Shown here in pieces: positions 1 through 64,000 of a stretch of 64,000 nucleotides of DNA (positions are counted from its first letter, which is position 1; every line of letters starts with the position of its first letter). Both the position numbers and the translations under genes were made by a program. Source of the stretch: an uncultured Anaerolineaceae bacterium (lineage in GTDB: Bacteria; Chloroflexota; Anaerolineae; Aggregatilineales; Aggregatilineaceae); NCBI GenBank assembly GCA_964611395.1, contig CAZSXY010000002.1, positions 1,682-65,681 on the forward strand. Reading direction: 5' to 3'. A model generated the notes under the pieces. That model saw nothing but the letters and a program-made list of their open reading frames with translations, had not been told where the DNA came from and ran no database searches.

Positions 1-2
1 AT

Positions 3-641
3 GTGTTACCCAAGAGATATGGTATTGGAACGGGGCACATTGTGGATTGTCAGGGGATGATGAGTAATCAAACAGATATTGTTATCTTTGATGCGGTAGA
101 TGGGATAGTGCTACCTATTGATGAGTATTATTCTTTGTTCCCTTGCGAGTGTGTGTATGCTGCAATTGAGGTCAAATCCATACTGACAGGAGGTTCTGGC
201 AAGGGGGAAATCAGCAAGTGTGTTGAAAACACGAGAAAACTGAGGTCTCTGAACAGGAACAGAAATTACGATTTACCTCCTATTCCTAGCCTTGTCTTTG
301 CATATGAAACAACTTGGAAGAAGGAACAAGGAAAGAAAACGATGGAATGGTTCGTCAAGTTGGGCAAACCATATTCCAAAAGATTTCCTGAAGCGGTGTT
401 TGTTTTAAATCCTGAACCTGGATTTTTCTTCTATCCCTCTGGGCCAACTGGCTATAGTACGGGCGAAATGTCTGAGCTTGTGTTTATTGAGAAGGTTCCA
501 CTACTCGGATTTGTTTCACATCTCATTCAACTTTTAATGCCTAAGAAGGTGTTAAAACCGAACCTCTGGTCGCAATATGTTGACTGGAGCGAGGAGAATT
601 CAATTGCGAGAGTGTATACCCTTCAAGGGTTGGTGCAGTAA
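3..641 (+). CDS. PD-(D/E)xK nuclease-fold protein (DUF6602-like); may be 5'-truncated by the window edge
   Basis: The ORF starts at the window edge. The pattern QTDIVIFD ... ECVYAAIEVKS gives a D...E-x-K arrangement typical of the restriction-endonuclease fold. The segment is visibly AT-richer than the rest of the window. Confidence 0.4.
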   Translation: MLPKRYGIGTGHIVDCQGMMSNQTDIVIFDAVDGIVLPIDEYYSLFPCECVYAAIEVKSILTGGSGKGEISKCVENTRKLRSLNRNRNYDLPPIPSLVFAYETTWKKEQGKKTMEWFVKLGKPYSKRFPEAVFVLNPEPGFFFYPSGPTGYSTGEMSELVFIEKVPLLGFVSHLIQLLMPKKVLKPNLWSQYVDWSEENSIARVYTLQGLVQ

Positions 642-826
642 ATTTTCAAAGTGGAAAGACGTTCAAGGGTTTTTGTATTGGGAAATATTAGTATGGCTAT
701 GTCGAAAGATGCAAATTGGGCGACATAATCATGACCCCGCTCTTTGCGGAAAACGCAAAAAAGCGTTTTCAGGTAACGCATTGAAAAACCATCAGCCAAA
801 GGTATACCACTACCGAGCTTTTGAGC

Positions 827-1846
827 ATGTCACTGACACACAAAGAACGCGTTCTCCGAGCCTTACGTTATGAGCCGGTCGACCGGCTACCGACGCAGAT
901 CAATTACACAGCAGCGGCGGGCCAGGCTATGGCCCGTCACTTCGGCATCCCGGCCCATGCGTTGCCCCAGTTCCTCGATAATCACATGGTTCGCGTCGAC
1001 CTGAGCTATCCTCAACGCACCAGTGGCGACGGATCGATCGCGTACGATTGGTGGGGAGTCGGCTTTGACACGCGCGAAGAAGGTTACTTCGTCAGCGATC
1101 CGCCGTTAGCCAGCACAAAAGACCTGGAGAGTATCCCCTGGCCCGACCCGCATGATCCGCACTTGCTGGAACAGGCTGCCAGCCAGATCGAACGCGACGG
1201 GAACGAGTATTTCATTACCCCGAACTTCGGGTTCGCCCTGTTTGAGCGGGCGTGGGCGCTGCGCGGCTTCGACACGTTCTTGATGGACCTGGTACTGGAC
1301 CCCGATTTTGTCGAAGCGCTCCTTGACCGTATCGTTGCCATCCAATTGGTGCTGATCGAACGCTTCATCGCGCTGGGGGTGGACGGCGCATATTTCGGCG
1401 ATGACTACGGCGCACAGAAAAACACGCTGATTTCGCCGCGCATGTGGCGAGCGCTCATCAAGCCCCGGCTGGAACAGTTATTTGCCCCGTTCCGGGAGCG
1501 TGATCTGCCCATTCTGATGCACTCAGACGGCGACATCGCGCCCATCCTTCCCGACATGGTCGAAATTGGGCTGACGACGCTCAATCCGGTGCAACCAGAA
1601 GTTATCGACCACCACTGGCTGCGCGAGACGTTCGGGCAGCGACTATCTTACTATGGCGGCATATCGACACAAACTGTGCTGCCCTACGGCACGCCGGATG
1701 AGGTCCGGCAAGCGGTCGATGCAACCGTTCACGCGCTGGCCCCAGACAACACCGGCGTGATGCTCGCGCCATCGCATCGCATGATGACCGACATTCCTTT
1801 AGATAACATTGAAGCATTGCTTGCAGCTTTTAGCGCACAGGGGTGA
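827..1846 (+). CDS. Uroporphyrinogen decarboxylase (URO-D)/MtaA-like superfamily protein
   Basis: Length ~340 aa. N-terminal KERVLRALRYEPVDRLP, plus FERAWALRGFDTFLMDL, DDYGAQKNTLISP and HSDGDI..LNPVQP blocks typical of URO-D family TIM barrels. Paralogous to 4977-6068. ATG at 827 preferred over TTG at 821. Confidence 0.8.
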   Translation: MSLTHKERVLRALRYEPVDRLPTQINYTAAAGQAMARHFGIPAHALPQFLDNHMVRVDLSYPQRTSGDGSIAYDWWGVGFDTREEGYFVSDPPLASTKDLESIPWPDPHDPHLLEQAASQIERDGNEYFITPNFGFALFERAWALRGFDTFLMDLVLDPDFVEALLDRIVAIQLVLIERFIALGVDGAYFGDDYGAQKNTLISPRMWRALIKPRLEQLFAPFRERDLPILMHSDGDIAPILPDMVEIGLTTLNPVQPEVIDHHWLRETFGQRLSYYGGISTQTVLPYGTPDEVRQAVDATVHALAPDNTGVMLAPSHRMMTDIPLDNIEALLAAFSAQG

Positions 1847-1852
1847 TGCAAC

Positions 1853-3037
1853 ATGTCTTTGGACAGCGAACGCCGCTCGACCATCGAAACAACCTTTCGC
1901 CGCCTCTTTGATGGGGCAGAACCATCGCTCTGGGTTCAAGCCCCTGGACGAGTGGACTTGATGGGCAGTCACACCGACTATAATGAAGGCTACGTGCTGA
2001 CCATGCCCATTAACCGCAACACCTGGATCGCTGCCACGCCACGCGACGACCGGATCGTCGCCATTCACTCGCTGAATGTGGCTGGAAGCGCCGAATTCGC
2101 CCTCGATGATATCCAGCACGACGCACAAGTGCCCTGGACGAACTATGTGAGAGGCGTAGCCCACATCCTGCAACAGGAAGGGTACACGCTGCGCGGGTTC
2201 AACGGGCTGATTCACAGCACCGTGCCGTTCGGCAGTGGATTGAGTTCCTCCGCGGCGCTGGAAGTCGCGACCGCTACGCTATTCAACGTGCTGGTCGACC
2301 TTGACCTCGATCCGATCCGGGTTGCATTGCTCACACAACGAGCCGAAAATGAGTTTGTGGGGGTCAACTGTGGCATCCTGGATCAGTACACATCGGCGGT
2401 TGGCCGGGCCGATCACGCGCTGCTGTTAGATTGTCGTGACCTGACCAGCCGCGCGGCAGCGATTCACCCGGATATTCAGATCGTCATTTGCGACACGCGC
2501 GCCGCGCGAGCGCTGTCCGGTTCAGCATACGCCGAGCGCCGCGCCCAATGCGAAAGCGGCGCGGCCCGCCTGGCCGCCATCGACCCATCCGTCAAGACCT
2601 TGCGCGATGTCTCGATCGATCAGCTTGAGGCCCACAAAGACCTGCTTTCAGAGGCCGTCTACCGGCGCTGCCGGTTCATCATCGAAGAAAACCAACGCGT
2701 GCGCGACCTGGCGAACGCCCTCCCGGCAAACGACTACCAGGCGATCCAAAGGCTAACGGCTGCATCGTTTGCGGGGGCACGCGATCTGTACGAGATTACG
2801 TCGCCGGAGATGCTCGCCATGATGGATGCGATGCTAAGCGGCCCCGGTATAATGGGAGCCAGGCAGGCAGGAGCCGGCTTTGGGGGGTGCATGGTCGCTT
2901 TCATCGACCGCACCTCCACGTCAGAATTCGTGACGCACGTCTGTGATGCCTACACGGCCCAAACCGGCATCGAGCCTGAAGTCTATCCGGTTCAAGCGGA
3001 AGCGGGCGCAGGGGTCATTAACCCGTCACACAAGTAA
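1853..3037 (+). CDS. galK: Galactokinase
   Basis: Galactokinase signature GRVDLMGSHTDYNEGYVL and GHMP-kinase motif PFGSGLSSSAALEVA. Length 394 aa. Confidence 0.9.
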   Translation: MSLDSERRSTIETTFRRLFDGAEPSLWVQAPGRVDLMGSHTDYNEGYVLTMPINRNTWIAATPRDDRIVAIHSLNVAGSAEFALDDIQHDAQVPWTNYVRGVAHILQQEGYTLRGFNGLIHSTVPFGSGLSSSAALEVATATLFNVLVDLDLDPIRVALLTQRAENEFVGVNCGILDQYTSAVGRADHALLLDCRDLTSRAAAIHPDIQIVICDTRAARALSGSAYAERRAQCESGAARLAAIDPSVKTLRDVSIDQLEAHKDLLSEAVYRRCRFIIEENQRVRDLANALPANDYQAIQRLTAASFAGARDLYEITSPEMLAMMDAMLSGPGIMGARQAGAGFGGCMVAFIDRTSTSEFVTHVCDAYTAQTGIEPEVYPVQAEAGAGVINPSHK

Positions 3038-3142
3038 CCATATGCTGAACGCTTCAGGATACCCTCACCAGGCGGGCCTATCGTCTCTGGATCAGAGGAT
3101 GCGAAGCGTCTTTCACCGTCGCAATACCGGCGGATTACAGTC

Positions 3143-4840
3143 ATGAGCGCTCATACCATGTTACGTTCGGTGCGAACAAACCTTTCACCATCAATCTGGC
3201 AAGACCTGCTGGCTGGTGTGGCAGGCGCTGTTGCGGGCGCGCCCCTGGCCATGGGGTTTGCCATCATCGCGGGCGTCAGTCCAATTTATGGTTTGTACAC
3301 GGCGGCCATCAGCCCAATCGTGGGATCGCTTTCGATCAGCTCCACGTTCATGACCGTTGGCTCCACAAATGCTCTTGCGCTTGTCGTCGGCAGCAAGCTC
3401 ACCGAGTATGACAGTGCCAACCACCTGGAAATCGTGTTCACGCTTACGCTGTTGGTGGGCGTCTTTCAGTTCCTCTTTGGCCTGCTGCGACTGGGGACGC
3501 TCTCGCGGTTTGTGTCCAACGCGGTCATGACCGGCTTTGTTAGCGGGGCGAGCCTGCTCATCATCATCGGGCAACTGAAAAATCTCACGGGGGTCTCTGG
3601 CGGCGCAGCACGAAGGGCACTGCCGCGTCTGTGGCATTGGCTCAACCATTTGTCGGACCTAAACGTTCATATCCTGGCCACCGGCTTGCTGGCCATCATC
3701 ATTATCGTGGTTCTCAAACGCACCCGATTCAAGAGTCTGGCCACCCTGATGGCCATCGTGATAACCTCAATACTCGTTGCTTATCTGCACTGGGACGACG
3801 TCACCCTCGTTCGGGACATGTCGCCCGTACCATCTGGCCTGCCTGCGCCCCAACCGCCGCCACTGAATCACGTTTCGGAACTGGCTACCGCTGCGCTGGC
3901 AATGGCTGTGCTGGCGTCGGTGCAAAGCGCTGCCCTTGCCAATATCATCCCTCAGCCGGATGGCACCACCTCCAACATCTCCAGAGACTTTGTCGGCCAG
4001 GGGCTGGCAAACATGGTAGGAAGCTGGTTTCAGTGCATGCCCGCCGGAGGATCACTGTCGCGGACAGCGATCAATGTCGCGGCGGGCGCTCGTTCGCGCC
4101 TGTCAAACATCTTTGCCGGGCTCATCGTGATCGCCATTCTGCTTTCGTTGGGAAAGTCCATTGAGCGCGTCACGCTGGCGGCCCTGGCCGGGCAACTCAT
4201 CATCGCCGCGATCAGCCTCATCAATCCGAAGGATATCCGGCTCGTGTGGCGGGTCAACTGGACAGCCCGCGTGGTGATGCTGGTCACTTTCTGCGCGACC
4301 CTGCTGCTGCCGTTGGAATTCAGCATCTACGCCGGCGTGGTGATTTCATTGCTGTTGTACGTGTATACATCGTCCAGCAACATCAAGATAGTCCGGCTGG
4401 TTCCCAACGGCAACCACCAGTTCCGCGAAGAAGCGGTGGGCTCGACCCTGCCGGATAACAGCACGGTCATTTTTTCGGTTTCCGGCAACCTTTACTTCGC
4501 CGCCGTCAAACAGTTGGAGGACACACTCCCGTCGCCGCGTACCTCGACCGGCACTGTCGTGATCCTCCGCTTGCGGGACAACCAATATCTGGGCAGCACC
4601 GGAATCCGGTTTTTGCTCCGCTACAATGAACAACTCAGAGCGCATGGCGGCAAGCTGATTCTGACCGGTATCAGCCCGGCATTACACGAACAGCTTGAGC
4701 GATCCGGCGTTGTGGATGAATTTGGCCCAGAGAACATCTTCTACGCCAACGACATTTTGTTCTCGGCTCTTGAACACGCGCTGGCCATAACCCCGCCCAA
4801 CACCCATGAGAACACCCCGGAGGCATCACCCAAAACCTGA
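3143..4840 (+). CDS. SulP-family anion (sulfate) permease with C-terminal STAS domain
   Basis: Multi-TM N-terminal part with SulP-like blocks (GLYTA, VMTGFVSGASLLIIIGQL). C-terminal STAS-like part (SGNLYFAAVKQLEDTL ... ILTGISPALHEQLERSGV). Confidence 0.85.
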   Translation: MSAHTMLRSVRTNLSPSIWQDLLAGVAGAVAGAPLAMGFAIIAGVSPIYGLYTAAISPIVGSLSISSTFMTVGSTNALALVVGSKLTEYDSANHLEIVFTLTLLVGVFQFLFGLLRLGTLSRFVSNAVMTGFVSGASLLIIIGQLKNLTGVSGGAARRALPRLWHWLNHLSDLNVHILATGLLAIIIIVVLKRTRFKSLATLMAIVITSILVAYLHWDDVTLVRDMSPVPSGLPAPQPPPLNHVSELATAALAMAVLASVQSAALANIIPQPDGTTSNISRDFVGQGLANMVGSWFQCMPAGGSLSRTAINVAAGARSRLSNIFAGLIVIAILLSLGKSIERVTLAALAGQLIIAAISLINPKDIRLVWRVNWTARVVMLVTFCATLLLPLEFSIYAGVVISLLLYVYTSSSNIKIVRLVPNGNHQFREEAVGSTLPDNSTVIFSVSGNLYFAAVKQLEDTLPSPRTSTGTVVILRLRDNQYLGSTGIRFLLRYNEQLRAHGGKLILTGISPALHEQLERSGVVDEFGPENIFYANDILFSALEHALAITPPNTHENTPEASPKT

Positions 4841-4976
4841 CCGGTTACGCACCTGATCTCACCTCATCGCCCTGGATGAACTGCAGACCTCTGCCCCATA
4901 CAAAAACGGTGCGGGACTTTCCAGTTCCACACCGTCAAAGCCTGCAAACCGGCATTTCCAGCAGGCGAAGGCCGCG

Positions 4977-6068
4977 TCACGCCAGGGCGCTGTATGGCGT
5001 TTCGACAATGGTGTTCACCATCGCCCAGAAATTCTCCAGGGGCGTATCAAGTTGCACGTGATGCGTCGGGCCGAGAATCAACCCGCCGTCACGGCCCACC
5101 GTCCGCAGCCGCTCCGTGACCTCCGCCCGGACATCTTCCGGCGACCCGTAAGGCAACGTGTGTTGCTCGTCAATCGTGCCCCAGAAGCACAACCGGTCAC
5201 CAAATTGCCGCTTAACTTCGGCGGGGTCCATGCTGGCCGGTTGGATGGGATTCAGCACATCAATCCCGATCTCAATCAACTCCGGGATGATCGGCAGGAT
5301 GTTCCCATCAGAATGGTAAGCCACCTTGAGATCGGGATTGATCGCCTTGAGTTCGGCGACGAAATTCGCCATGCGCGGCTTGAGAAACCGCCGCCAGTGT
5401 CTGGGGGAAATCAACATCGTGTGTTGAGTGCCGACATCGTCCCCCGTCCAGATCATATCTACGCCCATCTCAACGAGCTTCTTGGCCGCTGTTAGATGAT
5501 AGCGGTATGGTATCTCCAGGATGTGGTCGGCCAGGTCGGGATCCATCACAAAATCCATGAGCATTGGCTCGAGGCCCCGCAGCGCCCACGCGGTTTCAAA
5601 GATCGTGGTGACCGTCACGCCGACGATCCAATACTCATCTTTGTAGTCGCGGAGTACTCGCCCGGCCTCCACGTAAAGTTCGGGGCGTGTCGGGTCGGGT
5701 GGCTGGTAGCGAGTGATCGCCTCTTCGTCCGCCAGGGGGTGATGCACGATCTCCGTGTAATAACCGCTTCCGAAGGGCGTTTCATAGGGCTGCGAATCCC
5801 ATCCAATACCCCATTCGTCGGTATACGGACCCGCCTGCTGGTAATACGAATTGGCCCAGCCTACCGACGTCAGCAGCATATCTTCGCCCAAAGCGCGTTC
5901 CAGTTCGTATGTGTTGCCCCCGCCATGCGGGTTGTGAACCTGCTGCCCTCGGAGCGCCAGTTCGTCACGCAGCCGGTCGGCGAATTCGGGGGTGAAGCTG
6001 ATCTGCATCGGGCAGCGATCCGGTGTTTCGTGGTTAAGCGCCAGCCACACTCGTTCGCGGTGTTTCAT
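4977..6068 (-). CDS. URO-D/MtaA-like superfamily protein (paralog of 827-1846)
   Basis: MKHRERVWLALNHETPDRCP, FETAWALRGLEPMLMDF, GDDVGTQHTMLISP and HSDGNI..LNPIQP align block by block with the 827-1846 product. Confidence 0.8.
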   Translation of the reverse strand: MKHRERVWLALNHETPDRCPMQISFTPEFADRLRDELALRGQQVHNPHGGGNTYELERALGEDMLLTSVGWANSYYQQAGPYTDEWGIGWDSQPYETPFGSGYYTEIVHHPLADEEAITRYQPPDPTRPELYVEAGRVLRDYKDEYWIVGVTVTTIFETAWALRGLEPMLMDFVMDPDLADHILEIPYRYHLTAAKKLVEMGVDMIWTGDDVGTQHTMLISPRHWRRFLKPRMANFVAELKAINPDLKVAYHSDGNILPIIPELIEIGIDVLNPIQPASMDPAEVKRQFGDRLCFWGTIDEQHTLPYGSPEDVRAEVTERLRTVGRDGGLILGPTHHVQLDTPLENFWAMVNTIVETPYSALA

Positions 6069-6194
6069 AAGCTCGTCCTGTAAAAATAAGCTAACCGTCG
6101 CGGGTCACCCTGTGAAGAAACCAGGGGCGCTGGCATCCTCACGCGTACTCTTGATCATAGGCCTATGCGTGCGCGGCATCACTTGCGGCTGCGC

Positions 6195-7340
6195 TCAAAA
6201 GCGTTTGCGCCCCGCCCACCTGGTGACTTTACGCAGGATATCCCGTTCCTCCGCTTCGCTTTCGGTGGCGACCCACAAGAAAATCCCCTCTGGCTCCACC
6301 GCGTCCATAAAATCGTCCAGGTCCCGCTTGTCCAGGTCAACGATGATGGGCGCACGCGCTTGAACGCGTTTGATGAACGGCACCCATTGCATGATCGGGT
6401 AATCGTCGCCCACGCCTTGCACCCATTGAATGGCGTGTACTTCCGGCACATCCAGAATCATGTCAATATGCCGGGCCACCCCCCGGCCATCAACATGAAA
6501 GATATTGTGCGTCATCGTCTGGACTTCGCGCCGCAAAACCGGTAAACAAAACTCCTCGAACATGGTAGGGGAGATCAACGCGGAAAAATCGCAACTGGGG
6601 ATGTGCATCCGCCCAAAAGATGGGATACCCATCCAGCTCACGGACAACTGTTTCCCGGCCTTGAGCATCGCGTCAAAATGATCGTAGATGGTCTCAAAAT
6701 CCTGTATGGCCAGGGCAATCAATTGCTTGGCCTTGTCAGGATTCTCGATCATATCCAGGCAAAGCTGTTGCGGATCGCGCCAGGCCGCCGCACAGTCAAC
6801 ACCGGGGTGCAAATCCGTATAGCCCACCAGGGACTTGCCCTGGCAGCGTTCCAGTGCGCACCGTGTCAGCGCTTCGAGCTTCGTAAAATAGTCATTCTGC
6901 ATATCCAGCCGCAACCGGTCCATATCGCCCCACGATTTCACACATGGTTTGGACCAGGCCGTCACCTCGCCATATTCAAGCTCTGCGCCATAGAACGCGG
7001 CATAAACTTCTGGCCCAAGGTTGGGCCAGAATACGGGGAACGTCTCCCCCAGAAATGTCTTGCCTGCAATAGACTTCAGGTACGTATCAACCTGGAATTC
7101 CTCGTCGAACCAGCGATCCTTCAGGTTATCCGACGGGTAAGCCGTGTTAGCTTCCTCGACAAACGCATTATGCGCCACGAAACGCACCGGTGGGCGGTCA
7201 ATAATCGCCCGTTCATACCAGGCATAGACCCGCTTCATGGCCATCTCGAACTGGGGCATCCCCTCAAGTTCGACCGTCCACCAGTCGGTTGTAACCGGTT
7301 GCGTCATGATGTGTCCCACACTATTGGTTTGGGCCGGCAA
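6195..7340 (-). CDS. Hypothetical protein, distant URO-D-like barrel suspected
   Basis: Long ORF with coding-like composition in the same sugar locus. Only weak family resemblance by eye (C-terminal HVDGRG...IQWVQG block). An alternative ATG start at 7307 (MTQPV...) is likely. Confidence 0.35.
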   Translation of the reverse strand: MPAQTNSVGHIMTQPVTTDWWTVELEGMPQFEMAMKRVYAWYERAIIDRPPVRFVAHNAFVEEANTAYPSDNLKDRWFDEEFQVDTYLKSIAGKTFLGETFPVFWPNLGPEVYAAFYGAELEYGEVTAWSKPCVKSWGDMDRLRLDMQNDYFTKLEALTRCALERCQGKSLVGYTDLHPGVDCAAAWRDPQQLCLDMIENPDKAKQLIALAIQDFETIYDHFDAMLKAGKQLSVSWMGIPSFGRMHIPSCDFSALISPTMFEEFCLPVLRREVQTMTHNIFHVDGRGVARHIDMILDVPEVHAIQWVQGVGDDYPIMQWVPFIKRVQARAPIIVDLDKRDLDDFMDAVEPEGIFLWVATESEAEERDILRKVTRWAGRKRF

Positions 7341-7356
7341 CCCGCCCTTCGTCGGT

Positions 7357-8382
7357 TTAGCTAATACGTCGCCGCAATGCCCCGTGCATCGCCACCGACA
7401 CGGTGATGATCAGGCCGTAGATCAACTGGGTATAAAACCCCGTGAGACCAATAGCTACAATCCCCGGTTCAATCGCGCCGATAATCAGGCAACCGGCAAA
7501 TGTGCCCAAAATGGTGCCGGTTCCGCCAAACACGGACGTGCCCCCCAGAAACACTGCCGACAACGTGCGCATCAGGTAGCCCTCGCCTAACGTCGGCCAG
7601 AAATAAGACACCTCCAGGCTAGAGAGAACCCCGCCAAACGCGGCAGCCAAGCCGACCAGGGCGAACACCAGCATGCGCGTGCGGTCCACATTGATGCCCA
7701 TGAGCCGGGCGCTATCTTCGTTGTCACCAATGAGATACACGTGTGCGCCGAATTTGTGCCGGTTCAGCAAAATCCACACGGCAACCCCAACCAACAACAT
7801 CCATAACATCTGGCGCGGCCAAAAGCCGTTGAAGCGTCCCACCAGCGCCTCGCGCAACAGGGTCTCTCGCACAGTCACCAGGGTATCCCCACGCCCTTCG
7901 CGGATCACCAGCACCACACCACGCCAGAAAAACATGGTGCCGATCGTGGCAATCAGCGACGGAATGCCCAATTTCACCACGATGATCCCGTTGAATAAAC
8001 CGACCGCAAAACCCACAGCCAGCGCCGAAACGAAAGCCAGGGCAATGTTGTCTGTCGCGTGAAACACTTCCAGAAACGCCACCGTTCCAATGGCCATAAT
8101 CGACGGGAACGACAGGTCCATTTCACCGGCAATCACCACCATCGTCAGGGGAAGCGCAATCACGCCAAAGAACGGGATCGTGGACATCAAAGCGCCATAA
8201 ATCTCTTTGCTTTGGAAGGTCTCTGGTGCAGCAAATATAAAGAGGGCCCATAGCGCAGCCAGCACGCCCACAATACCGAGCTGCATCGCATTTCGCCGTA
8301 TGAGCACGGTCGTGCTTTCGCGCGGCCAGTCCGCCATCTGCAAAGCTGATTCAGTGTTCTGTTCTTCTACATGCGACGCCAT
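7357..8382 (-). CDS. Sugar ABC transporter permease (CUT2/RbsC-like)
   Basis: ~10 TM segments. Typical CUT2 permease blocks (GEMDLSFPSIMA, IGDNEDSARLMGINV, FGGTGTILGTFAG). Confidence 0.85.
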   Translation of the reverse strand: MASHVEEQNTESALQMADWPRESTTVLIRRNAMQLGIVGVLAALWALFIFAAPETFQSKEIYGALMSTIPFFGVIALPLTMVVIAGEMDLSFPSIMAIGTVAFLEVFHATDNIALAFVSALAVGFAVGLFNGIIVVKLGIPSLIATIGTMFFWRGVVLVIREGRGDTLVTVRETLLREALVGRFNGFWPRQMLWMLLVGVAVWILLNRHKFGAHVYLIGDNEDSARLMGINVDRTRMLVFALVGLAAAFGGVLSSLEVSYFWPTLGEGYLMRTLSAVFLGGTSVFGGTGTILGTFAGCLIIGAIEPGIVAIGLTGFYTQLIYGLIITVSVAMHGALRRRIS

Positions 8383-8420
8383 TGGTAAGAAACCTTTCTG
8401 AAATCCTTGCTCTTGCGCAA

Positions 8421-9176
8421 TTAATCCAGGCTGCCCGTTTCGGCAACGCGGTACATCTTCTCCATCAAATCGTCCAGTGTAATATCTTGGGTCTTGAACT
8501 CGCCGGCCACCTTTCCGCGATCCAATACCACCACCCGGTCAGCCACCGAATACACATGGAACACATTGTGATCGATGAAAATAGCCGACTTGCCAGCCTT
8601 CTTAATGTTGCGCACAAAATCCAACAGTTTGCGCGTTTCTTGCAACGACAGGCCCATCGTCGGCTCGTCTAGAATGATCAGATCGGCCTGGAAATACAAG
8701 GCTCGCACGATGGCCACACCCTGCTTTTCACCGCCGGAAAATGTCTTGACAACCGAGTTCGGACTCACTGCCGAAGATGTGAACCCCATCGACTCCAGCA
8801 TCAGGCGGTTGGTCTCAGCCCTCATCTTGCGGATATCCAGGAAGCCGAATCGGTTTGAAATCTCGCGCCCTAAGAAGATATTGCGCCAAAGCGTCTGCAG
8901 ATCCGCCAGGGCACGCTCCTGGTACACGGTTTCTACCCCAAGCGCGCGCGCTTTGGAGACGGTGAGGTTAGTCACTTTTTGACCGTTGAAATAGATCTCA
9001 CCGCTATCCGGTTGATGATACCCGGTGATAATTTTGATCAGGGTCGATTTGCCCGCGCCGTTGTCGCCCAGCAAACCCACCACTTCGTTGTGCTCTACGC
9101 GAAAATTTACATCGACCAGTGACTGCACTTCACCAAATGACTTGGAGATGTTTTTCAACTCTAATCTGTAGTCCAT
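8421..9176 (-). CDS. Sugar ABC transporter ATP-binding protein, single NBD (FrcA-like)
   Basis: Walker A GDNGAGKST, signature FSGGEKQ, Walker B LILDEPT. ATG at 9176 is preceded by GGAGG (9182-9186), whereas the track start at 9188 is a GTG inside that RBS. Confidence 0.9.
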   Translation of the reverse strand: MDYRLELKNISKSFGEVQSLVDVNFRVEHNEVVGLLGDNGAGKSTLIKIITGYHQPDSGEIYFNGQKVTNLTVSKARALGVETVYQERALADLQTLWRNIFLGREISNRFGFLDIRKMRAETNRLMLESMGFTSSAVSPNSVVKTFSGGEKQGVAIVRALYFQADLIILDEPTMGLSLQETRKLLDFVRNIKKAGKSAIFIDHNVFHVYSVADRVVVLDRGKVAGEFKTQDITLDDLMEKMYRVAETGSLD

Positions 9177-9193
9177 TGAAGCCTCCACAGTTA

Positions 9194-9280
9194 CGAAGGA
9201 GCAAACGGCCTCTTGGCGCTACCTCTGAGGGCGGCACATTCCGGCGAAAGTGACGATGCCGGTCGGTCGTTTGCTCCTTG
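9194..9280 (-). promoter_or_regulatory. Intercistronic stem-loop between the binding-protein and ATPase genes
   Basis: AAGGAGCAAACG (9196-9207) is perfectly complementary to CGTTTGCTCCTT (9268-9279). The stem extends by 3 more pairs (one G-U), and there is an inner CCGGC/GCCGG hairpin in the loop. It sits just upstream of the ATPase RBS on the minus strand. Confidence 0.5.
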
Positions 9281-9330
9281 AAGTCACAGCAGGCTATCTG
9301 GCCGATGTTTCCGACCAGATAGACCACGAT

Positions 9331-10344
9331 TTAGCGAATACCCTGCTCAACCAGGCTGGCCAGGAACTCGACATTATCCTTGTGAGCGAAGCCTGAACCA
9401 GTATTGATATGTAGACCGGAGAACCCATATTGCTTGGTCAGGCAGATCTGGAGAATGGGCAAGTAACCCTGTAGCCACTGCTGCTGGTCGATCACCAGGT
9501 CGGTCCAGCCACCACGAATCGCCTCGACGGTCGCAACCGACAGATCAAAACCGGCAGCATAGATGTCATCCGGCCCCTTGCCTGCAGCGGTCAGATAGGT
9601 TTCCAGGGTGGCGGTCAGTGCGCCATGATCGGTCACAACCAGCTTGACATCCGGGTGCGAGGACACATAACCGGCAAAGGTTGGGGTACCAGCCGCAGCA
9701 TCAGCGTTGGTCGTCGAGTCGATCTCAAGGTAGTCGACAACTACGCCAGCTTCCTCCAGCGCGTCGATCACGCCCTGGGTACGCAGGCCACGAGTCGGCT
9801 GGGACAGCAGTCCCCAGACCATCGCACGGTCGCCTTCTTGAATGCCTGCACGCTTAACCGCTTCCTTCCCCAGCGAATAACCAGCATCATATAGCTCTTG
9901 CCCCACGTAACCGAAGCCCTCACCGAAGTGGTTGGCCTCGATGCGCGGCAGGGTGGTGTTCTGGCTGGTTACGATGATGCCTTGCGCGATAGCGTCTTCG
10001 ATGACCGGCTCGAAGGCATCCTCACCGGGGTGCCCCATGACGGCGATGCCATCCGGCTTGGTCGCGGCAGCCTCAACAAACTGGCGTACCATCTTCTCCG
10101 GGTCCCAGTCGGACCACACGTACTCGACGTTCGGCCCGAGATCCTTCTCGGCCTGCACCGCGCCATTGTACACCACAGAAGCGAACACGCCGCCTGGCGG
10201 GCCACCGGGGAAGAACACGATATCCACTCCGCTGCACCACTTCTCGCCATCCTGAGCAGAAGCGACATCAACGGCTGCAGCCGGAGCCAATACCCAGGCC
10301 ACAATCAGCAAGAAAGCAACAACAACCCACGATTTCTTTAGCAT
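9331..10344 (-). CDS. Sugar ABC transporter periplasmic substrate-binding protein (type I PBP)
   Basis: N-terminal signal/anchor (MLKKSWVVVAFLLIVAWVLAPAAA). Length 337 aa. First gene of the ABC operon, with a PBP-like alternating pattern. Confidence 0.8.
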   Translation of the reverse strand: MLKKSWVVVAFLLIVAWVLAPAAAVDVASAQDGEKWCSGVDIVFFPGGPPGGVFASVVYNGAVQAEKDLGPNVEYVWSDWDPEKMVRQFVEAAATKPDGIAVMGHPGEDAFEPVIEDAIAQGIIVTSQNTTLPRIEANHFGEGFGYVGQELYDAGYSLGKEAVKRAGIQEGDRAMVWGLLSQPTRGLRTQGVIDALEEAGVVVDYLEIDSTTNADAAAGTPTFAGYVSSHPDVKLVVTDHGALTATLETYLTAAGKGPDDIYAAGFDLSVATVEAIRGGWTDLVIDQQQWLQGYLPILQICLTKQYGFSGLHINTGSGFAHKDNVEFLASLVEQGIR

Positions 10345-10537
10345 TTTTCTTTTCCTCCCTAATTAAGAATCAGGTCGATTTCCGATCGTTGATAGTTGGT
10401 TTGGGCAATTGGCGACCATACACCCCCTTTCCGATCTACAGTAGTCAGTGCGGTGAGCAATGCGAGGATAAGCGGATCATTGTTAGCAAAAGAAAGCCAA
10501 CACTCATCGCAAGCCGGGAAGATCCAACGACTCGTTA

Positions 10538-10551
10538 TGTTAGCGCAAACA
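10538..10551. promoter_or_regulatory. Candidate LacI-family operator TGTTAGCGCAAACA
   Basis: 14-nt near-palindrome with a central CG, in the divergent region between the ABC operon and the LacI gene. It shares the 10-mer ATGTTAGCGC with the second site. Confidence 0.45.
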
Positions 10552-10709
10552 CACCCTCAGTATATTACAGCCCTGATTGCAGAGTCAAGTCATCCGAAAG
10601 TTGACGAGCTACGCAAACTTCGTTCGAAGACAACACATCATTCATCCTCAAAAGAGACTTTCTCACCCCGTTCGCCCCGCTTGATTTTGAGAGCAAAAAT
10701 GTGATATGA

Positions 10710-10723
10710 TGTTAGCGCTATCA
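10710..10723. promoter_or_regulatory. Candidate LacI-family operator TGTTAGCGCTATCA
   Basis: Second copy of the near-palindrome, ~30 nt upstream of the likely LacI start codon (10751). Suggests autoregulation. Confidence 0.45.
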
Positions 10724-10750
10724 GATGCGCATTGGGACTTGAACTTGCGA

Positions 10751-11770
10751 ATGACAAAATCCCCTGCACACCGCGTCACGCTCAGCGATGTAGCCCGTCT
10801 GGTCGGGGTTTCATCCCAAACTGTGTCACGTGTGGTCAACAATCACCCCTATGTCTCCGAAGCGACACGCCAGCGCGTTCAAGAGGCCATCCGCGAACTC
10901 GATTACCGCCCCAACCGGGCCGCTCGCAGCCTGGCGACGCGGCGAACGTGTATGCTGGGTATCATCAGTTTTGGCATACACCACTATGGCCCGGCCCAGA
11001 TGATGAATAACATCGAGCAAACCGCCAAGACCAAGGGCTATGGGGTTAGCTTCTCAACGGTTGACACGCTGACGCCCGACGAGTTGCATCGCGCGATGGC
11101 GGCCCTCGGTGAACGTTCCGTTGATGGCATTGTGTTCATCACGCCGGTGACCGGCATCTGTCACAACGACCTCACCGATCTATGCAGCGGTATCCCTTTT
11201 GTCCAGATTGACACAGAACTGTCCGCTCAGGTTCCGTCCGTTGTCATCGATCAACACTACGGTTCGCACCTCGCCACACAACACCTGATTGATCTCGGCC
11301 ACAAGGCAATCTGCGAGATCAGCGGGCCGCTCAACTGGTACGGCGCGCAGGCACGCCACCAAAGCTGGCTTGAAACACTCCATGCCGCCGGGTTGTCACC
11401 GGGCGTATCCGTCGAAGGTGATTGGACCGCACAGAGTGGCTATGAAGCCGCCCGCAAGCTCTTACAAGAAAGGTACGCGTTCACGGCCCTGGTTGTTGGC
11501 AATGACCAGATGGCCCTGGGAGCGATCCGCGCCTTGCGCGAACAAAACTTACACGTGCCCGATGACATTTCAGTCGTCGGTTTTGACGACGTGCCCGAAG
11601 CAGCCTATTACGAGCCACCGCTTACCACGGTGCGGCAAGACTTCGCCGCCCTGGGCAAACAAAGCGTGGACTATCTCACCACCCTGATCAGCAACCCGGA
11701 CACACCGTTACACCAGCGCGTGCTGTACCCGCAGTTCATCGAACGCCAGAGTACGCGCCAATTGGAGTAG
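10751..11770 (+). CDS. LacI-family transcriptional regulator
   Basis: N-terminal HTH VTLSDVARLVGVSSQTVSRVVNN, followed by a PBP-like effector domain. Start moved to 10751 so the HTH sits at the N-terminus as is usual in this family. Confidence 0.9.
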   Translation: MTKSPAHRVTLSDVARLVGVSSQTVSRVVNNHPYVSEATRQRVQEAIRELDYRPNRAARSLATRRTCMLGIISFGIHHYGPAQMMNNIEQTAKTKGYGVSFSTVDTLTPDELHRAMAALGERSVDGIVFITPVTGICHNDLTDLCSGIPFVQIDTELSAQVPSVVIDQHYGSHLATQHLIDLGHKAICEISGPLNWYGAQARHQSWLETLHAAGLSPGVSVEGDWTAQSGYEAARKLLQERYAFTALVVGNDQMALGAIRALREQNLHVPDDISVVGFDDVPEAAYYEPPLTTVRQDFAALGKQSVDYLTTLISNPDTPLHQRVLYPQFIERQSTRQLE

Positions 11771-11896
11771 CATGAACGTTTTAGTGGCGGTGGACGGCCT
11801 GCCCGTCACCGTACCAGTTTTCAAACCGTCACTCCGGCAAGCCCCGGAGAACGGGTTTTGGGCAGCATCAAATGTTTGGTAAGGAGTTTAGTACCG

Positions 11897-13564
11897 ATGA
11901 CAGGCGAAAAATACACCATAGGGGTTGACTTCGGAACCGAATCGGGGCGGGCCGTCGTTGTGCGCGTCAGTGACGGATCCGAGTTGGGGAGCGCGGTATA
12001 CCACTATCCCGATGGCGTGATCGACGACCGGTTGCCAGGCACAGGCGAGAAACTACCGCCTGAATGGGCACTACAGAACCCCGACGATTACATCGGCGTA
12101 TTCAAGCATGCCGTCCCGCAGGCTCTAAAAGCCAGTGGCATAGACCCGGAGGATGTGATCGGCATCGGGGTCGACTTCACCGCGTGCACCATGCTCCCCA
12201 CCCTCGCCGATGGCACGCCGCTGTGTCGTTTACCCGAATGGCGCGGCAATCCGCACGCCTGGGTCAAGCTCTGGAAGCACCATGCAGCACAACCAGAAGC
12301 CGACAAGATCAACGAAACAGCCCAGAAGTTGGGCGAACCCTGGCTAGACCGTTACGGCGGCAAGATTTCATCCGAATGGTTCTTCAGCAAGGTATTGCAA
12401 ATCCTCGATGAAGCGCCCGCAGTCTACCACGCCGCCGACCGGCTGATCGAAGCCGCCGACTGGGTCATCTGGCGGCTTTGCGGAGTCGAAACTCGCAACA
12501 CGTGCACGGCGGGTTACAAAGCCATTTACCAGGATGGTCAATTCCCAGACAAAGACTACCTCGCCGCGCTGCACCCCGAACTGGTGGACGTGATCGAGAA
12601 AAAGATGAAGGCAGAACTCGCGCCGCTTGGTGGCCGCGCGGGCGACCTGACAGAAGAAGCCGCCCAGTGGACGGGGCTGAAGCCGGGCATCGCGGTCGCA
12701 GTCGCCAACGTGGATGCTCATGTGACCGTTCCGGCGGCACAGGTCGTCGAACCGGGACGCATGGTCATGATCATGGGCACCAGCACCTGCCACATGGTTT
12801 TGAGCGACTCGCTGCATGAAGTGCCGGGCATGTGCGGCGTGGTTGAAGGGGGCATCATCCCCGGTCTGTATGGCTATGAAGCCGGGCAGAGCGGCGTTGG
12901 CGACATCTTCGCCTGGTTCGTGAACCATGCCGTCCCGCCGGAATACCATGAAGCGGCCAGGAACGCCGGTATGGATTTGCACCGCTACCTGGAAGCCGAA
13001 GCCGCCAAACAAAAGCCCGGCGAACACGGCTTGCTGGCCCTGGATTGGTGGAACGGCAACCGCTCGGTGCTGGTCGATGTGGACTTGAGCGGCCTGCTCA
13101 TCGGGGCGACCCTCGCCACCCGTGCCCCCGACATTTACCGCGCGTTGATCGAGGCCACCGCATTCGGAACGCGTGTGATCATCGAATCGTTCGAAACCAG
13201 CGGCGTGCCGATCACCGAGCTGGTAGTGGCCGGTGGCCTCCCTGAAAAGAATAAGCTGCTGATGCAAATTTATGCCGACGTCACGGGGCGCGAGTTCCGC
13301 ATCATCGGCAGCGGGCAAGGCCCGGCCCTGGGGAGCGCCATGCACGCCGCGGTGGCCGCTGGCGCTTACCCTGATATTCAGGCAGCGGCCAAAGTAATGG
13401 GCAAATTGAAGGACGAAGTTTACAGGCCCATTCCCGAACACCAGGCCGTCTACGACAAGCTGTATGCCGAGTATGTCATCCTCCACGACTACTTCGGTCG
13501 CGGCGAAAACGATGTCATGAAGCGCCTGCGGGCCATCCGCAACAAGGCACGGGGGATTGATTGA
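11897..13564 (+). CDS. araB: Ribulokinase
   Basis: YTIGVDFGTESGRAVVV N-terminus and FGGY-kinase layout, ~555 aa. AAGGAG RBS at 11881-11886 supports ATG 11897. Confidence 0.85.
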   Translation: MTGEKYTIGVDFGTESGRAVVVRVSDGSELGSAVYHYPDGVIDDRLPGTGEKLPPEWALQNPDDYIGVFKHAVPQALKASGIDPEDVIGIGVDFTACTMLPTLADGTPLCRLPEWRGNPHAWVKLWKHHAAQPEADKINETAQKLGEPWLDRYGGKISSEWFFSKVLQILDEAPAVYHAADRLIEAADWVIWRLCGVETRNTCTAGYKAIYQDGQFPDKDYLAALHPELVDVIEKKMKAELAPLGGRAGDLTEEAAQWTGLKPGIAVAVANVDAHVTVPAAQVVEPGRMVMIMGTSTCHMVLSDSLHEVPGMCGVVEGGIIPGLYGYEAGQSGVGDIFAWFVNHAVPPEYHEAARNAGMDLHRYLEAEAAKQKPGEHGLLALDWWNGNRSVLVDVDLSGLLIGATLATRAPDIYRALIEATAFGTRVIIESFETSGVPITELVVAGGLPEKNKLLMQIYADVTGREFRIIGSGQGPALGSAMHAAVAAGAYPDIQAAAKVMGKLKDEVYRPIPEHQAVYDKLYAEYVILHDYFGRGENDVMKRLRAIRNKARGID

Positions 13565-14223
13565 TGCTGGAAGCACTGCGCAAAGTCGTTGCCGATCTTC
13601 ATGCCGAGCTGCCCAAGAACGGCTTGGTCACCTGGACATCCGGCAACATCAGCGGACGCGACCCCGCAACCGGCCACATTGTGATCAAGCCGAGCGGCCT
13701 GCGGTTTGAGCAACTCGGCCCCGAAAACATGGTCGTGGTCGATGCCAACGCCAACGTGATTGAAGGCGATTACAAACCGTCGTCGGACACAGCCACTCAC
13801 TGTGCCATCTACCGCGAGATGCCGGAAGTCGGCGGCATCGTTCACACGCACAGCCCCTACGCCACCGCCTGGGCAGCCGTCGGGCGAGACATTCCATGCA
13901 TCCTGACCGCGATGGCCGATGAATTCGGCGGTGTCATTCCGTGTGGGGGCTTCGCCCTCATTGGCGGTGAAGAAATCGGGCGTGAGGTCGTGCGCATTCT
14001 CCGCGAAGGCCCAAACCCCAACTCACCGGCAGTGATCATGCAGAACCATGGGGTATTCACCATCGGCCCCACACCACAAGCCGCTGTGAAAGCGGCGGTG
14101 ATGTGCGAAGATGTTGCCCGTACCGTCTTTCTGGCCCACCAGCTTGGCGAACCCATCCCGATCACGCCGGAGAATATCGCGAAACTGCACAAACGTTATA
14201 CCACCGTGTACGGGCAAAGGTGA
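13564..14223 (+). CDS. araD: L-ribulose-5-phosphate 4-epimerase
   Basis: Class II aldolase/epimerase blocks (VTWTSGNISGRD, VIKPSGL, KPSSDTATH, GGIVHTHSPYAT) collinear with E. coli AraD. TGATG stop/start overlap with araB. Confidence 0.9.
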   Translation: MLEALRKVVADLHAELPKNGLVTWTSGNISGRDPATGHIVIKPSGLRFEQLGPENMVVVDANANVIEGDYKPSSDTATHCAIYREMPEVGGIVHTHSPYATAWAAVGRDIPCILTAMADEFGGVIPCGGFALIGGEEIGREVVRILREGPNPNSPAVIMQNHGVFTIGPTPQAAVKAAVMCEDVARTVFLAHQLGEPIPITPENIAKLHKRYTTVYGQR

Positions 14224-14260
14224 TCGAGGCATTTTTCCAAAGATTTAAGGAGCGACCGCG

Positions 14261-15679
14261 ATGAAAAAAGATGTTACGCTGGGTCTTATCGTTGGCAACC
14301 GGGGCTTTTTCCCCAGTCACCTGTGCGAGTCCGGGCGCGAAACCATGCTCAAGGTACTCGAAGAGGAGGGCATCAAGGTCATTACACTCGGCCTAAACGA
14401 TACCGAGTATGGCAGCGTGGAGAGCCTGAGCGACGCACACAAGTGCGCCGAGTTATTCCGCGCGCACCGCGACGAAATCGACGGGATTCTGGTCACGCTG
14501 CCCAATTTTGGGGACGAACGTGGCGTGGCCAACACACTGCGCTTTGCCGGGCTGGACGTGCCGGTGCTCATCCAGGCTTTCCCCGACGACTCGGCCAAAA
14601 TGGACCTCGCATGGCGACGCGATAGTTTCTGTGGCAAGATGTCGGTGTGCAACAACCTGCACCAGTACGACATCCGCTACAGCCTGACGACGCAACACAC
14701 CGTCGATCCCGAAAGCGAAAGCTTCCGCGCCGACCTGCGCAAGTTCGCGGGGGTCTGCCGCGTCGTGCGGGGCATGCGCCGCGCCCGCTTCGGCATGCTA
14801 GGCGCGCGTCCGGTCGCGTTCAACACCGTGCGCTTCAGTGAAAAACTGTTCGAACGCACCGGTATCACTGTCGAAACGCTAGACCTGTCCGAAGCCTTTG
14901 GCCGGATCGGGCGGCTGGCGGATGACGACACGCGCGTGGTGGAAAAACTCAACGCAATCAAAGCCTATGTCAACGCCGCCAAAGTTCCTGCCAAATCCAT
15001 GCTGCGCATCGCCAAGCTGGGCGTCGTGATCGACGAATGGGTACACCATAACGAATACGACGCGACCGCCATCCAGTGCTGGACCAGCATGCAAGAATTC
15101 TTCGGCGTCGTGCCCTGCACCATCATGAGCATGTTGAGCAACAAATTGGCGCCATCGGCGTGCGAAACGGACATCGCCGGAACCGCCGCCATGTACGCCA
15201 TGACGCTGGCGTCAGGCAGGCCCAGCGCCTTGCTCGACTGGAACAACAACTACGGTGATGATCCGAACAAAGGGGTGGTGTTCCACTGCTCAAACCTGCC
15301 CAAGGACGTGTTCGCCGATGATATTCCGGTGCTGGAATATCAGGAAATCATCGCGGGCAGCGTTGGCAAAGATAACACATGGGGCGCGATCTACGGGCGT
15401 ATCAAACCCGACCCCTTCACCTACCTGCGCATCAGCACCGACGACATGAACGGGGAAATCGTGTCCTATGTCGGCGAGGGGCAGTTCACCACCGATCCCA
15501 TCGAAACCTTCGGCGGTTATGGGGTTGTCGAAGTGCCAAACTTCCAGGGATTGCTGCAATACATTTGTGAGAATGGCTTCGAGCACCACGTGGCCGCCAA
15601 TCTCTCCCGCGTTGCCGACATCATTTATGAGGCGTTCACCAAGTATCTTGGCTGGAATGTGTACTATCACAAGGGGTAA
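14261..15679 (+). CDS. L-fucose isomerase-family sugar isomerase, candidate non-canonical L-arabinose isomerase
   Basis: 472 aa, not collinear with canonical AraA. Resembles FucI-like/COG2407-type isomerases by eye. Sits directly after araB-araD. Confidence 0.55.
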   Translation: MKKDVTLGLIVGNRGFFPSHLCESGRETMLKVLEEEGIKVITLGLNDTEYGSVESLSDAHKCAELFRAHRDEIDGILVTLPNFGDERGVANTLRFAGLDVPVLIQAFPDDSAKMDLAWRRDSFCGKMSVCNNLHQYDIRYSLTTQHTVDPESESFRADLRKFAGVCRVVRGMRRARFGMLGARPVAFNTVRFSEKLFERTGITVETLDLSEAFGRIGRLADDDTRVVEKLNAIKAYVNAAKVPAKSMLRIAKLGVVIDEWVHHNEYDATAIQCWTSMQEFFGVVPCTIMSMLSNKLAPSACETDIAGTAAMYAMTLASGRPSALLDWNNNYGDDPNKGVVFHCSNLPKDVFADDIPVLEYQEIIAGSVGKDNTWGAIYGRIKPDPFTYLRISTDDMNGEIVSYVGEGQFTTDPIETFGGYGVVEVPNFQGLLQYICENGFEHHVAANLSRVADIIYEAFTKYLGWNVYYHKG

Positions 15680-15911
15680 GATCGCACCCCGGCATTCGTA
15701 GCGTAAACCGGGCCGGGCTGGCCTTTGATCCAGCCCGTAACCTGCTTGAATTTTTCACATCGCAGATCGGGTGCGGCTGCTCGAAAGGCATGAGCGTCTG
15801 CGCCCGATCGTGCTAAGTGGAACCGGCCTCCGACTTATTGGCAGGCAGGCGGTGATTTGCTATGCTCGTGGCGTTTTGAGCCGGATACCCACCTACCCGA
15901 TCTGATGCACC

Positions 15912-16829
15912 ATGCCTGAACAACGTCCACCATCCACCATCGCAGCCTGGATCGCCGCCGCGCGTCCCCGTACCCTGCCGTTGGCGCTTGCCAGCGTCAT
16001 TTTAGGAACCTTGCTGGCTTATGCTGACGGCGTTGCCAACGGCCCCGTCGCCGCATTGTGTGTGATTACCGCCAGTTTGCTGCAGATATTGTCGAACCTT
16101 GCCAATGATTACGGCGACGCCCTTCACGGTGCCGACCAGACCGGTCGTAAGGGGCCGCGGCGGGCGGTTGCCAGCGGTGATATTTCCCCTCAGGCGATGC
16201 GTGCCGGGCTGGCGGTTACCGTCGCGCTAACCGTGATCGGCGGGGTGGCGCTCGTGGTGATTGCCACGCGCAACAACCCGGCATCGCTCATCCTGTTCGC
16301 CGGTTGGGGAGCGCTCGCCATTGGCGCGGCGCTGGCCTACACCCTGGGCAAACGGCCATACGGCTATCTCGGCCTGGGCGATGTGGCCGTGCTTGTCTTC
16401 TTCGGATGGACGGGGATGCTGGGGACGTATTATCTGCAAGCCCAACGTCTCGATGGGGCGCTCGTCCTGCCAGCCACCAGCGTAGGCTTGCTGGCTGTCG
16501 GCGTTCTGAATCTGAACAACCTGCGTGATATAGACTCGGATCGCCGCGCGGGCAAGCTCACGATTCCGGTGCGCATCGGGCGTACCGGCGCACAATTGTA
16601 CCACAGCATTCTGATTGGTATGGCGCTCCTTCTGACTATTGCTTACGTCGCCCAGCGAAACACCGGCGCGACCGCATGGCTTTTCCTGGTCTGTGTTCCG
16701 TTATTCCTGCACCACGTCATGCGCGTGTGGCACGCCCAGACCTTCCAGGAGCAAATCCGGTTGCTCAAACAGCTATCCATGCTCACGCTTGTATTTGCGG
16801 TCTTGCTGGGAGGCGGGCAAGTTCTCTAA
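15912..16829 (+). CDS. menA: 1,4-dihydroxy-2-naphthoate polyprenyltransferase (UbiA superfamily)
   Basis: Polytopic membrane protein with NLANDYGDALHGAD (NDxxDxxxGxD) and the second Asp-rich region NNLRDIDSD. Confidence 0.8.
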   Translation: MPEQRPPSTIAAWIAAARPRTLPLALASVILGTLLAYADGVANGPVAALCVITASLLQILSNLANDYGDALHGADQTGRKGPRRAVASGDISPQAMRAGLAVTVALTVIGGVALVVIATRNNPASLILFAGWGALAIGAALAYTLGKRPYGYLGLGDVAVLVFFGWTGMLGTYYLQAQRLDGALVLPATSVGLLAVGVLNLNNLRDIDSDRRAGKLTIPVRIGRTGAQLYHSILIGMALLLTIAYVAQRNTGATAWLFLVCVPLFLHHVMRVWHAQTFQEQIRLLKQLSMLTLVFAVLLGGGQVL

Positions 16830-17143
16830 TCCAGTTCAAGACAACACTTCTGGAGCAGCTACGGGTCACCTGGTATACTTTTCACCTGGTGTCCCCTTAC
16901 GGTTGGGTTCAGAGGAACCAACGTGACGATTCTCCCCGCTAAAGCAAGGAGCTTTTCAGGGCACGCTCGGCCACCGGCCCACGTTACGCCCTGAAGGCCC
17001 CGTCCGGGCCTGGAAGCTCTTTCTCTCTTTGGCGCGGTTCCGGTTTTATGCCGCGGTCTTCCCACGACAACCCCCGACCTGAAGGTGTTAAAGAGTCGCG
17101 TCTGGCAGGGTGCTGAGGCTATGCTCCTCCTGATACCAGGGCC

Positions 17144-19105
17144 ATGACCGTATTGAGCGTGAGTATGCCAGAAAGGAGGCAAGCGCCATTCCCCATCCCG
17201 CTAAGCAGGGTGTCCCCTGGCGCAAATTCTATGGAACCGATCGCAATTCTAAAAGTCCTCTTTGGTTTGGCCGTGCTGGTTGGCTGGCCGGGTGTGGTTG
17301 TGGGATGGTTTGGGAATATCCAAAAGCACTTTGACGGATGGCCCCGATTCGCCATCGTGATTGGCACCGGATTTGCCACAACAATCGTTGTCGGCACCCT
17401 CGCCGCAATATTGGGCGTCCCCCCCTGGATCACGATCGTGGCGTTGGTCGCGTTCTGCGCTGCCCTCAGCCTCCGCCACTGGCAGCACGGGTTGCTAAGT
17501 GCATCAAGCTTCCCAGTTCTGACGGGCGCTCGTCTGTCACTCCTGAGTGTGATCGTGTTAATGTTGGTGCTAGTCATCATGATCGACGGTGTACGAACCA
17601 TCGCCCGCCAGCCCGAACCGCTATCCGGAGTCAACGCCGACAGTTGGCACTACATGACCGTCATCCAAGACTATTACAACGACCCCGAACCGTTCAAATT
17701 GCTGGATAGTCCACCTATTATGAGCGTCAACGCACGCTTGTTCGCTAATGGGTGGCTTTACCTCGAATCGATGCTGGTGCAATTCACCGGAGTTGAACTA
17801 ACACACTTTTTCATCAAGTATTACGCCGAGATTCTGCTTCTGCTCTCACTGGTGAGTCTCTACAGCCTTGCTGTGACCCTGGGTCTGCCGAAAGGGCCGG
17901 TTGCGCTACTGGCCACTGGCGCACAGGCTGCATTTTGGTCTAGCCTGTGGCCATCACAATCTTTGCTCCGCCTAAGCGAGGACAAATACGCCGCTGCATT
18001 CGTGCTTTATCCGGTCGCGATCAGCCTGCTGGTCGTCACCATGGAAACACGCAACCACCGCCTACTGGGCCTGGCCGCCCTGTTTTCGTTGGCTACCGCC
18101 ATGATGCATCCGTTGCAGCTTCCGGTCATCCTTGTTGTTTTCCTGCCATACGTCGGATTGAGGTGGTTGCTCACCAGCGATCAGACTGAACGCCGCTGGT
18201 TGCTTCTCTTTGGTACTGTCATCACCGTGCCTATCATCTACACTGCACTAATGCGGATCGCTCTCACCAGCTCTTCTGATTCGATAGAAACAAGGTTGCG
18301 TCATGTTTCGACAATTGCCAGGGCATCTGACTGGCGCGATCCAACTGAACAACGCGTCATGTTACTCAAATGGCAAACGCAGTTGGCACTGGTTCTGCTG
18401 CCAGTAGTCCTAGTCGATGTCTGGAGACGCGCCCGCCGGGGGTTGTATCTTGTGATTTCCGCACTGGTGTTGGGATTCTTCCTGTACACATGGCCAGGTA
18501 CAGCCGTAATGGGCAAACTGGTTACCTTCAACCTGCTGCCACGCCTCACTTACTACTTTTTACTGGGGTTTGTCGTTGTGTGGGGTGGCTATGCCATCGG
18601 GCGGTGGCTTTGGTTGTACACCGGCAAGTCTGAGAGCAGGCAGCATATCCTCTGGCCCATCGCGATGAGTGCCGCAGCCTTGTTCATCGTGGCCTGGATC
18701 ATCTGGCCCCACAGCCACAATCGCACAACAAACGCCCTGAAAGACGATTTCTGGGCCGCTCATGTGGATACGGCCATCGTGGACAGCAGCCGTGTCATCG
18801 TACCCTACACATTCGCCGCCCGCACACCTGTCACCTGGCCTGATGCTGACATTCTCTACTCGCCAAAAGAAAAACGTCTCGCCATTGACGAAAAACTCGG
18901 CATCGAGGAGACACTGACCCTGACCGTGATTCGAGACTTCTACGAGAATCCCACTGCGGAAACGCTCGACATTCTGGTGACCGACTTCTACTTTGACTAT
19001 ATTCTGACCCCCAACGAAGCGGCTTTCGTCGATCTGCTCGTAGCGGATTTCTACACCAACCGCTATGAAAACCCATCTTACGTGCTCTGGGGAACCCAGA
19101 ACTGA
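17144..19105 (+). CDS. Large polytopic membrane protein with C-terminal soluble domain (GT-C-like architecture, unassigned)
   Basis: More than 10 predicted TM helices followed by a ~130-aa hydrophilic tail. No family motif recognised. The start may be at 17231 (MEPIAIL...). Confidence 0.45.
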   Translation: MTVLSVSMPERRQAPFPIPLSRVSPGANSMEPIAILKVLFGLAVLVGWPGVVVGWFGNIQKHFDGWPRFAIVIGTGFATTIVVGTLAAILGVPPWITIVALVAFCAALSLRHWQHGLLSASSFPVLTGARLSLLSVIVLMLVLVIMIDGVRTIARQPEPLSGVNADSWHYMTVIQDYYNDPEPFKLLDSPPIMSVNARLFANGWLYLESMLVQFTGVELTHFFIKYYAEILLLLSLVSLYSLAVTLGLPKGPVALLATGAQAAFWSSLWPSQSLLRLSEDKYAAAFVLYPVAISLLVVTMETRNHRLLGLAALFSLATAMMHPLQLPVILVVFLPYVGLRWLLTSDQTERRWLLLFGTVITVPIIYTALMRIALTSSSDSIETRLRHVSTIARASDWRDPTEQRVMLLKWQTQLALVLLPVVLVDVWRRARRGLYLVISALVLGFFLYTWPGTAVMGKLVTFNLLPRLTYYFLLGFVVVWGGYAIGRWLWLYTGKSESRQHILWPIAMSAAALFIVAWIIWPHSHNRTTNALKDDFWAAHVDTAIVDSSRVIVPYTFAARTPVTWPDADILYSPKEKRLAIDEKLGIEETLTLTVIRDFYENPTAETLDILVTDFYFDYILTPNEAAFVDLLVADFYTNRYENPSYVLWGTQN

Positions 19106-19130
19106 ATCCCATGCCCTGGGAAACCCGCCA

Positions 19131-20039
19131 TCACTCGCGGCACCAGTGAGTGAGGTCGCGCCCCACTAGCTCGCTAAGTCTCTGCACTTCTGGCAAGAAC
19201 TCCGCCTGGAGACGCCTGCGTAGGTCGGGGTCAATCGGCGAACGAGGAAGCGATGTGGCATTGAACCGCCGGATCATCGCGTTGATGGGGAGCGCAATTG
19301 CCGGGAATCGAGACCCCCACTTTATGAGCAGTGGGTTCCTCAAAAAGGAACGGATGAACGTACTGCGCACTTGCTGCGATGAATGGATAACCCGGAAGTT
19401 GGCTTGAAAATCAGGCTCCACCTCTAGAAATTCCAAAGTCCGGCGATAGACCCCTGCCGTATCTGTTTTGAAGTCATCAAAGATGATGACATGCACCTGC
19501 TCTTTCCCGAATGTGGAAAAGTAGCGTTCGACTTGTTCAGAATACTTTACAATGTCACGGTAATATAATGCCTCGACCATAACATACAGAGATTCCGGTA
19601 TCCGCTTTCCTGCTTTGCGATCGGCCTCTGCAGCTAAGGCTTCCTCAAAAGAGGGTATATCCTCATATCCGGTCGCATAACGATAATGATGGTAGAGGGA
19701 ATACAGCATATCAACCGGCGAGCGCAACATGATGATGATTCTGGCATCAGGATCGAACTCATGTATTTCTTGTGCTGCGCGACGAGAATACAGGTAAAAG
19801 ATCGATGCTTCCCCGATGCGCTTTTCGCTATGAGATGGCGCAAAGAGTCTCAAATAACCTTGCAGATCACCCCGGTAGCGCTCAAAACGTCGACCGTTCA
19901 AATCCGAACCGAAAAAGTGAGGCTCTTTATCATAAACAGGCATAAAAATTTGGGGGTGCTCACGAAGGTATTCGTACATCGCTGTCGTCCCGCAGCGCGG
20001 CGCTCCCACAATGAAAAAGTTTGGTTGCTTGACCGTCAT
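19131..20039 (-). CDS. PAPS-dependent sulfotransferase-family protein
   Basis: 5'-PSB-like motif FFIVGAPRCGTTAMYEYL and 3'-PB-like motif IIIMLRSPVDMLYS. The gene is AT-richer than its neighbours. Confidence 0.75.
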   Translation of the reverse strand: MTVKQPNFFIVGAPRCGTTAMYEYLREHPQIFMPVYDKEPHFFGSDLNGRRFERYRGDLQGYLRLFAPSHSEKRIGEASIFYLYSRRAAQEIHEFDPDARIIIMLRSPVDMLYSLYHHYRYATGYEDIPSFEEALAAEADRKAGKRIPESLYVMVEALYYRDIVKYSEQVERYFSTFGKEQVHVIIFDDFKTDTAGVYRRTLEFLEVEPDFQANFRVIHSSQQVRSTFIRSFLRNPLLIKWGSRFPAIALPINAMIRRFNATSLPRSPIDPDLRRRLQAEFLPEVQRLSELVGRDLTHWCRE

Positions 20040-20089
20040 CGTCTCAATCCCTCATTCGAAGCCCCACTCATCAGCTCACGTAGGCGTGC

Positions 20090-21295
20090 CTAAGCATCTG
20101 CCACAACCGCTGCAAACAGATCAAGGGCCTGCTGGGCAATGGCCCGCCACGAAAACGGCCCACCCACCAGCGCATAGCCATTGGCAATCAGGCGATCACG
20201 CAGGGCCGGATCATCCATCAACCGCTCAATGGCATCAGCCAGCGCATCAGCCCGCCCCGGTTCAACGAGCAGGCCGGTTTCCTCATGCGTCACAATATCG
20301 ACGATGCCGCCAATATGAGAGGCGACAACCGGCGTGCCATTGGCCATCCCCTCCAGGGAGGGAATCCCCAACCCTTCCGTGTCGCCGGTTTTGTCGGCAA
20401 TAGACGGCATCGCCAGCACGTCAGCCGCCCGCAGATAATACCGCAACTGGGCATCCGGAATGAAACCCAGCAACCGCGCATGTCCAGTCAGGCCCTGCGC
20501 ATCGATACGTTCCTGAAGCTCACCGGCCTGCGGGCCTTTCCCTGCCAGCAACAGTTTGACAGGCCGGCCTCTCTCGACGAGACGAGCAACCGCGTCGATC
20601 AGCACCGCATACCCCTTGCGCTCGACCAGGCGGCCCACGGCAAACACCAGCGTTTCATGCGGCGCGACGCCCTGTTCCGCTCGGAAGCGTGCGCCATCGA
20701 AATCGTCCGGCGCAATTTTTTCGTCATTCACACCGAAAGCAATCACCTGGTGGCGGGGTGTCTGCGCCACCTGTTCAACCTGGTCATACGTGTAACGGCT
20801 GATCGAGAACACCGCCTGACTGTTGCGCACGATAAAGCGATTGATGGGGCGCAACGCGGCAGGAACGTACTCCGCACTATACGCCGTCGTCACCAGCGGC
20901 TTGCCTAGAAGTTTCGATGCCATGACCGCCGGCACACCGGCAAACGACCAGTGCGCATTCAACACGTCGGCATCGCGACCATAGCGCAACGCCGCCAACA
21001 GAAACCCGGCCTCCAATGGCGGGAGTTGCAGGGCGAGCCAGCGGTGACGGCGCACATTGGTAGGAATCCCCGCCCCGTAACACAAACCGTGCATGCGCCT
21101 GGGCCACCAGTAATGAAACCGCCGAATCTCCACGCTGTCCCAGACCTCATAACCCTTTGTATCTTGATGGTGGGGAGCAACAACCGTCACCTGTGCCCCG
21201 GCCTCAACCAGGGCACGCGATAGACCGATCAACCATTGTCCCATGAAATCATCACGGAATCGCGGAAAGGTGGTCGTCAGCAGGCAGATTTTCAT
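20090..21295 (-). CDS. Glycosyltransferase family 4 (GT-B)
   Basis: MKICLLTTTFPRF N-terminus and the E-x7-E region EGLGIPSLEGMANGTPVVAS. Confidence 0.85.
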   Translation of the reverse strand: MKICLLTTTFPRFRDDFMGQWLIGLSRALVEAGAQVTVVAPHHQDTKGYEVWDSVEIRRFHYWWPRRMHGLCYGAGIPTNVRRHRWLALQLPPLEAGFLLAALRYGRDADVLNAHWSFAGVPAVMASKLLGKPLVTTAYSAEYVPAALRPINRFIVRNSQAVFSISRYTYDQVEQVAQTPRHQVIAFGVNDEKIAPDDFDGARFRAEQGVAPHETLVFAVGRLVERKGYAVLIDAVARLVERGRPVKLLLAGKGPQAGELQERIDAQGLTGHARLLGFIPDAQLRYYLRAADVLAMPSIADKTGDTEGLGIPSLEGMANGTPVVASHIGGIVDIVTHEETGLLVEPGRADALADAIERLMDDPALRDRLIANGYALVGGPFSWRAIAQQALDLFAAVVADA

Positions 21296-21317
21296 AGGAG
21301 TTTGCTTTCCCCCACAT

Positions 21318-22913
21318 TCACGTCAAATCACTCAAACGACTCGGCGTTCCGTTTCGGCGCGCCTGGAGCACGTTCAGCAAATGAGCGCCCAATTCGCGAT
21401 CCTCGTCATCCAGGAAGCCCCCTTTCCACACCCACAACACTAAGACCCCGCTATAGAAAAGGCCAAACAGCACACCCACCGCCAGCGATGTCCCGCCAAG
21501 CAGCACGCTGATCCATCCCAACAGGCCACCGGCCAGCAAGCCGAACACGATCAGCACAAGATACATGCGGGTAAAGGGCTGGATACCCAGGCGCAACCAC
21601 AAATACCCGGACGTTAACCCATTGCTGAGCATAATCGTCAGCGCCGCGGCAAGCGCCGCGCCATCCAGGCCCGCTGCCGGAATCAAGATGACATTGGCGA
21701 CAACACTGAACAGGGCCATGATCACATTGATGAGCAGGATCAGGCGATTCTTGCCAATCGCGATCAGGAAGACCCGGTTGGGACCAACAACCACGCTTAC
21801 CGCGAACGCCACCAACAACAGTCGAAACGCGGTTGCAGCCATGCCGTAGCCGTTGCCATACAGCGATAGCACCGCCGGAGCGTAAATGACACCGGGAACG
21901 ACCATCGCCAACGTAGGCAAAAACAGCCACCGCGTGACACGCTGGTAGAGCCGTTCCGCCATGGGGATGTTGCCTTCGGCAACCAGCCGTGCCACCAGCG
22001 GCACAAAGATGCCAATGATGGCCAGCAACCCGGTTGAGAGAATGTTGGATAAGTTAAAGCTGGCATTATAAGCCCCCGCATCGATATTACCCAGCCACAG
22101 CGCCACCAGGTAGTTGGATAGTTGGTTACGCAGGCGCTCCAGCACCAGCGCCAACGCGAGCGGCATACCGGCAACGACCAGCAATCTTAGATTCCTGCGG
22201 CTTTGGGCCGATGTCATGAACGCGCCCCGCAATGGCATGATCAGGAAGCGGTATCGAAACACACCGTATCCCGCCACCACCCCAAAAACCAGCGCAAACA
22301 CACCGGCATAGGTCGCCAGATTTCCCCCGGCAAGCGCCAACAGGAGGGCAGCGACCAGCCACACCAGGTATGGCAGCGTGCGCACGAATGCCGCCTGGCG
22401 CATCTTTTCCAGGCCCCGCAGCGTGCCGCTTAACACCTGGATGACGCTCATGGGGATCAGCGCCAGGCCAATGATCCCCATGACCCGCGCCAACCGGGTT
22501 GTGTCAGATTCCCCACCGGCAGCCAGGCCGATGCCCGCCAGGATCAACGCGACAACCAGGCTGAGCAGAATCACCAGCGAAAGCGCGGGCACTACCAGCG
22601 CGGGTAAATTCAATGCCTGCCCGGCCCCGCGTGCCCGCCCGATGATCGGCGAAAGCGTGATCTCACTGCGCAGACTGGTCAAAATCACCACGGCATTCAC
22701 GAGCAGGATGGCCGTCGACCAGACGCCAAAGTCTTCGATGCCGACAGCCCGGCTGACGATCACGCCGGATAAGAACAGCGCACCGGTCCCGAAGACGGTT
22801 TCAAACAGGCCATAAAACAAGCCAACAGCCGCACCTAAGTTGGATGCAAACGCGGCAGAGTGTGCAGAGTTTCCCGAAGATTCGGCCATGTTTCCCCTAT
22901 CAGCAGCCATCAA
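21318..22913 (-). CDS. MOP-superfamily polysaccharide flippase (Wzx-like)
   Basis: ~14 TM helices, ~510-530 aa, adjacent to the GT4. The start may be internal (MAESSG...). Confidence 0.7.
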   Translation of the reverse strand: MMAADRGNMAESSGNSAHSAAFASNLGAAVGLFYGLFETVFGTGALFLSGVIVSRAVGIEDFGVWSTAILLVNAVVILTSLRSEITLSPIIGRARGAGQALNLPALVVPALSLVILLSLVVALILAGIGLAAGGESDTTRLARVMGIIGLALIPMSVIQVLSGTLRGLEKMRQAAFVRTLPYLVWLVAALLLALAGGNLATYAGVFALVFGVVAGYGVFRYRFLIMPLRGAFMTSAQSRRNLRLLVVAGMPLALALVLERLRNQLSNYLVALWLGNIDAGAYNASFNLSNILSTGLLAIIGIFVPLVARLVAEGNIPMAERLYQRVTRWLFLPTLAMVVPGVIYAPAVLSLYGNGYGMAATAFRLLLVAFAVSVVVGPNRVFLIAIGKNRLILLINVIMALFSVVANVILIPAAGLDGAALAAALTIMLSNGLTSGYLWLRLGIQPFTRMYLVLIVFGLLAGGLLGWISVLLGGTSLAVGVLFGLFYSGVLVLWVWKGGFLDDEDRELGAHLLNVLQARRNGTPSRLSDLT

Positions 22914-23039
22914 ACCAGCCCATATTACCGCAAAAACACCGTCTTGTATCTACGCGGCTGGGCCATGCACGAACACACTCGCGGTGCCCCAGCCACGAGT
23001 GTGTGTACGCGCCCTCCTGCTACGAGCAAGATAATCGAA

Positions 23040-24299
23040 TTATTCCGCCGCCTCGTCAATGAAATCTGGCCGGGGGCGGGTCTTGTGCGGGCCGTAAATC
23101 AGTCTGTCGAGTTTGGGCAGCAGGGACTGGTGCGGCCCCTTGATCCGGGCAACGGTTGAAACGGTCTTGTGCAACCAGTTCAACCGCTTGGTCCAGGGAC
23201 ACGCGGCCATGCAAATACCACAATCGGTCCCCACCGCGTGCCAGTAGCGATAACATTTCTCCTCGTCGAGTTTCCACTTCCTGATTCCGTTGTACTCGAC
23301 CTTGTCGCCCGCTGGAATAGCGCCAATGGGACAACTGTCAGCGCACACCTTGCACGTGTCACAAAACGACTGCACGCCAATATCCACCGGCTCATCATGC
23401 TGGAGGGGCATGTCCGTCGTAACAATGGCCAGCCGCAAACCTAACCCGTAATCTTTGTTGAGCAGGTATCCGGCCCGCGATAGCTCGCCCAGCCCGCAGT
23501 CAACGGCTACCGGCACACACAGCACCTGGTAGTTATGGAAATGATGCGCCCGCGCCGAATAGCCCAGCATACGAATGTACTTCGCCAGTTGAACCGACAC
23601 CCAGGCCCCTGTGGCATACCCCTCCGCCGTCGCCAGCAACACCGGAAAATCCGGGGCGTGCTGGATCAAGTCGTAATTCATGGCAAAGCCCAGCGTCACA
23701 GCAGTCGTGTGCTGGCTGAGATCGTTGGGCGTCCCCCAGGGTTGAAACCCATCCTGATCGCCAAAGGAACGCGCGCTGTGACTATACACCCATTCCTGGC
23801 GCAGCGGCCCGATCCCGACCAAGTCAGCGCCGAGCACACGCGCCAGCGCCTTAACCTTGAGCGCAGCGCGTTCGGGTGGGATGATCGTTTTCACCGGGGC
23901 AGGCGGGCCATCCACAAACGCATCAGGGCTGATCTGGTCGAGGGCGTCGAACTGGGCCGCAAACATCGGCTCATCAATGCCACCTGTTCGTCCCAGGCCG
24001 GGCATCTTGCTGATTTTCGTGTCGTAGTCCAGGTGTTCCGGATGCGCCGCATAGTAAGCCTGGTAGTGAGGTGAATCGACGCCAAAGTAGCGAAAGAGAT
24101 CGTTGCGAGAGAAGACGATATCCCGCTCATCCCACTGGCGGATGTCGCCTGTTACGTCCGCACAATACGTTGGTTGCTCGATACGCTCGCCCCATGTGGC
24201 CACCCGGCCCATACCTGCCTTGAGGGCAAACCAGGCGCGCCGAATTCGAGACCGGGAACGACGCGCGGGGGCACGATAGTTATTGACTCCCATCGTCAC
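23040..24299 (-). CDS. Reductive dehalogenase (RdhA)/QueG-family Fe-S protein, apparently cytoplasmic
   Basis: C-terminal double ferredoxin motifs FCDTCKVCADSCPIGAI and DCGICMAACPW. RdhA-like blocks LGADLVGIGP, VDCGLGELSRAGYLL, GLGLRLAIVTTDMPL. Confidence 0.6.
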   Translation of the reverse strand: MTMGVNNYRAPARRSRSRIRRAWFALKAGMGRVATWGERIEQPTYCADVTGDIRQWDERDIVFSRNDLFRYFGVDSPHYQAYYAAHPEHLDYDTKISKMPGLGRTGGIDEPMFAAQFDALDQISPDAFVDGPPAPVKTIIPPERAALKVKALARVLGADLVGIGPLRQEWVYSHSARSFGDQDGFQPWGTPNDLSQHTTAVTLGFAMNYDLIQHAPDFPVLLATAEGYATGAWVSVQLAKYIRMLGYSARAHHFHNYQVLCVPVAVDCGLGELSRAGYLLNKDYGLGLRLAIVTTDMPLQHDEPVDIGVQSFCDTCKVCADSCPIGAIPAGDKVEYNGIRKWKLDEEKCYRYWHAVGTDCGICMAACPWTKRLNWLHKTVSTVARIKGPHQSLLPKLDRLIYGPHKTRPRPDFIDEAAE

Positions 24300-24923
24300 T
24301 CCTCAATTTAACTGAACCAGGTGCCCATCATAGCACATTTCCCCGTGAGCCAGATCGCGTGCAGGGCCATCCCAGGCCACAGATGCACCTTTGCCCGGCA
24401 CGAATCGCGTGCACCAACTGATTTACAACCATTTTATTACTGCTTTCATATAATAGAAACGTCTGAGTGAACGCGTTTGGGCCAAAGCCCTTCTGAGCGC
24501 CACGTTGTCCGCGTGGAAAGTCATGCTCAGTCGGGGCGTGGGAGTGTCGTACTATTGCCCCTGGCACCGGGCATCCTGTATAGTGATATCATGCTGAAAT
24601 TAGCGTTGTTCCTTAATGGTTTCACCACGTTTAGTGGGAACCGGTGGGCCAAGGAACACCCCATCAGCATGAAGCATCCAGCCCATCCTGCGTACTCGCC
24701 GCACCCGCACCATGGCAGACCGCGAGTAGATAGTGGAGAGCGGATTTGACACATCAACCATCCTATACCCCCACGGCCTTCTCCGAAACAGCCTGCGGTT
24801 GGGGAACCGGCGCGGCGCAAGTAAGGCGAGTCAAGCGCTTCCCTTCCAACTAGGCTGAAAACCAAATCACCCTTCTCAATTCGCAGAATGCTATGCCTGC
24901 GCGTCAGGTATAAGTGTCGATAG

Positions 24924-27900
24924 GTGACGTGTATGTATTGGAATAAAGTTTCACTAATCAGGTATGTCGTCGTGTTGAGTATGCTAATAACCCTCTGGGT
25001 CTCCGCGAGCGCCTTACGCGCAGAAGACAGTGGCGAAGCCATCCCGGCAACAAATCGCCTGGCCGGGCAGACGTCCTCCAGCTATTCGTCGCGTGGCTAT
25101 CTCACTACGCCCGCCGAATTGAAGATCATTGCCCAGAAAGCCGCGCAGGGCGTCGAACCCTATAAAAGCACGGTGAGAGGAGTCCTTTCGGACGCGAATC
25201 GCACTTGGAATTACTCCCTCGATGCCAATGAAACGTGCGGCGGGTCCTCCGATCCCGCCTGGATCGTGCACAACGAAGGCATCCGCACACTCTACGCCAA
25301 GGCCCTGGCCTTTCACCTCACGGGCGATGCGCGCTACGCGGAAGAAGTTCGCACCATCCTTGAGGCGATCATGACTCGGGTGATCACCATCACCACAAAG
25401 GATGCCCAGTGCGGGCTGAACTTCGGCTGGGGTACACCGGAGCTTGTCGCGTCCGCCGACTTGATCGAAGACTACTGGCGCACCATGACCTGCACCGGCC
25501 CGCTCAACACAACATACGGCGACTCCAAAATCGGAACGGGCAACTGCAAGCAACTGTTCCAGAACTGGCTGGTGAAAAACCCGTACTACATCGTTTCCTA
25601 TACCGCCGAAAAGAGCCTGAACAACTGGGGCGCAGCAGCGACGACCGCCGTCGCCTATATTGCAGACTATCTATGGGATCGCCCCGATATGCCACTGGTA
25701 CACCGCTACCCGTCCCAGGTTAACGGCGGGAAGAGTGTGACCTTCACACCGGCGCAGGCTTACGCGCACGCCAACCAGCTCGCCATCGACCGGATGAACG
25801 GTTACCGGGTCGACTACCATGGCAGCAGCAGTTGCGATTTTCTGAGCGGGTCGCAGCAAAGCAGCCGGTGGACTCCGGTTAAATCGCAGATCACCGAACG
25901 GGGCATCGTGCCCGATGATGCGCGCCGCGAAGAGTATTGCAACGTCCCAACCTACAACGGCAGCTACCAGAACTACCCGCAAGTGCACCTGGGCAACAAC
26001 ATCCAGCAGTGCGAATTGATGCTCCGGCGCGGCGACCGTTCGTGCTATGACAATATCGACACCACCAAAATCACCGATTTCACCTATATCGATGCGCGTG
26101 GATCCGTGCGCACGACCACGTTGTATCCGGGACGCGGATCCATCGAACGGGCAATCAATGCCGTGATCCGGGACTCCAAGACCGAATGGCGACACGATGC
26201 GGGCCTGGCCGTCGCGTACCGGTACTACGCCAGCTATAGCCGGTTTGGTGGGGTTCAGGATTGGGCATCTCAAATCACCGCGATCAATGACTGTGCCCAG
26301 GATGTCTGCTTTGGCGTCCTGACGCACGGATTCGCGCCTGGCGAAAAAGTGGGGTTGCCGCCTACTGTTCCGCCACCATCGGACGGCAGCGCAAAGGCGC
26401 TACCAACACCTGTGCCGACGCAGACAACCGCCCCGACGCAAACGCAGATGCCAACAGAAGCGCCAACAGCAACCCCCACGACCGGCATGACCAGCACTCC
26501 CACACCGGAGATGACATACACGCCAACGGCCCTGCCGGGCGACGTTCAAATCTTCCTGCCCGTCGAAGATGCGCTGGTCAAATCAGCGCGTCCCGACCGG
26601 AACTATGGCACTGTCAGCTATCTGCGTCTGCGCGACAACGATGACGATTATCACGGCTATCTCAAATTCTACGTTGCCGGGCTGTCCGGGCCGGTGCAAC
26701 GCGCCACGCTGCGCCTGTTCGCTTATAACGGCAGCAAGGACGGCGGATCCGTCTACAGCGTCATGGATACTTACAGAGACAGCGCCGCGCCCTGGTTAGA
26801 GACCGAACTGACCTGGAACAATGCCCCACCGATGGATGGCACGCCGCTGAGCACTGTTGGCCCGGTCGCTGATGGCCAGTGGGTCGAGTTCGATGTAACC
26901 GCCGCCGTTACGGGCAATGGGATCATCTCCCTGGGGTTGTTGAACCGGTCATCGAATAGCGTGTACTACTACGCGAAGGAAGCGGAGGCCAACCAACCGC
27001 AATTGATCATCGAAGTGAGCGACGGCAGTCCAGAGGCCACCGAACCGCCCAACCCACCACTCCCTACCGAGACGCAACTTCCGACCGCGACGGCCACTCA
27101 AACGATAGTGCCGACCGATACACCTACGGCAACATCGACAATGATGCCAACCGACGCGCCCGCAGCAACATCGACGTCGGTGCTGACGCCAACCAGCACT
27201 GCCACGACCATCCCATCCGTGACACCAACATCACTGCCGCCGACGGCAACACCGGCATCACCGTCGCTAAAGACCGATCCACCGGTCAGCAGCACCCGTA
27301 TCGTGCTGCCGCCGAGCGATGACGTGCTGGTGAAGTCCAGCCGGCCTGACTACAACTACAACATTCGCACCTACCTGCGCGTCCGGATGACATCCACCGC
27401 CGATTATGACAGTTACCTCAAGTTCTCAGTGCCTACCCTGGCCGGACCCGTCACGAAGGCGACGGTGCGTCTGTATGCCTACGACGGCAGCCCGGACGGT
27501 GGTACGCTCTACGCTGCCTCAAACGAGTATGCGACCGGGGGCGCGTGGACAGAAACCGGCCTGGTCTGGAACAATGCGCCCGGTCTGGGCAGGCAGGTGC
27601 TGGGTTCAGCCGGCCCGGTTGCTGATGGTCAGTGGGTTGAGTTCGACGTCACTACCGCGATCAGCGGGGGCGGAACCTACAGCTTCGGGTTGACCAGCGC
27701 GTCTTCGAATAGCGTCTTTTACTACAGCAAAGAGGCCACCCAGAATCATCCGGAGTTGGTTCTTGAGATCGAATCCGGCTCACCGCCATCGTCAACTCCT
27801 GCCCCGACAGCCACCGCGCCGTTGCCGCCAACGATGACGCCGGTGGCAACGACGACACTGGTCATGCCCACCTTGCCACCTACCGTGACGGCCACGCTGG

Positions 27901-29276
27901 TCATGCCCACCACCACACCGACTTTGCCGCCTACTGCGACAGCCACGCTGGTCACGCCCTCCGCCACGGCCACCCTACTGCCTACTGCCACAGCCACGCT
28001 GGTCATGCCCACCGCCACACCAACACCCGATCCAGGGCGCTCGCTCACAGTCATCGAATCCGATAGTGCGCAAGTGACCAGAACCGGCCAATGGACGGCG
28101 CATGAAACGTCCTTGGCCAGCGGCGGGCAATACCTGTTCAGCAGCGGCAGCACCGCCGACACGCTCAGCCTGAGCTTCAGTGGCGGCTATGCCGAAGTGA
28201 TCTTTGTGCGCCATCCCGCGCTTGGATCATTTGCGGTGGAAGTAGACGGCGCGGTCATCCAAACCGTCGACAGCACCGCGAGCGACAGCATATTCGGTGA
28301 GCGGGTGGTGCTGAGCCTCAGCCCCACGCAGCACACGCTGCGCATCGTGCCGGTGACAGGCACGGTGGCCATCGATGCCTTCGTCGTCGAAACGCCGGCG
28401 CAACCACCGCTCTCGCCTGAGCCAACGGCGACGCCGGTCGTGTTACCAACGCAGACCATTGCCACCCAGGAGCCAACGGATGCGCCACCTTCGCCGACTG
28501 CCACAGCAACCAGCACGCCTGTAGTGCGCCCCCCAACATGGCCCCTGCCATACGTCGATCACTTCGACACCGCGACGAACTGGCAGGCAGAAGGCTCGTG
28601 GAAGTACGAACCCGAACGCAACAACCGGGGTGGGGAATGGCTGGCCGACAGCCAGATTCGCCAGCAGACAAGCACTCTGACCCTGCTCATGCCGGTCGAT
28701 CTGGGCACAGCAGTACGCCCGCAACTCTCCTTCTGGCACAAGGCCATGCTTGATCAAAGCGACCGGATCGCAGTGGACGCAAGCCGCGATGGTGGGATCA
28801 CCTGGCAGACACTCACCGAGCAGGCCGGGGCCAACTGGGACTGGGCACAACTCACGCTCGACCTGGCGGCCTATCGTGGCGCACCGGTGATGCTCCGCTT
28901 CCGGCTGGTGACGGGCGCTGCCAGCTTTGCGACCGTCAGCACCGGCTACTGGATTGATGACGTGGTTGTGCAAGACACTGTCACCACCCCGCCTACACCA
29001 ACCCAGCCCGCATCAGCAACCCCGCTGCCGACAGTAACGATGGCTCCAACAGAAACGGCTACGCCAACGATGCCACCAACTCCGACGGCAACACCACTGC
29101 CGACACTCACACCATCGTGGACGGCCACGCCACCACCAACGCTTACGCCGACCGGAACGGCCACGCTGCTGCCAAGCGCAACGCCATCCTGGACGCCCAC
29201 CAGCCCGCCGGAGGTCACACTCACCACACCTACGCAACCTCCCGATCAACCAACACCGGGTGCCGGAGAGCCTTAA
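24924..29276 (+). CDS. Giant secreted multidomain protein: lyase-like N-domain, 2 DNRLRE/CBM96-like domains, CBM-like domain, MAM-like beta-sandwich, Pro/Thr linkers
   Basis: Signal-like N-terminus. The N-domain is paralogous to 58488-59939. SARPDRNYG..YLRLR and SSRPDYNYN..YLRVR motifs mark the DNRLRE domains. Long PT-rich linkers. Start at GTG 24924 or ATG 24933. Confidence 0.8.
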   Translation: MTCMYWNKVSLIRYVVVLSMLITLWVSASALRAEDSGEAIPATNRLAGQTSSSYSSRGYLTTPAELKIIAQKAAQGVEPYKSTVRGVLSDANRTWNYSLDANETCGGSSDPAWIVHNEGIRTLYAKALAFHLTGDARYAEEVRTILEAIMTRVITITTKDAQCGLNFGWGTPELVASADLIEDYWRTMTCTGPLNTTYGDSKIGTGNCKQLFQNWLVKNPYYIVSYTAEKSLNNWGAAATTAVAYIADYLWDRPDMPLVHRYPSQVNGGKSVTFTPAQAYAHANQLAIDRMNGYRVDYHGSSSCDFLSGSQQSSRWTPVKSQITERGIVPDDARREEYCNVPTYNGSYQNYPQVHLGNNIQQCELMLRRGDRSCYDNIDTTKITDFTYIDARGSVRTTTLYPGRGSIERAINAVIRDSKTEWRHDAGLAVAYRYYASYSRFGGVQDWASQITAINDCAQDVCFGVLTHGFAPGEKVGLPPTVPPPSDGSAKALPTPVPTQTTAPTQTQMPTEAPTATPTTGMTSTPTPEMTYTPTALPGDVQIFLPVEDALVKSARPDRNYGTVSYLRLRDNDDDYHGYLKFYVAGLSGPVQRATLRLFAYNGSKDGGSVYSVMDTYRDSAAPWLETELTWNNAPPMDGTPLSTVGPVADGQWVEFDVTAAVTGNGIISLGLLNRSSNSVYYYAKEAEANQPQLIIEVSDGSPEATEPPNPPLPTETQLPTATATQTIVPTDTPTATSTMMPTDAPAATSTSVLTPTSTATTIPSVTPTSLPPTATPASPSLKTDPPVSSTRIVLPPSDDVLVKSSRPDYNYNIRTYLRVRMTSTADYDSYLKFSVPTLAGPVTKATVRLYAYDGSPDGGTLYAASNEYATGGAWTETGLVWNNAPGLGRQVLGSAGPVADGQWVEFDVTTAISGGGTYSFGLTSASSNSVFYYSKEATQNHPELVLEIESGSPPSSTPAPTATAPLPPTMTPVATTTLVMPTLPPTVTATLVMPTTTPTLPPTATATLVTPSATATLLPTATATLVMPTATPTPDPGRSLTVIESDSAQVTRTGQWTAHETSLASGGQYLFSSGSTADTLSLSFSGGYAEVIFVRHPALGSFAVEVDGAVIQTVDSTASDSIFGERVVLSLSPTQHTLRIVPVTGTVAIDAFVVETPAQPPLSPEPTATPVVLPTQTIATQEPTDAPPSPTATATSTPVVRPPTWPLPYVDHFDTATNWQAEGSWKYEPERNNRGGEWLADSQIRQQTSTLTLLMPVDLGTAVRPQLSFWHKAMLDQSDRIAVDASRDGGITWQTLTEQAGANWDWAQLTLDLAAYRGAPVMLRFRLVTGAASFATVSTGYWIDDVVVQDTVTTPPTPTQPASATPLPTVTMAPTETATPTMPPTPTATPLPTLTPSWTATPPPTLTPTGTATLLPSATPSWTPTSPPEVTLTTPTQPPDQPTPGAGEP

Positions 29277-29310
29277 TCCCTCCCGTCGGCAACACGGTGC
29301 CCGCCCCGAA

Positions 29311-29363
29311 GAATCCCGCGGCCTCACAACCCTTCTTTATATGAGGCGCGGGATTCTTTTTTT
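29311..29363 (+). terminator. Rho-independent terminator of the 24924-29276 gene
   Basis: GAATCCCGCGGCCTCA / TGAGGCGCGGGATTC form a 15-bp stem with one bulge, followed by TTTTTTT. Confidence 0.8.
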
Positions 29364-29506
29364 CTAACTTCGAAACAAGAATTGACAGCATATTTATGCT
29401 GTTAGACCTTTAATAACCTTATAATAGAGATAGAGAGGTTTATCGATGCTGGCACAACTGTCGTTGGTCATGCACGTCTATTGGCAAAGTAATTTGTGGG
29501 GGAACC

Positions 29507-29746
29507 ATGGCCCAACGTAATCGCGGGCGACTGGACTCGTTGCTGGAAGCATTGCAAGAGTTAGTGAATGACTGGCAGGAAATCGCGGTGGAGTTACGCG
29601 CGCGTGCCGACCGGCGCGCACGCAACGACCTTGAGACCGGTTACATGTACGGGCTTGCCGACGGCTATGAACGCAACGCGAAGAAAATCACCCACCTCAT
29701 CACAACCCAGGAGCCCCAGCGCGACCCAAATCCTGCCCCGGAATGA
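29507..29746 (+). CDS. Small hypothetical helical protein (79 aa)
   Basis: ATG preceded by GGGGGA. It is the only ORF in the gap between the two convergent giant genes. No recognisable family. Confidence 0.35.
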   Translation: MAQRNRGRLDSLLEALQELVNDWQEIAVELRARADRRARNDLETGYMYGLADGYERNAKKITHLITTQEPQRDPNPAPE

Positions 29747-29765
29747 TAACTCCGCATACAAAAAA

Positions 29766-29790
29766 CCGGCCCGTAAGCCAGTTCTTGTTT
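29766..29790. terminator. Weak bidirectional hairpin terminator
   Basis: CCGGC-ccgtaa-GCCAG hairpin flanked by AAAAAA upstream and TTCTTGTTTT downstream. Lies between the two convergent stop codons. Confidence 0.3.
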
Positions 29791-29834
29791 TCCATTAAAA
29801 TCGCCATCAAGGCCGATACCGGTGCACTTGCAGG

Positions 29835-32800
29835 CTATGCGTCTTCGATCTGCACTCCGTTGAGCCAGTAGGAACCACCCACACTCGCCGCCGGGTCGCT
29901 GAGCACCACCCGGAAGCGCAACCGGATCACCTGCCCCTGATAGGCGTTCAAGCTGACAGTGCGCTGCGCCCAAACAGTGACCAACCCCACCTGCTGATCA
30001 ATCGTCACCCAGGAAGCACCACCGTCCACACTGACATCGATCGCGATCGTATCACCGGGCAACAAGTCGCCCTTCTGCATGAAGCTGAGTTGCTGCAACA
30101 CGCTGGCATCGAGTGCGAGGAATCCGTTGTATTCTAGCGTACTCACCGCCACCTGACCGTTTGGCGCCAACACCCAGGACGTTGTCGCCGCATCATAAGT
30201 CCAGTCTCCGCTCGCCAGCCAACTCGATTCGTCCCCCGATAGATCGCTGGCAGGCACAGGGGTTGTGGTCGCAAGTGGCATCGATAGCGTTTCAGCGCTT
30301 GAGGATGTTGTCTCCGCAGCGGAATCAAGCTCAATGACAAGCTCCGGCGGGTTCACTGTTGACTCTTTGCTGTAGTAGAACACGCTGTTCGTCGACGCGC
30401 TATTCAGCCCAAAGCTGTAAATGCCATCACCACTGATCGCGCCGGTCACATCAAACTCGACCCAGGTGTCAATGACGGCCTCGCCCACCGCATCCAGCGC
30501 TGATCCGCCGATCACAGGCGCGTTATTCCACGTGATCCCCATTTCAGACCAAGCGCCGCCGGTCGCGTAATCGTTCGAGACCAGGTAAATCGACCCACCA
30601 TCCGGGCTGCCGTCATACGCATACATGCGCAACGTGGCCTTCGTCACCGTTCCACCCAGCCCCGTGATATTGAATTTCAAGAAGGTACGATACTCGCGTG
30701 TGTCTGTCAGCCGCAGCCGCAAATACGTCGAGTCGCCATAGTTCGAGGTCGGGCTGGACGAAGACACCCGCGCGTCATCACTGGGCGCAAAGATCATCTC
30801 CGCCGGTGGCGGCGGCGTGAAGGTCGGCGTTGGTGTTGGTGTGCTGGTAAACGTTGCCGTCAGCGTCGGCGTATCCGTCACTACCGGTGTGTCCGAGGGC
30901 GTTGGCGTCTCGGTCGGAGACGGCGTCTCGGTGGGTGTGTCCGTCACCGTTGGTGTAAACGTCTCGGTCGGCGTGTCGGTTGGCGTGAACGTCTCCGTTG
31001 GTGTAAACGTCTCGGTCGGCGTGAAGGTCGCCGTCGGAGTCTGCGTCTCGGTCGGTGTGTCTGTCACCGTTGGCGTAAAGGTATCCGTCGGAAGCGGTGT
31101 ATTGGTAGGTGGCGGACCAGCATCCACCTCAAGAACCAGCTCCGGCGGGTTCACAGCCGATTCTTTGCTGTAGTAGAGCACGCTGTTCGTCGACGTGCTA
31201 TTCAACCCAAAGCTGTAGATGCCGTCACCGCTGATCGCGCCGGTCACATCGAACTCTACCCAGACATCGGCACCGACCGCGCCTACGGAATCCAGCGCTG
31301 TCCCGCCGATCGCAGGCGCGTTGTTCCACGTGATCCCCATTTCAGACCATGCGCCACCGGTCGCGTAATCGTTCGAGACCAGGTAAATCGTGCCGCCGTC
31401 TTTGCTGCCGTCATATGCGTACATGCGTAACGTGGCCTTCGTCACCGTTCCGCCTACGCCGCTCACCGCAAATTTCAGGAACGTGCGGTATTCGCGCGTG
31501 GAAGTCAGCCGCAGCCGCAGATATGTCGAGTCGCCGTAATTCGAATCCGGGCTGGACGAATACACTCGCGCGTCATCGCTGGGCGCAAAGATCATCTCCG
31601 CCGGTGGCAGCGGTGTAAATGTTGCCGTTGGCGTGAAGGTGAAGGTCGGCGTGGGCGTTTCGGTGGGCGTATCCGTCACTATTGGCGTGTCCGTCGGTGT
31701 GAAGGTCGCCGTAAACGTCGGCGTGTCAGTGGGCGTCGGCGTGTCGGTCGGCGTAAGTGTCTCCGTCGGAGTCTGCGTCTCGGTGGGCGTATCCGTCACC
31801 GTCGGCGTGTCCGTAGACGTAGGCGTTTCGGTCGGCGTATCCGTCACCGTCGGAGTCAGCGTTTCGGTGGGCGTATCTGTCACCGTCGGCGTGTCCGTTG
31901 GTGTATCTGTCGGCGTAAACGTCGGCGTAAAAGTATCGGTCGGAAGCGGTGTATTGGTCGGCGTCGGGCCAACTTCCACCTCAAGAACCAGTTCCGGCGG
32001 GTTCACAGCAGACTCTTTGCTGTAGTAGAATACGCTGTTCGTCGATGTGCTATTCAGCCCAAAGCTGTAGGTGCCATCACCGCTGATCGCTGCGGACACA
32101 TCGAACTCAACCCAGGTGTCAATCACGGCTTCGCCCGCCGCATCCAGCGCCGATCCGCCGATCGCGGGCGCGTTGTTCCAGGTGATCCCCAGTTCAGACC
32201 ATGCGCCACCGGTCGCGTAATCATTGGAGACCAGGTAAATTGTGCCGCCGTCCGGGCTGCCATCATACGCATACATGCGCAACGTGGCCTTCGTCACCGG
32301 CCCGCCCAGCCCGCTCACAACGAACTTGAGGAAACTCCGATATGCCCCGGTATCGGTCAAGCGCAGCCTCAGGTACGTCGCATCACCATAGTTTGAATCG
32401 GGATTTGCTATGTAAACACGCGCGTCATCGCTGGGTGATATGGTCACAATGGCCGGCGGTAATGGCGTATTAGTAAACGTTGCCGTCGGCGTTGGCGTAT
32501 CCGACGGCGTTGGGGTATCGGATGGTGTTGGCGTGTCCGAGGGCGTGGGCGTGTCCGATGGTGTCGGCGTGATGGATGGGGTCAACGTGTCCGTTGGCGT
32601 TGGCGTGATCGATGGCGTGAGCGTTTCAGTGGGCGTGTCCGTCACCGTCGGCGTATAGGTGAACGTAGGCGTCGGTGTCGGCGGCCCTCCCGACAACGTC
32701 AGGTAATTATGGTAATAAAACTCCGTCGAACTATTCGACGCGACTACGACGATGCCTGTCGTGCCGTCAACATTCTGTTTGGTGGACGCCGGATTATTGG

Positions 32801-33968
32801 TCTTGACCGTCGAGGAGCTGCTGATGAAAACATCGCCTTTGCCCGGAGGGAACGCAATAGTATTGATGTCTGATGACTTGTGATAAATCGCGCCGCCACT
32901 TTGCCCCGATGTCGCAAACATGTGGATCATGCCGTTTGCCTCATCGAGCAACACAATGGGGCGCGTATGGCTATCATCCCCCGTGCCAAATGTATAGGTT
33001 GACCACCCGCCCAGCGCCCCGCGCACGTGCAAAACCACAAGCGGGTCGCTGCCCGTATGTCCTGTCTTGCCGGCGACAAACAATCGCCCGGAGCTATCAG
33101 CTTTGAGATTAAGGTGATCGTCGGTCTCCCCGCTCCCCTGAACGATCACTTCCTGCTGCCAGGTCGTGTCTGGGTCTCCATCCTGGTGGATCGCCAGGTA
33201 CGACGCCGAGTCATTCTGGTTACTCCACACAACGCCGATCTTGTTTCCCTGGAACGCAATAACGGCGGCTATGTCGTCGCTCGACACGTTATCAGCCCCG
33301 GTCGGAACCGGCAAAACATACGACGTGCCCCACGTCGCATCGTCAGATAGGCTGTGGTTCACCATCACCTTGCGGCTTTCAACATAGGCGATCCACAACG
33401 TACCGGATGAATCTTTGGCAATGGTCAGCGTTTCCGACTTGCCCTGAGTTATCGTAACCGGGAAACCGGGGTCGAGGCTATATTGCTGAGTTGAACTGTT
33501 ATAACTGTACCGGTAAAGGCGGCCCCAGTTCGAGGCGGAAGAAGTTGGCGCTGCACTTGTGGTGAAGACATGCGAAACGAGATACAGCTTCTGGCTCGCA
33601 GCGTCCCACAGCACATCCCCCTTGGTTCCACCCCGGTCGTCCAGCGCCGTGCCGGTGTCAATCCAGGTTTGCGTAAACGGGTCCAGACGATAAATGCGGT
33701 ACTCGTCAGCGGCCTCGTTGAACAGATCGCCCCACCAGAACCCATCATTCCACCACAGCTTGCTTTCCGGTTTTTCACCCGTTGGCGTTGAGTTTACTGA
33801 ACTACCGTAGCTGAAATCAACATAACCGACATCGCCTTCTTGGGCCAATGTCGGTGTTTGTGACCATAGCGATGTGCTACCGGCTACCGCAACGGTAGCC
33901 AATATGACAATTAGCCACAGACGCACACTTCTATGGCCAAGAATTCGACGTCGATTCGGAAAAACCAC
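29835..33968 (-). CDS. Giant secreted multidomain protein: beta-propeller/sialidase-like N-domain, 3 DNRLRE/CBM96-like domains, MAM-like C-domain, Pro/Thr/Asp linkers
   Basis: Signal-like N-terminus. Three repeats of [23 protein letters not shown] ... ELVLEV. The C-terminal domain is homologous to that of 24924-29276. Confidence 0.8.
30331..32462 (-). repeat. Three tandem ~0.8-kb intragenic repeat units (DNRLRE domain plus PT linker)
   Basis: Domain-coding blocks at ~30331-30815, ~31121-31612 and ~31968-32462 align at DNA level with few mismatches. For example, tccggcgggttcac...ctttgctgtagtag recurs at 30342, 31141 and 31992. Confidence 0.85.
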
Positions 33969-34205
33969 TTCAGCTCCCAGAAACCATACAAGCAGTTACA
34001 GTTACGCCAAAAAGGTCACCGAACCGCCCCGGCTTATATTACTAGCCCGCTTGTTAGAGTTGCGATCACATTATCATTGACACGACGTGACCATACTATA
34101 CCACATCACAGGGATAAAAAACTGTAAAAATTCCTTCACATTGGATATACGGTACATTCAACCTTCGTTTAACCTGGCCTATGTCGCAGGCAGGCTAATA
34201 GAGCT

Positions 34206-34817
34206 TTATCCTCCGGTGTCGTTTGTCTCCCCAAATTGTTGCGCGACGCCCCTGGTGTCATAGGCAATCCAGGCTTCGGCGATCTTTCCATCCTCACCGA
34301 AACGATGAATGACCGTAAAAACCAGGTCAAGCACTTCCCCTGTCGGCGGAAAATCGTAAAACTCACTGGCAAACGTGCCGCGCAGGCGGGCGCGTACGGC
34401 CACAAACTGCCCCTCGGCGATCACGATCTCCGGCGTAACAACCAGGTCGGGAACGGCCCTGCGCAACAGCAAAATTACTTCCGCATAGTCCGTCAGCGTT
34501 AAATCCTCGCGATCAACCACGCTATCCGGCAAATGCCCGACAAAATCAGCCGCGTAAACCCCGGCTAACATGTCCTGGTCACCGGCATTGAACGCGTCGT
34601 CGATCACACGCTGTATGACCTCTTTGTAGACCGACAGTTCCTCCGCGCTGGCGGTGCCAACTGCCTGCGTAGGCACGGCTGTCGGCAACAACGGCGGGCC
34701 GGTTGACGCCGCTACTGGTGTTGAATCAGAATTGGGTGCGACCAGCAAACCGATTACAAGACCTCCCACAACCAACAAAACCGCCACGATCCCTGTAACA
34801 AACCATTTCCGTTGCAT
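34206..34817 (-). CDS. Membrane-anchored SnoaL-like (ester cyclase/NTF2-like) protein
   Basis: N-terminal TM helix, Pro-rich linker, then a ~130-aa block with an ester-cyclase-like pattern (VIDDAFNAGD...YAADFVGH...GKIAEAWIAYD). Confidence 0.5.
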   Translation of the reverse strand: MQRKWFVTGIVAVLLVVGGLVIGLLVAPNSDSTPVAASTGPPLLPTAVPTQAVGTASAEELSVYKEVIQRVIDDAFNAGDQDMLAGVYAADFVGHLPDSVVDREDLTLTDYAEVILLLRRAVPDLVVTPEIVIAEGQFVAVRARLRGTFASEFYDFPPTGEVLDLVFTVIHRFGEDGKIAEAWIAYDTRGVAQQFGETNDTGG

Positions 34818-34872
34818 GGCCCTACTCCTTTTGTCCTTCTATCCCTCTACAATGTCCAGCACGCCCCAATTC

Positions 34873-36555
34873 TTATTGTGAAGATACAACCGGTAACAAT
34901 GACAAATCGCCGTTAGGAGCCAGCAGAAACGCCGCTATCCAGCCGGTATAGCGGGCATTCTGCACCTGTATCCACTCGCCATCCGCTGAACGCCCAATCG
35001 CCGCCAGACTATCGCCGTTCCCCAGCGTTGCAATGACCGCAAAATTTCTGCTGGGGCCGCTGCGCATATAGATGCCACCGCTAGTATACACGGTGACCAG
35101 TAGTTGATCGTCAAGCATGTAATCAAACGGCGCATTTGTGAGCGCCAGCAAAGCACGCAACACCTGCCCCAGACAGTCCTCCGATCCCGGTGCACCGGGC
35201 AATTCAATGCATACCTCGCTAAATGCCAGATCAACGCCAAACACCCGGCGAGGCAAACGAAGCTCGATCACGTCACCAACTGCCATTCGCGCATCGGGGA
35301 CGAAGAATGCTTCGCCCGTTTCACTGACGCTGATCGTCTCGCGTGTGGTCACCTTAATCTGCCGGTCTGCCCGGCCATCCCGGTTAGTATCCAGAGCGAG
35401 CTTGATCTCAACGGCGGAATCAGGACGCATCCGCGTGCGCACCAGCAGGTAGACATACAGGTCATCCGCAAACGCGGATGCTACCTGCAAGTCCGGGCTG
35501 GCGACTTCTGCATCGACGGCATCAAAGACGGCGGTCACACTACGGGCGGCCCAATCATCGCCCTTGCCATCGACCGCCAGCCAGGTGAACCCCCTGGGCA
35601 ACGCCGGCCACGCTTCGGGCGGAGACCCCAGCAGCCAGGCCGCGATTCGCTCAGCCAGGATTCGATTGCCAGGGTAGCGGGGTGACAGCCCATCGCGCGC
35701 CAGCCCGTAGCCATTCTGCAACAACTCCGAATCGCCCAGGAGCACGATCCGCGCGCCGGTGTTGGTGCTGATCGCCTGCGCACCGATGTTCAGCCGCCCG
35801 CGGGCATCCAGGTGTGCTTCAAATTCCAGGTGGCCTATCGCCTCGTCACTGCGCGTCCGGAAGAGATCCTCGCCCGTCTCGCCATACGCCGTATCGGTAT
35901 ACAGCAACGGGGCGGCCTCGCTGCCCAACCCCAATGGCTCAACGGTCATATGTCGCGCTCCCCAGACCCACACAGGGAGATCGAAGCGCCGCAATGGGGC
36001 AGCAATTGGCTCGGAAACAACGTCAGCAAACGCCAGCCCGTAAGTCGTATCGAGACTCTGGATCGTCTCGATTGAAGACCAGGGTTCTGCGAGGAACGTG
36101 TCAAATACCTTGAGGCCAAAGTCGGCCTCGATCAGCTTGGCCAGCCCACTCCGGTTATAGCGCGGTTTGACATTCTTCGTGCCAAGAAAGAAGTTTTCCG
36201 GATCAATGGCCAGCAACAGGTTATTGCCGCGAGCCAGATGCGCCCACAAGTACCCCACCTGGGGCAACTTGAGACTGCGCATCGGGCGCACCAGAACGAC
36301 CACATCCGCATCAGAGGGCAAGGGCGACTCCAACCGGTCAAACTGAACGCGTGCGCCTTGCGCGCGGAATATTCCGGCGAGTTGGCTGATCCCCGACGGG
36401 CCGATATTGGTCATCGCCGCCGAATCAAACGGGCGACTCCCCTCGATGATCACGACCAGGGGCTGTCCACCGGTTTGCGCCCGGCTGAAAGGTAGCCCTG
36501 TACCCAGCAGCACCAGAACCACCAACCCAAAAGCTAACAAGCGAAACCTGTTCAT
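34873..36555 (-). CDS. Secreted GldG/DUF4350-like protein with C-terminal SH3b domain
   Basis: Signal peptide. The N-terminal part is paralogous to 36566-37630. The C-terminus (YMRSGPSRNFAVIATLGNGDSLAAIGRSADGEWIQVQNARYTGWIA) is SH3_3-like. Confidence 0.5.
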   Translation of the reverse strand: MNRFRLLAFGLVVLVLLGTGLPFSRAQTGGQPLVVIIEGSRPFDSAAMTNIGPSGISQLAGIFRAQGARVQFDRLESPLPSDADVVVLVRPMRSLKLPQVGYLWAHLARGNNLLLAIDPENFFLGTKNVKPRYNRSGLAKLIEADFGLKVFDTFLAEPWSSIETIQSLDTTYGLAFADVVSEPIAAPLRRFDLPVWVWGARHMTVEPLGLGSEAAPLLYTDTAYGETGEDLFRTRSDEAIGHLEFEAHLDARGRLNIGAQAISTNTGARIVLLGDSELLQNGYGLARDGLSPRYPGNRILAERIAAWLLGSPPEAWPALPRGFTWLAVDGKGDDWAARSVTAVFDAVDAEVASPDLQVASAFADDLYVYLLVRTRMRPDSAVEIKLALDTNRDGRADRQIKVTTRETISVSETGEAFFVPDARMAVGDVIELRLPRRVFGVDLAFSEVCIELPGAPGSEDCLGQVLRALLALTNAPFDYMLDDQLLVTVYTSGGIYMRSGPSRNFAVIATLGNGDSLAAIGRSADGEWIQVQNARYTGWIAAFLLAPNGDLSLLPVVSSQ

Positions 36556-36565
36556 TGATCGGCGC

Positions 36566-37630
36566 TTATTCTTCTACGACAGGCGTGCTGGTAATCGGAA
36601 CCGGCGTTGAAAGCGGCAGCGGGGTTGCCGTTGGCCCCGGTGTCGGGAAAGTTAGCTGAGCGGTCGATGATGGGTCCGCGCCGACCAACCACGCCACGCT
36701 TTGCAACAAGAATTGCACGTTGCCGCGATACAGGAAACCGGCAGAATTGGGCGGTGATGTCTGCAGGCCGCCGCCGTTTGTGGCGAATTCACGGTCGCCA
36801 ATGATCACCAGACGAGTACCCGCCACCGGGTCTTCTGCTGCAACAGCCAGCGCCAGGAACTCATAAGGCGTGTCAATCCCGGCATCGAATTGAACTTCTC
36901 CGACCTGCAAAAAATCGATATAGGCCATCTCGCCGTAAAATGCATCGTCAGAAAAGAGCAGAGGCGTCGTCTCAAAGTTCTGCACCGAGGCATCGTATTC
37001 GATCGAACGTGCACCAAAAAATGCAATGTCCCCCTCCAGCCCGGTCGTAATGGGATGTGTTGCGTCAATGCGCCCTGCCATAAAATCGATGATCAAGTTC
37101 TCATCTCTCACGTTCCTGACGACAACATCATCACGAGCGCGCACGCCATAATCGGCCCACGTCAGAACAAACAGGCCCTTGCCGGACTTGAACGCCTTGT
37201 TAGCCTCGACGATGATGTTGCCCTCGTCGCTTGTGGAATGCGTCAGTGGGTCAGTCAGTAGCAACAACGATCCGCCACTTCTGAGGTATGCCCACAGGCG
37301 GGCGCTCTGGTCGTCGCCCAGGGCTTTCGTCGGACCAACGATGATGACAAGATCGGCTTCCGCCGGAACATCACGCCGCCAGTCCAATGTGTGAATCTCC
37401 GCGCCAAGGCTCTGCAACAACCCCGCCAGGCGGGACACGCCATCAACAGACCGGTCGAAGGGACTGGCTTCCTTGTTATCCTCGGTGAAATATATCTGGT
37501 ATCCGTCCAGCCGGGGAACCTCCTGGCGCAAAGCACCCGCCCAACTAGACGATGCAGAAAATGCGATGATAGCCATCAAGATGACAACCACGACGATCTG
37601 TCCGAAATGTAAGCCTGTTATGCGTCTCAT
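36566..37630 (-). CDS. Secreted/anchored GldG/DUF4350-like protein
   Basis: N-terminal TM/signal. Blocks ADLVIIVGP, LRSGGSLLLLTDP and RLVIIGDREFATN are typical of the GldG/DUF4350 layout. ATG 37630 has an AAGGAAAA RBS. Confidence 0.5.
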   Translation of the reverse strand: MRRITGLHFGQIVVVVILMAIIAFSASSSWAGALRQEVPRLDGYQIYFTEDNKEASPFDRSVDGVSRLAGLLQSLGAEIHTLDWRRDVPAEADLVIIVGPTKALGDDQSARLWAYLRSGGSLLLLTDPLTHSTSDEGNIIVEANKAFKSGKGLFVLTWADYGVRARDDVVVRNVRDENLIIDFMAGRIDATHPITTGLEGDIAFFGARSIEYDASVQNFETTPLLFSDDAFYGEMAYIDFLQVGEVQFDAGIDTPYEFLALAVAAEDPVAGTRLVIIGDREFATNGGGLQTSPPNSAGFLYRGNVQFLLQSVAWLVGADPSSTAQLTFPTPGPTATPLPLSTPVPITSTPVVEE

Positions 37631-37683
37631 GAGTTTTCCTTTTTTTTGCCTAACTTCCCCCAAACGAATGAACCATCCCCGGC

Positions 37684-38694
37684 TCACCGCGCGCGCTGAC
37701 CGGTGAAGCGAGCCATCACCGGCATCATCTGAGCACGCAGCGCCGCCAGAGGCGTTTGACTCCCGACATTGATCCGGCGCAACAGCAGCGGATTGGCCGT
37801 GCGCATGTCGTTCACGCCGCGTTCGGTGGTGAACGCGAGCGCAAACCCGTCCTCGCCAAACGCCTGGGCCACGCGCCCATCCACGCCACCGCTTGGATAG
37901 GCGAATAGCGGCAAGACATCGCCAATTTCACGCTCAAGATCGCGCAGCGAACCCACCGCCTCGGCTACCGCGCGTTCCAGCGAGACCCGATTCACCAGCG
38001 GGTGTGTCTGCGTGTGAGCGCCCAGGGTCACGCCCTCTCGCGCCAGCCAACGCAAATCATCCCAGCCCAAGACCACCGGTTCCTGATGCGAGTTCCCCTC
38101 ACCGCACGTCGTATCAATCCAGGCCATCGCCTCATCATGATCCAGGGTCTTAACATACATTCTAAGCTGTTTGAACAACTTGCGCCGCTGCATTGGCGTC
38201 CCCAGCGCATAGCGCCCCGACGGTGTATCAAGATGCGCCCGTGTGGGATCACTTAGCACCTGAAACAGGCGATCCCACCAAAACCCTCGCTCCGGATGGT
38301 CGGGGTATGCCGTCGCCACAAACAACGTCACCGGCAAACCAAGCCGCTTGAGAACCGGCCATGCATGGTCGGCGAAATCACAGTACGCGTCGTCAAACGT
38401 AATCATGACGGCACGCGGCGGCAGTGGAACCTGCGCCACAACGGCATCGAGCACCTCTTGCGCCGATACAACATGCGCGTGCTTTGCCAGGAACTGCATG
38501 TGTTCGGCGAATACCGCCGGAGTCGCGCTCAACAAGGCGGGACTGAGATGCGGGCGGTGGTCTGGCTCATCGACGCGGTGGTAGGTCAAAACGGCCAACA
38601 CCCCGCCCCGGTTCCGGTCGAGCCGTTCGAGCATCGCCACAAGGTACGCGAATGGCACGCTGTGCATCGCCGCGATGAGCGTTCGCCTGATCAC
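37684..38694 (-). CDS. Polysaccharide deacetylase (NodB homology domain)
   Basis: Motifs VMITFDDAY, GAHTQTHP and LFAYPSG. GTGA overlap with the upstream ATP-grasp gene. Confidence 0.8.
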   Translation of the reverse strand: MIRRTLIAAMHSVPFAYLVAMLERLDRNRGGVLAVLTYHRVDEPDHRPHLSPALLSATPAVFAEHMQFLAKHAHVVSAQEVLDAVVAQVPLPPRAVMITFDDAYCDFADHAWPVLKRLGLPVTLFVATAYPDHPERGFWWDRLFQVLSDPTRAHLDTPSGRYALGTPMQRRKLFKQLRMYVKTLDHDEAMAWIDTTCGEGNSHQEPVVLGWDDLRWLAREGVTLGAHTQTHPLVNRVSLERAVAEAVGSLRDLEREIGDVLPLFAYPSGGVDGRVAQAFGEDGFALAFTTERGVNDMRTANPLLLRRINVGSQTPLAALRAQMMPVMARFTGQRAR

Positions 38695-39956
38695 TGTGTG
38701 GCCTCCTGCAACTGCCGGACTTCTTGTCGTTTGCTCACCAATTTGCGAACAATCTTCGGAACCTCAACCAGCCCCGGCACCGGATCAGAAAGCGATTGAA
38801 CATCCAGCCTGTGGCGGGGGTTGAACAACCCCAGTAACGCCGTGAGCGCCCGCCAGCGAGGGGGCATGGGCAAGAACGGATAACTCTGCCGCCCGGCCAG
38901 CACCTTCACAATCCAGACCAGGTCTTTTTCGAGATCACGCGAGCGCACGCCAAGCCGGTAATCGGTGTCCGGTTCACGCGCATCACCCGGCGGCCCGGAC
39001 AGATACAGTTCCGTCATCCGCGCCGGAAAATCCATGCCACTGTGTACGGCCAGCGGCAGCGATCCCCACACCCGGCCATTGATCTCCATCAAGCGCGGCC
39101 CCGCGTGCGGCCCAACTTTGAACTCAACCATCGCCAGCCCCGTCCAGTTGAGCGCCTGGAGCAATTGCTGCGAATAGTCGTACAACACGGGGTCGAGCGC
39201 GACGCTCTCGCGGAACGAGCTTGCCCCGCCGGTGACCGGCACTTCGCGCAACCGCCGGTGTTGGAAAGCTGCCAGAGTCCGCCCCTGATAGGCCAGCAAC
39301 TCCACGCCATAGCCCACACCATGACAATATTCTTGCAGCAACACCGGGCACGTCCCTTCGAACCCGCGCACGATGGCCAGCAGATGTTCGAGATCTCTGG
39401 CGTAGGTCACTTCCAGCACATCGACCGCCACCTGATCGCGGTAAAGGCGCGACACCTGCGGCTTGACCACCACCGGCCAGTTTAGCGACGTCTTGAGGCC
39501 GCGCACGTCATCCACCGTCTGCACCATGAACGTCGCCGGAACGGGCACGCCAAGCCGTTGCGCCAGCTCAATCGTCTTGAGCTTGTTCGTCACGACCTCA
39601 AGCTGGTCGCGTTCGGGCATGGCAATGGTGCACGCGCCGGCGAACTGTTCCCTCGCGCCGGACAGGGGCAGGATCACATCATCGGTAACCGGCACAAGCA
39701 GGTCAACCTGATGGTCGCGCACAGCATCGAGCAAGGCCGCCACCATCCCCGGCGGATCCACCTGGGGATCAGGGTACACAACGCGTCCGGCAACAAACCG
39801 CGAGTGAAATCCGAGGCTGTCGGGCCTCGAATCCGCCGCGATAACGCGCCAGCCCCGCCGGCCAAGCGAGCGGATAATGGCAATCGCGCTGCCGCGATTG
39901 GCGTCGGTGACCAGAATGGCCGGTGGAGCGCCTGTTTGACGGGACATATGTCGCAC
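38691..39956 (-). CDS. ATP-grasp carboxylate-amine ligase-like protein
   Basis: Pre-ATP-grasp N-domain (ILVTDANRGSAIAIIRSLG). ATP-grasp core (WPVVVKPQ, LLQEY, AMVEFK, LMEINGR). Confidence 0.75.
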   Translation of the reverse strand: MRHMSRQTGAPPAILVTDANRGSAIAIIRSLGRRGWRVIAADSRPDSLGFHSRFVAGRVVYPDPQVDPPGMVAALLDAVRDHQVDLLVPVTDDVILPLSGAREQFAGACTIAMPERDQLEVVTNKLKTIELAQRLGVPVPATFMVQTVDDVRGLKTSLNWPVVVKPQVSRLYRDQVAVDVLEVTYARDLEHLLAIVRGFEGTCPVLLQEYCHGVGYGVELLAYQGRTLAAFQHRRLREVPVTGGASSFRESVALDPVLYDYSQQLLQALNWTGLAMVEFKVGPHAGPRLMEINGRVWGSLPLAVHSGMDFPARMTELYLSGPPGDAREPDTDYRLGVRSRDLEKDLVWIVKVLAGRQSYPFLPMPPRWRALTALLGLFNPRHRLDVQSLSDPVPGLVEVPKIVRKLVSKRQEVRQLQEATQ

Positions 39957-39957
39957 C

Positions 39958-40671
39958 CTATTTGCGCATGCGGCGTTCGTGGAACGCCAGGATTGACGCT
40001 TTCACGTCATCCAGCACTTTGTCTTCCGGTTGAGTCGCATCGATAACGACGAAGTTCGGCACGAGCCGGCCCATTTCCTGGTACGCTTTGCGCCGCTCTT
40101 CCAGCAGCTCCGCTGTGCCCTCCCCTTTGCGGGCGAGCAAGACCCCCGCCGGAGCATCGAGATAGATCATCAACCCCGGTTTGGGGTAGATGTGTTTGAG
40201 CATCAGGCCGTGAATCCGCCGCGCAAGCGTTTTTTTGTATGGCGTCTCGGCCACATCATAGCTGTAATAGTCCGGGAAGAAATGCCGGTCAAACAACACC
40301 ACATAGCCGCGCCATTCATAGACCCACGTGATCACCTGGCGGAACCATTCTTCGGCCATCCGGTTCATCAAGGACAGCAACGACTTGATGCCACGCACGA
40401 ACCGACGGGCACGCCCTGCCGGATCGGCGGCAATCGTGCTGGGATCGCGCGGGCCGTGCGTGTCGGCAGGAACTCCGCGCAGCCGCTTAATCGCTCGCAA
40501 CAGGCGCGTTGTGGGTAGCATCACGTTGCTGGAGTCGGTACTCACTCCCATGTAAACATAACGTGTGGGTAACGAGAACGACTCCTGCAAACGGTGGCAG
40601 ATGGTGGTCTTTCCACAACCATCCGGGCCCACTAACGCAACTGAGAACATCTTCATTGTCTCATGCCTCAT
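39958..40671 (-). CDS. Small P-loop kinase-like protein (paralog of the C-half of 48754-50025)
   Basis: Walker A VALVGPDGCGKTT, Walker-B-like VVLFDRHF, and the LDAPAGVLLARKGE block shared with the paralog. Confidence 0.6.
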   Translation of the reverse strand: MRHETMKMFSVALVGPDGCGKTTICHRLQESFSLPTRYVYMGVSTDSSNVMLPTTRLLRAIKRLRGVPADTHGPRDPSTIAADPAGRARRFVRGIKSLLSLMNRMAEEWFRQVITWVYEWRGYVVLFDRHFFPDYYSYDVAETPYKKTLARRIHGLMLKHIYPKPGLMIYLDAPAGVLLARKGEGTAELLEERRKAYQEMGRLVPNFVVIDATQPEDKVLDDVKASILAFHERRMRK

Positions 40672-41852
40672 GCCTTGGACGCTATAGCTTCAATGATCTG
40701 GTGAACCCTGGACCCGCTAACGCCCCAGTCAAAATGCGCCTTCACATAGGCGCGTGCGCCAGCGTCAGGCTGGCGATCCGCCGCCCGCGCCTGCAATTCC
40801 TCGCAGATGATCTCCGCCATCGCGTCCGGAGCATCAGCGATCCGGAGAGGCGGCATCTGGCCGTTTTCGGTGCGCAAGCCAGCCGCCGCCAGGCTCGTCG
40901 CCACCACAGGAACCTGCATCGCCATGGCGTCGAGCAGCTTGTTCTGAATGCCCGCCCCAAACCGCAAGGGGGCGACGAAAAGCGTCGCCTGCTCCAGGTA
41001 GGGGCGCACGTCGTCCACATACCCTGTCACCGTCACATTGGGCCGCTTGCCTTCAGCAACGAGTGCGGGCTTGGGGCTATGCCCGACGATCAACACCTGC
41101 ACCTCAGGGATCACTGCTTCAACGAGCGGCAAGATGTCGCGGATCAGGTGCATGGCGGCGTCCGCGTTGGGCGCATAGTTCATCGCCCCGGTGAAGATCA
41201 GAGTGTTCAGGCCTAGCTGTTCAGAGTTGCGCGTCCAAAACTCAAAATCCACGCCATTGGGAATCACGGTCATGTTGGGCTTAGGGCCGCCGACCAGGAC
41301 ATCCCGGTCACGCACCGACGCAAACAAGCCGTGCGCCGCCCGCGCCAGAAGCAGCCGTTCATATCGTCGCATCTTCCGGTACTTCACCCACAAAACGGGC
41401 AGCTTCGACCGGAGAGCGACCTGCATCTGCCCCCTGATACGCATGGACGACGCATCGGTGAAATCGGCGATGACCGGCGGTGTGTTCAATCCCTCGATAG
41501 CCGGATACGTTTCCTTCCCACTAAACAACACCACATCGAACGATTCTTCCGACAGCAAGCGCTCAATCGTCCGGCGCATGCCGTGAACGGCGCTGTTCTT
41601 CAAGAGTCGGCCCTGCGCCCAATGGATCATCTTTCCTGCCGGTGACCGTCCCCTTCCGTGCGACCGGAATGTGATCACCCGCTCTGTAAACGGTTCCATG
41701 GCTGCCGCATGTTCTGGCTCAAACGACGGCCCGACCACCGCCAGCAACGTAATCGCGTGATGTTTCGCCAGCTCCCTCATCAGAAAATAGTGACGCAAAT
41801 ACCCGCTGGTGAGCGGAAATGGGAAACCGTTTGTCAAATACAAGATACGCAT
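40668..41852 (-). CDS. Glycosyltransferase family 4 (GT-B)
   Basis: MRILYLTNGFPFP N-terminus and C-terminal GAGIQNKLLDAMAMQVPVVAT. ATGA overlap with the downstream gene. Confidence 0.85.
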   Translation of the reverse strand: MRILYLTNGFPFPLTSGYLRHYFLMRELAKHHAITLLAVVGPSFEPEHAAAMEPFTERVITFRSHGRGRSPAGKMIHWAQGRLLKNSAVHGMRRTIERLLSEESFDVVLFSGKETYPAIEGLNTPPVIADFTDASSMRIRGQMQVALRSKLPVLWVKYRKMRRYERLLLARAAHGLFASVRDRDVLVGGPKPNMTVIPNGVDFEFWTRNSEQLGLNTLIFTGAMNYAPNADAAMHLIRDILPLVEAVIPEVQVLIVGHSPKPALVAEGKRPNVTVTGYVDDVRPYLEQATLFVAPLRFGAGIQNKLLDAMAMQVPVVATSLAAAGLRTENGQMPPLRIADAPDAMAEIICEELQARAADRQPDAGARAYVKAHFDWGVSGSRVHQIIEAIASKA

Positions 41853-41874
41853 CGCGTATATCCACCACCTGTCG

Positions 41875-42906
41875 TTAGAAACTCAAATCCCCAACATGAC
41901 TCGCGGCATAAAGCCACAGGGCATGGTACCGATTCGACCGCAGCCAATCGGCGGTTTCGCCGCTAAGCCGGTCGTCAAGACCTCCGGCCTCACGAACACG
42001 CGCCACCAGTTGGCCGGTGTAGCGCGCCCAAGTCAGCACAAACAACGGGGCAAGCGCCTCAGTGGGCAACTCCAGCGCCCGCGCGTAGTGGCTTATATAG
42101 GGCCGCGCCCAGGCCTCGGTCCCAAAGAACGCCTCATGAAACGCCTGCAGATACTCCGGCAATGACCGGGCGCGGTTGCGCGCGAAGGCAATGTACGTGA
42201 GGAAGAAAAACAAATCGCAAGCAACCAGCCCATCGAGCCGGGCCAACTCCCAATCCACTACACCCAGCCCCCCGTGAGGCATCACAATCAAATTGGGATG
42301 GCTCAGGTCGCCGTGCTCCAGCACTGGGGGCAAATTCGCCTCCTGGAGCCGGGCCGCAAGCTGGCGGGTTACCGCCAGGGCGCGCTCTTCGTCCGGCGTG
42401 AGCGCCGACGCGTTTTCGATGGCCGCCAGCGGTTCCAACACGAGACGGTCGAACCAGTCCGCGCCACCACGATCGGGCTGCGGCTGTTGCACCTCAACCA
42501 GCCACTCAACGCCCAACCGGCAACAACGGGCCATGTCACGGCGCGCCACAGCCTTGCTCATCGGAGTGCCGACAATAGCCGTCTCAAGCAGGATGGGGTA
42601 GCCGCAATAGGTATCGTAAGCGACTACTTCCGGCACTGACGCGAAACCGCCAGGACGCAGCGCCTGCACAGCCCGCAATATGCGCACTTCGCGCTCCAGA
42701 AATTCCCCGGCATCAGGCAGGCGCGGCACTTTGGCCACCAGCACCGGGCGCACCCGGCCCACCGGCAAAATCAGGAACACCGCATGGCGCGACGCCTGAA
42801 ACCGTGGCGTGAGCACAACGCTGGTCAACCGGCGCGGCACACCCAGACGTTCCAGGTCAAGGCTTACGCGGTGTTCTTCCAGGTATGAAAGCGCCATGTT
42901 CATCAT
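41875..42906 (-). CDS. Aminoglycoside-phosphotransferase/protein-kinase-like fold protein
   Basis: Brenner motif EHGDLSHPNLIV and VVDWELA. Start set at the ATG overlapping the upstream stop (TGATG at 42904-42908). The longer track ORF overlaps the upstream gene. Confidence 0.7.
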   Translation of the reverse strand: MMNMALSYLEEHRVSLDLERLGVPRRLTSVVLTPRFQASRHAVFLILPVGRVRPVLVAKVPRLPDAGEFLEREVRILRAVQALRPGGFASVPEVVAYDTYCGYPILLETAIVGTPMSKAVARRDMARCCRLGVEWLVEVQQPQPDRGGADWFDRLVLEPLAAIENASALTPDEERALAVTRQLAARLQEANLPPVLEHGDLSHPNLIVMPHGGLGVVDWELARLDGLVACDLFFFLTYIAFARNRARSLPEYLQAFHEAFFGTEAWARPYISHYARALELPTEALAPLFVLTWARYTGQLVARVREAGGLDDRLSGETADWLRSNRYHALWLYAASHVGDLSF

Positions 42907-43529
42907 CACACCCGCTGGCCGGTCAGGCTGAAATGCCGGATGCCCCACCCCAACAACCGGCTGTAAAACAGGCCAAGCGCGGTCAGATGGGCGAGCATTC
43001 CTTTCACGCCGGATGCGCCCTTCAGCCACGCGCTCGACACCGCGCCTGCGTCGTCTAAAGGAACCATGCGTGTGCAGGACGCGAAATTCGGCCAATGCCA
43101 GTGTGCCTGCACTCCGATCAAACCAGCACGCAGCGCCGCCCGGCGATAGGCACCGGGATGCACCCACCGGCCTGACACTTCCGCATACACGGCCCCACCG
43201 GGTCGCAGCAACACCACAACAGACGCCAACAAAGCAGGCGAAACCCCTTTACACACCACGCGATCATAGGGAGTATCGGTGGCTCCCAACGACGACGCAT
43301 CCAACACTATCAATTCGTCGCTAAAGGTGCGCAACGCTTCAAGCAACGCGCCCTGTTCCGGGCCGATATAGGCCACCCGGCCCAGCGTGGGGTCCGGCAG
43401 CAAGAAACGCCAATCCAGGCGACGCACCGCGATCAATTGCGCGTGACCGGCGTCTTCCCCTGCTGCAGTGTTGGGCTGCTGATCTAGCGCAACCAGGCTA
43501 TCAAGCGTCATCACTACCCTCACCACCAT
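42906..43529 (-). CDS. Rossmann/methyltransferase-like domain protein (homolog of the N-half of 56669-58483)
   Basis: WRFLLPD...VAYIG...IVLD...LLRPGGAVY pattern resembles a class I methyltransferase fold. Collinear with the N-terminal 200 aa of the 56669-58483 product. Confidence 0.4.
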   Translation of the reverse strand: MVVRVVMTLDSLVALDQQPNTAAGEDAGHAQLIAVRRLDWRFLLPDPTLGRVAYIGPEQGALLEALRTFSDELIVLDASSLGATDTPYDRVVCKGVSPALLASVVVLLRPGGAVYAEVSGRWVHPGAYRRAALRAGLIGVQAHWHWPNFASCTRMVPLDDAGAVSSAWLKGASGVKGMLAHLTALGLFYSRLLGWGIRHFSLTGQRV

Positions 43530-43532
43530 CGT

Positions 43533-44708
43533 TTACTGGCAAATACACGGCTTCATCACGTCAAACATATCGGAAAGCACAGCGGGGTAGGGATGGCCGA
43601 TGATGTAAGCATCTTTACCCGCCAGCGCTGATGTCAGTAGCTCAAACTGGCGGGTCTCCGCCGATTCGATCAGTTTGTTACGGGCTTCTGGAAACGCAAA
43701 ACGATACATCATGTAGGTGCTCATGAATGGAAACAGTTCGTATTGCAACGAAAACACCATCCGGCGAGCAATTTCAGCGGGGTCAATCGGTCTGGCATAC
43801 ACCTCGTCGGATTCATGGCTGAGCACCCAAAAGACCTTGTCCAAAGACCCCGACAACGTAAACGCCGACTCTGGGAACAGCTTGCGCGGATGCATATCTA
43901 CGAACATCTGGCGTTCCAGAAAGCGAACCACGCGCCCGGCTTTTCGGGAGACACTTTGAGGACCGAGGCGGCTACCACGCCGGATCACGTCCAGCGCTTT
44001 TAAGCGCGCGCGGTCGCCCATCTGGATCAAGCCATTGACACGCGGAAGCTGGTCAAGATACCAATGCCAAATCCGGATCGGTTCCGGAATGCCGAACATC
44101 TTTCCATCTGGCGTGAGGTAGACCCATTCATCGCCGACATATGCCGCGCCCTTTTCCATAAAGGCCAGCAGCGCCTCGGTTTTCCCGCCCTTTGACCAGC
44201 CGGTCGTCAACACGCCAACGCCGTCGAACGTAAATGCCGATGCATGGAGCGGGACGATGCCTTTTGCCAGCATTGTCAGGTTGATGATCGGGATCAGCAG
44301 CGGAACGGCAGACAGGCCCGACTCGCACTCAACCACGCACGGGCCGCCTATCTGGTCAAGCGCCAGCCGCACCCGCGCCTGGGCCTTGTGTTTGCTGCGC
44401 AATACGAAAAACTCATCGTCGGTGAATCCGGCTTCATGAGCGCCAAGGTAGCGGAGCGGTGACGTCAGGGACATGCGCTCGACAAAACGGATGGTGATAT
44501 CGGGTTCGCCGGGCCAGGGCCGTTGAATAGGCCCAAGTTGGCGCTCAACCGCTGCCACATCGCCGGGCAATGGATCAAGCAAACGGATTCCAACCAGGTC
44601 GTGCAGGTTGAAATCTACGACTGCATGCTGTTCTTCACTCAATATCCCATCCCCAATCCTGGTGAGATTCCCGGTAGCCACGGTGTAAGGCAAAAACGAG
44701 TCTTTCAA
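43533..44708 (-). CDS. HPr kinase C-terminal-domain-like P-loop protein
   Basis: PLHASAFTFDGVGVLTTGWSKGGKTEALLAFMEKGAAYVGDEWVYL is collinear with the HprK core (hHG..v...G.GVLitG.SG.GKSE.aLeLi.rGh.LvaDD). Confidence 0.6.
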   Translation of the reverse strand: MKDSFLPYTVATGNLTRIGDGILSEEQHAVVDFNLHDLVGIRLLDPLPGDVAAVERQLGPIQRPWPGEPDITIRFVERMSLTSPLRYLGAHEAGFTDDEFFVLRSKHKAQARVRLALDQIGGPCVVECESGLSAVPLLIPIINLTMLAKGIVPLHASAFTFDGVGVLTTGWSKGGKTEALLAFMEKGAAYVGDEWVYLTPDGKMFGIPEPIRIWHWYLDQLPRVNGLIQMGDRARLKALDVIRRGSRLGPQSVSRKAGRVVRFLERQMFVDMHPRKLFPESAFTLSGSLDKVFWVLSHESDEVYARPIDPAEIARRMVFSLQYELFPFMSTYMMYRFAFPEARNKLIESAETRQFELLTSALAGKDAYIIGHPYPAVLSDMFDVMKPCICQ

Positions 44709-44980
44709 CCAATTGTAACTTCACTATTCTATGACTTTAATTATAACTTTGACCATTGACCATTAGCCAAGACCCCTATATGATTATAATAGCAAATATG
44801 TTTAAGTAGATCGAAGTCTTCAAAATTTCAACGGCGGTTGGTCATTCACGGCTGGATAGTGACGCGTCACCACGTTGGGCCACATCAACTCAGCACATAG
44901 TAGCTAACACGTCTTCTCCGCAGGCTGGCTGCAACTGGATGAGCCAAGAAAGTCGAAGGATAGCGCGGCCTTATCTGTAT

Positions 44981-44996
44981 TGAAACGAACGTTTCA
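44981..44996. promoter_or_regulatory. Inverted repeat TGAAACG-AA-CGTTTCA in the divergent promoter region
   Basis: Perfect 7+7 inverted repeat, central in the AT-rich 535-nt gap between the two glycan operons. Confidence 0.3.
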
Positions 44997-45243
44997 GTAT
45001 CATCAAAGAATTGCTTTAGTGGTGTCGTCAAACACCTGCATCAAAACTTCCCCAATGCCTTTCTCATTCTAGGTTAGCAGAACAATAAATTTTGTCTGGT
45101 TCTTATAAAAAACTACTAAATATCGGCGCTCAGCAATGTTTTTGGGTCGCCCAACCCATATAATTCTTGAAGTAGTGGTGGTAGTACTCATTTCCTAGAT
45201 CGGAACAGAGAAGACGGAATTTAGTGTTGTAAGGGTGGGAACC

Positions 45244-46977
45244 ATGTATCAACTTCGTATTCTCATAGTGGCCGCTGTTCTTTGGGTGATCTTCTTATTC
45301 GGTTTAGCCCGCCCAGACCTCATCGGTGTAGAGTTATCCCCAGCCGTCTATGTCCTTACCCTGGGCATTGTGCTGGCTGTCTTTTTCCTGCCCGACCTGG
45401 GTGTCTGGCATTGGGCGGTAATTACCGCGCCGACCGTGGCGATCTATCTTGGCGCGGGCCTTTTCGGAGGCCTCAACCACGCGCTTTCTGACTGGCCGGT
45501 TGTGTCAATCGAGCTGATCGTGCTGTTGATCACGGTGTTCCTGGCACGCACCACATCGCTCATTGTCGCAAAGCTGGAACACGTGCTGGAGAGCCTGGTG
45601 GTTGACGCCAACAGCACACGCATTCTGTCTCCCGCCGATGGTGAGGAAACCATCAATAGCGAGTTGTTTCGCGCCAGGCGATTCGACCGGCCTGTGGCGT
45701 TTGCGCTCCTGAAGCTGGGGGATGTCCCCGAACTGCGCAATGCGCCCACCGATCGGTTTGACATCCATGCCGTACTCCAGCGCAGCTATTTGCGTTCGCG
45801 CGTCGGGCAACTTGTCGAATCCGTGTTGTATCGCACCGACCCGCTCGCCTGGTTCGATGACAACCTGGTGCTCTGCCTGCCCGAAACAACCAAACCAGAA
45901 GCAGAGAAACTCGCCCAGCAGATCTACGACCTGGTCCGGATGATGCTCAATATTCGGATACCCATCGGTATTTCCACGTTCCCTGAAAATGGGTTGATCT
46001 ACAGCGATCTAGTCGAGGCCGCGTCAAAAAACCTGTGCCAGTTTATGGAGGCAAAAGTGCAGAAGAAGGTCGCCGAAAAGCAATCGGCCAGCCAGGCGTC
46101 CCCTGCAAACATGGATGAAGGCGCGACATCGGGAAAACTGGCGCTCGACTTTTCCAACGTGAGTATGGGCAATAATGGTGCATTGAGCCTCAAACATGAG
46201 GCTGGATCGCGCTTCCTGATGGCGCTGGGCTTAGGGGCATTGTCTACCTGGGACGAACTGGTCCAACCGTTTCTGTCGCACGCCGATACGTCCATTAAAA
46301 AAGAGACGCCCTACTATGATCCGGGTTTTTGGGTCAACCGCCTGCCCTACCAGAGTGCCCAGACGCGCCGTGTCTATCTGAAGATCAAGCGCCTGATGGA
46401 CTTGACGGCAGTCATTCTCACCATGCCGCTCACGCTCCTGTTGGGGCTGACGCTGGCGTTTCTCATCTGGTTGGAAGACCGCGCGGCACCGATCTATGTC
46501 CAGCAACGGATCGGGCTGGGGGGGCGGCAGTTCAAGATGTACAAGTTCCGCTCCATGATTCCCAACGCGGATCGACGGCTGACGGAACTGGGTGTTCGTG
46601 TCAATGAACGCGGCGAGACGATCAACGAAAACGGTGACAAGCTAGAAAACGACCCGCGCATCACGCGCATGGGCAGAATCCTGCGTAAGACCAGCCTGGA
46701 TGAGCTGCCCCAACTCTGGAACGTATTGCTCGGACAGATGAGTCTGGTAGGGCCGCGCCCCACGTCGTTCGGTGTGGATAGCTACTCCTTGCTCCAGACG
46801 CAGCGCTTGAGCGTCAAGCCGGGCATCACCGGGCTGTGGCAAATCTATGATCGTGGTGACACCGACTTTGACAAGCGCCTGATCTGGGACATCAAGTATA
46901 TCGAGAAAATGAGCCTGTCATTGGACATTGAAATCCTGCTGCGCACGGTGCTCAAGTTCACCAATGGTGCACGCTAA
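45244..46977 (+). CDS. Polyprenyl-phosphate phosphoglycosyl transferase (Bac_transf) fused to N-terminal TM region and degenerate GGDEF-like domain
   Basis: C-terminus has KFRSM, SLDELPQLWNVL, LVGPRP and PGITGLWQ. The middle region has the GGDEF-domain pattern with GGDEF replaced by WFDDNL and the DxDxFK site lost. Confidence 0.8.
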   Translation: MYQLRILIVAAVLWVIFLFGLARPDLIGVELSPAVYVLTLGIVLAVFFLPDLGVWHWAVITAPTVAIYLGAGLFGGLNHALSDWPVVSIELIVLLITVFLARTTSLIVAKLEHVLESLVVDANSTRILSPADGEETINSELFRARRFDRPVAFALLKLGDVPELRNAPTDRFDIHAVLQRSYLRSRVGQLVESVLYRTDPLAWFDDNLVLCLPETTKPEAEKLAQQIYDLVRMMLNIRIPIGISTFPENGLIYSDLVEAASKNLCQFMEAKVQKKVAEKQSASQASPANMDEGATSGKLALDFSNVSMGNNGALSLKHEAGSRFLMALGLGALSTWDELVQPFLSHADTSIKKETPYYDPGFWVNRLPYQSAQTRRVYLKIKRLMDLTAVILTMPLTLLLGLTLAFLIWLEDRAAPIYVQQRIGLGGRQFKMYKFRSMIPNADRRLTELGVRVNERGETINENGDKLENDPRITRMGRILRKTSLDELPQLWNVLLGQMSLVGPRPTSFGVDSYSLLQTQRLSVKPGITGLWQIYDRGDTDFDKRLIWDIKYIEKMSLSLDIEILLRTVLKFTNGAR

Positions 46978-47120
46978 ACACACCAGGCCTTAAACATGAA
47001 AGACTCGTCTATCAGAGTCTTGCCTCAACAGCACAAAGGGCATGTCCGCCGGTTGCAGACATGCCCGAAGATATTGTGAAAGGCCCACCTGCGGCCTTGC
47101 ACAGGCAAAGGGACGTAAAG

Positions 47121-48746
47121 ATGATTCGAAGCTATACAGGTATTCTTCGACGGTGGTTCTGGTTATTGGCGCTCACCACCGTGATCGCTGGTTTGGTCAG
47201 CTACGTGGTTAGCAGCCGTGCACCGGTGCGATACTCCGCTAAAGCCAAATTACTCGTGGGGCCGGCTGCCGAAAGCCTGAATCTAGAACTGGATGATCTG
47301 CGAACGGCGGCGCAGTTACTCGAAGTATACGCTGTGCTCCCTACCATGCGCCCCTTCCTGGAAACGGTGATCGAGGATCTCAACCTGGACGTCAACCCTC
47401 TTGCACTCAAAAATGACCTCACGATCACAACGGACACAACAACACAAATCTTGAGCATCGAAGTGACCAACAACGATCGGGATCAGGCGACGCTGATCGC
47501 CAACGCGATCGCTGACAAGCTTGTTACCCGCAGCCCTTCCGGTGCGACGACGCCCAATGCATGGGACCGCCTCCGGGATCAAATCGAGCGCGTCGAAGCC
47601 ATCATTGCCAAAAGTGAGGCCCGCACTGAGACCCTTGAAGCATCCCTGGAAACCGCAGACACCGAAGCGCAACGCGCCCAAATCTCCACGCAGATTTCAG
47701 ACGAACGCTCGTACATCTCAGAAGCCGAGCGGCTGCTGATCTCGCTCTATACTGCGTTGCAGGACACGCCAAACAACCAGATCGACGTCATTGAACCGGC
47801 TGAGCGCGGCACACCAATCGATCGGGCTGTGCCCCTCAAAACAATTTTAGGCGTGCTGGGCGGGCTGGTGTTCGGCGGGGCGATTGTATTGGCTTCCGAA
47901 TATTTCAACGAGACCATCCGGCTGCCCGGCGATCTTGAAAGAATCGAGGCTGCCCCGGCGCTTGGCTCCCTCACCATCCGCCGATCGCGGCGTGCTGCAA
48001 TCCGGTCCCGGCCCCTTGTCTTGACCGATATCGAATCGGACGCCGCCGAGCGCTATCGCCGGCTTGCTATGCGCCTGCGCTTTGCCGATAACAACCAGGC
48101 CCTGCAGATGGTTGTGATTGGCGACATTCAAGGCGATGGCAGCGGCGGTGAAGTGGCCGCGAACCTCTCCGTCGTCATGGCGCAGCTTGGGGATAATATC
48201 GTGCTGGTTGATGGTGATCTGCGCAAGGGGATTGTGACGCGCATTTTCGACCTCGCAGACTCCCCTGGCCTGACCGATTTATTCGCTGACGAAATCGCTC
48301 TCGACGACATCCTCGTGCCAACCGACCAGTCAAATGGGTTGGCCATCCTGCCAAGCGGGCAGGGAACGCGTGACTTCTTTGAAATGGTGACCTCCGAACG
48401 TTTTACCGAAATCATCGAGCGGCTCACGGGCATTGCGGATCGTGTCATCATTGCGTCTCCTCCTCTGCACGCGTCTGCCGCCGGTCTGGTACTAGCTGCG
48501 CGTGCCGATGGGACTCTGATCGTCGTCAGAAGCGGGCGTAACAACCGCCAGCAACTTGGCGAGGCTCTCGCCAGCTTGCAGGAAGTGGGTGCGCACGTGA
48601 TCGGCACCATTTTAGCCGTCCAGATGCGGGAATTCGCCAGCGGGTTCCGTAGGCGGCGCGCGCGTCCAGCGGCAAAGAACACACGCAGCCAATCGTCGTC
48701 AACTCAGTCCCAGCGCCAGCCCCTGGAAAAATCAATGGAATCATGA
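47121..48746 (+). CDS. Wzz-like chain-length determinant fused to a BY-kinase-like domain with degenerate Walker motifs
   Basis: N-terminal TM, coiled-coil and second TM (PCP topology). C-domain is collinear with CpsD/Wzc ATPases, but Walker A is GDIQGDGSGGEV, Walker B is VIIASPP, and there is no C-terminal Tyr cluster. AAGGGA RBS before ATG 47121. Confidence 0.75.
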   Translation: MIRSYTGILRRWFWLLALTTVIAGLVSYVVSSRAPVRYSAKAKLLVGPAAESLNLELDDLRTAAQLLEVYAVLPTMRPFLETVIEDLNLDVNPLALKNDLTITTDTTTQILSIEVTNNDRDQATLIANAIADKLVTRSPSGATTPNAWDRLRDQIERVEAIIAKSEARTETLEASLETADTEAQRAQISTQISDERSYISEAERLLISLYTALQDTPNNQIDVIEPAERGTPIDRAVPLKTILGVLGGLVFGGAIVLASEYFNETIRLPGDLERIEAAPALGSLTIRRSRRAAIRSRPLVLTDIESDAAERYRRLAMRLRFADNNQALQMVVIGDIQGDGSGGEVAANLSVVMAQLGDNIVLVDGDLRKGIVTRIFDLADSPGLTDLFADEIALDDILVPTDQSNGLAILPSGQGTRDFFEMVTSERFTEIIERLTGIADRVIIASPPLHASAAGLVLAARADGTLIVVRSGRNNRQQLGEALASLQEVGAHVIGTILAVQMREFASGFRRRRARPAAKNTRSQSSSTQSQRQPLEKSMES

Positions 48747-48753
48747 GCGCCAC

Positions 48754-50025
48754 ATGCACACGATGATAGAACACACCTTCGACGAACTAGAGGCGGCTGG
48801 CATCGTTTATTGCCTTTTGCGAGACGCAACCCGGCTTGACCATCTTGCGCAAGGCGGCGAAATCGACATGCTGGTTCAGGCAAACCAGCTCAAAGCCCTG
48901 AAACAACTCCTATGGCAACTCGGTTATGTGCCGCTGCCGTCGATGGGTTATGAACCGCACCATTTCTTTGTCCGGTACGAACGGGAATCCGACGGCTGGT
49001 ACAAGCTCGACGTGGTCACCAAGATCGTATACGGCAAGAGCGTGAAGTTCCTCCACACGGACCTGGCTGCAGCCTGTTTGCGCAACCGCCAGCGTGTGGG
49101 GCCAACCTATGCGCCTTCCCCCGAAGACGAGTTTGTGACCCTGTTGCTCCATTGCCTGCTGGACAAAGGGCGTTTCGCCCCCCACCGGCGCACAAGGTTG
49201 GAGGCGCTGCGCCATGCGGTCACGCAGCCCGAGTACGTCTCAACATTGCTTGCCACGTATTGGCTGCCCGATGCGACATTCGATCAGATCACCGGGCACA
49301 TCGACGCGGGGGACTGGGACGGCTTGCTGGCTGCCCGCGAACGCGTCACCGCGCACCTCAAGCGCCGGAAGCCTGTCGCCCAGGTCGTCGCCATTCTGCG
49401 ACGGAAGTCCGGGCGTATCCTGCACCGGATCGGGGGGCTGGCACACCCGGTCATGCCGTCGGTGGCCCTGCTGGGGCCGGACGGCGCAGGGAAATCGACC
49501 CTGGCCGAGAGCCTGAGCGAGCGCTTCTGCATGCCGGTTCGGTCGGTGTACATGGGCCTGTACCCCAATTCCGCGCGGAAAAAGCCCGCCAGACGAGTGC
49601 CAGGCCTGGGTTTCATGAAATTATTGACCGTCCAGTGGCGACGATACCTCCAGGCACGCTCGGCGCAGGCACGCGGCCACCTGGTAGTCTTCGACCGCTA
49701 CGCTTATGACGCGCTATTGCCGCAACCGCAGCGCCGCAATCCGCTCAAGCGCCTGCGCCGGTGGCTGCTGGCCCATGCTTGCCCGCCGCCTCACCTGGTG
49801 CTGGTGCTGGACGCGCCCGCCGAAGTGCTGTATGCGCGCAAAGGCGAACATACGGTGGGTAAGTTGGAATCGCAACGGCAGGCCTACCGGTCGTTACAAA
49901 CCCGGCTGTCCAACGTCACGATCCTCGACGCGACCCGCGAAGCCGAGCACGTCCGCCGCCAGGCCAATACGGCTATCTGGGAGACCGTTTTCAGACGAAG
50001 AAACAGCAAGGGCAAGGTCACATGA
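48754..50025 (+). CDS. Nucleotidyltransferase-like (NTP_transf_5-like) domain fused to P-loop kinase-like domain
   Basis: N-half has GGEIDMLV...LGYVPL...YKLDVVTKI. C-half has Walker A VALLGPDGAGKST, LVVFDRY and LDAPAEVLYARKGE, paralogous to 39958-40671. Confidence 0.55.
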   Translation: MHTMIEHTFDELEAAGIVYCLLRDATRLDHLAQGGEIDMLVQANQLKALKQLLWQLGYVPLPSMGYEPHHFFVRYERESDGWYKLDVVTKIVYGKSVKFLHTDLAAACLRNRQRVGPTYAPSPEDEFVTLLLHCLLDKGRFAPHRRTRLEALRHAVTQPEYVSTLLATYWLPDATFDQITGHIDAGDWDGLLAARERVTAHLKRRKPVAQVVAILRRKSGRILHRIGGLAHPVMPSVALLGPDGAGKSTLAESLSERFCMPVRSVYMGLYPNSARKKPARRVPGLGFMKLLTVQWRRYLQARSAQARGHLVVFDRYAYDALLPQPQRRNPLKRLRRWLLAHACPPPHLVLVLDAPAEVLYARKGEHTVGKLESQRQAYRSLQTRLSNVTILDATREAEHVRRQANTAIWETVFRRRNSKGKVT

Positions 50026-51299
50026 CGGCGACATTCACCCCTACCGCAGAGCAAGAAACTACAGCCCAGAAACCAATGCCTAAAGTGGCATATATAATGT
50101 CGCGCTTCCCTAAAATTACCGAGACGTTTATCCTGTACGAAATCCTCGCCGTGCAGAAACAGGGCGTGCCCGTCGAACTCTACCCGCTCCAGCGTGAACG
50201 CACATCCGTCATGCATCCCGAAGCCAGGCCGCTGGTAGAAGCTGCTCATTTCCTGCCGTTGATCGCCTGGCCGATCATCCGGTCGCATCTCCACTACTTG
50301 CGCACCAGGCCCCGCGCCTACGTTAAGGCATTGTGGGATCACCTGCGAGCGACCTGGGGCAGCAAGCGCTATTTCTTTGGCGCACTGGCATTCTTCCCCA
50401 AGACGGTACGCTTTGCGCACATGATGGAAGCGGCGGGTATTGAGCATATTCACGCGCACTTTGCAAGCCACCCGGCGGCAGCAGCATTTGTGATTCATCG
50501 CCTGACCGGGATTCCCTACAGCTTCACGGCACACGGTTCTGATTTGCATCGCGATCGCCACATGCTATGCCAAAAAACGGCTGAAGCCGCTTTTGTGGTG
50601 ACGATCTCAAACTTCAATCGCGACATCTTTGTTCAGGCGTGCGGCGACTGGGTGCGTGACAAAGTCCACGTGCTCCATAGCGGCGTCGATACCGAGGCCT
50701 TTCAACCGTTAGACGCCGACCGCCCCCCAGGCCAACCGTTCACCATCCTTTGCATCGGCACATTGCACGAGGTCAAAGGGCATACCCACCTCATCGAAGC
50801 CTGTCGCCTGCTCCGCGAACGTAACATCGATTTTTCGTGTCACTTTGTGGGCGATGGACCCGATCACGCGGCACTTACCATCCAGGTAGCCAGTGCTGGT
50901 CTGTCCGATCACATCCATTTTGAAGGGCGGTTGACACGCCAGGATGTGATTGCCATGCTGCGGCGGGCTGATGTCGTCGTTGCGCCCAGCGTGCCGTCGC
51001 GTGACAACCGGCGCGAAGGCATCCCGGTGGTGCTGATGGAAGCCATGAGCAGTGGCGTGCCGGTCATCGCCAGCGACCTATCGGGCATCCCGGAACTGGT
51101 CGAGCACGAGGTAAGCGGCCTGCTGGTCTCGCCCGGTGACCCGGCAGCGATTGCCAGCGCGATCGAACGCCTGGCCCGCGATCCGGCGCTTCGGCGGCGA
51201 CTCGGCCAGGGCGGGCGCGACAAAGTGCAGCGTGAGTTCGACCTTGACACCAATGCTTCACTGCTGGTGAAGCACATACAAAGCAGGGAGCAGGCATGA
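50022..51299 (+). CDS. Glycosyltransferase family 4 (WcaL-like)
   Basis: KVAYIMSRFPKITETFILYEI N-terminus and EGIPVVLMEAMSSGVPVIAS E-x7-E region. ATGA overlap with the upstream gene. Confidence 0.85.
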   Translation: MTATFTPTAEQETTAQKPMPKVAYIMSRFPKITETFILYEILAVQKQGVPVELYPLQRERTSVMHPEARPLVEAAHFLPLIAWPIIRSHLHYLRTRPRAYVKALWDHLRATWGSKRYFFGALAFFPKTVRFAHMMEAAGIEHIHAHFASHPAAAAFVIHRLTGIPYSFTAHGSDLHRDRHMLCQKTAEAAFVVTISNFNRDIFVQACGDWVRDKVHVLHSGVDTEAFQPLDADRPPGQPFTILCIGTLHEVKGHTHLIEACRLLRERNIDFSCHFVGDGPDHAALTIQVASAGLSDHIHFEGRLTRQDVIAMLRRADVVVAPSVPSRDNRREGIPVVLMEAMSSGVPVIASDLSGIPELVEHEVSGLLVSPGDPAAIASAIERLARDPALRRRLGQGGRDKVQREFDLDTNASLLVKHIQSREQA

Positions 51300-52456
51300 G
51301 CACAGTGACTTTCTGGGTAGCAGTGGCGTTGTTGGCTTATACTTATGTGTTGTTCCCCATCATGCTGGTGGTGCGCGGCCTGCTGAGGCAACGCCCGGTC
51401 AACGCCGCAGACATTGAGCCACGCGTCAGCATGATCATCGCCGCCTATAACGAAGCGGACAGCATCGGGGCCAAGATTGACAACCTGCTCTCGCTGGATT
51501 ACCCCGAAGACCGGCTTGAAGTCGTGATCGCCTCCGATGGATCGGATGATGGCACGGTCGCTGTTGTCGCCAGTTATACGGATGAACGCATCAAGCTGCT
51601 GGCCCTGCCACGCCAGGGAAAAGCGGGCGCGTTAAACGACGCCGTCAATGCCGCCACCGGAGACATTCTGGTCTTTTCGGATGCCAACAGCATGTACGCT
51701 CCCGATGCCATTCGCCGGTTGGTCCGGCACTTTGCCGACCCCCGTGTCGGCGGCGTTGCCGGGAACCAGCGTTACCTGTCGGAACAAGACTCTGACTCCG
51801 GCGCAACCGGAGCCGGAGAGCGCAGCTATTGGGGACTTGATCGTCTGCTCAAGCGGATCCAGAGCCGGGCCGGGAACACGATCTCGGCCACCGGCGCAAT
51901 CTACGCGATCCGGCGCTCGCTGTTCCAGCCGGTTCCTGAAGGGGTGACCGACGACTTTGTAACATCCACCCGTGTCATTGCCCAGGGGTACCGGCTTGTG
52001 TTCGACCCGGAAGCCGTCGCCTTCGAGCCGGTCGCCCAATCCAGCGAAGTCGAGTTCGGACGCAAGGTGCGCGTGATGACGCGCGGGTTGCGGGGCGTGA
52101 TCGTCATGCGCGAATTGCTCAACCCCTTTCGCTTCGGCTTCTATGCGGTGCAGCTATTCTCACACAAGGTACTGCGGCGGCTGATGTTCGTCCCGCTCAT
52201 GGCTGTGTTCGCGGCCAATCTTTTCTTGTGGGGCGATGGGTTGTTTTACAAGCTGGCCATGCTCGCGCAACTCCTTTTCTACGGGTGCGCCTTGCTGGGG
52301 CTGTTCCTGCGCGGGCACAAAATCGGACGGGTGAAGGTCATCGCGATTCCATTCTATTTCTGCGTGGTCTATTGCGCGGCCTTGATCGCAACGTGGAATG
52401 TGATTCGCGGACGACGCATCACAAGCTGGACGCCGCAAAGGCAGGTAGCACACTGA
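51296..52456 (+). CDS. Membrane-associated glycosyltransferase family 2
   Basis: VSMIIAAYNE, ASDGSDDGT and VFSDANS motifs, flanked by N- and C-terminal TM helices. Confidence 0.85.
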   Translation: MSTVTFWVAVALLAYTYVLFPIMLVVRGLLRQRPVNAADIEPRVSMIIAAYNEADSIGAKIDNLLSLDYPEDRLEVVIASDGSDDGTVAVVASYTDERIKLLALPRQGKAGALNDAVNAATGDILVFSDANSMYAPDAIRRLVRHFADPRVGGVAGNQRYLSEQDSDSGATGAGERSYWGLDRLLKRIQSRAGNTISATGAIYAIRRSLFQPVPEGVTDDFVTSTRVIAQGYRLVFDPEAVAFEPVAQSSEVEFGRKVRVMTRGLRGVIVMRELLNPFRFGFYAVQLFSHKVLRRLMFVPLMAVFAANLFLWGDGLFYKLAMLAQLLFYGCALLGLFLRGHKIGRVKVIAIPFYFCVVYCAALIATWNVIRGRRITSWTPQRQVAH

Positions 52457-52514
52457 CCGGCCACACGTGCTAAATTCTGGACAGAGGCTTAGTGTTGAGC
52501 ACACGGATACCCGA

Positions 52515-53990
52515 ATGATCACGGCAAAGCGCAACCCCAAACGCCCCTTATCACAAACTCAGGTGCTGGCCGGACTGGTCGCCGCCGCGAGTGCGGTGGT
52601 GGGGCTGGCCCTGGCAAATAGCAGCCCTCTCCTGGCATTGGGTGTGCTGGTGTTGGCAGGTATGGCGTTCGTACTTCTGTCCAGGCCGGAATGGGTGACG
52701 CTGATCGTGATCTTCGCGCTTTATTCCAACCTGACGGTTATCGCCATCCGGCAAGGCGTGCCCCCTCAAATCGCCGGGGGTATCTTGCTGGCACTCGGTT
52801 ATCCGCTGTTCCACTACCTGATTGGTCATCGCGAGCGAATCATCATCACCGCGCCGTTCGTGTTGATGGTGATCTACCTTGCCACGTTGCTTTTGTCCGC
52901 CGCTTTTTCTGACCAACCGACCCTGACATTTGAGCGCATCCAGAACTTCGTGCTCGAAGGGCTGATCCTGTACTTTCTGGTGATCAACGCGGTAAGAAAC
53001 CGGGCGATATTACGGCTAACGATCTGGGTATTGTTGCTTGCCGGGAGCCTGATGGGCGCATTGACCATTTTCCAGGGCGTGACACAGAGTTATGACAACG
53101 ATTTCGGCGGATTAGCCCAGGCCACCGATGCCGAGGTCCCAGTGAGCGAAGAAGACTTTGTGGGTAACACAATCGTTGTCAAGCGGCTGGCAGGCCCTAT
53201 CGGTGAAAAGAATCGCTACGCCCAGGTATTGGTCGTCCTGATCCCATTGGCGATCACGCGCATGTTAGCCGAGCGTCGCAAGTCATTGCGCTTTGCCGCT
53301 TTCGTGGCAATGATGCTAATTCTCGGCGGCATTCAATTCACCTTCTCGCGCGGCGCGGGGGTGGCCATCGGCGTGATCCTTCTGGCTTTATTGCCCATGC
53401 GCCTGGCGAAAGCACGCCATTTTATGATCGTGGGCACGTTGATCGTCATTGCCGTGTTCGCGCTTGCCCCCGGCTATTTCTATCGTCTCTCGACGCTGGG
53501 CGACGTCGCCGATCTGGTCAGCGGAGACCCAACCGAAGCGGGCTCATCGGTGCAGGGGCGCGCAACCGAAAACCTGGCCACGTTGCTCATGTTCCTTGAC
53601 CATCCTGTTGTCGGCGTCGGGCCGGGCCAGGCACCACGCCTCATGCGTGATTACGGGCGCGGCATAGGCTTCCGGCTGCTTGATCCCAATCGCCGGGCGC
53701 ACAACATGTACCTGGAAGAACTGGCCGACACGGGCATTCTTGGCTTCAGCGCGTTCATCGCCATTGTGTTGGTCACGACGTTCACGCTGGACACCATCCG
53801 CCGCCGGGCGCGCGCAGGCGACCCGGACACGTTTTACCTGGCTTCCGGCTTCCTGTTGAGCCTCATCGCCTATCTCACAACAGCGATCTTTCTGCACCTG
53901 GCATATGCGCGTTATTACTGGTTTTTGCTCGCCATTGCCGGTGCTGCAGCTCACATCTTAAAGCAGGGCACATCCAAGGCACGCGTATAA
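52515..53990 (+). CDS. O-antigen ligase/polymerase-like (Wzy_C family) membrane protein
   Basis: ~11 TM helices with a large loop containing FTFSRGAGVAIG and the HNMYLEELADTG block. The start is ambiguous (GTG 52467 or ATG 52515). Confidence 0.7.
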   Translation: MITAKRNPKRPLSQTQVLAGLVAAASAVVGLALANSSPLLALGVLVLAGMAFVLLSRPEWVTLIVIFALYSNLTVIAIRQGVPPQIAGGILLALGYPLFHYLIGHRERIIITAPFVLMVIYLATLLLSAAFSDQPTLTFERIQNFVLEGLILYFLVINAVRNRAILRLTIWVLLLAGSLMGALTIFQGVTQSYDNDFGGLAQATDAEVPVSEEDFVGNTIVVKRLAGPIGEKNRYAQVLVVLIPLAITRMLAERRKSLRFAAFVAMMLILGGIQFTFSRGAGVAIGVILLALLPMRLAKARHFMIVGTLIVIAVFALAPGYFYRLSTLGDVADLVSGDPTEAGSSVQGRATENLATLLMFLDHPVVGVGPGQAPRLMRDYGRGIGFRLLDPNRRAHNMYLEELADTGILGFSAFIAIVLVTTFTLDTIRRRARAGDPDTFYLASGFLLSLIAYLTTAIFLHLAYARYYWFLLAIAGAAAHILKQGTSKARV

Positions 53991-54064
53991 CCACCATTTA
54001 ACGAGGGCTTGGGGTTATGGTGAATTCCCTTACAGCCCCCGCGCAATTGAAACAGGTGTAATGA

Positions 54065-56656
54065 GTGAAACACGACCAACTGATCAGTAACCTGATCGGA
54101 AAACTCAACAGCCGGGATAACGACGAAACGCACGCGGCAGTCGACGCGCTGCGCGAACTGGGGTGTTTGAGTGATGGCACGCTGCGCGGGGGCAACTTCC
54201 TGGGCGCGAACCTGCAAGGGTTGCAACTGGGCGGCGCAGACCTGCATAGCGCACGCCTCGAATGGTCACAGCTAGACAATGCCGACCTGACGGAAGCCAA
54301 CCTGCAGGAAGCCAACCTGTCAGTGACATCGCTCAAACACGCCAGGCTGGTGGGCGTCGATTTGCGCCACGCCCAACTGTTAAAGGCGCGCCTGCAAGGA
54401 GCAGACCTGCGCTCAGCGCTGCTCAACTCCGCAGAACTGGGAGAAGCTCGCTTGCACGGCGCGAACCTCAGGAGCGCGAACCTCAGCAAAGCGCGCTTGG
54501 GGCAGGCAGAACTGGTGGGGGCTGACCTGTCAAACGCCACCCTCAAACAAACGTGGCTGCGCGGAGCCGACCTGGAAGACACAAGCATGGAAAAGGCCGA
54601 CATGCGCCAGGCTTACCTGGGAGAAGCCAATCTGCGGCAGGCCATCTTGCGATCCGCCAACCTGGCCGGGGCTATCCTGACCGGCGCGACCCTGCTGAAA
54701 GCCGACCTCCGCCATGCCAACCTGACCGGCGCGCGCCTGACATCCGCTGACCTGCGCGGCGCAGACCTGAGCGATGCGTGCTTGCGGGAGTGCAATCTGA
54801 GCGACGCGAACCTGCAGAATGCCGATCTCACCGGGGTTGACCTGCGCGGCGCGAATCTGACGGGCACAGACCTGTTCGCAGCCTCGCTGGATCAGGCATA
54901 CTTCGACGAATCCACCATCCTGCCAGATGGACGCGCATGGTCACCCGCCGTCGGTGAACCCTTCGCCATGCTCACGCCATTGCCAGACATACCCACAGAA
55001 GAAACGCCAAACGTGTCCATTACCCCTTTACTGAAGCCATCGCACGTTGAACCAGCCGGCGGCGGCAACGGCCATCCGGTTGCCCCGGTTGCCGAAATAC
55101 CGCGTGCGATAGTAAGGAAAAAGAAACGACCCAAAGACATAAGTGCCGCCGGGTCAACGCGCCGCCAGATTCGCGGGTCAAGCCTGTTGCTGGTCGGACG
55201 TATGATCTCGATGGTCGTCAACTTCGTCGTTCAGGTCTTGACGGTTCGCTACCTGACCAAGGCCAACTACGGCGCGTTTGCCTATGCGCTCTCCATCGTG
55301 TCACTGGGCGAAACTATTGTCACCCTGGGGCTGGACAGGGCCGTCACACGCTTCGTGCCGATTTACCAGGAACGCGACGAGTACCCCAAGATGTTCGGCA
55401 CACTCGTGATGGTCTTCGGCACGATTCTTTCGCTGGGAATCGCGCTCGTTCTGGCCGTCGTGCTGTTGCAAGATTTCATTGCCACACACCTGATCAGCGA
55501 CCAAAAAGCGGTCGAGTTGCTGGTGATCCTGGTCGCGTTATCGCCGGTGCAGGCCATCGACAATGTGTTGAACGGGTCATTCGCGGTGTTCTCGAAACCC
55601 AGCGCGATTTTCTTCCGCAAGTACGTCTTAGGCCCGGCCCTAAAAATTACCGTTGTCGCGTTGCTGATTCTGGGCAACAGTGGGGTGGAATTCCTCGCGG
55701 CGGGCTACCTGGGCGCAGGATTGGTGGGGATTTCAATCTTCTCGGTCATTCTATGGCGCATGTTACGCGCCCAAGACTTCTGGGCGCAGTTCAGCCTGAA
55801 GACGATTCAGTTTCCGGCCCGCGAAGTGCTGGCGTTCACCGTGCCGCTGCTGGCATCTGACATGGTATTCGTGGTGATGAACACGGTCGATGCCATTCTG
55901 TTGGAACGCTACAAAGGAACTGTCGATGTGGCCGCGTTCCGCGCCGTCCAGCCTACAGCCCGCTTGAATCAAATGGTTCTGTCGAGCTTTGCCCTGCTCT
56001 TCACCCCCGCAGCCGCACGAATGTTTGCCCGCAACGACAAAGAAGGCATCAACAGCCTGTATTGGCAAAATGCCGTGTGGGTCGCGATTGTGTCATTCCC
56101 GGTGTTTGCGCTCACTTTTTCGCTGGCCGAACCCCTGACCGTGCTCTTGTACGGTTCGCGCTATGAGCAATCGGCGCTGATCATGGCCATGTTGTCGCTG
56201 GGGTACTACTTCAATGCGGCAACCGGCCAAAACGGGCTGACGCTCAAGGTGCTGGGCAAGCTGCGCTACATCGTCGGCGTCGATATCCTGGCGGCGGTGA
56301 TCAACCTGCTGGTCAACCTCACGCTGATCCCACGCTATGGCGCGATGGGAGCCGCCATCGGCACGATGACCACGTTGATCCTGTTCAACATACTCAAGCA
56401 AATCGGGTTAATGTTGGGCACGGGCATTCGCGTGTTTGATCTCAATTACCTCAGGGTGTATCTAAGTATCGTGGTAGGCGCGGTGGGGCTGCTGGCGATC
56501 CAGGCGTTCTTCGTGCTCCCACTCGCCGTCGGTTTTGCCATTACGGCGCTGGTATCGCTGCTCGTATTGCGCCTTAACCGGCGGATGCTCAACCTGGAAG
56601 TGATGTTCCCCGAACTACTGCGCATTCCCATCGTGCGCTGGTTCTTTGGCGAGTAG
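54065..56656 (+). CDS. Pentapeptide-repeat domain fused to a MOP/Wzx-type polysaccharide flippase
   Basis: Residues ~35-285 are continuous A(D/N)LxX pentapeptide repeats (ANLQGLQLGGADLHSARLEWSQLDNADLTEANL...). After a basic linker there is a ~500-aa, ~14-TM Polysacc_synt-like region. Confidence 0.8.
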   Translation: MKHDQLISNLIGKLNSRDNDETHAAVDALRELGCLSDGTLRGGNFLGANLQGLQLGGADLHSARLEWSQLDNADLTEANLQEANLSVTSLKHARLVGVDLRHAQLLKARLQGADLRSALLNSAELGEARLHGANLRSANLSKARLGQAELVGADLSNATLKQTWLRGADLEDTSMEKADMRQAYLGEANLRQAILRSANLAGAILTGATLLKADLRHANLTGARLTSADLRGADLSDACLRECNLSDANLQNADLTGVDLRGANLTGTDLFAASLDQAYFDESTILPDGRAWSPAVGEPFAMLTPLPDIPTEETPNVSITPLLKPSHVEPAGGGNGHPVAPVAEIPRAIVRKKKRPKDISAAGSTRRQIRGSSLLLVGRMISMVVNFVVQVLTVRYLTKANYGAFAYALSIVSLGETIVTLGLDRAVTRFVPIYQERDEYPKMFGTLVMVFGTILSLGIALVLAVVLLQDFIATHLISDQKAVELLVILVALSPVQAIDNVLNGSFAVFSKPSAIFFRKYVLGPALKITVVALLILGNSGVEFLAAGYLGAGLVGISIFSVILWRMLRAQDFWAQFSLKTIQFPAREVLAFTVPLLASDMVFVVMNTVDAILLERYKGTVDVAAFRAVQPTARLNQMVLSSFALLFTPAAARMFARNDKEGINSLYWQNAVWVAIVSFPVFALTFSLAEPLTVLLYGSRYEQSALIMAMLSLGYYFNAATGQNGLTLKVLGKLRYIVGVDILAAVINLLVNLTLIPRYGAMGAAIGTMTTLILFNILKQIGLMLGTGIRVFDLNYLRVYLSIVVGAVGLLAIQAFFVLPLAVGFAITALVSLLVLRLNRRMLNLEVMFPELLRIPIVRWFFGE

Positions 56657-56668
56657 GAGTCACGCCTG

Positions 56669-58483
56669 TTGCTTGAGCTTACACTAGCCACCGATTTTAT
56701 TCCCGGCTCAAATCTGCGCGGCAATGTGGCCGGAGCCAACTGGACCTATCTACTACCCGACCTGAACCTGGAAGCAATGCTCTGTGTAGGCGCGCCTTCG
56801 ACGGCAGCCTTGCACACGCTGGCTTCGCTGGCCCAGTCCGTTATCGTGTGCACACCCTCGCATGCCAGCCTCGATACTAGAGCGCTCGCTGGCTGGCCGA
56901 ACGTCACGCTACTGGCCATTGCCAGCAACGGAACGCTGCCCCTTGATGACCTGAGCGTCGATCTGGTATTTGTGACAGACCGGCATCTTGTGCGCGATCA
57001 CCGGCAACTGGAGAACGAGATACGCCGCGTGCTGCGCCCGCGCGGGCTGGCGTACTACGAAACCCGTAGCCCGCTGCGCCGGATGCCGTCAGCCGACAAC
57101 CTTCTGGGTTCCGGAAGCGCGCAACACTTCTGGCTGACGCCGCTCGGTGGCGAGATGCACACCGCGGTTCCGGCCAGCGATGCCGTCACACGCCGCTTTT
57201 TCCTGCGGCAGGCGTTGTTCAGCCCGTCGATCACCGTGCACACGGCGAAACGCGCTATACGCCGCATGCGCAGACGACGCCAGACCGTCGCGTCGCCGGA
57301 CACCCCACCCTCGCCACCAGAAGACCGCGCCCCGCAACGCCTGGGTGACAGGATGCGGTTGCTTGGCGATCGCGTGTTCGAAGCGCTGGCCAGCGCCGAG
57401 GGTACACTGCACCGGCATACCACGCTGATCGGGCGGTATGGCGTCCTCGAAGGTCGCGCGGGCGCTCCCCTTACCGGCGACCCACCCGCCTACCTGTGCG
57501 ACATGGCGGAGCAGGCGGGTCTTGACCTGCACCAATACGGGTGGGGATTGTGGGCCGGAGGCCAATACAGCTCGCGGAAGCTGCTATTCTTCCTCGTCGA
57601 TCGGGAATCGGCGTCGCTGCGCTACCTGGTCAAAATGGTTCGCGACCCGTCGTTCAATACCCGGTTGGAGAACGAATGCGCGGCCCTCAAAGACCTGGAA
57701 GCACGCAACTTCGCGCACGATCACGCGCTGCCAAGGGTTGTCTTTCATGGCCATCACCACCACCTGGCAATCGTCGGCGAGACGGCGGTGCAGGGAGTTC
57801 CCTTCAAGAGCAAAACGCGCCTCACGGCGTCATGTCCCTACGCCCATGCCGTGATCGAGTGGCTGACAGATTTGGGCGCAACCACCGCCTCGCCCGACGA
57901 CGTCGCGCCGCAGGACGTCGCCCGCGCTCTGAACACCCTTTTCGAGCGCTTCCAGGCCATTTACCGGTTACCACCTGCCGAGCGCGACTTCCTCAGCGAA
58001 CAGATCGCCGCTTTGGGCAATAGCCGGACGCCGTTTCCGCTGGTATTTCAGCACGGCGATCCCGGCCCCTGGAATATGCTGGTCACGCCTGACGACACGG
58101 TTGCCTTGTTGGATTGGGAATCTGCCGAGGCGAAGGGCATCCCGTTGTGGGACCTGTTTTACTTCTTGCGATCATATGCCGTGAACGTTGCGCGTTCCAA
58201 CGGGACGGCTGATCGGGTGGAGGGGTTTGCCAAACACTTTCTAACCCGCTCGTCGCTTAACCACATGATAGTGGATGCCACGCGCCAGTACTGCACGCGG
58301 ATCGGGCTGGCTGGCGAATTCATTGGCCCGTTGTTTTACACCTGCTGGATGCATCGTGCGCTCAAGCAATCAACTCTGCTACAATCTCATACATTGGCAG
58401 ACGGGTACTACTTCCGCCTGCTTCGTTACACCATCCAGCAACACGACGCACCAGCACTCAGACAATTATTCACGCAGACCTGA
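56669..58483 (+). CDS. Fusion of methyltransferase-like domain and APH/protein-kinase-like domain
   Basis: The N-half is collinear with 42906-43529. The C-half has QHGDPGPWNMLV and LLDWESA, collinear with 41875-42906. TTG start. Confidence 0.6.
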   Translation: MLELTLATDFIPGSNLRGNVAGANWTYLLPDLNLEAMLCVGAPSTAALHTLASLAQSVIVCTPSHASLDTRALAGWPNVTLLAIASNGTLPLDDLSVDLVFVTDRHLVRDHRQLENEIRRVLRPRGLAYYETRSPLRRMPSADNLLGSGSAQHFWLTPLGGEMHTAVPASDAVTRRFFLRQALFSPSITVHTAKRAIRRMRRRRQTVASPDTPPSPPEDRAPQRLGDRMRLLGDRVFEALASAEGTLHRHTTLIGRYGVLEGRAGAPLTGDPPAYLCDMAEQAGLDLHQYGWGLWAGGQYSSRKLLFFLVDRESASLRYLVKMVRDPSFNTRLENECAALKDLEARNFAHDHALPRVVFHGHHHHLAIVGETAVQGVPFKSKTRLTASCPYAHAVIEWLTDLGATTASPDDVAPQDVARALNTLFERFQAIYRLPPAERDFLSEQIAALGNSRTPFPLVFQHGDPGPWNMLVTPDDTVALLDWESAEAKGIPLWDLFYFLRSYAVNVARSNGTADRVEGFAKHFLTRSSLNHMIVDATRQYCTRIGLAGEFIGPLFYTCWMHRALKQSTLLQSHTLADGYYFRLLRYTIQQHDAPALRQLFTQT

Positions 58484-58487
58484 TGCC

Positions 58488-59939
58488 ATGAGATTTATGC
58501 CCATTCGCTATTTGAAACAAACGGTCTTTACCATCATCGCACTCATCACCATCCTGGGACTTCCAACCCCCGTTCATATAGCCGCAACACCCTACCAGCC
58601 ACACGCGCCAGACCCACCGCGCCAGACCGGCAGCAGCACCTCGCGTGGTTACCTTACCACGCCCGAAGAACTGCGCGTGATAGCCCAGAAAGCCGCCGAA
58701 GGTTTGGAACCCTACCAGAGCGCAGCAGCCGACGTCATCAAAAACGCGGAGCGCACATGGGACTACAAGCTGGACGAGTACGAAACCTGCAAAAGCTCGC
58801 GCAACCCCGCCTGGATACACAGCGAGCGCGGGACTGCAGTGCTTTATGCCAAAGCCCTGGCCTATCACCTGACCGGCGACACCCAGTATGCCGCCGAGGT
58901 CAAAACGATCCTGGAACGGATCATGCGCACCGTGCTCACCATCTCGTTGAACAAACAGCAGTGCCGCCTTAACTTTGCATGGGGTACACCCGAACTGGTC
59001 GCTTCCGCCGATCTGATCGAGGACTTCTGGCATGATATGACCTGCACGGGGCCGCTCAGCACACGTTACGATGATACAACCCTCGGCGCGGGAAACTGCA
59101 AGGCCTTGTTCCAGAACTGGCTGGTCAAAAACCCGTACTATATCGTGGCCTATGCGGCGGAAAATAGCCAGAGCAACTGGGGGGCAGCGGCCACGACGAC
59201 TCTGGCGTACATCGCCGACTATCTATGGGATCGCCCGGATGTGCTGATCGTGCACCGCGTGCCCCCGCAAATCAACGGCGGGAGGGATCTGTTGCTCACC
59301 CCCGCAGAAGCCTATACCTATGCCAACCAGATCGCCCTGGATCGCATGAACGGCTACCGCGTGGAGTATCACAGCAGCAATTCATGTGATTTTCTGTCCG
59401 GCCCGCAGCAATCCGACGCGTGGGCACCGGTGAAGTCACAGATCACCGAACGAGGCATCATCTCTGAAGACGCCCGCCGCGCAGAGTATTGCAACATCCC
59501 GGCCTACAACGGGGAATACCAGAACTACCCCCAGATATACCTGGGCAACACCATCCAGCAGTGTGAATTGATGTGGCGACGTGGCGACAACTCATGCTAC
59601 GACAACATCGATCGCACCGACATTTCGGACTACACATTCACCGATCCCGGTGGCACGACGCGCACGACGCATCTCTATCCAGGACGCGGCTCTATTGAAC
59701 GGGCCATTAACGCGATTATTATCGATTCGGGCACCGAATGGCGGCATGATTCGGCGCTTGAAGTGGCCTATCGTTACTACTACCTGCACCACCAGTTCGA
59801 CGGCGTTGGGTATTGGGCCAGCCAGTTTAACCGCCCCGCTATCTGTAGCCAGGACATCTGCTTCGGCACGCTCACCCACGGCTTTGCCCCTGGCGAAACT
59901 CCCAAACCTCCGCCCACCGTGCCCCCACCGGCAGAATAG
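58488..59939 (+). CDS. Secreted polysaccharide-lyase-like protein (alginate-lyase-like alpha/alpha toroid suspected), paralog of the N-domain of 24924-29276
   Basis: Signal peptide (FTIIALITILGLPTPVHIAA). Roughly two thirds of positions are identical by eye to residues ~55-490 of the giant protein, with conserved Cys positions. Start at ATG 58488, since the track ORF extension overlaps the upstream gene. Confidence 0.55.
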   Translation: MRFMPIRYLKQTVFTIIALITILGLPTPVHIAATPYQPHAPDPPRQTGSSTSRGYLTTPEELRVIAQKAAEGLEPYQSAAADVIKNAERTWDYKLDEYETCKSSRNPAWIHSERGTAVLYAKALAYHLTGDTQYAAEVKTILERIMRTVLTISLNKQQCRLNFAWGTPELVASADLIEDFWHDMTCTGPLSTRYDDTTLGAGNCKALFQNWLVKNPYYIVAYAAENSQSNWGAAATTTLAYIADYLWDRPDVLIVHRVPPQINGGRDLLLTPAEAYTYANQIALDRMNGYRVEYHSSNSCDFLSGPQQSDAWAPVKSQITERGIISEDARRAEYCNIPAYNGEYQNYPQIYLGNTIQQCELMWRRGDNSCYDNIDRTDISDYTFTDPGGTTRTTHLYPGRGSIERAINAIIIDSGTEWRHDSALEVAYRYYYLHHQFDGVGYWASQFNRPAICSQDICFGTLTHGFAPGETPKPPPTVPPPAE

Positions 59940-59991
59940 CGCGTGCCGGGCCGCCACTACTGGATGGGGCGGCGGATGCCACAACAACACA

Positions 59992-60019
59992 GCGGCAGGA
60001 AGTCTCGACCTCCTGCCGC
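59992..60019 (+). terminator. Stem-loop after the last gene of the plus-strand glycan operon
   Basis: GCGGCAGGA / TCCTGCCGC form a 9-bp stem with a 10-nt loop, followed by a T-containing tract (cgcattcttc). A second GCCGCC/GGCGGC hairpin lies at 59950-59973. Confidence 0.45.
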
Positions 60020-60056
60020 CGCATTCTTCAGCTCAACAGCCGATGGGGTTGGAACT

Positions 60057-61145
60057 TTAGGGTACCAAAACGACCGTCCCCGCACTGGGGATGCTGGCGC
60101 ACGTGTAGCCGCCCTCACTGGTCGATGGTAGCAAGCTCAAGGGACGCGGTGATTGCGTTGCGTTCAGATAGAGGAACCGCCCGCTGCCCAGTAAGCAAAC
60201 TTCGACGCTGTTGTTAAATGCCGAGACGCCTGTACTACCGGCCATGCCAAACACGTCCACGGCCTGGATCACGCCCAGAGCAACTACATCCGGGTTGCCA
60301 ATCGCCGCCGAACCGTAGTTCATGGACACAAACTCGCCATTTTCGGCCAGCACGCGGCAATAGACCCCACCATTCGTCACCGTGCCCGCCGGAATAACGG
60401 CCCGCACAACCGGGTTGGTGTCTCCGCTGAGGTCGGCGCAGAGCGGAGCCTGGGCGCGAAGCACATCTGCTGCGGTAATGACCCCAGCGCCGGGACCAAT
60501 CACAACATCGGTCGTAGTGATGGTCAGGCTCCAGCCACCTGTGATTGCGCCGACATAACCATCATTGTCATCCATCACGTAAAGGCTCCACGTGCCGTTC
60601 GGAACTGTGCCATCGAACACCGACAACGTGGCGCTCGCCCCGCCGGGTGCTGGGGCATCGAACTGATCGGGCTCAACGGTGCCGACATAATTCGACGGCT
60701 GGTAGGTTCCCGAGACACAGGGAACCAGATCGCCGCCATCCGAATCCGGTAACGGCCCGGCAGCTTCGTCGTCAAACGTGAAATCGAAAGGCCCCCCTGT
60801 GTTACCGCACGTGTCGGACATCACGATCACGCTTTGACCAAGTGGGCCTGCTAACAGAATATCGAGATCATCTTCACGCGTAACATCGATCCCAAACAGC
60901 GAAACATTGACGTCCGTGATGACACCCGCCAACCCTGAGACATTGATGTTTGAGGGGTAGAGCAGAGCCGGTTCTGCTCCGATCGTTGACTCCGTAAGCG
61001 TGATAGTGGAACTGTTGATGAATGTATTCACCGCCGCATGAGCCGGACTTGAACCAAGCGGGAATACCGCCAGACTGAACAGGAAGACGCCGATAATGCC
61101 GGCACGAAGAACGCGTGCAAAAGTCGGATTATAAACCTTAAACAT
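60057..61145 (-). CDS. Secreted protein with proprotein-convertase P-domain-like module
   Basis: Signal peptide. VITDVNVSLFGIDVTREDDLDILLAGPLG ... NGTWSLYVMDDNDGYVGAITGGWSLTI matches the P-domain pattern. Confidence 0.5.
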   Translation of the reverse strand: MFKVYNPTFARVLRAGIIGVFLFSLAVFPLGSSPAHAAVNTFINSSTITLTESTIGAEPALLYPSNINVSGLAGVITDVNVSLFGIDVTREDDLDILLAGPLGQSVIVMSDTCGNTGGPFDFTFDDEAAGPLPDSDGGDLVPCVSGTYQPSNYVGTVEPDQFDAPAPGGASATLSVFDGTVPNGTWSLYVMDDNDGYVGAITGGWSLTITTTDVVIGPGAGVITAADVLRAQAPLCADLSGDTNPVVRAVIPAGTVTNGGVYCRVLAENGEFVSMNYGSAAIGNPDVVALGVIQAVDVFGMAGSTGVSAFNNSVEVCLLGSGRFLYLNATQSPRPLSLLPSTSEGGYTCASIPSAGTVVLVP

Positions 61146-61354
61146 TAACCTCTCTCCAGAAGTAACCCCAATCCCATCACCGGTCGTGCGATAAGATTAT
61201 GAACGAGCGTGCAGGAGACACTCGGAATCTCCCCCTATGCCAATTGTATTCATATAGTAGATGTAACACAAGTTTGTAAAATCATGCGAAATGAATTGTT
61301 ATGGTTCGGTTTCAATGTCTGCCCCCGCATCTCTCAGCGAGGGCCGGGCTTATC

Positions 61355-61873
61355 TCACCGGAAACGCTGATGGCAAGTGTCGCAGACGATTTCCGCCCCT
61401 GTAATAACTGAACGGTTGACCAGAATCGATCGCGGGGGCACACACCGGCAACTGGCAAGCACACAGGGATCGTCGGCTGCAACGGGTTCGCTCATGTCGC
61501 TGACCACTCGCGTGGCCAGGAGCACCCCCAGGTTACGGCCAATCGCATGGTTGAGCGCTTCCAGCGCCCTGCGCCGTCGCACTTTCGCTTCAGGGGTCAA
61601 AGTCCAATACACCTGCTGCGCGCCCCGGTCATGCGTCAGCGTCAACCCAAAACTTTCGGCGGTTTGCCGGTACCAGGGAGAAAATCGCCCGACACACTCG
61701 ATTATTTCCGCCAGCATATTGGCCACGACGGTCTGTGCAGCCAGGGTTGGCCCCGACAGATCAACGCCTCTGAACAGAACCTCCCACTCGGGCAGATCAG
61801 CCGTAACGTCATAGTCTGCACAGAGCGCCTGCCATGTCTGCTGCAAGGTGTTCACTAAATCGACGGAGATCAT
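61355..61873 (-). CDS. Hypothetical protein with C-terminal Cys cluster
   Basis: 172-aa ORF downstream of the Hdr-like gene. C-terminal CxC...CxxC (ASCRCVPP...VCDTCHQRF). No family recognised. Confidence 0.3.
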   Translation of the reverse strand: MISVDLVNTLQQTWQALCADYDVTADLPEWEVLFRGVDLSGPTLAAQTVVANMLAEIIECVGRFSPWYRQTAESFGLTLTHDRGAQQVYWTLTPEAKVRRRRALEALNHAIGRNLGVLLATRVVSDMSEPVAADDPCVLASCRCVPPRSILVNRSVITGAEIVCDTCHQRFR

Positions 61874-61973
61874 AAGCGGCCTCCCAAAATGAACTCGTTT
61901 GTAAGGGGAGGCGATTGCGCGTGATGCTGGCGAGTCCCCCAGCCCGAGACCGCGTTCATGCGGGCTGGGGGCT

Positions 61974-63392
61974 TCACCGGTATCGATGATAAGCCCCTTG
62001 TCGTTCCAAAATCGGTCGTGGATCTACCAGGTTTTTGTCGAGCGCTGCCTTCTCCGGTAGGCCGAAGGCCAGACTCATCAACTGCGTAAAGTACAGCACC
62101 GGCACGGGATGTTCCAGGTTCATCTGGGACTGGCGAGCATCCAGGTTCAGGTGGCACAGCGGGCAAGCGACGACGATGATATCCGCACCGGCTTCGGTGG
62201 CGCGCTCAATGATCGCCCGGCTCAACGACAGCACGATATCGGGCCGCGTCACGGAATGCGCCGCGCCGCAGCAGGCCGTCTTATGAGACCAGTCACGCAC
62301 CTCGACCCCCAGCGCCGCGACCAACCTGTCCATGTTATCGGGATTTTCCGGATGAGAGGCTTCGGTAACCTCTGGCGGGCGCGTGAGCAGGCAGCCGTAA
62401 TAACAGACGGCACGCAAGCCGGTCAATGGATGTGTAACCCGCTCCGCCACACGATCAACCCCCGCATGCCGGACCATCGCGTCGATCAAGGTGCTGACAT
62501 GAATGGAATCCTGGTACGTGTAGCCAAGTTGTTCGTCTGTGGCAGCCTTCAGGTCAGGGTGGCGACGTATCTCAAATTGGGCCGCTTTGTGCCGGTTGAA
62601 ACACGCCGCACAGGGCATGACCACCTCGCTGAAACCGCTCTGTTCGGCAATCGACAGGTTTTGCAGGGGCAAACGGCGCGCCGTCTGCGGATCGGCGCGG
62701 TGAGCGGCTGAGCTACCGCAACACACCCACCCCGGCAATTCAACCAGTGCCATATCAAGCGCCCCGGCTACCGCGCGCGCCGACTCGTCAAACTCGCGTG
62801 CGGAGGAGTGCAGCGAACATCCCGGATAATAGCCCAGCGTGTTGGCATCCGGAGCCTCGGAGCGAATCCGGCGTGGGGGTCGCCCGCGTCGCGGCAGAAG
62901 ATTGAGCTTGCGCTTGCGCAGCATCGTGATCCCCAGATCGAGATCGTCCGTCCAATTGCCGGTACGCAGCTTCATTTCTGCCATGAGGCCCAATTCATAG
63001 GCGCGGCCCCATAAGCGCACCTCTCGCAAGAATGCCTCGTTAAAGACATCGACCGTTTGCACCGCCGGTTTGATGCCGCGCGCGCGGCTCTCACGGGTCA
63101 AAAAGTCCATAATTGCGGCAATGTCCAGCTCTTGCGGGCAGCGTGTGGTACACGTCTGGCACGATGAACACAGCCAGGGCGTTTGCGCACGGAGGGCAAT
63201 ATCTTCCTGCCCCAATTGCACTGCCCGCATGATGGCATTGGGCGGCCAATCAAAGAACTCCGCCACCGGGCAGCCGCTTGTACACTTGCCACACTGGTAA
63301 CAACGGTAAACGTTCTGCCCCAGTTCGTCCTGGATGCGCCGGGCCAGGTCTGATTGCAGTGCCCATGGCCCATCGCTTAGCTGTTCAACCAT
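61974..63392 (-). CDS. Heterodisulfide-reductase-like HdrC/HdrB fusion (2x[4Fe-4S] plus two CCG domains)
   Basis: CYQCGKCTSGCP and CSSCQTCTTRCP ferredoxin motifs. CCG-domain motifs WVCCGSS and TACCGAAH. Confidence 0.8.
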   Translation of the reverse strand: MVEQLSDGPWALQSDLARRIQDELGQNVYRCYQCGKCTSGCPVAEFFDWPPNAIMRAVQLGQEDIALRAQTPWLCSSCQTCTTRCPQELDIAAIMDFLTRESRARGIKPAVQTVDVFNEAFLREVRLWGRAYELGLMAEMKLRTGNWTDDLDLGITMLRKRKLNLLPRRGRPPRRIRSEAPDANTLGYYPGCSLHSSAREFDESARAVAGALDMALVELPGWVCCGSSAAHRADPQTARRLPLQNLSIAEQSGFSEVVMPCAACFNRHKAAQFEIRRHPDLKAATDEQLGYTYQDSIHVSTLIDAMVRHAGVDRVAERVTHPLTGLRAVCYYGCLLTRPPEVTEASHPENPDNMDRLVAALGVEVRDWSHKTACCGAAHSVTRPDIVLSLSRAIIERATEAGADIIVVACPLCHLNLDARQSQMNLEHPVPVLYFTQLMSLAFGLPEKAALDKNLVDPRPILERQGAYHRYR

Positions 63393-63401
63393 GATGGTCT
63401 C

Positions 63402-64000
63402 CTACGTGACGGATACCTCAGCGGGACGCGGCAACAGCCCGGCCCCTTCCATAATGGGGCGGACCGCTTCTTCCCATTCAATCGCCATGATGTGCACGCC
63501 GGACACGCCTTCGATCTGCTGCAATTGGTGGATCAACTCCACGCAGATCGCGATCCCTTCTTGTCGCCAGGCCGCCGCACGCGCCTTTTTGTCTTCTCGC
63601 GTCAGTTCTTCTTTCGGAATCCCCGCCCACTCCGCTCCGGCTTCCGTCATCCGTTCGATCAGCGCATCCGGCACGCGCAAACCGGGAACGTTCTTCTTCA
63701 TGTAGCGGGCCATGCCGGGACTCTTGAGCGGGCCAACGCCAGCCAGGATGTACGTTTGCTCGTGCAGCCCCAGGCGTCGAACCTTGTCCATGTAATCGCC
63801 GAAGGCGTCGACATCATAGATCAATTGCGTCTGGATAAAATCGCCTCCGGCCTTCACCTTCTTGGCCAGCCGATAGGGGCGGTAATCGACCGGATCGGCA
63901 AAGGGCGCGGCGGCGGCCCCGACAAAGAAGCGCGGCTCCATGCCATCGAACGCATCGCCGCACTGGAACACGCCCTGATCGCGCATCGCCGCGACCATCT
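63402..64000 (-). CDS. metF: Methylenetetrahydrofolate reductase, C-terminal part (N-terminus lies beyond the window)
   Basis: FFVGAAAAPFADP, GGDFIQTQLIYD and ILAGVGPLKS blocks typical of MTHFR. The ORF is open to the window end. Confidence 0.75.
   Translation of the reverse strand, partial: MVAAMRDQGVFQCGDAFDGMEPRFFVGAAAAPFADPVDYRPYRLAKKVKAGGDFIQTQLIYDVDAFGDYMDKVRRLGLHEQTYILAGVGPLKSPGMARYMKKNVPGLRVPDALIERMTEAGAEWAGIPKEELTREDKKARAAAWRQEGIAICVELIHQLQQIEGVSGVHIMAIEWEEAVRPIMEGAGLLPRPAEVSVT

Follow-up and report, generated by a model that had tools for sequence, protein, structure and literature searches.

What two giant convergent genes contribute to the polymer of the exopolysaccharide (EPS) locus with which they are associated is the question raised by the window analysed here, a 64,000-nucleotide stretch of DNA from an organism that probably belongs to the family Aggregatilineaceae within the Anaerolineae. 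Among the main formers of matrix and sheaths in activated sludge, sediments and mats are filamentous Anaerolineae, yet to our knowledge next to nothing is known of their extracellular polymers or of the enzymes by which these are shaped. The first of the two genes, gene A (24924..29276, plus strand), encodes a product of 1450 aa, with a probable ATG start at 24933 that is also the start in its database record (P0243), giving 1447 aa, and the second, gene B (29835..33968, minus strand), encodes a product of 1377 aa; both open reading frames exist at the coordinates given in the original prediction and are uninterrupted. The genes are intact and convergent, and each has separate termination, with a terminator-like hairpin and U7 run located 3' of gene A (29309..29365, plus strand; -28.7 kcal/mol, z -6.0). 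This convergent neighbourhood is peculiar to the present genome.

From N- to C-terminus, the product of gene A comprises a signal peptide, a head domain (head A), two CBM96 domains, a CE2_N-like domain, a MAM-like domain and a Pro/Thr tail, and that of gene B comprises a signal peptide or anchor, its own head domain (head B), three CBM96 domains and a MAM-like domain. The Pro/Thr linkers described earlier in both proteins were found, and their boundaries could be delimited. Both products are predicted to be secreted, on the basis of signal peptides and conserved disulfide cysteines; gene B encodes no Cys.

The window holds a two-armed Wzx/Wzy EPS locus that is syntenic across genera and conserved within the family, in which one arm terminates in a gene of the head-A family and the other in a gene of the head-B family. 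Gene B is orthologous to the gene that closes one arm, and a stand-alone head-A paralog (58275..59939, plus strand), 68% identical to the head of gene A, is orthologous to the gene that closes the other. Immediately upstream of gene B lies a gene for a SnoaL-like protein with an N-terminal membrane anchor (34206..34817, minus strand), an adjacency of SnoaL and head B that recurs in four relatives. The gene orders of the arms are kept in two other genomes (G005 and G002) and partly in a third (G013); stand-alone head-A genes were located between GT2, Wzx and Wzy genes on three more unrelated contigs, and head-B genes lay within or beside such EPS loci in two of the three contigs examined, with one head-B homolog located outside EPS loci. 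Among relatives, the two families tend to be found together (odds ratio 15, p 0.0095), and in a class-level survey head A was present in only 2 of 301 genomes. A link between the pair and the neighbouring polysaccharide locus, as originally proposed, is thus strongly supported by synteny in other genera. The locus also contains genes for kinase-like proteins, for an ATP-grasp protein and, in this genome, for a sulfotransferase, a content compatible with an anionic polymer. Because the UDP-sugar 6-dehydrogenase genes of this genome lie outside the locus, a uronate substrate, which a lyase would need, is unproven.

The explanation that we regard as the best, with confidence evenly balanced, is that A and B are polymer-tethered enzymes that process the cell's own EPS. 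One arm of the locus would end in a secreted stand-alone toroid (head A; here encoded at 58275-59939) and the other in a large propeller protein (here gene B), whose tail of CBM96 modules, CE2_N-like and MAM-like domains may tether head B to anionic polymer. Gene A, with a toroid head on a propeller-type tail, would be held on the same polymer. Both heads could then act upon the EPS of the locus after export, by trimming, cleavage or other modification, in the service of chain-length control, release or matrix remodelling. Other EPS operons likewise encode lyases and glycosidases, and the AlgL gene sits within the biosynthetic operon of its own substrate.

The copy numbers predicted for the CBM96/DNRLRE domains were corroborated by Pfam and NCBIfam profiles, including the NF033679 search that had been suggested. 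The two domains of gene A (26547..27020 and 27297..27773, plus strand; aa 542-699 and 792-950) scored 205.5 bits with PF24517 and 155 bits with NF033679, and the three of gene B (domains 1 to 3 at 31974..32450, 31122..31598 and 30324..30800, minus strand; aa 507-665, 791-949 and 1057-1215) scored 324.6 and 228.2 bits, all above the respective curated cut-offs of 26 and 34 bits. The founding CBM96, TM6-N4, binds alginate via Lys/Arg residues, and its polyuronate-binding groove comprises K10, K22, K25, K27, K31, R36 and Y159 (PMC9971899). The best PDB sequence match of the CBM96 copies was 7VBO, and in the alignment to it K25 and K27 lie opposite the arginines of an R-L-R motif, K31 and R36 are replaced, each with an Arg one position off, neither K10 nor K22 is conserved, and the alignment does not extend over the region of Y159. 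The CBM96 modules of A and B may bind an anionic polymer.

It had further been claimed that the second CBM96 copy of gene A is closer to the repeats of gene B than to its own first copy, and this proved correct, with identities of 61-64% versus 54%; the strings quoted in its favour, YATGGAWTETGLVWNNAP and another of 18 residues, are present in the sequences. The module exchange between the two genes that had been read into this similarity was not supported by a tree of 23 CBM96 domains, in which the copies of A did not join the clade of B. In this tree the copies of A formed long branches without resolved placement, and those of B were sister to the copies of B's ortholog in G005. The tail of A is also as close to the tails of head-B proteins from other genomes as to that of B, or closer. 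The repeats of gene B share 80-85% nucleotide identity among themselves and are old, since dS between them is 0.6-0.9 (0.6-0.87), and the CBM96 modules are under purifying selection, since dN/dS of B's copies is 0.11-0.15. On the basis of these dS values, of the unresolved placement of A's copies in the tree and of an A-versus-B DNA identity of 70-74%, the idea that the two genes recently converted or exchanged sequence was rejected.

Between the second CBM96 domain and the C-terminus, gene A encodes a 'mid' beta-sandwich of about 125 aa (28029..28403, plus strand; aa 1036-1160) with weak HMM matches to CE2_N, a fourth shared-family module that the original prediction had overlooked; it is present in gene A, not in gene B, and in relatives is carried in the tails of head-B proteins. 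The C-terminal domains of A (28539..29018, plus strand; aa 1206-1365, followed by the Pro/Thr tail to 29273) and B (29838..30263, minus strand; aa 1236-1377) are homologous as predicted, with 35% identity over about 150 aa (E 7e-24), and contain the motifs quoted for them, but the MAM label derives from sub-threshold matches. No HMM scored above its cut-off (NF038128, 23.1 bits versus 30; Reelin_subrepeat-B, 21.2 versus 27), and InhA-like_MAM gave a sub-threshold match in 6 of 10 members of this domain family (best E 1.5e-5), such that the likeness to MAM, InhA-like MAM or choice-of-anchor J domains may be regarded as a resemblance only. An Asp-box-like motif, SRDGGITW, lies inside this domain in gene A.

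Gene A is an extra chimeric paralog, in which a head-A domain has been placed upon a complete head-B-type tail (CBM96 x2, CE2_N-like and MAM-like). In relatives, the tail order CBM96-CBM96-mid-C-terminal domain was found only on head-B proteins, and head A is mostly stand-alone: of seven copies, six lie in frames of 479-560 aa and the seventh in one of 704 aa. The head of gene A (labelled WINA in the tree) and that of a database homolog, P0244, formed one clade with 100/99 support, showing an older head swap in a fusion common to gene A and at least P0244.

Head A (25023..26438, plus strand; aa 34-505) was modelled by AlphaFold2 as an alpha/alpha toroid (pLDDT 87, pTM 0.90), and its nearest structures in Foldseek searches (probability 1.00) were alginate lyases of families PL17, PL39, PL38 and PL5, with E 4.5e-5 for PL17 4ojz and a target-normalised TM of 0.61 for PL5 A1-III. 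The description of a Cys-rich, alginate-lyase-like head was therefore upheld, with all 10 Cys invariant across the head-A family; other invariant residues include N201-W202-G203, R301, R302 and Y318. With PF05426, head A scored 13.8 bits, below the gathering cut-off of 22.2, and 22 of 45 family members matched this model at E<=1 (best 1.7e-6). Alignment of the head-A profile by hhalign gave E 5.5e-5 over 179 columns with a four-sequence canonical PF05426 profile, and aligned 18 columns with a single canonical lyase. Searches of PDB sequences with head A, both as a single sequence and as a profile, returned nothing useful, those with P0283 (a distant head-A relative with a PF05426 match) returned only PKD domains, and a PF05426 search of control genomes yielded no usable characterised lyase.

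Head A lacks, under either possible register, the catalytic His that PL5 enzymes have in their NNH(S)YW motif. The corresponding N-W-G motif (NNWGAA) is invariant, as compared with NNHGNW in a bona fide PF05426 member (L043), and an Asn stands where the 'HY' pair has its His. The candidates for the neutralising Arg and catalytic Tyr, which in PL5-type lyases follow some 50 residues later (R...HY), were assigned from a weak hhalign alignment of the C-terminal halves (E 0.058), in which QITERGIVPDDARR...QNY318 of head A lies opposite QITPDGSQPLELART...LHY of canonical lyases, the catalytic mapping being one of sequence motifs. Judged from its model, head A is a divergent alginate-lyase-like family member that passes no curated family model.

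Head B (32679..33842, minus strand; aa 43-430) was modelled with higher scores (pLDDT 94.7, pTM 0.93) as a seven-bladed beta-propeller of 27 strands. The top Foldseek matches were 5mum, 5muk, 7drq, 6byt, 7esk and 5uas, of which the nearest were GH145/PL42 structures (5mum, 5muk and 7esk), followed by PL24 and PL25 (E 5e-9 to 1e-6), at query-normalised TM values of 0.56-0.64 and sequence identities of 9-13%. This head had been described as a beta-propeller of sialidase-like type; the propeller stands, and sialidases occur among the matches, but GH145/PL42, PL24 and PL25 rank higher. A sialidase (GH33) reading was rejected for the lack of an Arg triad and of any BNR match in the head: only two Arg (R70 and R294) are invariant, and BNR_4 (PF15892) or a related Pfam model matched none of 45 head-B family members at E<=1. 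Head B passes no curated family model, and searches of PDB sequences returned nothing useful with its single sequence and no match with its profile.

The invariant polar residues of head B (head numbering) are K24/S27/K28, D68/R70, E137, D189/D190, D242/H243, R294 and N349, which occur at the start of the innermost strand in all seven blades, with a different set in each. In the model, this ring at the propeller centre would form one central site that is enzyme-like rather than lectin-like, because its residues differ by blade, whereas in a lectin one site recurs from blade to blade. Both H243 and R294 are invariant, H219 is nearly so, and all three lie on the inferred central face. The catalytic residues of FoRham1 are His85/His105/Arg166 and a Tyr (PMC8377490), and H219/H243/R294 of head B are not collinear with H85/H105/R166 of that enzyme (PMC8377490). 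Lyase- or hydrolase-like folds were thus found for both heads; since the canonical lyase His is absent from head A and the sialidase Arg triad from head B, enzymatic function is what we infer for the two proteins.

A rather unlikely alternative is that A and B are non-catalytic matrix or sheath scaffolds. Their heads would bind specific glycans, head A as an inactive lyase and head B as a propeller lectin, and their tails would cross-link EPS or sheath around the filaments, much as the beta-propeller matrix proteins of Vibrio biofilms act as scaffolds. The absence of the lyase His from head A, the lectins PLL2, CV39L and AofleA among the fold matches of head B, and the very large size of both proteins, with several CBM96 copies and long Pro/Thr spacers, are in keeping with such a role, as is the known occurrence of DNRLRE domains in S-layer proteins (PMC9971899). 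Against it, the charged invariants of head B differ by blade and converge on the axis, unlike the single site that propeller lectins repeat in each blade; about 110 of the 472 columns of head A are invariant at about 60% overall identity, the candidate Asn, Arg and Tyr among them; and most head-A family members are stand-alone proteins of 470-520 aa within biosynthetic operons, with no tethering modules.

It is also conceivable, and in our judgement unlikely, that the pair serve nutrition, as foraging enzymes for the breakdown of foreign polysaccharides (polyuronates from algae or plants, sulfated glycans), and have nothing to do with the biosynthetic genes next to them. Catabolic lyases and hydrolases are the nearest structures of the heads, and it is a catabolic alginate lyase that carries the founding CBM96 (PMC9971899). 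Moreover, two other fused head-A proteins (P0244 and P0245) are located outside EPS loci, beside ABC sugar or peptide transporters, and other family members bear dockerin, T9SS-tail or PKD modules. Yet both families are terminal in a biosynthetic locus across genera, with additional examples on unrelated contigs, and A and B are accompanied here by no transporter, regulator or downstream catabolic genes. A third possibility, that head A is a polymer-level modifier such as a uronyl C5-epimerase, with lyase-like chemistry of the kind used by dermatan-sulfate epimerase and heparosan epimerases, and head B a depolymerase, is very improbable. In its favour, DS-epimerase 1 (6hzn) is among the fold matches of head A, one family member has a weak C5-epim_C match, a role in biosynthesis would suit both the changed catalytic motif and the unusually strong conservation, and a head-A gene lies mid-operon in two loci (L004 and L040). 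Against it, head A matches lyase folds better than epimerase folds, and the locus contains no uronate-synthesis gene.

Processing of the cell's own EPS by tethered enzymes is therefore the reading that we prefer. A more specific form of it, put forward tentatively as possible rather than probable, is that head B founds a new and very large family of carbohydrate-active propeller enzymes and head A is a His-less offshoot of the alginate-lyase fold, the two forming a dedicated extracellular processing pair for an EPS or sheath polymer that is specific to Chloroflexota and probably phosphorylated or sulfated, with the tail as a portable tether for either head. Two candidates are gained: an unannotated family of propellers whose members number in the thousands and form at least 2,000 clusters at 50% identity, with no Pfam model, and a highly conserved alginate-lyase-like family without the usual histidines. 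As both families are tied genetically to one syntenic Wzx/Wzy locus, the question of substrate is directly testable, with the polymer of that locus as the obvious first substrate. From the head-swap chimera it also follows that unrelated heads share the CBM96-based tail as a modular tether, which is useful for annotation and enzyme engineering, and if neither head is catalytic the pair would serve as a model for EPS-scaffolding proteins in monoderm-like Chloroflexota.

Among characterised systems, Dp0100 of Defluviitalea phaphyphila (PL39; PDB 6JP4, 7VBO), the multidomain alginate lyase that bears the founding CBM96 (PMC9971899), resembles gene A in being large and secreted and in combining a toroid lyase-type head with CBM96, and 6jp4 ranks fifth among the fold matches of head A. 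Dp0100 is, however, catabolic, and contains a toroid plus beta-sandwich unit (DUF4962/Hepar_II_III), FN3, CBM32 and CBM35, whereas head A is a single-domain toroid without the catalytic His, from a family of biosynthetic loci, and the two heads have no detectable sequence similarity. The PL5 lyases AlgL and A1-III (PF05426; PDB 7SA8, 1QAZ, 4F13) share with head A a single-domain (alpha/alpha)n toroid (target-normalised TM 0.58-0.61), the LAYxLTGDxxY motif and a collinear QI..G..P.[DE].R...Y block, along with the borderline PF05426 matches of the head-A family. In contrast to these enzymes, head A has an invariant Trp in place of the NNH(S)YW His (PMC7239423, PMC8705907), or has lost this residue, and possesses an insertion of about 50 aa, Cys for five conserved disulfide pairs and the conserved N-terminal motif GYLTTPxEL. 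For head B, the closest comparisons are GH145/PL42 (BT3686, FoRham1), PL24 (LOR_107) and PL25 (PLSV_3936), which likewise have seven blades, with the active site located on their central (anterior) face (PMC8377490); His and Arg, as in these enzymes, occur in the conserved ring of head B, though this ring is rich in Asp and Glu, which fits a hydrolase equally. Lastly, the Methanosarcina disaggregatase and other DNRLRE surface proteins (PMC9971899; PMC2447325), which are archaeal, have other catalytic or structural domains and are compared here by the shared domain only, resemble A and B in that DNRLRE/CBM96 is joined to a domain located in, or active on, the organism's own extracellular polymer.

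Gene A (24924-29276, plus strand, 1450 aa) and gene B (29835-33968, minus strand, 1377 aa) proved to be real and intact, facing each other as the original prediction had stated; in the collection's copy gene A starts at an ATG three codons further in, giving 1447 aa. Both products begin with a basic-hydrophobic segment, read from the sequence as a signal or anchor, and terminator-like hairpins lie 3' of gene A (-28.7 kcal/mol, z -6.0) and of gene B (-13.8 kcal/mol, z -3.1). The 558-bp spacer contains a 79-aa ORF (MAQRNRGRLDSLLEALQELVNDWQEIAVELRARADRRARNDLETGYMYGLADGYERNAKK..., 29507-29746, plus strand), flanked by an AT-rich stretch 5' and a hairpin 3' that could act as a bidirectional terminator; weak homologues (33-36% identity) were found in two of 40 relatives, outside the exopolysaccharide (EPS) locus.

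Pfam and NCBIfam searches returned the predicted numbers of CBM96/DNRLRE copies, two in gene A and three in gene B, well above cut-offs, and the anticipated Pro/Thr linkers are present between all modules of both genes. The C-terminal domains (~150 aa each), proposed to be homologous, aligned with 35% identity (E 7e-24), and their matches to MAM, InhA-like_MAM, Reelin-B and choice-of-anchor-J were all sub-threshold. Weak BNR and Reelin-subrepeat-B matches of this MAM-like domain arise from Asp-box-like motifs, SRDGGITW in gene A (28779-28802; aa 1286-1293) and SVDGGASW in gene B (30054-30077; aa 1298-1305). Gene A additionally encodes a ~125-aa beta-sandwich that had gone unlisted (aa 1036-1160), and eight of nine members among its relatives weakly match CE2_N (best E 5.6e-5); gene B has three CBM96 copies and no such CE2_N-like domain.

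Gene A is a chimera, with its N-terminal domain (head A) set on a tail typical of proteins carrying the N-terminal domain of gene B (head B). Head A mostly stands alone in relatives, six of seven copies occupying frames of 479-560 aa and one a frame of 704 aa, and the tail is carried by head-B proteins. The tail of gene A (two CBM96 copies, CE2_N-like and C-terminal domains) is collinear with that of the head-B protein of relative G013 (head B 41-429, CBM96 478-636 and 711-869, CE2_N-like domain 895-1020, C-terminal domain 1043-1202). Its CE2_N-like and C-terminal domains are 61% and 38-44% identical, respectively, to those of foreign head-B proteins, the C-terminal value for gene B being 35%. 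Fusions of head A to CBM96 comprised three of the 41 matches in a search of long proteins, namely gene A, P0244 (1432 aa) and P0245 (1381 aa), all of the same architecture; the latter two lie outside EPS loci. Gene A pairs with P0244 in a clade of the head-A tree (100/99), hence the fusion is older than this genome, and the stand-alone copy of the window (58275-59939, plus strand) falls among stand-alone orthologues. The stand-alone head A of G013 matches P0006 exactly, and its sister is a protein with the name 'Aggregatilineaceae bacterium', from which the family is taken to be probably Aggregatilineaceae.

The claim that two heads share one tail was upheld at the level of the families, whilst a recent exchange of modules between genes A and B was not. 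A tree built from 23 CBM96 domains grouped the copies by head-B protein, with the three of gene B (99/97) sister to those of the G005 orthologue (92/90); the two copies of gene A fell outside the gene B clade as long branches whose placement is not settled. The second of these is as near to the G005 copies (60-61% identity) as to the gene B repeats (61-64%). The gene B repeats themselves (DNA identity 80-85%) were rejected as recent conversion tracts, their dS of 0.6-0.87 and dN/dS of 0.11-0.15 marking them as old duplicates under purifying selection. In relatives G005 (C5; L027/L028, joined 32556-36928) and G017 (C6; L033, 3369-7147), the head-B gene appears as two overlapping ORFs broken between two nearly identical CBM96 copies, either through a real frameshift or through assembly collapse of the repeat.

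Neither head significantly matched Pfam, NCBIfam or PDB sequences, and both belong to large, well conserved families annotated only as 'hypothetical'. More than 370 head A relatives were retrieved from Anaerolineae, Caldilineae and other Chloroflexota, mostly stand-alone proteins of 460-530 aa that are 58-69% identical. Both heads were modelled with AlphaFold2 from 45-sequence alignments. The head A model is an alpha/alpha toroid (pLDDT 87, pTM 0.90) with PL17 Alg17c, PL39 Dp0100, PL38 and PL5 A1-III/AlgL as top PDB fold matches, bearing out the guess of an alginate-lyase-like domain; GAG lyases and dermatan-sulfate epimerase ranked lower. PF05426 (Alginate_lyase) was matched by 22 of the 45 family members at E<=1 (best 1.7e-6), the window's head A scoring 13.8 bits, below the 22.2-bit cut-off. 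Aligned by hhalign with four bona fide PF05426 proteins from other Chloroflexota, the head-A profile gave E 5.5e-5 over 179 columns (head residues 30-225), a region that includes the common motif LAYxLTGDxxY. At the PL5 signature, NNH(S)YW (PMC7239423, PMC8705907), the strongest canonical PF05426 member has NNHGNW and head A has an invariant N201-W202-G203 (NNWGAA), the signature His being absent under either alignment register. NNW also occurs in L044 and L045, two bona fide PF05426 members, and the His substitution is therefore found within that family. A weak hhalign match of the C-terminal half (E 0.058) aligned QITERGIVPDDARR...QNY318 with canonical QITPDGSQPLELART...LHY; on this weak alignment R301 would correspond to the neutralising Arg and Y318 to the catalytic Tyr, and Asn317 would stand where 'HY' has its His. 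The ten Cys of head A are all invariant, which fits an extracellular protein. Head A is homologous to the alginate-lyase fold family, with an altered catalytic apparatus, and possible functions are lyase, epimerase, hydrolase or binding only.

Further fusion partners of head A are phytase-like propellers, dockerins and T9SS tails. In P0246-P0254 (820-920 aa) the toroid is recurrently joined with a beta-propeller whose annotation is 3-phytase (PF02333), a further pairing of toroid and propeller inside one polypeptide, and a copy in a class-level relative (G454:C59:7298-8617) lies in a 1273-aa open frame with one internal TAG and may be another fused form.

Head B relatives number more than 1,500, with TIG, PKD, FN3, CBM96 or RTX tails, and form 2,074 clusters at 50% identity (E<=1e-30); the search profile included some tail columns, so that looser counts are too high. 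The 27 strands of its AlphaFold2 model (pLDDT 94.7, pTM 0.93) were assigned to seven four-stranded blades, with the N-terminal strand predicted to close the propeller. The propeller fold had been guessed correctly, although sialidases, along with a pseudaminidase and propeller lectins, ranked below GH145/PL42 (5mum, 5muk, 7esk), PL24 and PL25; a sialidase was ruled out, as head B lacks the Arg triad. When conservation across the 45 sequences was placed on the model, invariant polar residues were found in every blade, at or just before the point where its innermost strand begins: K24/S27/K28, D68/R70, E137, D189/D190, D242/H243, R294 and N349 in blades 1 to 7, respectively. By fold position they encircle the central axis on a single face, a geometry shared with propeller active sites, among them that on the anterior side of PL42, PL24 and PL25 (PMC8377490). 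Propeller lectins repeat the same site in every blade, whereas head B has a different set in each. BNR_4 matched none of the 45 family members, and the His/His/Arg pattern of FoRham1 is not collinear with that of head B, for which a hydrolase or lyase activity is the candidate.

Genes A and B are located within a large EPS locus. BLAST of the window's genes against the contigs of relatives showed a conserved two-armed layout that recurs in G005, G002 and, in part, G013, each from a separate genus of one family. Arm 1 runs Bac_transf, Wzz, NTP_transf_5-kinase, GT4, GT2, Wzy, pentapeptide-Wzx, MT-APH and stand-alone head A, the last being ORF 58275-59939, 68% identical to the head of gene A. Arm 2 runs HprK-like, MT, APH, GT4, TMPK-like, ATP-grasp, CE4 deacetylase, ABC_transp_aux, DUF4350-SH3, SnoaL-like and the head-B giant protein, of which gene B is the orthologue. 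The SnoaL-like/NTF2-like protein (34206-34817, minus strand) has a transmembrane anchor at its N terminus and a spacer rich in Pro. Its gene lies directly upstream of that for head B, both in the window and in four relatives (G005, G002, G013 and G017), and the protein may serve the propeller protein specifically, for example as a chaperone, inhibitor or small-molecule-handling subunit. Gene A has no counterpart in the otherwise syntenic loci of G005, G002 and G013, and the same holds for the genes of a sulfotransferase, a GT4, a second Wzx and an RdhA-like Fe-S protein (19131-24299). The set resembles an accessory block that the conserved locus has gained, and GC is lower (0.53) in its sulfotransferase region. 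In unrelated metagenomic contigs, head A lies among GT2, Wzx and Wzy genes (L004, L039, L040), and head B inside or adjoining such loci in L006 and L042, though not in L041. Across 40 relatives, both heads occurred in four, head A only in two, head B only in four and neither in 30 (odds ratio 15, p 0.0095, not phylogeny-corrected), and three genomes had both on one contig. EPS loci of the Caldilineaceae-like contigs L004 and L042 include PEP_mutase and 2-hydroxyacid dehydrogenase genes, which hints at phosphonate or similar anionic polymer decoration in those lineages.

TM6-N4, the CBM96 that founded the family, comes from the PL39 alginate lyase Dp0100 and uses K10, K22, K25, K27, K31, R36 and Y159 to bind internal alginate chains (PMC9971899). 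In an alignment of the window's CBM96 to 7VBO (E 1.8e-6), the two arginines of the RLR (DNRLRE) motif align with K25 and K27, K31 and R36 are substituted with an Arg one position off each, and K10 and K22 are not conserved. Several kinase-like proteins and an ATP-grasp protein are encoded in the EPS locus, and a sulfotransferase too in this genome; UDP-sugar 6-dehydrogenases are present, yet on other contigs. An anionic polymer is a plausible ligand of the tail.

With moderate confidence, we consider that A and B would be secreted, polymer-tethered proteins processing the EPS of the same locus. That they are non-catalytic matrix scaffolds is a lesser possibility, which the missing His of head A favours and the residue ring of head B speaks against. 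Foraging enzymes, a reading opposed by the recurrent position in EPS loci, appear improbable, and action of head A as a polymer-level epimerase, which overlaps the main reading, is less likely again; dermatan-sulfate epimerase does occur among its lower-ranked fold matches. Multimodular, CAZyme-like proteins with CBM96 are already known as a kind; what is new within that kind is the pair of head families with altered or candidate catalytic sites, their fixed place in a Chloroflexota EPS locus and the head-swap. On the processing reading, gene A would put a second, toroid-type activity on the tether of the propeller protein, and both products would act on the EPS of their own locus in the manner of the lyases and glycosidases of other EPS operons.

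Follow-up and report, generated by a model that had tools for sequence, protein, structure and literature searches.

Does one locus carry the same two-domain protein twice, once as a gene pair and once as one gene? The question is raised by a stretch of 64,000 nucleotides from an uncultured Anaerolineaceae bacterium (hereafter the window), in which two adjacent minus-strand genes (41875-43529) appeared to match, in the same order, the N-half and the C-half of the 604-aa product of a single plus-strand gene (56669-58483). A preliminary description made from the sequence alone treated this as an internal Rosetta-stone case, and proposed that the two domains act as one functional unit of which the locus holds two diverged copies. 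The locus is a gene cluster for a sugar polymer, and the bacterium is a filamentous member of the Chloroflexota.

All three open reading frames, those of the split pair and that of the fused gene, are present as described. The N gene (42906-43529, minus strand) encodes a stand-alone protein of 207 aa with a degenerate class I methyltransferase fold, an assignment based on the ORF, an AF2 model, Foldseek and hhalign; from an alternative start at 43511 it gives the 201-aa gene call found in the database. Its family is marked by the invariant motifs RRxDWRFLLP (aa 36-45), PGGxxYxE (110-117) and WHWPNF (144-149). The protein has no match in Pfam or NCBIfam, and there are about 100 stand-alone homologs of ~200 aa. 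The C gene (41875-42906, minus strand) encodes a 343-aa APH-type kinase, identified by Pfam APH (E 8.6e-19, 68.7 bits against a cut-off of 23.2) and by BLASTP to the fused protein. Its catalytic loop HGDLSHPN occupies aa 198-205 (Asp200 codon at 42307-42309), with DWE at aa 218-220, the beta3 Lys at aa 60 (K60) and the helix-C Glu at aa 73 (E73). The best 120 of its 592 homologs are all 341-384 aa long.

The two genes meet at a stop/start junction (42900-42911, minus strand) that reads GTG TGA TGA TGA AC, preceded by CGG, and offers three in-frame TGA codons to the N gene. The stop codon of the 207-aa gene (42908-42906) shares its A with the ATG of the 343-aa gene (42906-42904), a 1-nt overlap that corresponds to the TGATG reported previously. 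A second ATG at 42903 (ATGAAC) overlaps the third TGA and is the same start as in relatives. Judged from the sequence, the junction is a modified form of the ATGA overlap found in most relatives.

The fused gene (56669-58483, plus strand) yields a single 604-aa product. Its N-domain (56669-57223, plus strand; aa 1-185) was recognized by Pfam and by the family profile as a degenerate methyltransferase fold. The match to Pfam Methyltransf_11 (E 1.3e-5, 26.1 bits) lies just above the cut-off of 21.2, and in a search of the PDB with the fused-family profile the N-domain matched the YcgJ methyltransferase 1xxl (E 2.6e-4). The domain carries the motifs GANWxFLLP (aa 22-30), RPxGxxYxE (123-131) and WLTPLGGEMHTAVP (155-168), as well as a motif I remnant, CVGAPST (aa 39-45). 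It is followed by a linker (57224-57463, plus strand; aa ~186-265) comprising a low-confidence stretch rich in Arg, a long helix and the N-domain's closing strand. Residues 201-250 of the model have AF2 pLDDT values of 47-69, and ~55 aa of the linker are missing from the split pair in the alignment. The APH-type kinase domain (57464-58483, plus strand; aa ~266-604) was identified by Pfam APH (E 4.9e-12, 46.5 bits against a cut-off of 23.2), invariant columns and Foldseek. Its catalytic loop HGDPGPWN spans 462-469 (Asp464 codon at 58058-58060) and its DWE 482-484. Across the 51 sequences of the fused family K322, E336, H462-G-D464, N469 and D482-W-E484 are invariant, and 49 of the 51 members match Pfam APH.

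To what extent are the two forms homologous? BLASTP aligned the C half with the fused protein at 25 % identity over 264 aa (E 9e-16). For the N half the pairwise similarity is weak (13/41 identities, E 0.002), but the comparison of profiles is clear: hhalign of 61 split-N homologs against the N-domains of 54 fused homologs gave a probability of 99.1 % with E 1.5e-18 over 130 columns. The HMM matches between the split and fused families are reciprocal. In the multiple alignment the split genes are collinear with the fused product from end to end, every motif pair quoted in the preliminary description is aligned, and the boundary of the split genes maps to the loop that links the final N-domain strand to the opening helix of the kinase part. 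As the two split proteins correspond by homology to distinct parts of the fused protein and keep their order, the locus does contain a true fused/split (Rosetta-stone) pair.

The earlier reading of the N module as methyltransferase-like stood for the fold. For the split N protein, the AF2 model (pLDDT 87) gave 377 Foldseek matches in the PDB at E <= 0.001, and 50 out of the 50 matches listed are methyltransferases or methyltransferase-fold proteins, including the anamorsin N-domain. AF2, Foldseek and Pfam place the N modules in the Rossmann-like, seven-stranded class I methyltransferase fold. The GxGxG of SAM motif I is not intact in the window's proteins, the fused one reading GAPST and the split one GPEQG. 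Only the first Gly is conserved (58 of 61 split and 51 of 51 fused sequences); the position of the second is Pro or Leu in the fused family and mostly Ala or Val in the split family. The acidic residue that terminates beta2 and binds the ribose hydroxyls is not conserved (25 of 61 split and about 30 of 51 fused sequences, <60 %), and the window's fused protein, with CTPS, lacks it. A match to any methyltransferase Pfam model at E <= 0.01 was found for 4 of 61 split-N and 15 of 51 fused members, and a search of the PDB with the split-N profile returned nothing significant. Because the SAM-binding GxGxG loop is lost in both N parts, they are probably not methyltransferases, and the module is probably a non-catalytic or re-purposed domain. 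A Trp before strand 1 is conserved in the N module; together with the PGGxxYxE strand it could shape a ligand pocket, so residual cofactor binding is possible.

The kinase assignment was borne out for both C parts. Each matches Pfam APH above the cut-off, and the HxDxxxxN loop, the D(W)E, the beta3 Lys and the helix-C Glu are all present in the alignment. By these motifs both are APH-type (eukaryotic-like) small-molecule kinases with an intact catalytic centre. Neither belongs to the aminoglycoside-resistance equivalog APH(3') (NCBIfam APH_3p), for which split C scored 28.3 bits against a cut-off of 205 and the fused protein had no match. Foldseek matched the fused C part to APH(2''), APH(3'), choline/ethanolamine kinases and WbdD. 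PDB sequence and profile searches found no kinase relative for the kinase part, and a single-sequence PDB search with the fused protein gave noise only. The AF2 model of the fused two-domain protein has a pLDDT of 88 and a pTM of 0.87, the latter being the sole basis for the packing of the domains. [quoted passage not shown]

Both copies lie at fixed positions. The minus-strand operon encodes, in order, an HprK-like protein, the N protein, the kinase, a GT4, a P-loop kinase-like protein, an ATP-grasp enzyme and a deacetylase. Its first gene (43533-44708, minus strand) specifies an HprK-like P-loop protein of 391 aa with weak Hpr_kinase_C and HprK_rel_B matches and ends 3 nt ahead of the split N gene; in Chloroflexota relatives (loci L001, L002, L008 and L009) it is kept directly upstream, with 4-nt overlaps. 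In the other arm, the fused gene starts 12 nt downstream of a pentapeptide-repeat plus Wzx flippase gene (54065-56656, plus strand), assigned from Pfam, gene tables and synteny. The split genes are adjacent within one operon in all eight inspected loci, and Wzx is followed by the fused gene in seven of the eight, which are all of those with that flank on the contig. The locus also encodes Wzz, Bac_transf and a Wzy-like ORF, as well as an NTP_transf_5 + P-loop protein, and it contains no ABC exporter. From its gene content it is identified as a Wzx/Wzy/Wzz-type polysaccharide locus, not an ABC-transporter-dependent one.

The two-arm locus, with both copies at the same positions, is conserved in related Chloroflexota. 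All five positive genomes of the same family carry both copies, 14-17 kb apart, with four of the five having them on one contig, and the window's genome has exactly these two copies. Since the copies occur side by side in every related locus seen, they are not redundant. The locus is patchy: of 201 genomes sampled across the phylum, only 5 have the fused family. Candidate cultivable carriers of the locus are relatives of Thermoflexus, Litorilinea/Caldilineaceae and Ardenticatenaceae.

In the phylogeny both the split clade and the fused clade have a support of 100, and they are separated by long, fully supported branches, in agreement with the claim of two diverged copies. With distant fused forms from the phylum-wide genome sample as outgroups (X1 and X2), the concatenated tree is ((split, fused-X1) 97/95, fused-X2, fused-F). 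Based on these trees, the two copies are taken to be ancient paralogs and not recent duplicates. The trees also rule out direct orthology between the 604-aa fused gene and the split pair.

The split pair's own subfamily, recognized by the motif RRxDWRFLLP, occurs in at least eight phyla and contains both split and fused members. Among 80 GTDB loci, 61 are split, 13 are fused and 4 are N-only. In these last four loci an N-type protein has no kinase within 3 kb, and thus the partnership of N protein and kinase is not absolute. Stop and start overlap in 39 of 59 split loci, by 4 nt in 36 and by 1 nt in 3. The trees require at least five changes between the split and fused states, with fused forms nested in the split subfamily in at least three clades; the superfamily tree is unrooted, so 'fission first' is a parsimony argument. 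Re-fused members, among them forms from Gaiellales and KSB1, have unrelated linkers, short and of Gly/Pro/Ser, which differ among cases. Because the halves were split and re-joined several times, they very probably work together, and the five or more switches strengthen the initial suggestion of a single functional unit.

Some forms that resemble splits were set aside. Members of the fused clade of 350-450 aa that look 'kinase-only' were not accepted as independent fissions, P0283 (locus L013), the one with DNA, being a fused gene with a frame change in its GC-rich linker, and both P0283 and P0298 were left out of the stable-split count. A recent frameshift in this genome was ruled out by the conservation data as the origin of the split. 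The exhaustive representative search used a profile of 539 positions in which sequence weighting retained the kinase columns. This full-length profile matched at least 1157 representatives of 50 %-identity clusters at E <= 1e-30. Because the kinase columns were kept, the best 150 are nearly all full-length fused proteins and carry little information on split forms.

What might such a unit do? We consider it reasonably probable that the pseudo-methyltransferase and the APH kinase form one obligate enzyme, present as two paralogs, which phosphorylates an exopolysaccharide sugar or precursor before it is flipped. In the fused protein the N module and the kinase would form an intramolecular unit, while the split pair would be a heterodimer held at 1:1 by translational coupling. 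Indirect pointers to contact between the split partners are the pTM of 0.87 of the fused model and the repeated re-fusion. Each enzyme would place the ATP gamma-phosphate on a hydroxyl group of a repeat-unit sugar or of a small substituent precursor, on the cytoplasmic side and ahead of flipping. The pseudo-methyltransferase module may serve as an acceptor-binding or scaffolding domain, not as a methyltransferase, and the two paralogs could phosphorylate different positions or act at different steps.

A bolder version, which we hold to be rather unlikely, makes the unit an undescribed glycan-tailoring module of Wzx/Wzy loci across phyla. The wzx-adjacent paralog would phosphorylate the finished lipid-linked repeat unit, and this phosphate would be a prerequisite or a tag for flipping, so that modification and export would be coupled. 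The dead methyltransferase domain would have been turned into the acceptor-recognition subunit of the kinase, and the split paralog would take an earlier step, in concert with the enzymes encoded in its operon (HprK-like, P-loop and ATP-grasp).

Could the units instead be bifunctional enzymes of the WbdD or O7 ORF6 type, in which the kinase phosphorylates a terminal sugar and an active, unusual SAM-dependent N methyltransferase converts the phosphate into a methyl-phosphate cap or tag? The domain order is that of both proteins (PMC3482155, PMC11231755), Foldseek aligns WbdD across the two domains, the window's fused protein passes the Methyltransf_11 cut-off, and the N module is strongly conserved and so must do something. 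However, neither the GxGxG loop nor the beta2 acidic residue is conserved in either family, there is no sequence relationship to WbdD, the predicted secondary structure has no coiled-coil ruler, and the pathway is not ABC-transporter-dependent. On balance such an active methyltransferase-kinase is quite unlikely.

To much the same degree it is improbable that the kinases act on a small soluble precursor (ethanolamine, choline or a free sugar) that would enter a LicA/LicC/LicD-like decoration pathway in which the locus's nucleotidyltransferase-like and P-loop proteins also take part. Choline and ethanolamine kinases are among the Foldseek matches, some split-C homologs have precomputed Choline_kinase matches, and the NTP_transf_5 + P-loop protein and the ATP-grasp enzyme of the locus would suit such a route. 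Yet the similarity to choline kinase is no better than that to APH, no LicD- or LicC-type gene was identified, and the constant position right after Wzx and adjoining glycosyltransferases is no less consistent with a lipid-linked acceptor.

Regulatory kinases that phosphorylate a protein of the export machinery, such as the co-polymerase, and thereby control polymer output would account for a fused gene that always adjoins Wzx in loci with that flank, but the fold is that of small-molecule kinases (APH, choline kinase) and not of protein kinases, and we regard this role as very unlikely. That the split pair is an artefact or a decay product (a fused gene broken by a frameshift or by an assembly error, or unrelated neighbours with a chance resemblance to the fused protein) has a negligible probability, because the weak N-half match and the frameshifted copies that do exist in metagenome assemblies (L013, and the split-C of L002) are set against the strong profile-profile match, intact catalytic motifs, hundreds of constant-length stand-alone homologs, and the same split, mostly with clean overlaps, across the GTDB loci.

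The case offers a clean and well-sampled domain pair that has toggled repeatedly between one gene and two overlapping genes. Comparative evidence argues strongly that an APH-type kinase has as its partner subunit an uncharacterised family of ~200 aa that lacks a Pfam model, and the database names 'SAM-dependent methyltransferase' and 'aminoglycoside phosphotransferase' can be corrected for thousands of proteins. A further implication is that exopolysaccharides may be tailored with phosphate in Chloroflexota, Acidobacteriota, KSB1, Actinomycetota and other phyla. No new principle is involved: split/fused gene rearrangements are of a well-known kind, and methyltransferase-kinase glycan modifiers are also known already.

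Among known proteins, the N-terminal domain of anamorsin/CIAPIN1 (PDB 4M7R, 2LD4) is a small methyltransferase-like domain comparable to split N, and is among the best-target-coverage matches listed for the split N model, with a target-normalised TM of 0.46-0.51. It is known as a methyltransferase fold without SAM binding. Anamorsin is, however, a eukaryotic Fe-S assembly protein with no functional link to split N and no sequence similarity to it (E > 1). With the APH and choline-ethanolamine kinases (PF01636; APH(2'')-IVa, APH(3')-IIa, human choline kinase alpha) the unit shares the kinase fold, the HxDxxxxN and the D-x-E. It differs in its pseudo-methyltransferase partner and its polysaccharide-locus context, because of which 'aminoglycoside phosphotransferase' is a misleading database label.

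In layout, WbdD and Klebsiella O7 ORF6 come closest among known systems, although the unit is not a member of the WbdD type and probably not of that of ORF6. WbdD (E. coli O9a and K. pneumoniae O3; PDB 4AZS, 4AZT, 4AX8; PMC3482155) likewise combines a class I methyltransferase fold at its N-terminus with a eukaryotic-like kinase domain directly after it, and is encoded in a surface-polysaccharide locus. It is also the only PDB target among the matches listed that Foldseek aligned over both domains of the fused model, in about 610 columns, but with a global TM-score of only 0.21-0.28 and an rmsd of about 20 A; PDB sequence and profile searches gave no match to it at E <= 1. Furthermore, the SAM site of WbdD is active whereas the SAM loop is lost here, WbdD has a C-terminal coiled-coil ruler and a membrane anchor whereas no coiled coil is present here, and WbdD is a chain terminator in an ABC-transporter pathway whereas the pathway here is of the Wzx/Wzy type. 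ORF6 of K. pneumoniae O7 (PMC11231755), compared by description only, is a glycan-acting protein in which a methyltransferase domain again precedes an APH-family (AmiN-like) kinase. Unlike the present unit, it also carries a coiled coil and two GT2 polymerase modules, and its methyltransferase is active and produces methyl-phosphate. Between serotypes such methyltransferase-kinase pairs vary both in sequence and in structure (PMC11231755), which indicates that there are several unrelated versions of this architecture.

Two adjacent genes on the minus strand, an N gene (42906-43529, 207 aa) and an APH-like kinase gene (41875-42906), were taken in the preliminary description to be collinear with the N and C halves of the 604-aa product of 56669-58483 (+), and the comparisons bear this out. 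The kinase halves, from the split C protein and the fused protein, share 25% identity over 264 residues (E 9e-16). For the N halves, pairwise comparison returned one 41-residue patch only (E 0.002), which taken alone would be doubtful. Stand-alone homologs of the 207-aa protein, about 100 in number, and 54 fused-protein homologs chosen on residues 1-200 were collected. Profiles of the two groups align over 130 columns with an hhalign probability of 99.1% (E 1.5e-18), and in independent loci the HMM of either N family detects members of the other. When split pairs are concatenated and aligned with fused proteins, the two are collinear along their full length. In this alignment the gene boundary falls in the loop that separates the closing strand of the N-domain (RHFSLTGQR, opposite GRYGVLEGR) from the helix after it ((A)LSYLEEH, opposite PPAYLCDM). 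In the fused family an additional Arg-rich, helical insert of ~55 aa precedes the closing strand.

According to the ORF listing, the fused gene begins at a TTG, and the resulting N-terminus, MLxxTLAT, is kept among the homologs. The split C protein has 343 aa from the ATG that overlaps the stop of the N gene; its longest ORF begins at an upstream GTG and is a shadow extension. The junction sequence, read on the coding strand, is CGG GTG TGA TGA TGA AC, where the A of the ATG at 42906 is also the A of the first TGA; this is the TGATG overlap described previously. The second ATG (ATGAAC, 42903) is the counterpart of the start in most relatives. The 207-aa gene ends in three consecutive in-frame TGA stops (42900-42908, -). 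Because the third falls within ATGAAC, the 4-nt stop/start overlap of the relatives, the two earlier stops were gained in the window through the TGA repeat, and the triple TGA is a local variant of the ATGA-type junction.

The C-terminal module is an APH-type kinase in both forms (Pfam APH: split C protein 8.6e-19, fused protein 4.9e-12), and its NCBIfam scores are far below every resistance-enzyme cut-off. Foldseek placed the C part of the fused protein among APH(2''), APH(3') and choline/ethanolamine kinases. Both window proteins have the catalytic residues, which do not vary across the fused family.

The N half had been called methyltransferase-like. This holds for the fold, since the 207-aa protein finds its Foldseek matches in class I methyltransferases and in the N-domain of anamorsin, but the label is probably wrong as to function. 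The AF2 models are confident (pLDDT 87.4 for the 207-aa protein; pLDDT 88.3 and pTM 0.87 for the fused protein). Pfam Methyltransf_11 matched residues 38-129 of the fused protein just over the cut-off, a Pfam search of the 207-aa protein returned nothing, and only 4 of 61 split-N and 15 of 51 fused members have any methyltransferase Pfam match. Motif I, aligned to VLDIGAGAGH of YcgJ, reads VVCxGAPSS in the fused family. Column counts show that the first glycine alone is conserved (the second-glycine position holds Pro/Leu in fused and Ala/Val in split proteins), so the SAM-binding motif is gone; the strand-2 acidic residue is not conserved either. The N modules have invariant motifs of their own, (RR)xDW/NWxFLLP, PGGxxYxE and WxxP...P(L)xD, and are thus selected for a different role.

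In the kinase-domain tree the split and fused clades each have 100% support and are separated by a long branch, which agrees with the earlier view that the locus carries two diverged copies of the unit. Distant genomes of the phylum encode further fused proteins, X1 and X2, whose N-domains score better with the split-N than with the fused-N profile. In a concatenated N + C tree the split clade groups with X1 as its sister (97/95), with X2 and the main fused family outside. As fused lineages surround the split clade, by parsimony it would have arisen by fission from a fused ancestor. One locus in a distant genome of the phylum (L005, G082:C151) has two fused paralogs, one X1 and one X2, 5 kb apart (4691-6241, +; 11126-12805, -) amid GT4, GT2 and deacetylase genes, so the two-copy state of the locus is older than the split. 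Its X2 copy has HWGFDERN in place of the catalytic loop HGDxxxxN and may be a pseudokinase.

Scanning GTDB species genomes with the split-N motif gave 80 loci (Chloroflexota, Acidobacteriota, KSB1, Actinomycetota, Planctomycetota, Bacteroidota, Calditrichota and a Nitrosomonas MAG), comprising 61 split, 13 two-domain single ORFs, 4 without a kinase nearby and 2 at a contig edge. On the tree of these loci, fused forms branch from inside the split subfamily at least three times, namely in a Calditrichota/KSB1 clade, in Gaiellales/Thermoleophilia clades and as a single Acidobacteriota sequence. The tree as a whole requires at least five state changes, and its well-supported branches are enough to force four. 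The linkers of the re-fused proteins (8-42 aa, Gly/Pro/Ser) are unrelated to one another. Overlaps are of the 4-nt ATGA type in 36 of 59 split loci and of 1 nt in another 3, so that one small indel suffices to join or separate the genes. The four loci with no APH-type kinase within 3 kb downstream (L040, L042, L051 and L064, in Thermoguttaceae and Acidobacteriota MAGs) have split-type N proteins scoring >200 bits, and the N module can thus exist with no kinase gene next to it. A "kinase-only" member of the main fused family was rejected as a true split: it is a frame-shifted fused gene (L013, Logan SRR25528443 contig, 2510 bp), which passes from frame 2 (N-domain) to frame 3 (kinase) within its GC-rich linker.

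Within the window these genes belong to a Wzx/Wzy-type polysaccharide locus with two divergent arms. The minus arm encodes an HprK-like protein, the N protein, the kinase, a GT4, a thymidylate-kinase-like P-loop protein, an ATP-grasp protein, a polysaccharide deacetylase, two DUF4350/GldG-like proteins and SnoaL. The plus arm encodes a Bac_transf priming transferase, a Wzz-like protein, an NTP_transf_5 + P-loop protein, a GT4, a GT2, a 507-aa ORF, a pentapeptide-Wzx, the fused protein and a lyase-like protein. An Anaerolineae MAG repeats this layout gene for gene (42-77% identity), as do genomes of Aggregatilineaceae, the window's own family (contig G202:C1, DAOKYY010000001.1), and more distant metagenomic contigs show it with the genes rearranged onto a single strand. 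The kinase gene directly follows the N gene in 8 of 8 loci, and in all 7 with the flank of wzx the next gene is a fused one of 550-655 aa. The locus is rare (5 of 201 genomes in the phylum sample); within Aggregatilineaceae it occurs in 5 of 25 genomes, each with both copies, and the window's genome has no copy beyond these two. In the Anaerolineae MAG (L002, JAOSJP010000012.1) the split-C kinase gene lies in two overlapping frames of 258 and 211 aa (10561-11635). The break is due to a frameshift or to an assembly error; apart from it the syntenic locus is intact.

The two arms share another free/fused paralog pair: the 237-aa thymidylate-kinase-like P-loop protein (39958-40671, -) matches aa 234-408, the C half, of the 423-aa NTP_transf_5 + P-loop protein (48754-50025, +) with 32% identity (E 2e-27), and both are kept in syntenic loci. 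The gene after the fused kinase (58275-59939, +) shares 68% identity across 426 aa with the head of a 1450-aa protein (24924-29276, +), which shares repeated modules with another giant protein (29835-33968). Upstream of the main locus, 21318-22913 (-) encodes another Wzx-like protein, with 27% identity to residues 606-811 of the pentapeptide-Wzx, and 20090-21295 (-) another GT4, with 32% identity to 50022-51299. In related loci outside the window, sulfatase/phosphodiesterase-superfamily genes, an APS kinase and a GT4-sulfotransferase fusion lie between or beside the kinase units (L001 428-8822; L010 2358-3785; L011 9650-12124), and some versions of the polymer may therefore be sulfated.

Homology, synteny and repeated split/fused switching support and extend the Rosetta-stone reading, in which the two domains act as one functional unit. 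A single enzyme, predicted to combine a non-catalytic methyltransferase-fold module with an active kinase, is indicated by the repeated switching between one and two polypeptides, by translation that is presumably coupled, by how tightly both modules are conserved and by the confidence of the two-domain model. Since the fold is that of small-molecule kinases and the constant neighbours are glycosyltransferases and Wzx, the most likely acceptor would be a hydroxyl on a sugar of the lipid-linked repeat unit, and less likely a small substituent precursor. The two paralogs, which always accompany each other, most likely act at different sites or in different steps.

Methyltransferase-then-kinase proteins are known from WbdD (PMC3482155) and the N-terminal module of Klebsiella O7 ORF6 (PMC11231755), where glycan termini are phosphorylated and then methylated; the O7 kinase resembles the APH-family enzyme AmiN (PMC11231755). 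WbdD (4AX8, 4AZT, 4AZS) was the only listed Foldseek target aligned across both domains of the fused model (~610 columns, low global TM). The present proteins share with these systems the domain layout and the polysaccharide context. However, we rejected WbdD-type membership on four counts: the proteins have no sequence homology to WbdD and no coiled-coil ruler, their locus has no ABC-transporter pathway, and their SAM site is degenerate. They are best described as a fresh version of the theme of a glycan modifier that joins a methyltransferase fold to a kinase.

Follow-up and report, generated by a model that had tools for sequence, protein, structure and literature searches.

The gene at positions 45244-46977 (+ strand) of the window, by which we mean the whole 64,000-nucleotide stretch of Anaerolineaceae DNA analysed here, encodes a 577-aa protein that, according to its open reading frame (ORF) translation, Pfam matches, and an AlphaFold model, combines four transmembrane helices (4TM), a degenerate GGDEF-fold domain, and a monotopic phosphoglycosyl transferase (PGT). 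Our analysis favors, with a probability of roughly 0.55, the interpretation that this is the priming PGT of a Wzx/Wzy pathway, in which a PglC-like core is fused to a 4TM/stalk/dead-GGDEF accessory module that serves as scaffold and allosteric regulator independently of c-di-GMP. Judged from sequence and structure prediction, this is a real, conserved, and previously undescribed accessory module of monotopic PGTs, analogous to the 4TMH+DUF unit of WbaP.

Gene layout, catalytic core, and operon

The ORF runs on the + strand from an ATG at 45244 to a stop codon ending at 46977. An in-frame GTG lies at 45235, but the ATG is supported as the start by an alignment in which the N-termini of homologues line up there, and a Shine-Dalgarno-like GGGTGGG stretch precedes it. 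The full-length AlphaFold model (pLDDT 80.4) has N-terminal DSSP helices at residues 2-22, 33-54, 57-73, and 84-120, in agreement with the four N-terminal transmembrane helices reported in a preliminary description of this DNA. Model helices and conservation delimit the transmembrane bundle to residues 1-110 (45244-45573). Three of its residues, P50, Y68, and E90, do not vary within the fused family, and E90 (45511-45513) is nearly invariant also among stand-alone relatives. A stalk (residues 111-129; 45574-45630) follows, in which the fourth transmembrane helix is prolonged as the single model helix 84-120 toward the cytoplasmic domain. The degenerate GGDEF-fold domain occupies residues 130-265 (45631-46038), a placement drawn from profile searches against the PDB, PF00990, AlphaFold, Foldseek, and conservation. 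Beyond it, residues 266-355 (46039-46308) form a variable linker that marks the fusion junction: pLDDT falls below 50 for residues 280-326, which are thus predicted to be disordered, and none of its columns is at least 90% conserved among 63 fused homologues. Conservation resumes in a pre-catalytic segment, PYYDPGFWVNRLPYQSA... (46309-46386), the counterpart of the N-terminal stretch (W..R.DP...Y..KRIMDL) of small PGTs that stand alone.

The Bac_transf catalytic core (46387-46959) is defined by PF02397, Foldseek, and invariant columns. PF02397 matched residues 382-572 at 201.4 bits (E=1.1e-59; profile positions 1-177 of 179), and TIGR03025 matched the protein at 239 bits in the NCBIfam scan, bearing out the Bac_transf assignment first made from the motifs KFRSM (434-438), DELPQL (486-491), and GPRP (503-506). 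The catalytic dyad Asp486-Glu487 (46699-46704), K434-M438, and G503-P506 are invariant in 63 homologues. The modeled core matches the fold of PglC and includes a long helix (372-412) with a nearly invariant P395, a candidate re-entrant helix. In Foldseek searches, it aligned with PglC (8g1n/8e37; 33-34% identity, target TM 0.70-0.76) and also with WbaP (8t53).

Pfam matches in the rest of the operon (47061-56656, + strand) are of Wzx/Wzy type, consistent with the preliminary description's placement of this gene as the first of a plus-strand operon. Downstream lie genes for a Wzz plus BY-kinase-like co-polymerase (47061-48746; C-terminal BY-kinase homology E=1.4e-23), an NTP_transf_5/kinase protein (48754-50025), a GT4 (50022-51299), a GT2 (51296-52456), Wzy (52467-53990), and a pentapeptide-Wzx fusion (54065-56656).

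A GGDEF fold below single-sequence thresholds

The GGDEF resemblance of the ~170-aa region between the helices and the catalytic domain, proposed earlier from sequence motifs, is well above chance, though this is apparent only in profile or structure tests. In single-sequence Pfam scans of the whole protein, GGDEF scored 15.4 bits (cut-off 23.8) and GGDEF_2 17.3 (cut-off 24.5); PF00990 on the domain alone reached 18.2 bits, below its gathering threshold of 23.8, and TIGR00254 on the protein gave 11.4 bits against an NCBIfam threshold of 37.4. Since these scans were sub-threshold, we turned to a profile of the family and to structure prediction. The profile, built from 31 sequences, ranked nine GGDEF cyclases ahead of everything else in the PDB (E 6e-6 to 4e-3), with the first unrelated protein at E=0.16, and 28 of the 31 family members matched PF00990 individually. 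AlphaFold modeled the domain alone with pLDDT 85.9 and pTM 0.80, and every one of the top 50 Foldseek matches of this model in the PDB was a GGDEF domain, with E values as low as 3.2e-9 and a TM of about 0.70.

On this profile and model evidence, residues ~130-265 are a GGDEF-fold domain. Hence the alternative that the preliminary description had set against its own reading, no such fold and only the usual variable linker of WbaP-like PGTs, does not hold; the true linker is residues 266-355. The motifs quoted in that description, including FRARRFDRPVAFALLKL (142-158), YRTDPLAWFDDNLVLCLPETT (196-216), IPIGISTF, and DLVEAASKNL, were all found where it had placed them.

Lost active sites and a conserved surface

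Counting the register back from the conserved LPET, F204-D-D-N-L208 (45853-45867) stands in place of GG(D/E)EF. The family consensus at this position is (H/Y/N)-G-(D/E)-(N/D)-L, and its third residue stays acidic among the 63 fused homologues (D42, E20). HMM alignment to 6et7 and 5euh places Lys157 (45712-45714) at the first metal-binding Asp column in beta1, which is unconserved across the family (D16, K15, R14, N6, and others), and the guanine- and phosphate-binding positions of cyclases are not retained. With signature, metal ligand, and nucleotide-binding positions all lost, the domain cannot be a cyclase, as the preliminary description had supposed from the missing signature and metal site, and we rejected an active-cyclase reading on the same grounds.

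The inhibitory site (I-site) has also changed. Aligned to the R-P-A-D of c-di-GMP-bound GcbC, the window protein has Y196-R-T-D199 (45829-45840) at the RxxD place; the Arg is replaced by Tyr in 58 and by Phe in 4 of 63 fused homologues, while the Asp is retained. With the motif scored five or six residues ahead of the signature, RxxD occurs in none of 86 fused proteins, all of which have Y/F-x-x-D, versus 71 of 137 non-fused ones. The search for a remaining I-site-like RxxD that the preliminary description had proposed thus came out negative.

Despite these losses, the domain retains 15 invariant columns and 34 that are at least 90% conserved among 63 fused homologues with overall identity down to 38%, a pattern in which the sequence alignments show strong purifying selection. 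Conservation is marked in the alpha0 motif ELFRARRFDRP (45661-45693), where the fused family shows no variation at E140, L141, F142, R143, A144, R145, R149, or P150, and R145 is invariant in fused and stand-alone modules alike. The strongly conserved residues comprise R143, R145, R146, and R149 of alpha0; Y182, R186, Q189, and E192 on the alpha2 face; and Y196/D199.

Such conservation raises the possibility of a sensor for a ligand other than c-di-GMP, in which the remodeled I-site face or the old active-site cleft would bind a nucleotide or nucleotide-sugar (UMP, a UDP-sugar, GTP, (p)ppGpp, or c-di-AMP) and gate the PGT allosterically, as UMP does via the WbaP DUF. Polar and aromatic residues that are conserved cluster at alpha0, at alpha2, and in the I-site loop; this clustering, the invariably aromatic residue at the old Arg position, and the retained acidic third signature position would all fit a sensor of this kind, and there are precedents in UMP sensing by the WbaP DUF (PMC10942596) and in PleD, a GGDEF protein with bound ppGpp in PDB 9g85 and 9g86. 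However, the domain keeps none of the canonical residues by which the GGDEF fold binds nucleotides, and a protein interface also explains the conservation; we therefore regard such a sensor as possible but doubtful.

Fusion of a conserved gene pair

In other Chloroflexota, the 4TM+GGDEF-like unit is also found as a stand-alone protein of ~290 aa, whose homology with the fused module reaches through the transmembrane bundle. At all 13 strong split loci, the stand-alone module gene directly adjoins a small PGT gene: at group-C strong loci, it sits directly beside the small PGT on the same strand (11/11), and at group-B loci, the two are adjacent in reverse order (2/2). These small PGTs are PglC-sized (~227 aa) and match the window catalytic core at E values of 1e-54 to 1e-66, more strongly than do the window genome's own PGT paralogues (2e-46 and 8e-29). 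Read from these comparisons, the window gene joins the two members of a conserved gene pair, one encoding a 4TM+GGDEF-like partner and the other a small PglC-like PGT. Insertion of a GGDEF domain into a WbaP-like linker was considered and rejected, as the split gene pairs indicate a two-gene fusion.

The survey of this architecture suggested in the preliminary description showed the fusion in at least 35 Anaerolineae species. The taxon-labelled scan ran with a tighter module alignment, chosen because the broad one was too divergent for the related-locus search, and its coverage is mainly of the fused family; the fused form accounts for 34 of 35 species loci. When a group-C module joined to its PGT was used as the query, only near-identical 289-aa stand-alone proteins appeared among the 120 matches listed. 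At one locus (L068), a free module paralogue adjoins the fused gene, an arrangement that hints at module-module pairing.

c-di-GMP machinery

The preliminary description had raised second-messenger sensing as a possible function. For c-di-GMP, this was not upheld: alongside the altered I-site, no canonical diguanylate cyclase, EAL, or PilZ domain was found in the 96%-complete window genome. Strong GGDEF domains were likewise missing from 21 of 21 fused-form genomes (the window genome and 20 others), whereas all 12 split-form genomes have 10-16 each, though this association of cyclase absence with I-site loss is clade-structured and effectively represents one or a few evolutionary events. A broken GGEEF relic was seen in one fused-form genome.

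A c-di-GMP receptor that switches on the committed step of glycan synthesis in the manner of PelD is thus very improbable for this protein. The GGDEF fold is present in Foldseek comparisons, D199 of the I-site is kept, and about half of the non-fused relatives have a full RxxD in genomes with 10-16 cyclases, but these points are outweighed by the absence of the I-site Arg from this protein and from all 86 fused homologues and by the lack of canonical c-di-GMP domains in this genome and of strong GGDEF domains in the other fused-form genomes. An Rfam scan of the 535-bp divergent intergenic region upstream (44709-45243) also found no family match and no riboswitch, for c-di-GMP or otherwise. RxxD itself is an unsafe proxy for c-di-GMP binding, because Wzz-GGDEF-like proteins retain it in cyclase-free genomes, and we rejected it as a sufficient marker for that reason. 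In our judgment, c-di-GMP sensing is unlikely for the window protein and plausible, on motif evidence, for RxxD-bearing split relatives. Since both the c-di-GMP-binding motif and the c-di-GMP enzymes have been lost, a scaffold or regulatory module is likelier than a c-di-GMP sensor.

Proposed role of the accessory module

A decaying relic, or a mere spacer between membrane anchor and catalytic core, would accord with the loss of all catalytic and I-site determinants, but the conserved columns fall in the domain and none in the true linker, and the stand-alone module gene is retained beside PGTs in many genera; we give this reading very little credence. Residual enzymatic activity is reported for some degenerate GGDEF domains, but a non-canonical cyclase or NTPase is scarcely credible here: an acidic residue at signature position 3 speaks for it, against the loss or non-conservation of the two glycines of the signature, of the metal Asp in beta1, and of the positions that bind base and phosphate.

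In the scaffold and allosteric regulator that we favor, the module would play for a PglC-like core the part that the 4TMH+DUF (PF13727) plays for large monotopic PGTs such as WbaP. GGDEF domains and WbaP both act as dimers, and the module may accordingly anchor and pair two chains of the PGT. It may also set catalytic activity allosterically by contacts between proteins and, in this lineage, presumably does not respond to c-di-GMP. Fusion would fix a 1:1 stoichiometry in a partnership that is non-covalent elsewhere. There is precedent in the WbaP DUF, which mediates dimerisation and UMP sensing (PMC10942596), and in the PGT EpsZ, which EpsW~P activates by favoring dimer formation (PMC12802240). 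The conserved Arg-rich alpha0, the alpha2 face, and Y196/D199 would suit a small-molecule pocket too, a point against the scaffold reading.

In the literature consulted, bacterial control of the priming PGT step takes three forms: UMP sensing by the WbaP DUF, phosphorylation of CapM (both PMC10942596), and dimerisation of EpsZ driven by EpsW (PMC12802240). Our literature searches found nothing relevant linking GGDEF domains or c-di-GMP to priming PGTs, and a bioRxiv study, 'Bioprospecting c-di-GMP activated exopolysaccharides', does not treat PGTs. Taking fused and split forms together, we tentatively suggest from the motif distributions that, throughout Chloroflexota, the 4TM+GGDEF-like module could serve PglC-type priming transferases as a dedicated regulatory subunit. 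Intact-RxxD forms in cyclase-rich lineages would then be c-di-GMP receptors, and the fused Arg-to-Tyr form what such a receptor became after loss of c-di-GMP signalling. If so, the RxxD module would gate the first committed Wzx/Wzy step, a control point not yet described for c-di-GMP, and the window's fused Tyr form would be either rewired to another ligand or locked as a constitutive, covalently tethered activator. RxxD split forms in cyclase-rich genomes and Tyr fused forms in cyclase-free genomes provide a matched natural comparison that would test c-di-GMP action on the priming step.

By tying a PGT to a large family of proteins annotated as 'hypothetical', 'GGDEF domain-containing protein', or 'diguanylate cyclase', the fusion provides a functional hypothesis, that of a PGT partner, for hundreds of genes. 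The diguanylate cyclase annotation is unwarranted for RxxD-bearing stand-alone relatives, as they lack the GG(D/E)EF signature.

Comparison with known systems

Bifunctional PGTs carry enzymatic fusions, and the locus described here would represent a third accessory architecture of monotopic PGTs, beside these and the PF13727 DUF. The accessory domain shares its fold (TM about 0.70) with active cyclases (T. maritima 4urg, PadC 5llw, DosC 4zve, GcbC 5euh, and PleD 2wb4), along with the alpha0 E..RA.R motif, LPET after beta3, the beta4 G, FP.DG, and the AD.A helix A. Unlike them, it lacks GG(D/E)EF, the beta1 metal Asp, and conserved residues for guanine or phosphate binding, and scores below Pfam and NCBIfam cut-offs.

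PelD, PopA, SgmT, and Listeria PssE are degenerate-GGDEF receptors that bind c-di-GMP via an intact RxxD; PelD is part of a synthase-dependent system and is not known to act on any priming PGT. The window protein resembles PelD as a membrane-anchored, catalytically dead GGDEF fold on an exopolysaccharide machine, but differs from all four in having YRTD, in a genome without c-di-GMP enzymes.

The large PGTs WbaP (Salmonella enterica, PDB 8t53) and M. xanthus EpsZ have the overall layout modeled for the window protein, with four N-terminal transmembrane helices, a cytoplasmic non-catalytic domain, and a Bac_transf core, and share with it an Asp-Glu dyad and a place at the start of a Wzx/Wzy pathway, as its first gene or step. 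Their re-entrant helix has a candidate counterpart here in model helix 372-412. Their accessory domain is the PF13727 (CoA_binding_3) DUF rather than a GGDEF fold; the window protein had no Pfam match to PF13727 at E<=10, and Foldseek aligned it with WbaP only in the catalytic part (252 columns, rmsd 11), with no detectable homology of the transmembrane bundles. The accessory module of the window protein can also be encoded by a gene of its own, an arrangement that to our knowledge has not been described for large PGTs.

PglC is a stand-alone monomer without a partner module. The Campylobacter enzyme is the best structural and sequence match of the window catalytic core. In the family described here, the core instead comes with a 4TM+GGDEF-like protein, either in one fused chain or as the product of an adjacent gene.

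A degenerate GGDEF fold in a priming phosphoglycosyl transferase

Our analysis revealed a real, selected and catalytically dead GGDEF-fold domain in the window phosphoglycosyl transferase (PGT), a 577-aa ORF translation (45244-46977, +). Although a GTG stands in frame at 45235, the ATG at 45244, with a GGGTGGG stretch 5' of it, matches the N-termini of aligned homologues and was taken as the start; no Rfam family matched in the 535-bp region upstream of the gene. Pfam Bac_transf (PF02397) covers residues 382-572 (E=1.1e-59), and 63 homologues show no variation in KFRSM, in the D486-E487 dyad of DELPQL or in GPRP; the NCBIfam models EPS_sugtrans, WbaP and WcaJ match partially, at the C-terminal end only. 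The full-length AlphaFold model (pLDDT 80.4, pTM 0.69) contains four hydrophobic helices, in agreement with the four N-terminal transmembrane (TM) helices of the preliminary description. The fourth forms one continuous helix, residues 84-120, that leads into the GGDEF-like domain (130-262); after this come a linker modelled as disordered (pLDDT below 50 over 280-326), the conserved segment PYYDPGFWVNRLPY, another long helix spanning 372-412, and the catalytic fold. Foldseek with this model matched PglC (33-34% identity) and WbaP via the catalytic part only, and GGDEF domains via the middle part.

The preliminary description had proposed searches with both Bac_transf and GGDEF models. The former matched outright, but the latter resemblance emerged only by profile or structure, the single-sequence scores (GGDEF 15.4 bits, GGDEF_2 17.3 bits) being below gathering cut-offs and not significant. 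By its N-terminal 370 residues the protein belongs to a family of ~70 clusters (the named ones Anaerolineae or Aggregatilineales) whose best-conserved non-catalytic part is the middle region, with ELFRARR..RP and CLPE invariant. PF00990 was matched individually by 28 of 31 family members, and a profile of residues 112-272 built from 31 members had only diguanylate cyclases as its top PDB matches (nine, E 6e-6 to 4e-3, aligned across nearly the whole domain; first unrelated protein E=0.16). The domain's own AlphaFold model was confident (pLDDT 85.9, pTM 0.80), and every one of its 50 best PDB matches by Foldseek was a GGDEF domain (E as low as 3.2e-9, TM ~0.70). The region is therefore more than a variable linker, and the outcome that would have refuted the preliminary description, a region with neither GGDEF match nor GGDEF fold, did not occur.

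The PGT gene is the first of a plus-strand Wzx/Wzy-type operon (Pfam) that also encodes a Wzz co-polymerase (47061-48746, +) with a C-terminus homologous to the BY-kinases BceF, CapB and Wzc (E down to 1.4e-23, to BceF and CapB), an NTP_transf_5/kinase protein, GT4, GT2 and Wzy proteins, and a pentapeptide-repeat region fused to a Wzx/Polysacc_synt flippase (54065-56656, +; Pentapeptide E=7e-56, Polysacc_synt E=9e-23). The Walker A region of the co-polymerase reads GDIQGDGSGGEV, without GK(S/T), so its kinase may be inactive. Pfam also identified an APH-like protein (41875-43167, -) and a methyltransferase+APH-like fusion (56669-58483, +) on the minus and plus arms of this glycan locus.

A membrane module that partners small PGTs

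The domain belongs to a module, comprising the 4TM bundle and the GGDEF-like domain, that partners small PGTs. Outside the window, a search of 400 Chloroflexota genomes with the profile gave matches of 65-87 bits in ORFs of ~290-400 aa; here the 4TM bundle and degenerate domain make up a protein of their own, sharing E90 (TM4), E140, R143, R145, D199, P213-E214, G242, F246-P247 and A260 with the fused form. A ~227-aa Bac_transf PGT lies downstream on the same strand at 11 of 11 loci from several genera (gaps -1 to ~100 bp), and at two loci of another subgroup the PGT precedes the module, within GT4-GT2-Wzy clusters syntenic with the window operon. The exception is one stand-alone gene of group A (see below), which belongs to a polysaccharide cluster and has no PGT closer than 5 kb; two weaker module matches had no PGT nearby, and three module loci at contig ends were not evaluable for neighbours. 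The adjoining small PGTs match the window core at E 1e-54 to 1e-66, better than the window genome's own two paralogues do (2e-46 and 8e-29), and their N-termini correspond to its pre-catalytic segment. At one locus, a fused module-PGT gene of 523 aa (L068:5000-6571) is directly preceded by a free 318-aa module (L068:4001-4957); these modules are paralogous, with 27% identity across 274 residues, and the arrangement suggests hetero-pairing of modules.

The pair is fused in one Anaerolineae lineage. A FastTree phylogeny of 157 modules gave three groups: A (98% support), with all fused proteins and ~21 stand-alone ones, almost entirely without the I-site motif RxxD; B, mixed; and C (56 rows, 83% local support), all with RxxD. 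Among 223 family members, RxxD occurs in 0 of 86 with Bac_transf versus 71 of 137 without it (mostly RRTD). Since its near-complete absence from group A extends to stand-alone members, the tree indicates that Arg loss is a clade trait, not tied to fusion as such. In group A fused forms are interspersed with split ones, with at least 5 changes along the tree, though some of its rows scored as 'stand-alone' may represent truncated genes or additional paralogues such as that at L068.

Among 1.84 billion representative proteins the profile matched 554 at E<=1e-10, the best 150 of which mix ~290-aa and 510-630-aa forms. In GTDB species genomes the close family occupies 35 loci, 34 of them fused and the remaining one cut by a contig end. 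Carriers are labelled as Anaerolineae-type MAGs (Thermoflexus, Anaerolineales, Aggregatilineales, Phototrophicaceae, Ca. Flexifilum) with one exception, a 3178-bp contig labelled Oceanobacillus sp. (L032, DATGQJ010000501.1) whose fused gene is 57% identical to the window's domain; it is probably mis-binned, since every other carrier is Chloroflexota. The module scores below threshold against every curated Pfam and NCBIfam model. Automated annotation has picked up the domain now and then: the JGI names of two family members contain 'GGDEF domain-containing'; among the matches listed, stand-alone proteins of group C go by 'GGDEF domain-containing protein' or 'diguanylate cyclase', and other named stand-alone members 'hypothetical protein'. 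The two group-C names are likely over-annotation on RxxD-bearing stand-alone modules: P0244, P0250 and other such ~289-aa proteins carry one or the other in public records though without GG(D/E)EF (for example, DYKGRF in the L013 protein).

Cyclases and GGDEF-like co-polymerases across genomes

The fused lineage has lost both the I-site Arg and its cyclases. PF00990 matches the window genome (95.7% complete) just twice (29 and 24 bits), in receiver-domain proteins at G000:C122:5555-5836 (-) and G000:C68:10020-10307 (-) in which SAHEF or GSDNF replaces GGDEF; the genome yielded no EAL, no PilZ and no GG(D/E)EF motif in cyclase context. All 21 fused-form genomes have 0-3 PF00990 matches (best E 1e-6 to 1e-18, except 4e-26 in genome G419) versus 10-16 in all 12 split-form genomes (best E 1e-48 to 1e-54), of which five belong to the window's own class. 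The contrast has no exception among these genomes, but the correlation is phylogenetically clustered. The hit in G419, which carries a fused PGT, is a canonical GGEEF domain (L072:1018-1395, G419:C8:40517-40894; IDIDHFKELND...RFGGEEF, RETD I-site). An in-frame TGA breaks it, and the ORF around it is garbled; it is probably what is left of a diguanylate cyclase gene, now a pseudogene.

The best PF00990 matches in fused-form genomes are Wzz-type co-polymerases, with an N-terminal Wzz region, a second TM and a C-terminal cytoplasmic degenerate GGDEF-like domain in the usual place of the BY-kinase domain. Co-polymerases of this type are encoded at L015:11563-12774 (+) and by the ORFs around L070:1279-1728, L071:1282-1731, L073:1171-1638 (-), L074:1243-1689 and L075:1237-1698. 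GGDEF becomes DNTTF, GRYTF or GQHVF, RxxD reads RGND, RAGD or REGD, and four retain LLPET, L075 having LFAET instead. Because these proteins occur in cyclase-rich and cyclase-free Chloroflexota genomes alike, the GGDEF-like domains of PGT partner and co-polymerase might pair with each other; because they keep RxxD in cyclase-free genomes, the motif is an unsafe proxy for c-di-GMP binding.

Possible roles of the module

Functional sites were registered by HMM alignment to c-di-GMP-bound GcbC (5euh) and PadC (6et7), counting back from the conserved LPET. The RxxD whose survival the preliminary description had proposed to check is gone: the window protein reads Y196-R-T-D199, and the fused family has Tyr (58/63) or Phe (4/63) with Asp kept. 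That this remodelled I-site face senses another nucleotide, close to the sensor first proposed, is conceivable but doubtful; neither the GH..GD block for base recognition nor the C-terminal K/R positions for phosphate binding survive. By this alignment the canonical c-di-GMP I-site is absent from the window domain, and a c-di-GMP receptor, a role that the RxxD of group C might recall, is very improbable in this cyclase-free genome. A decaying relic, as the lost motifs might suggest, seems marginally less probable again: in the domain 15 columns are invariant and 34 are conserved at >=90%, as against none in the linker (266-355), a pattern indicating strong purifying selection. Residual enzyme activity is scarcely credible, with F204-D-D-N-L208 at the GG(D/E)EF signature ((H/Y/N)-G-(D/E)-(N/D)-L in the fused family) and K157 at the first metal-binding Asp (an unconserved column: D16, K15, R14, N6...); judging from these residues the domain cannot be a cyclase, which the preliminary description had held to be probable.

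We found no paper on a GGDEF-like accessory module of a monotopic PGT in the literature searched, which did not cover the key superfamily survey. As an RxxD-less, cyclase-free variant, the window, with the split/fused evidence, offers a useful comparative case. We consider it slightly better than even (about 0.55) that the module and the 4TMH+DUF of large monoPGTs are functionally equivalent, in which case the module would anchor, pair and tune the catalytic core through protein contacts. In WbaP, the 4TMH+DUF serves dimerisation and allosteric UMP sensing (PMC10942596); the window protein, in which Pfam detects no PF13727 DUF, would have the module in its stead. A parallel to the proposed role is EpsZ, whose dimerisation is promoted by EpsW (PMC12802240).
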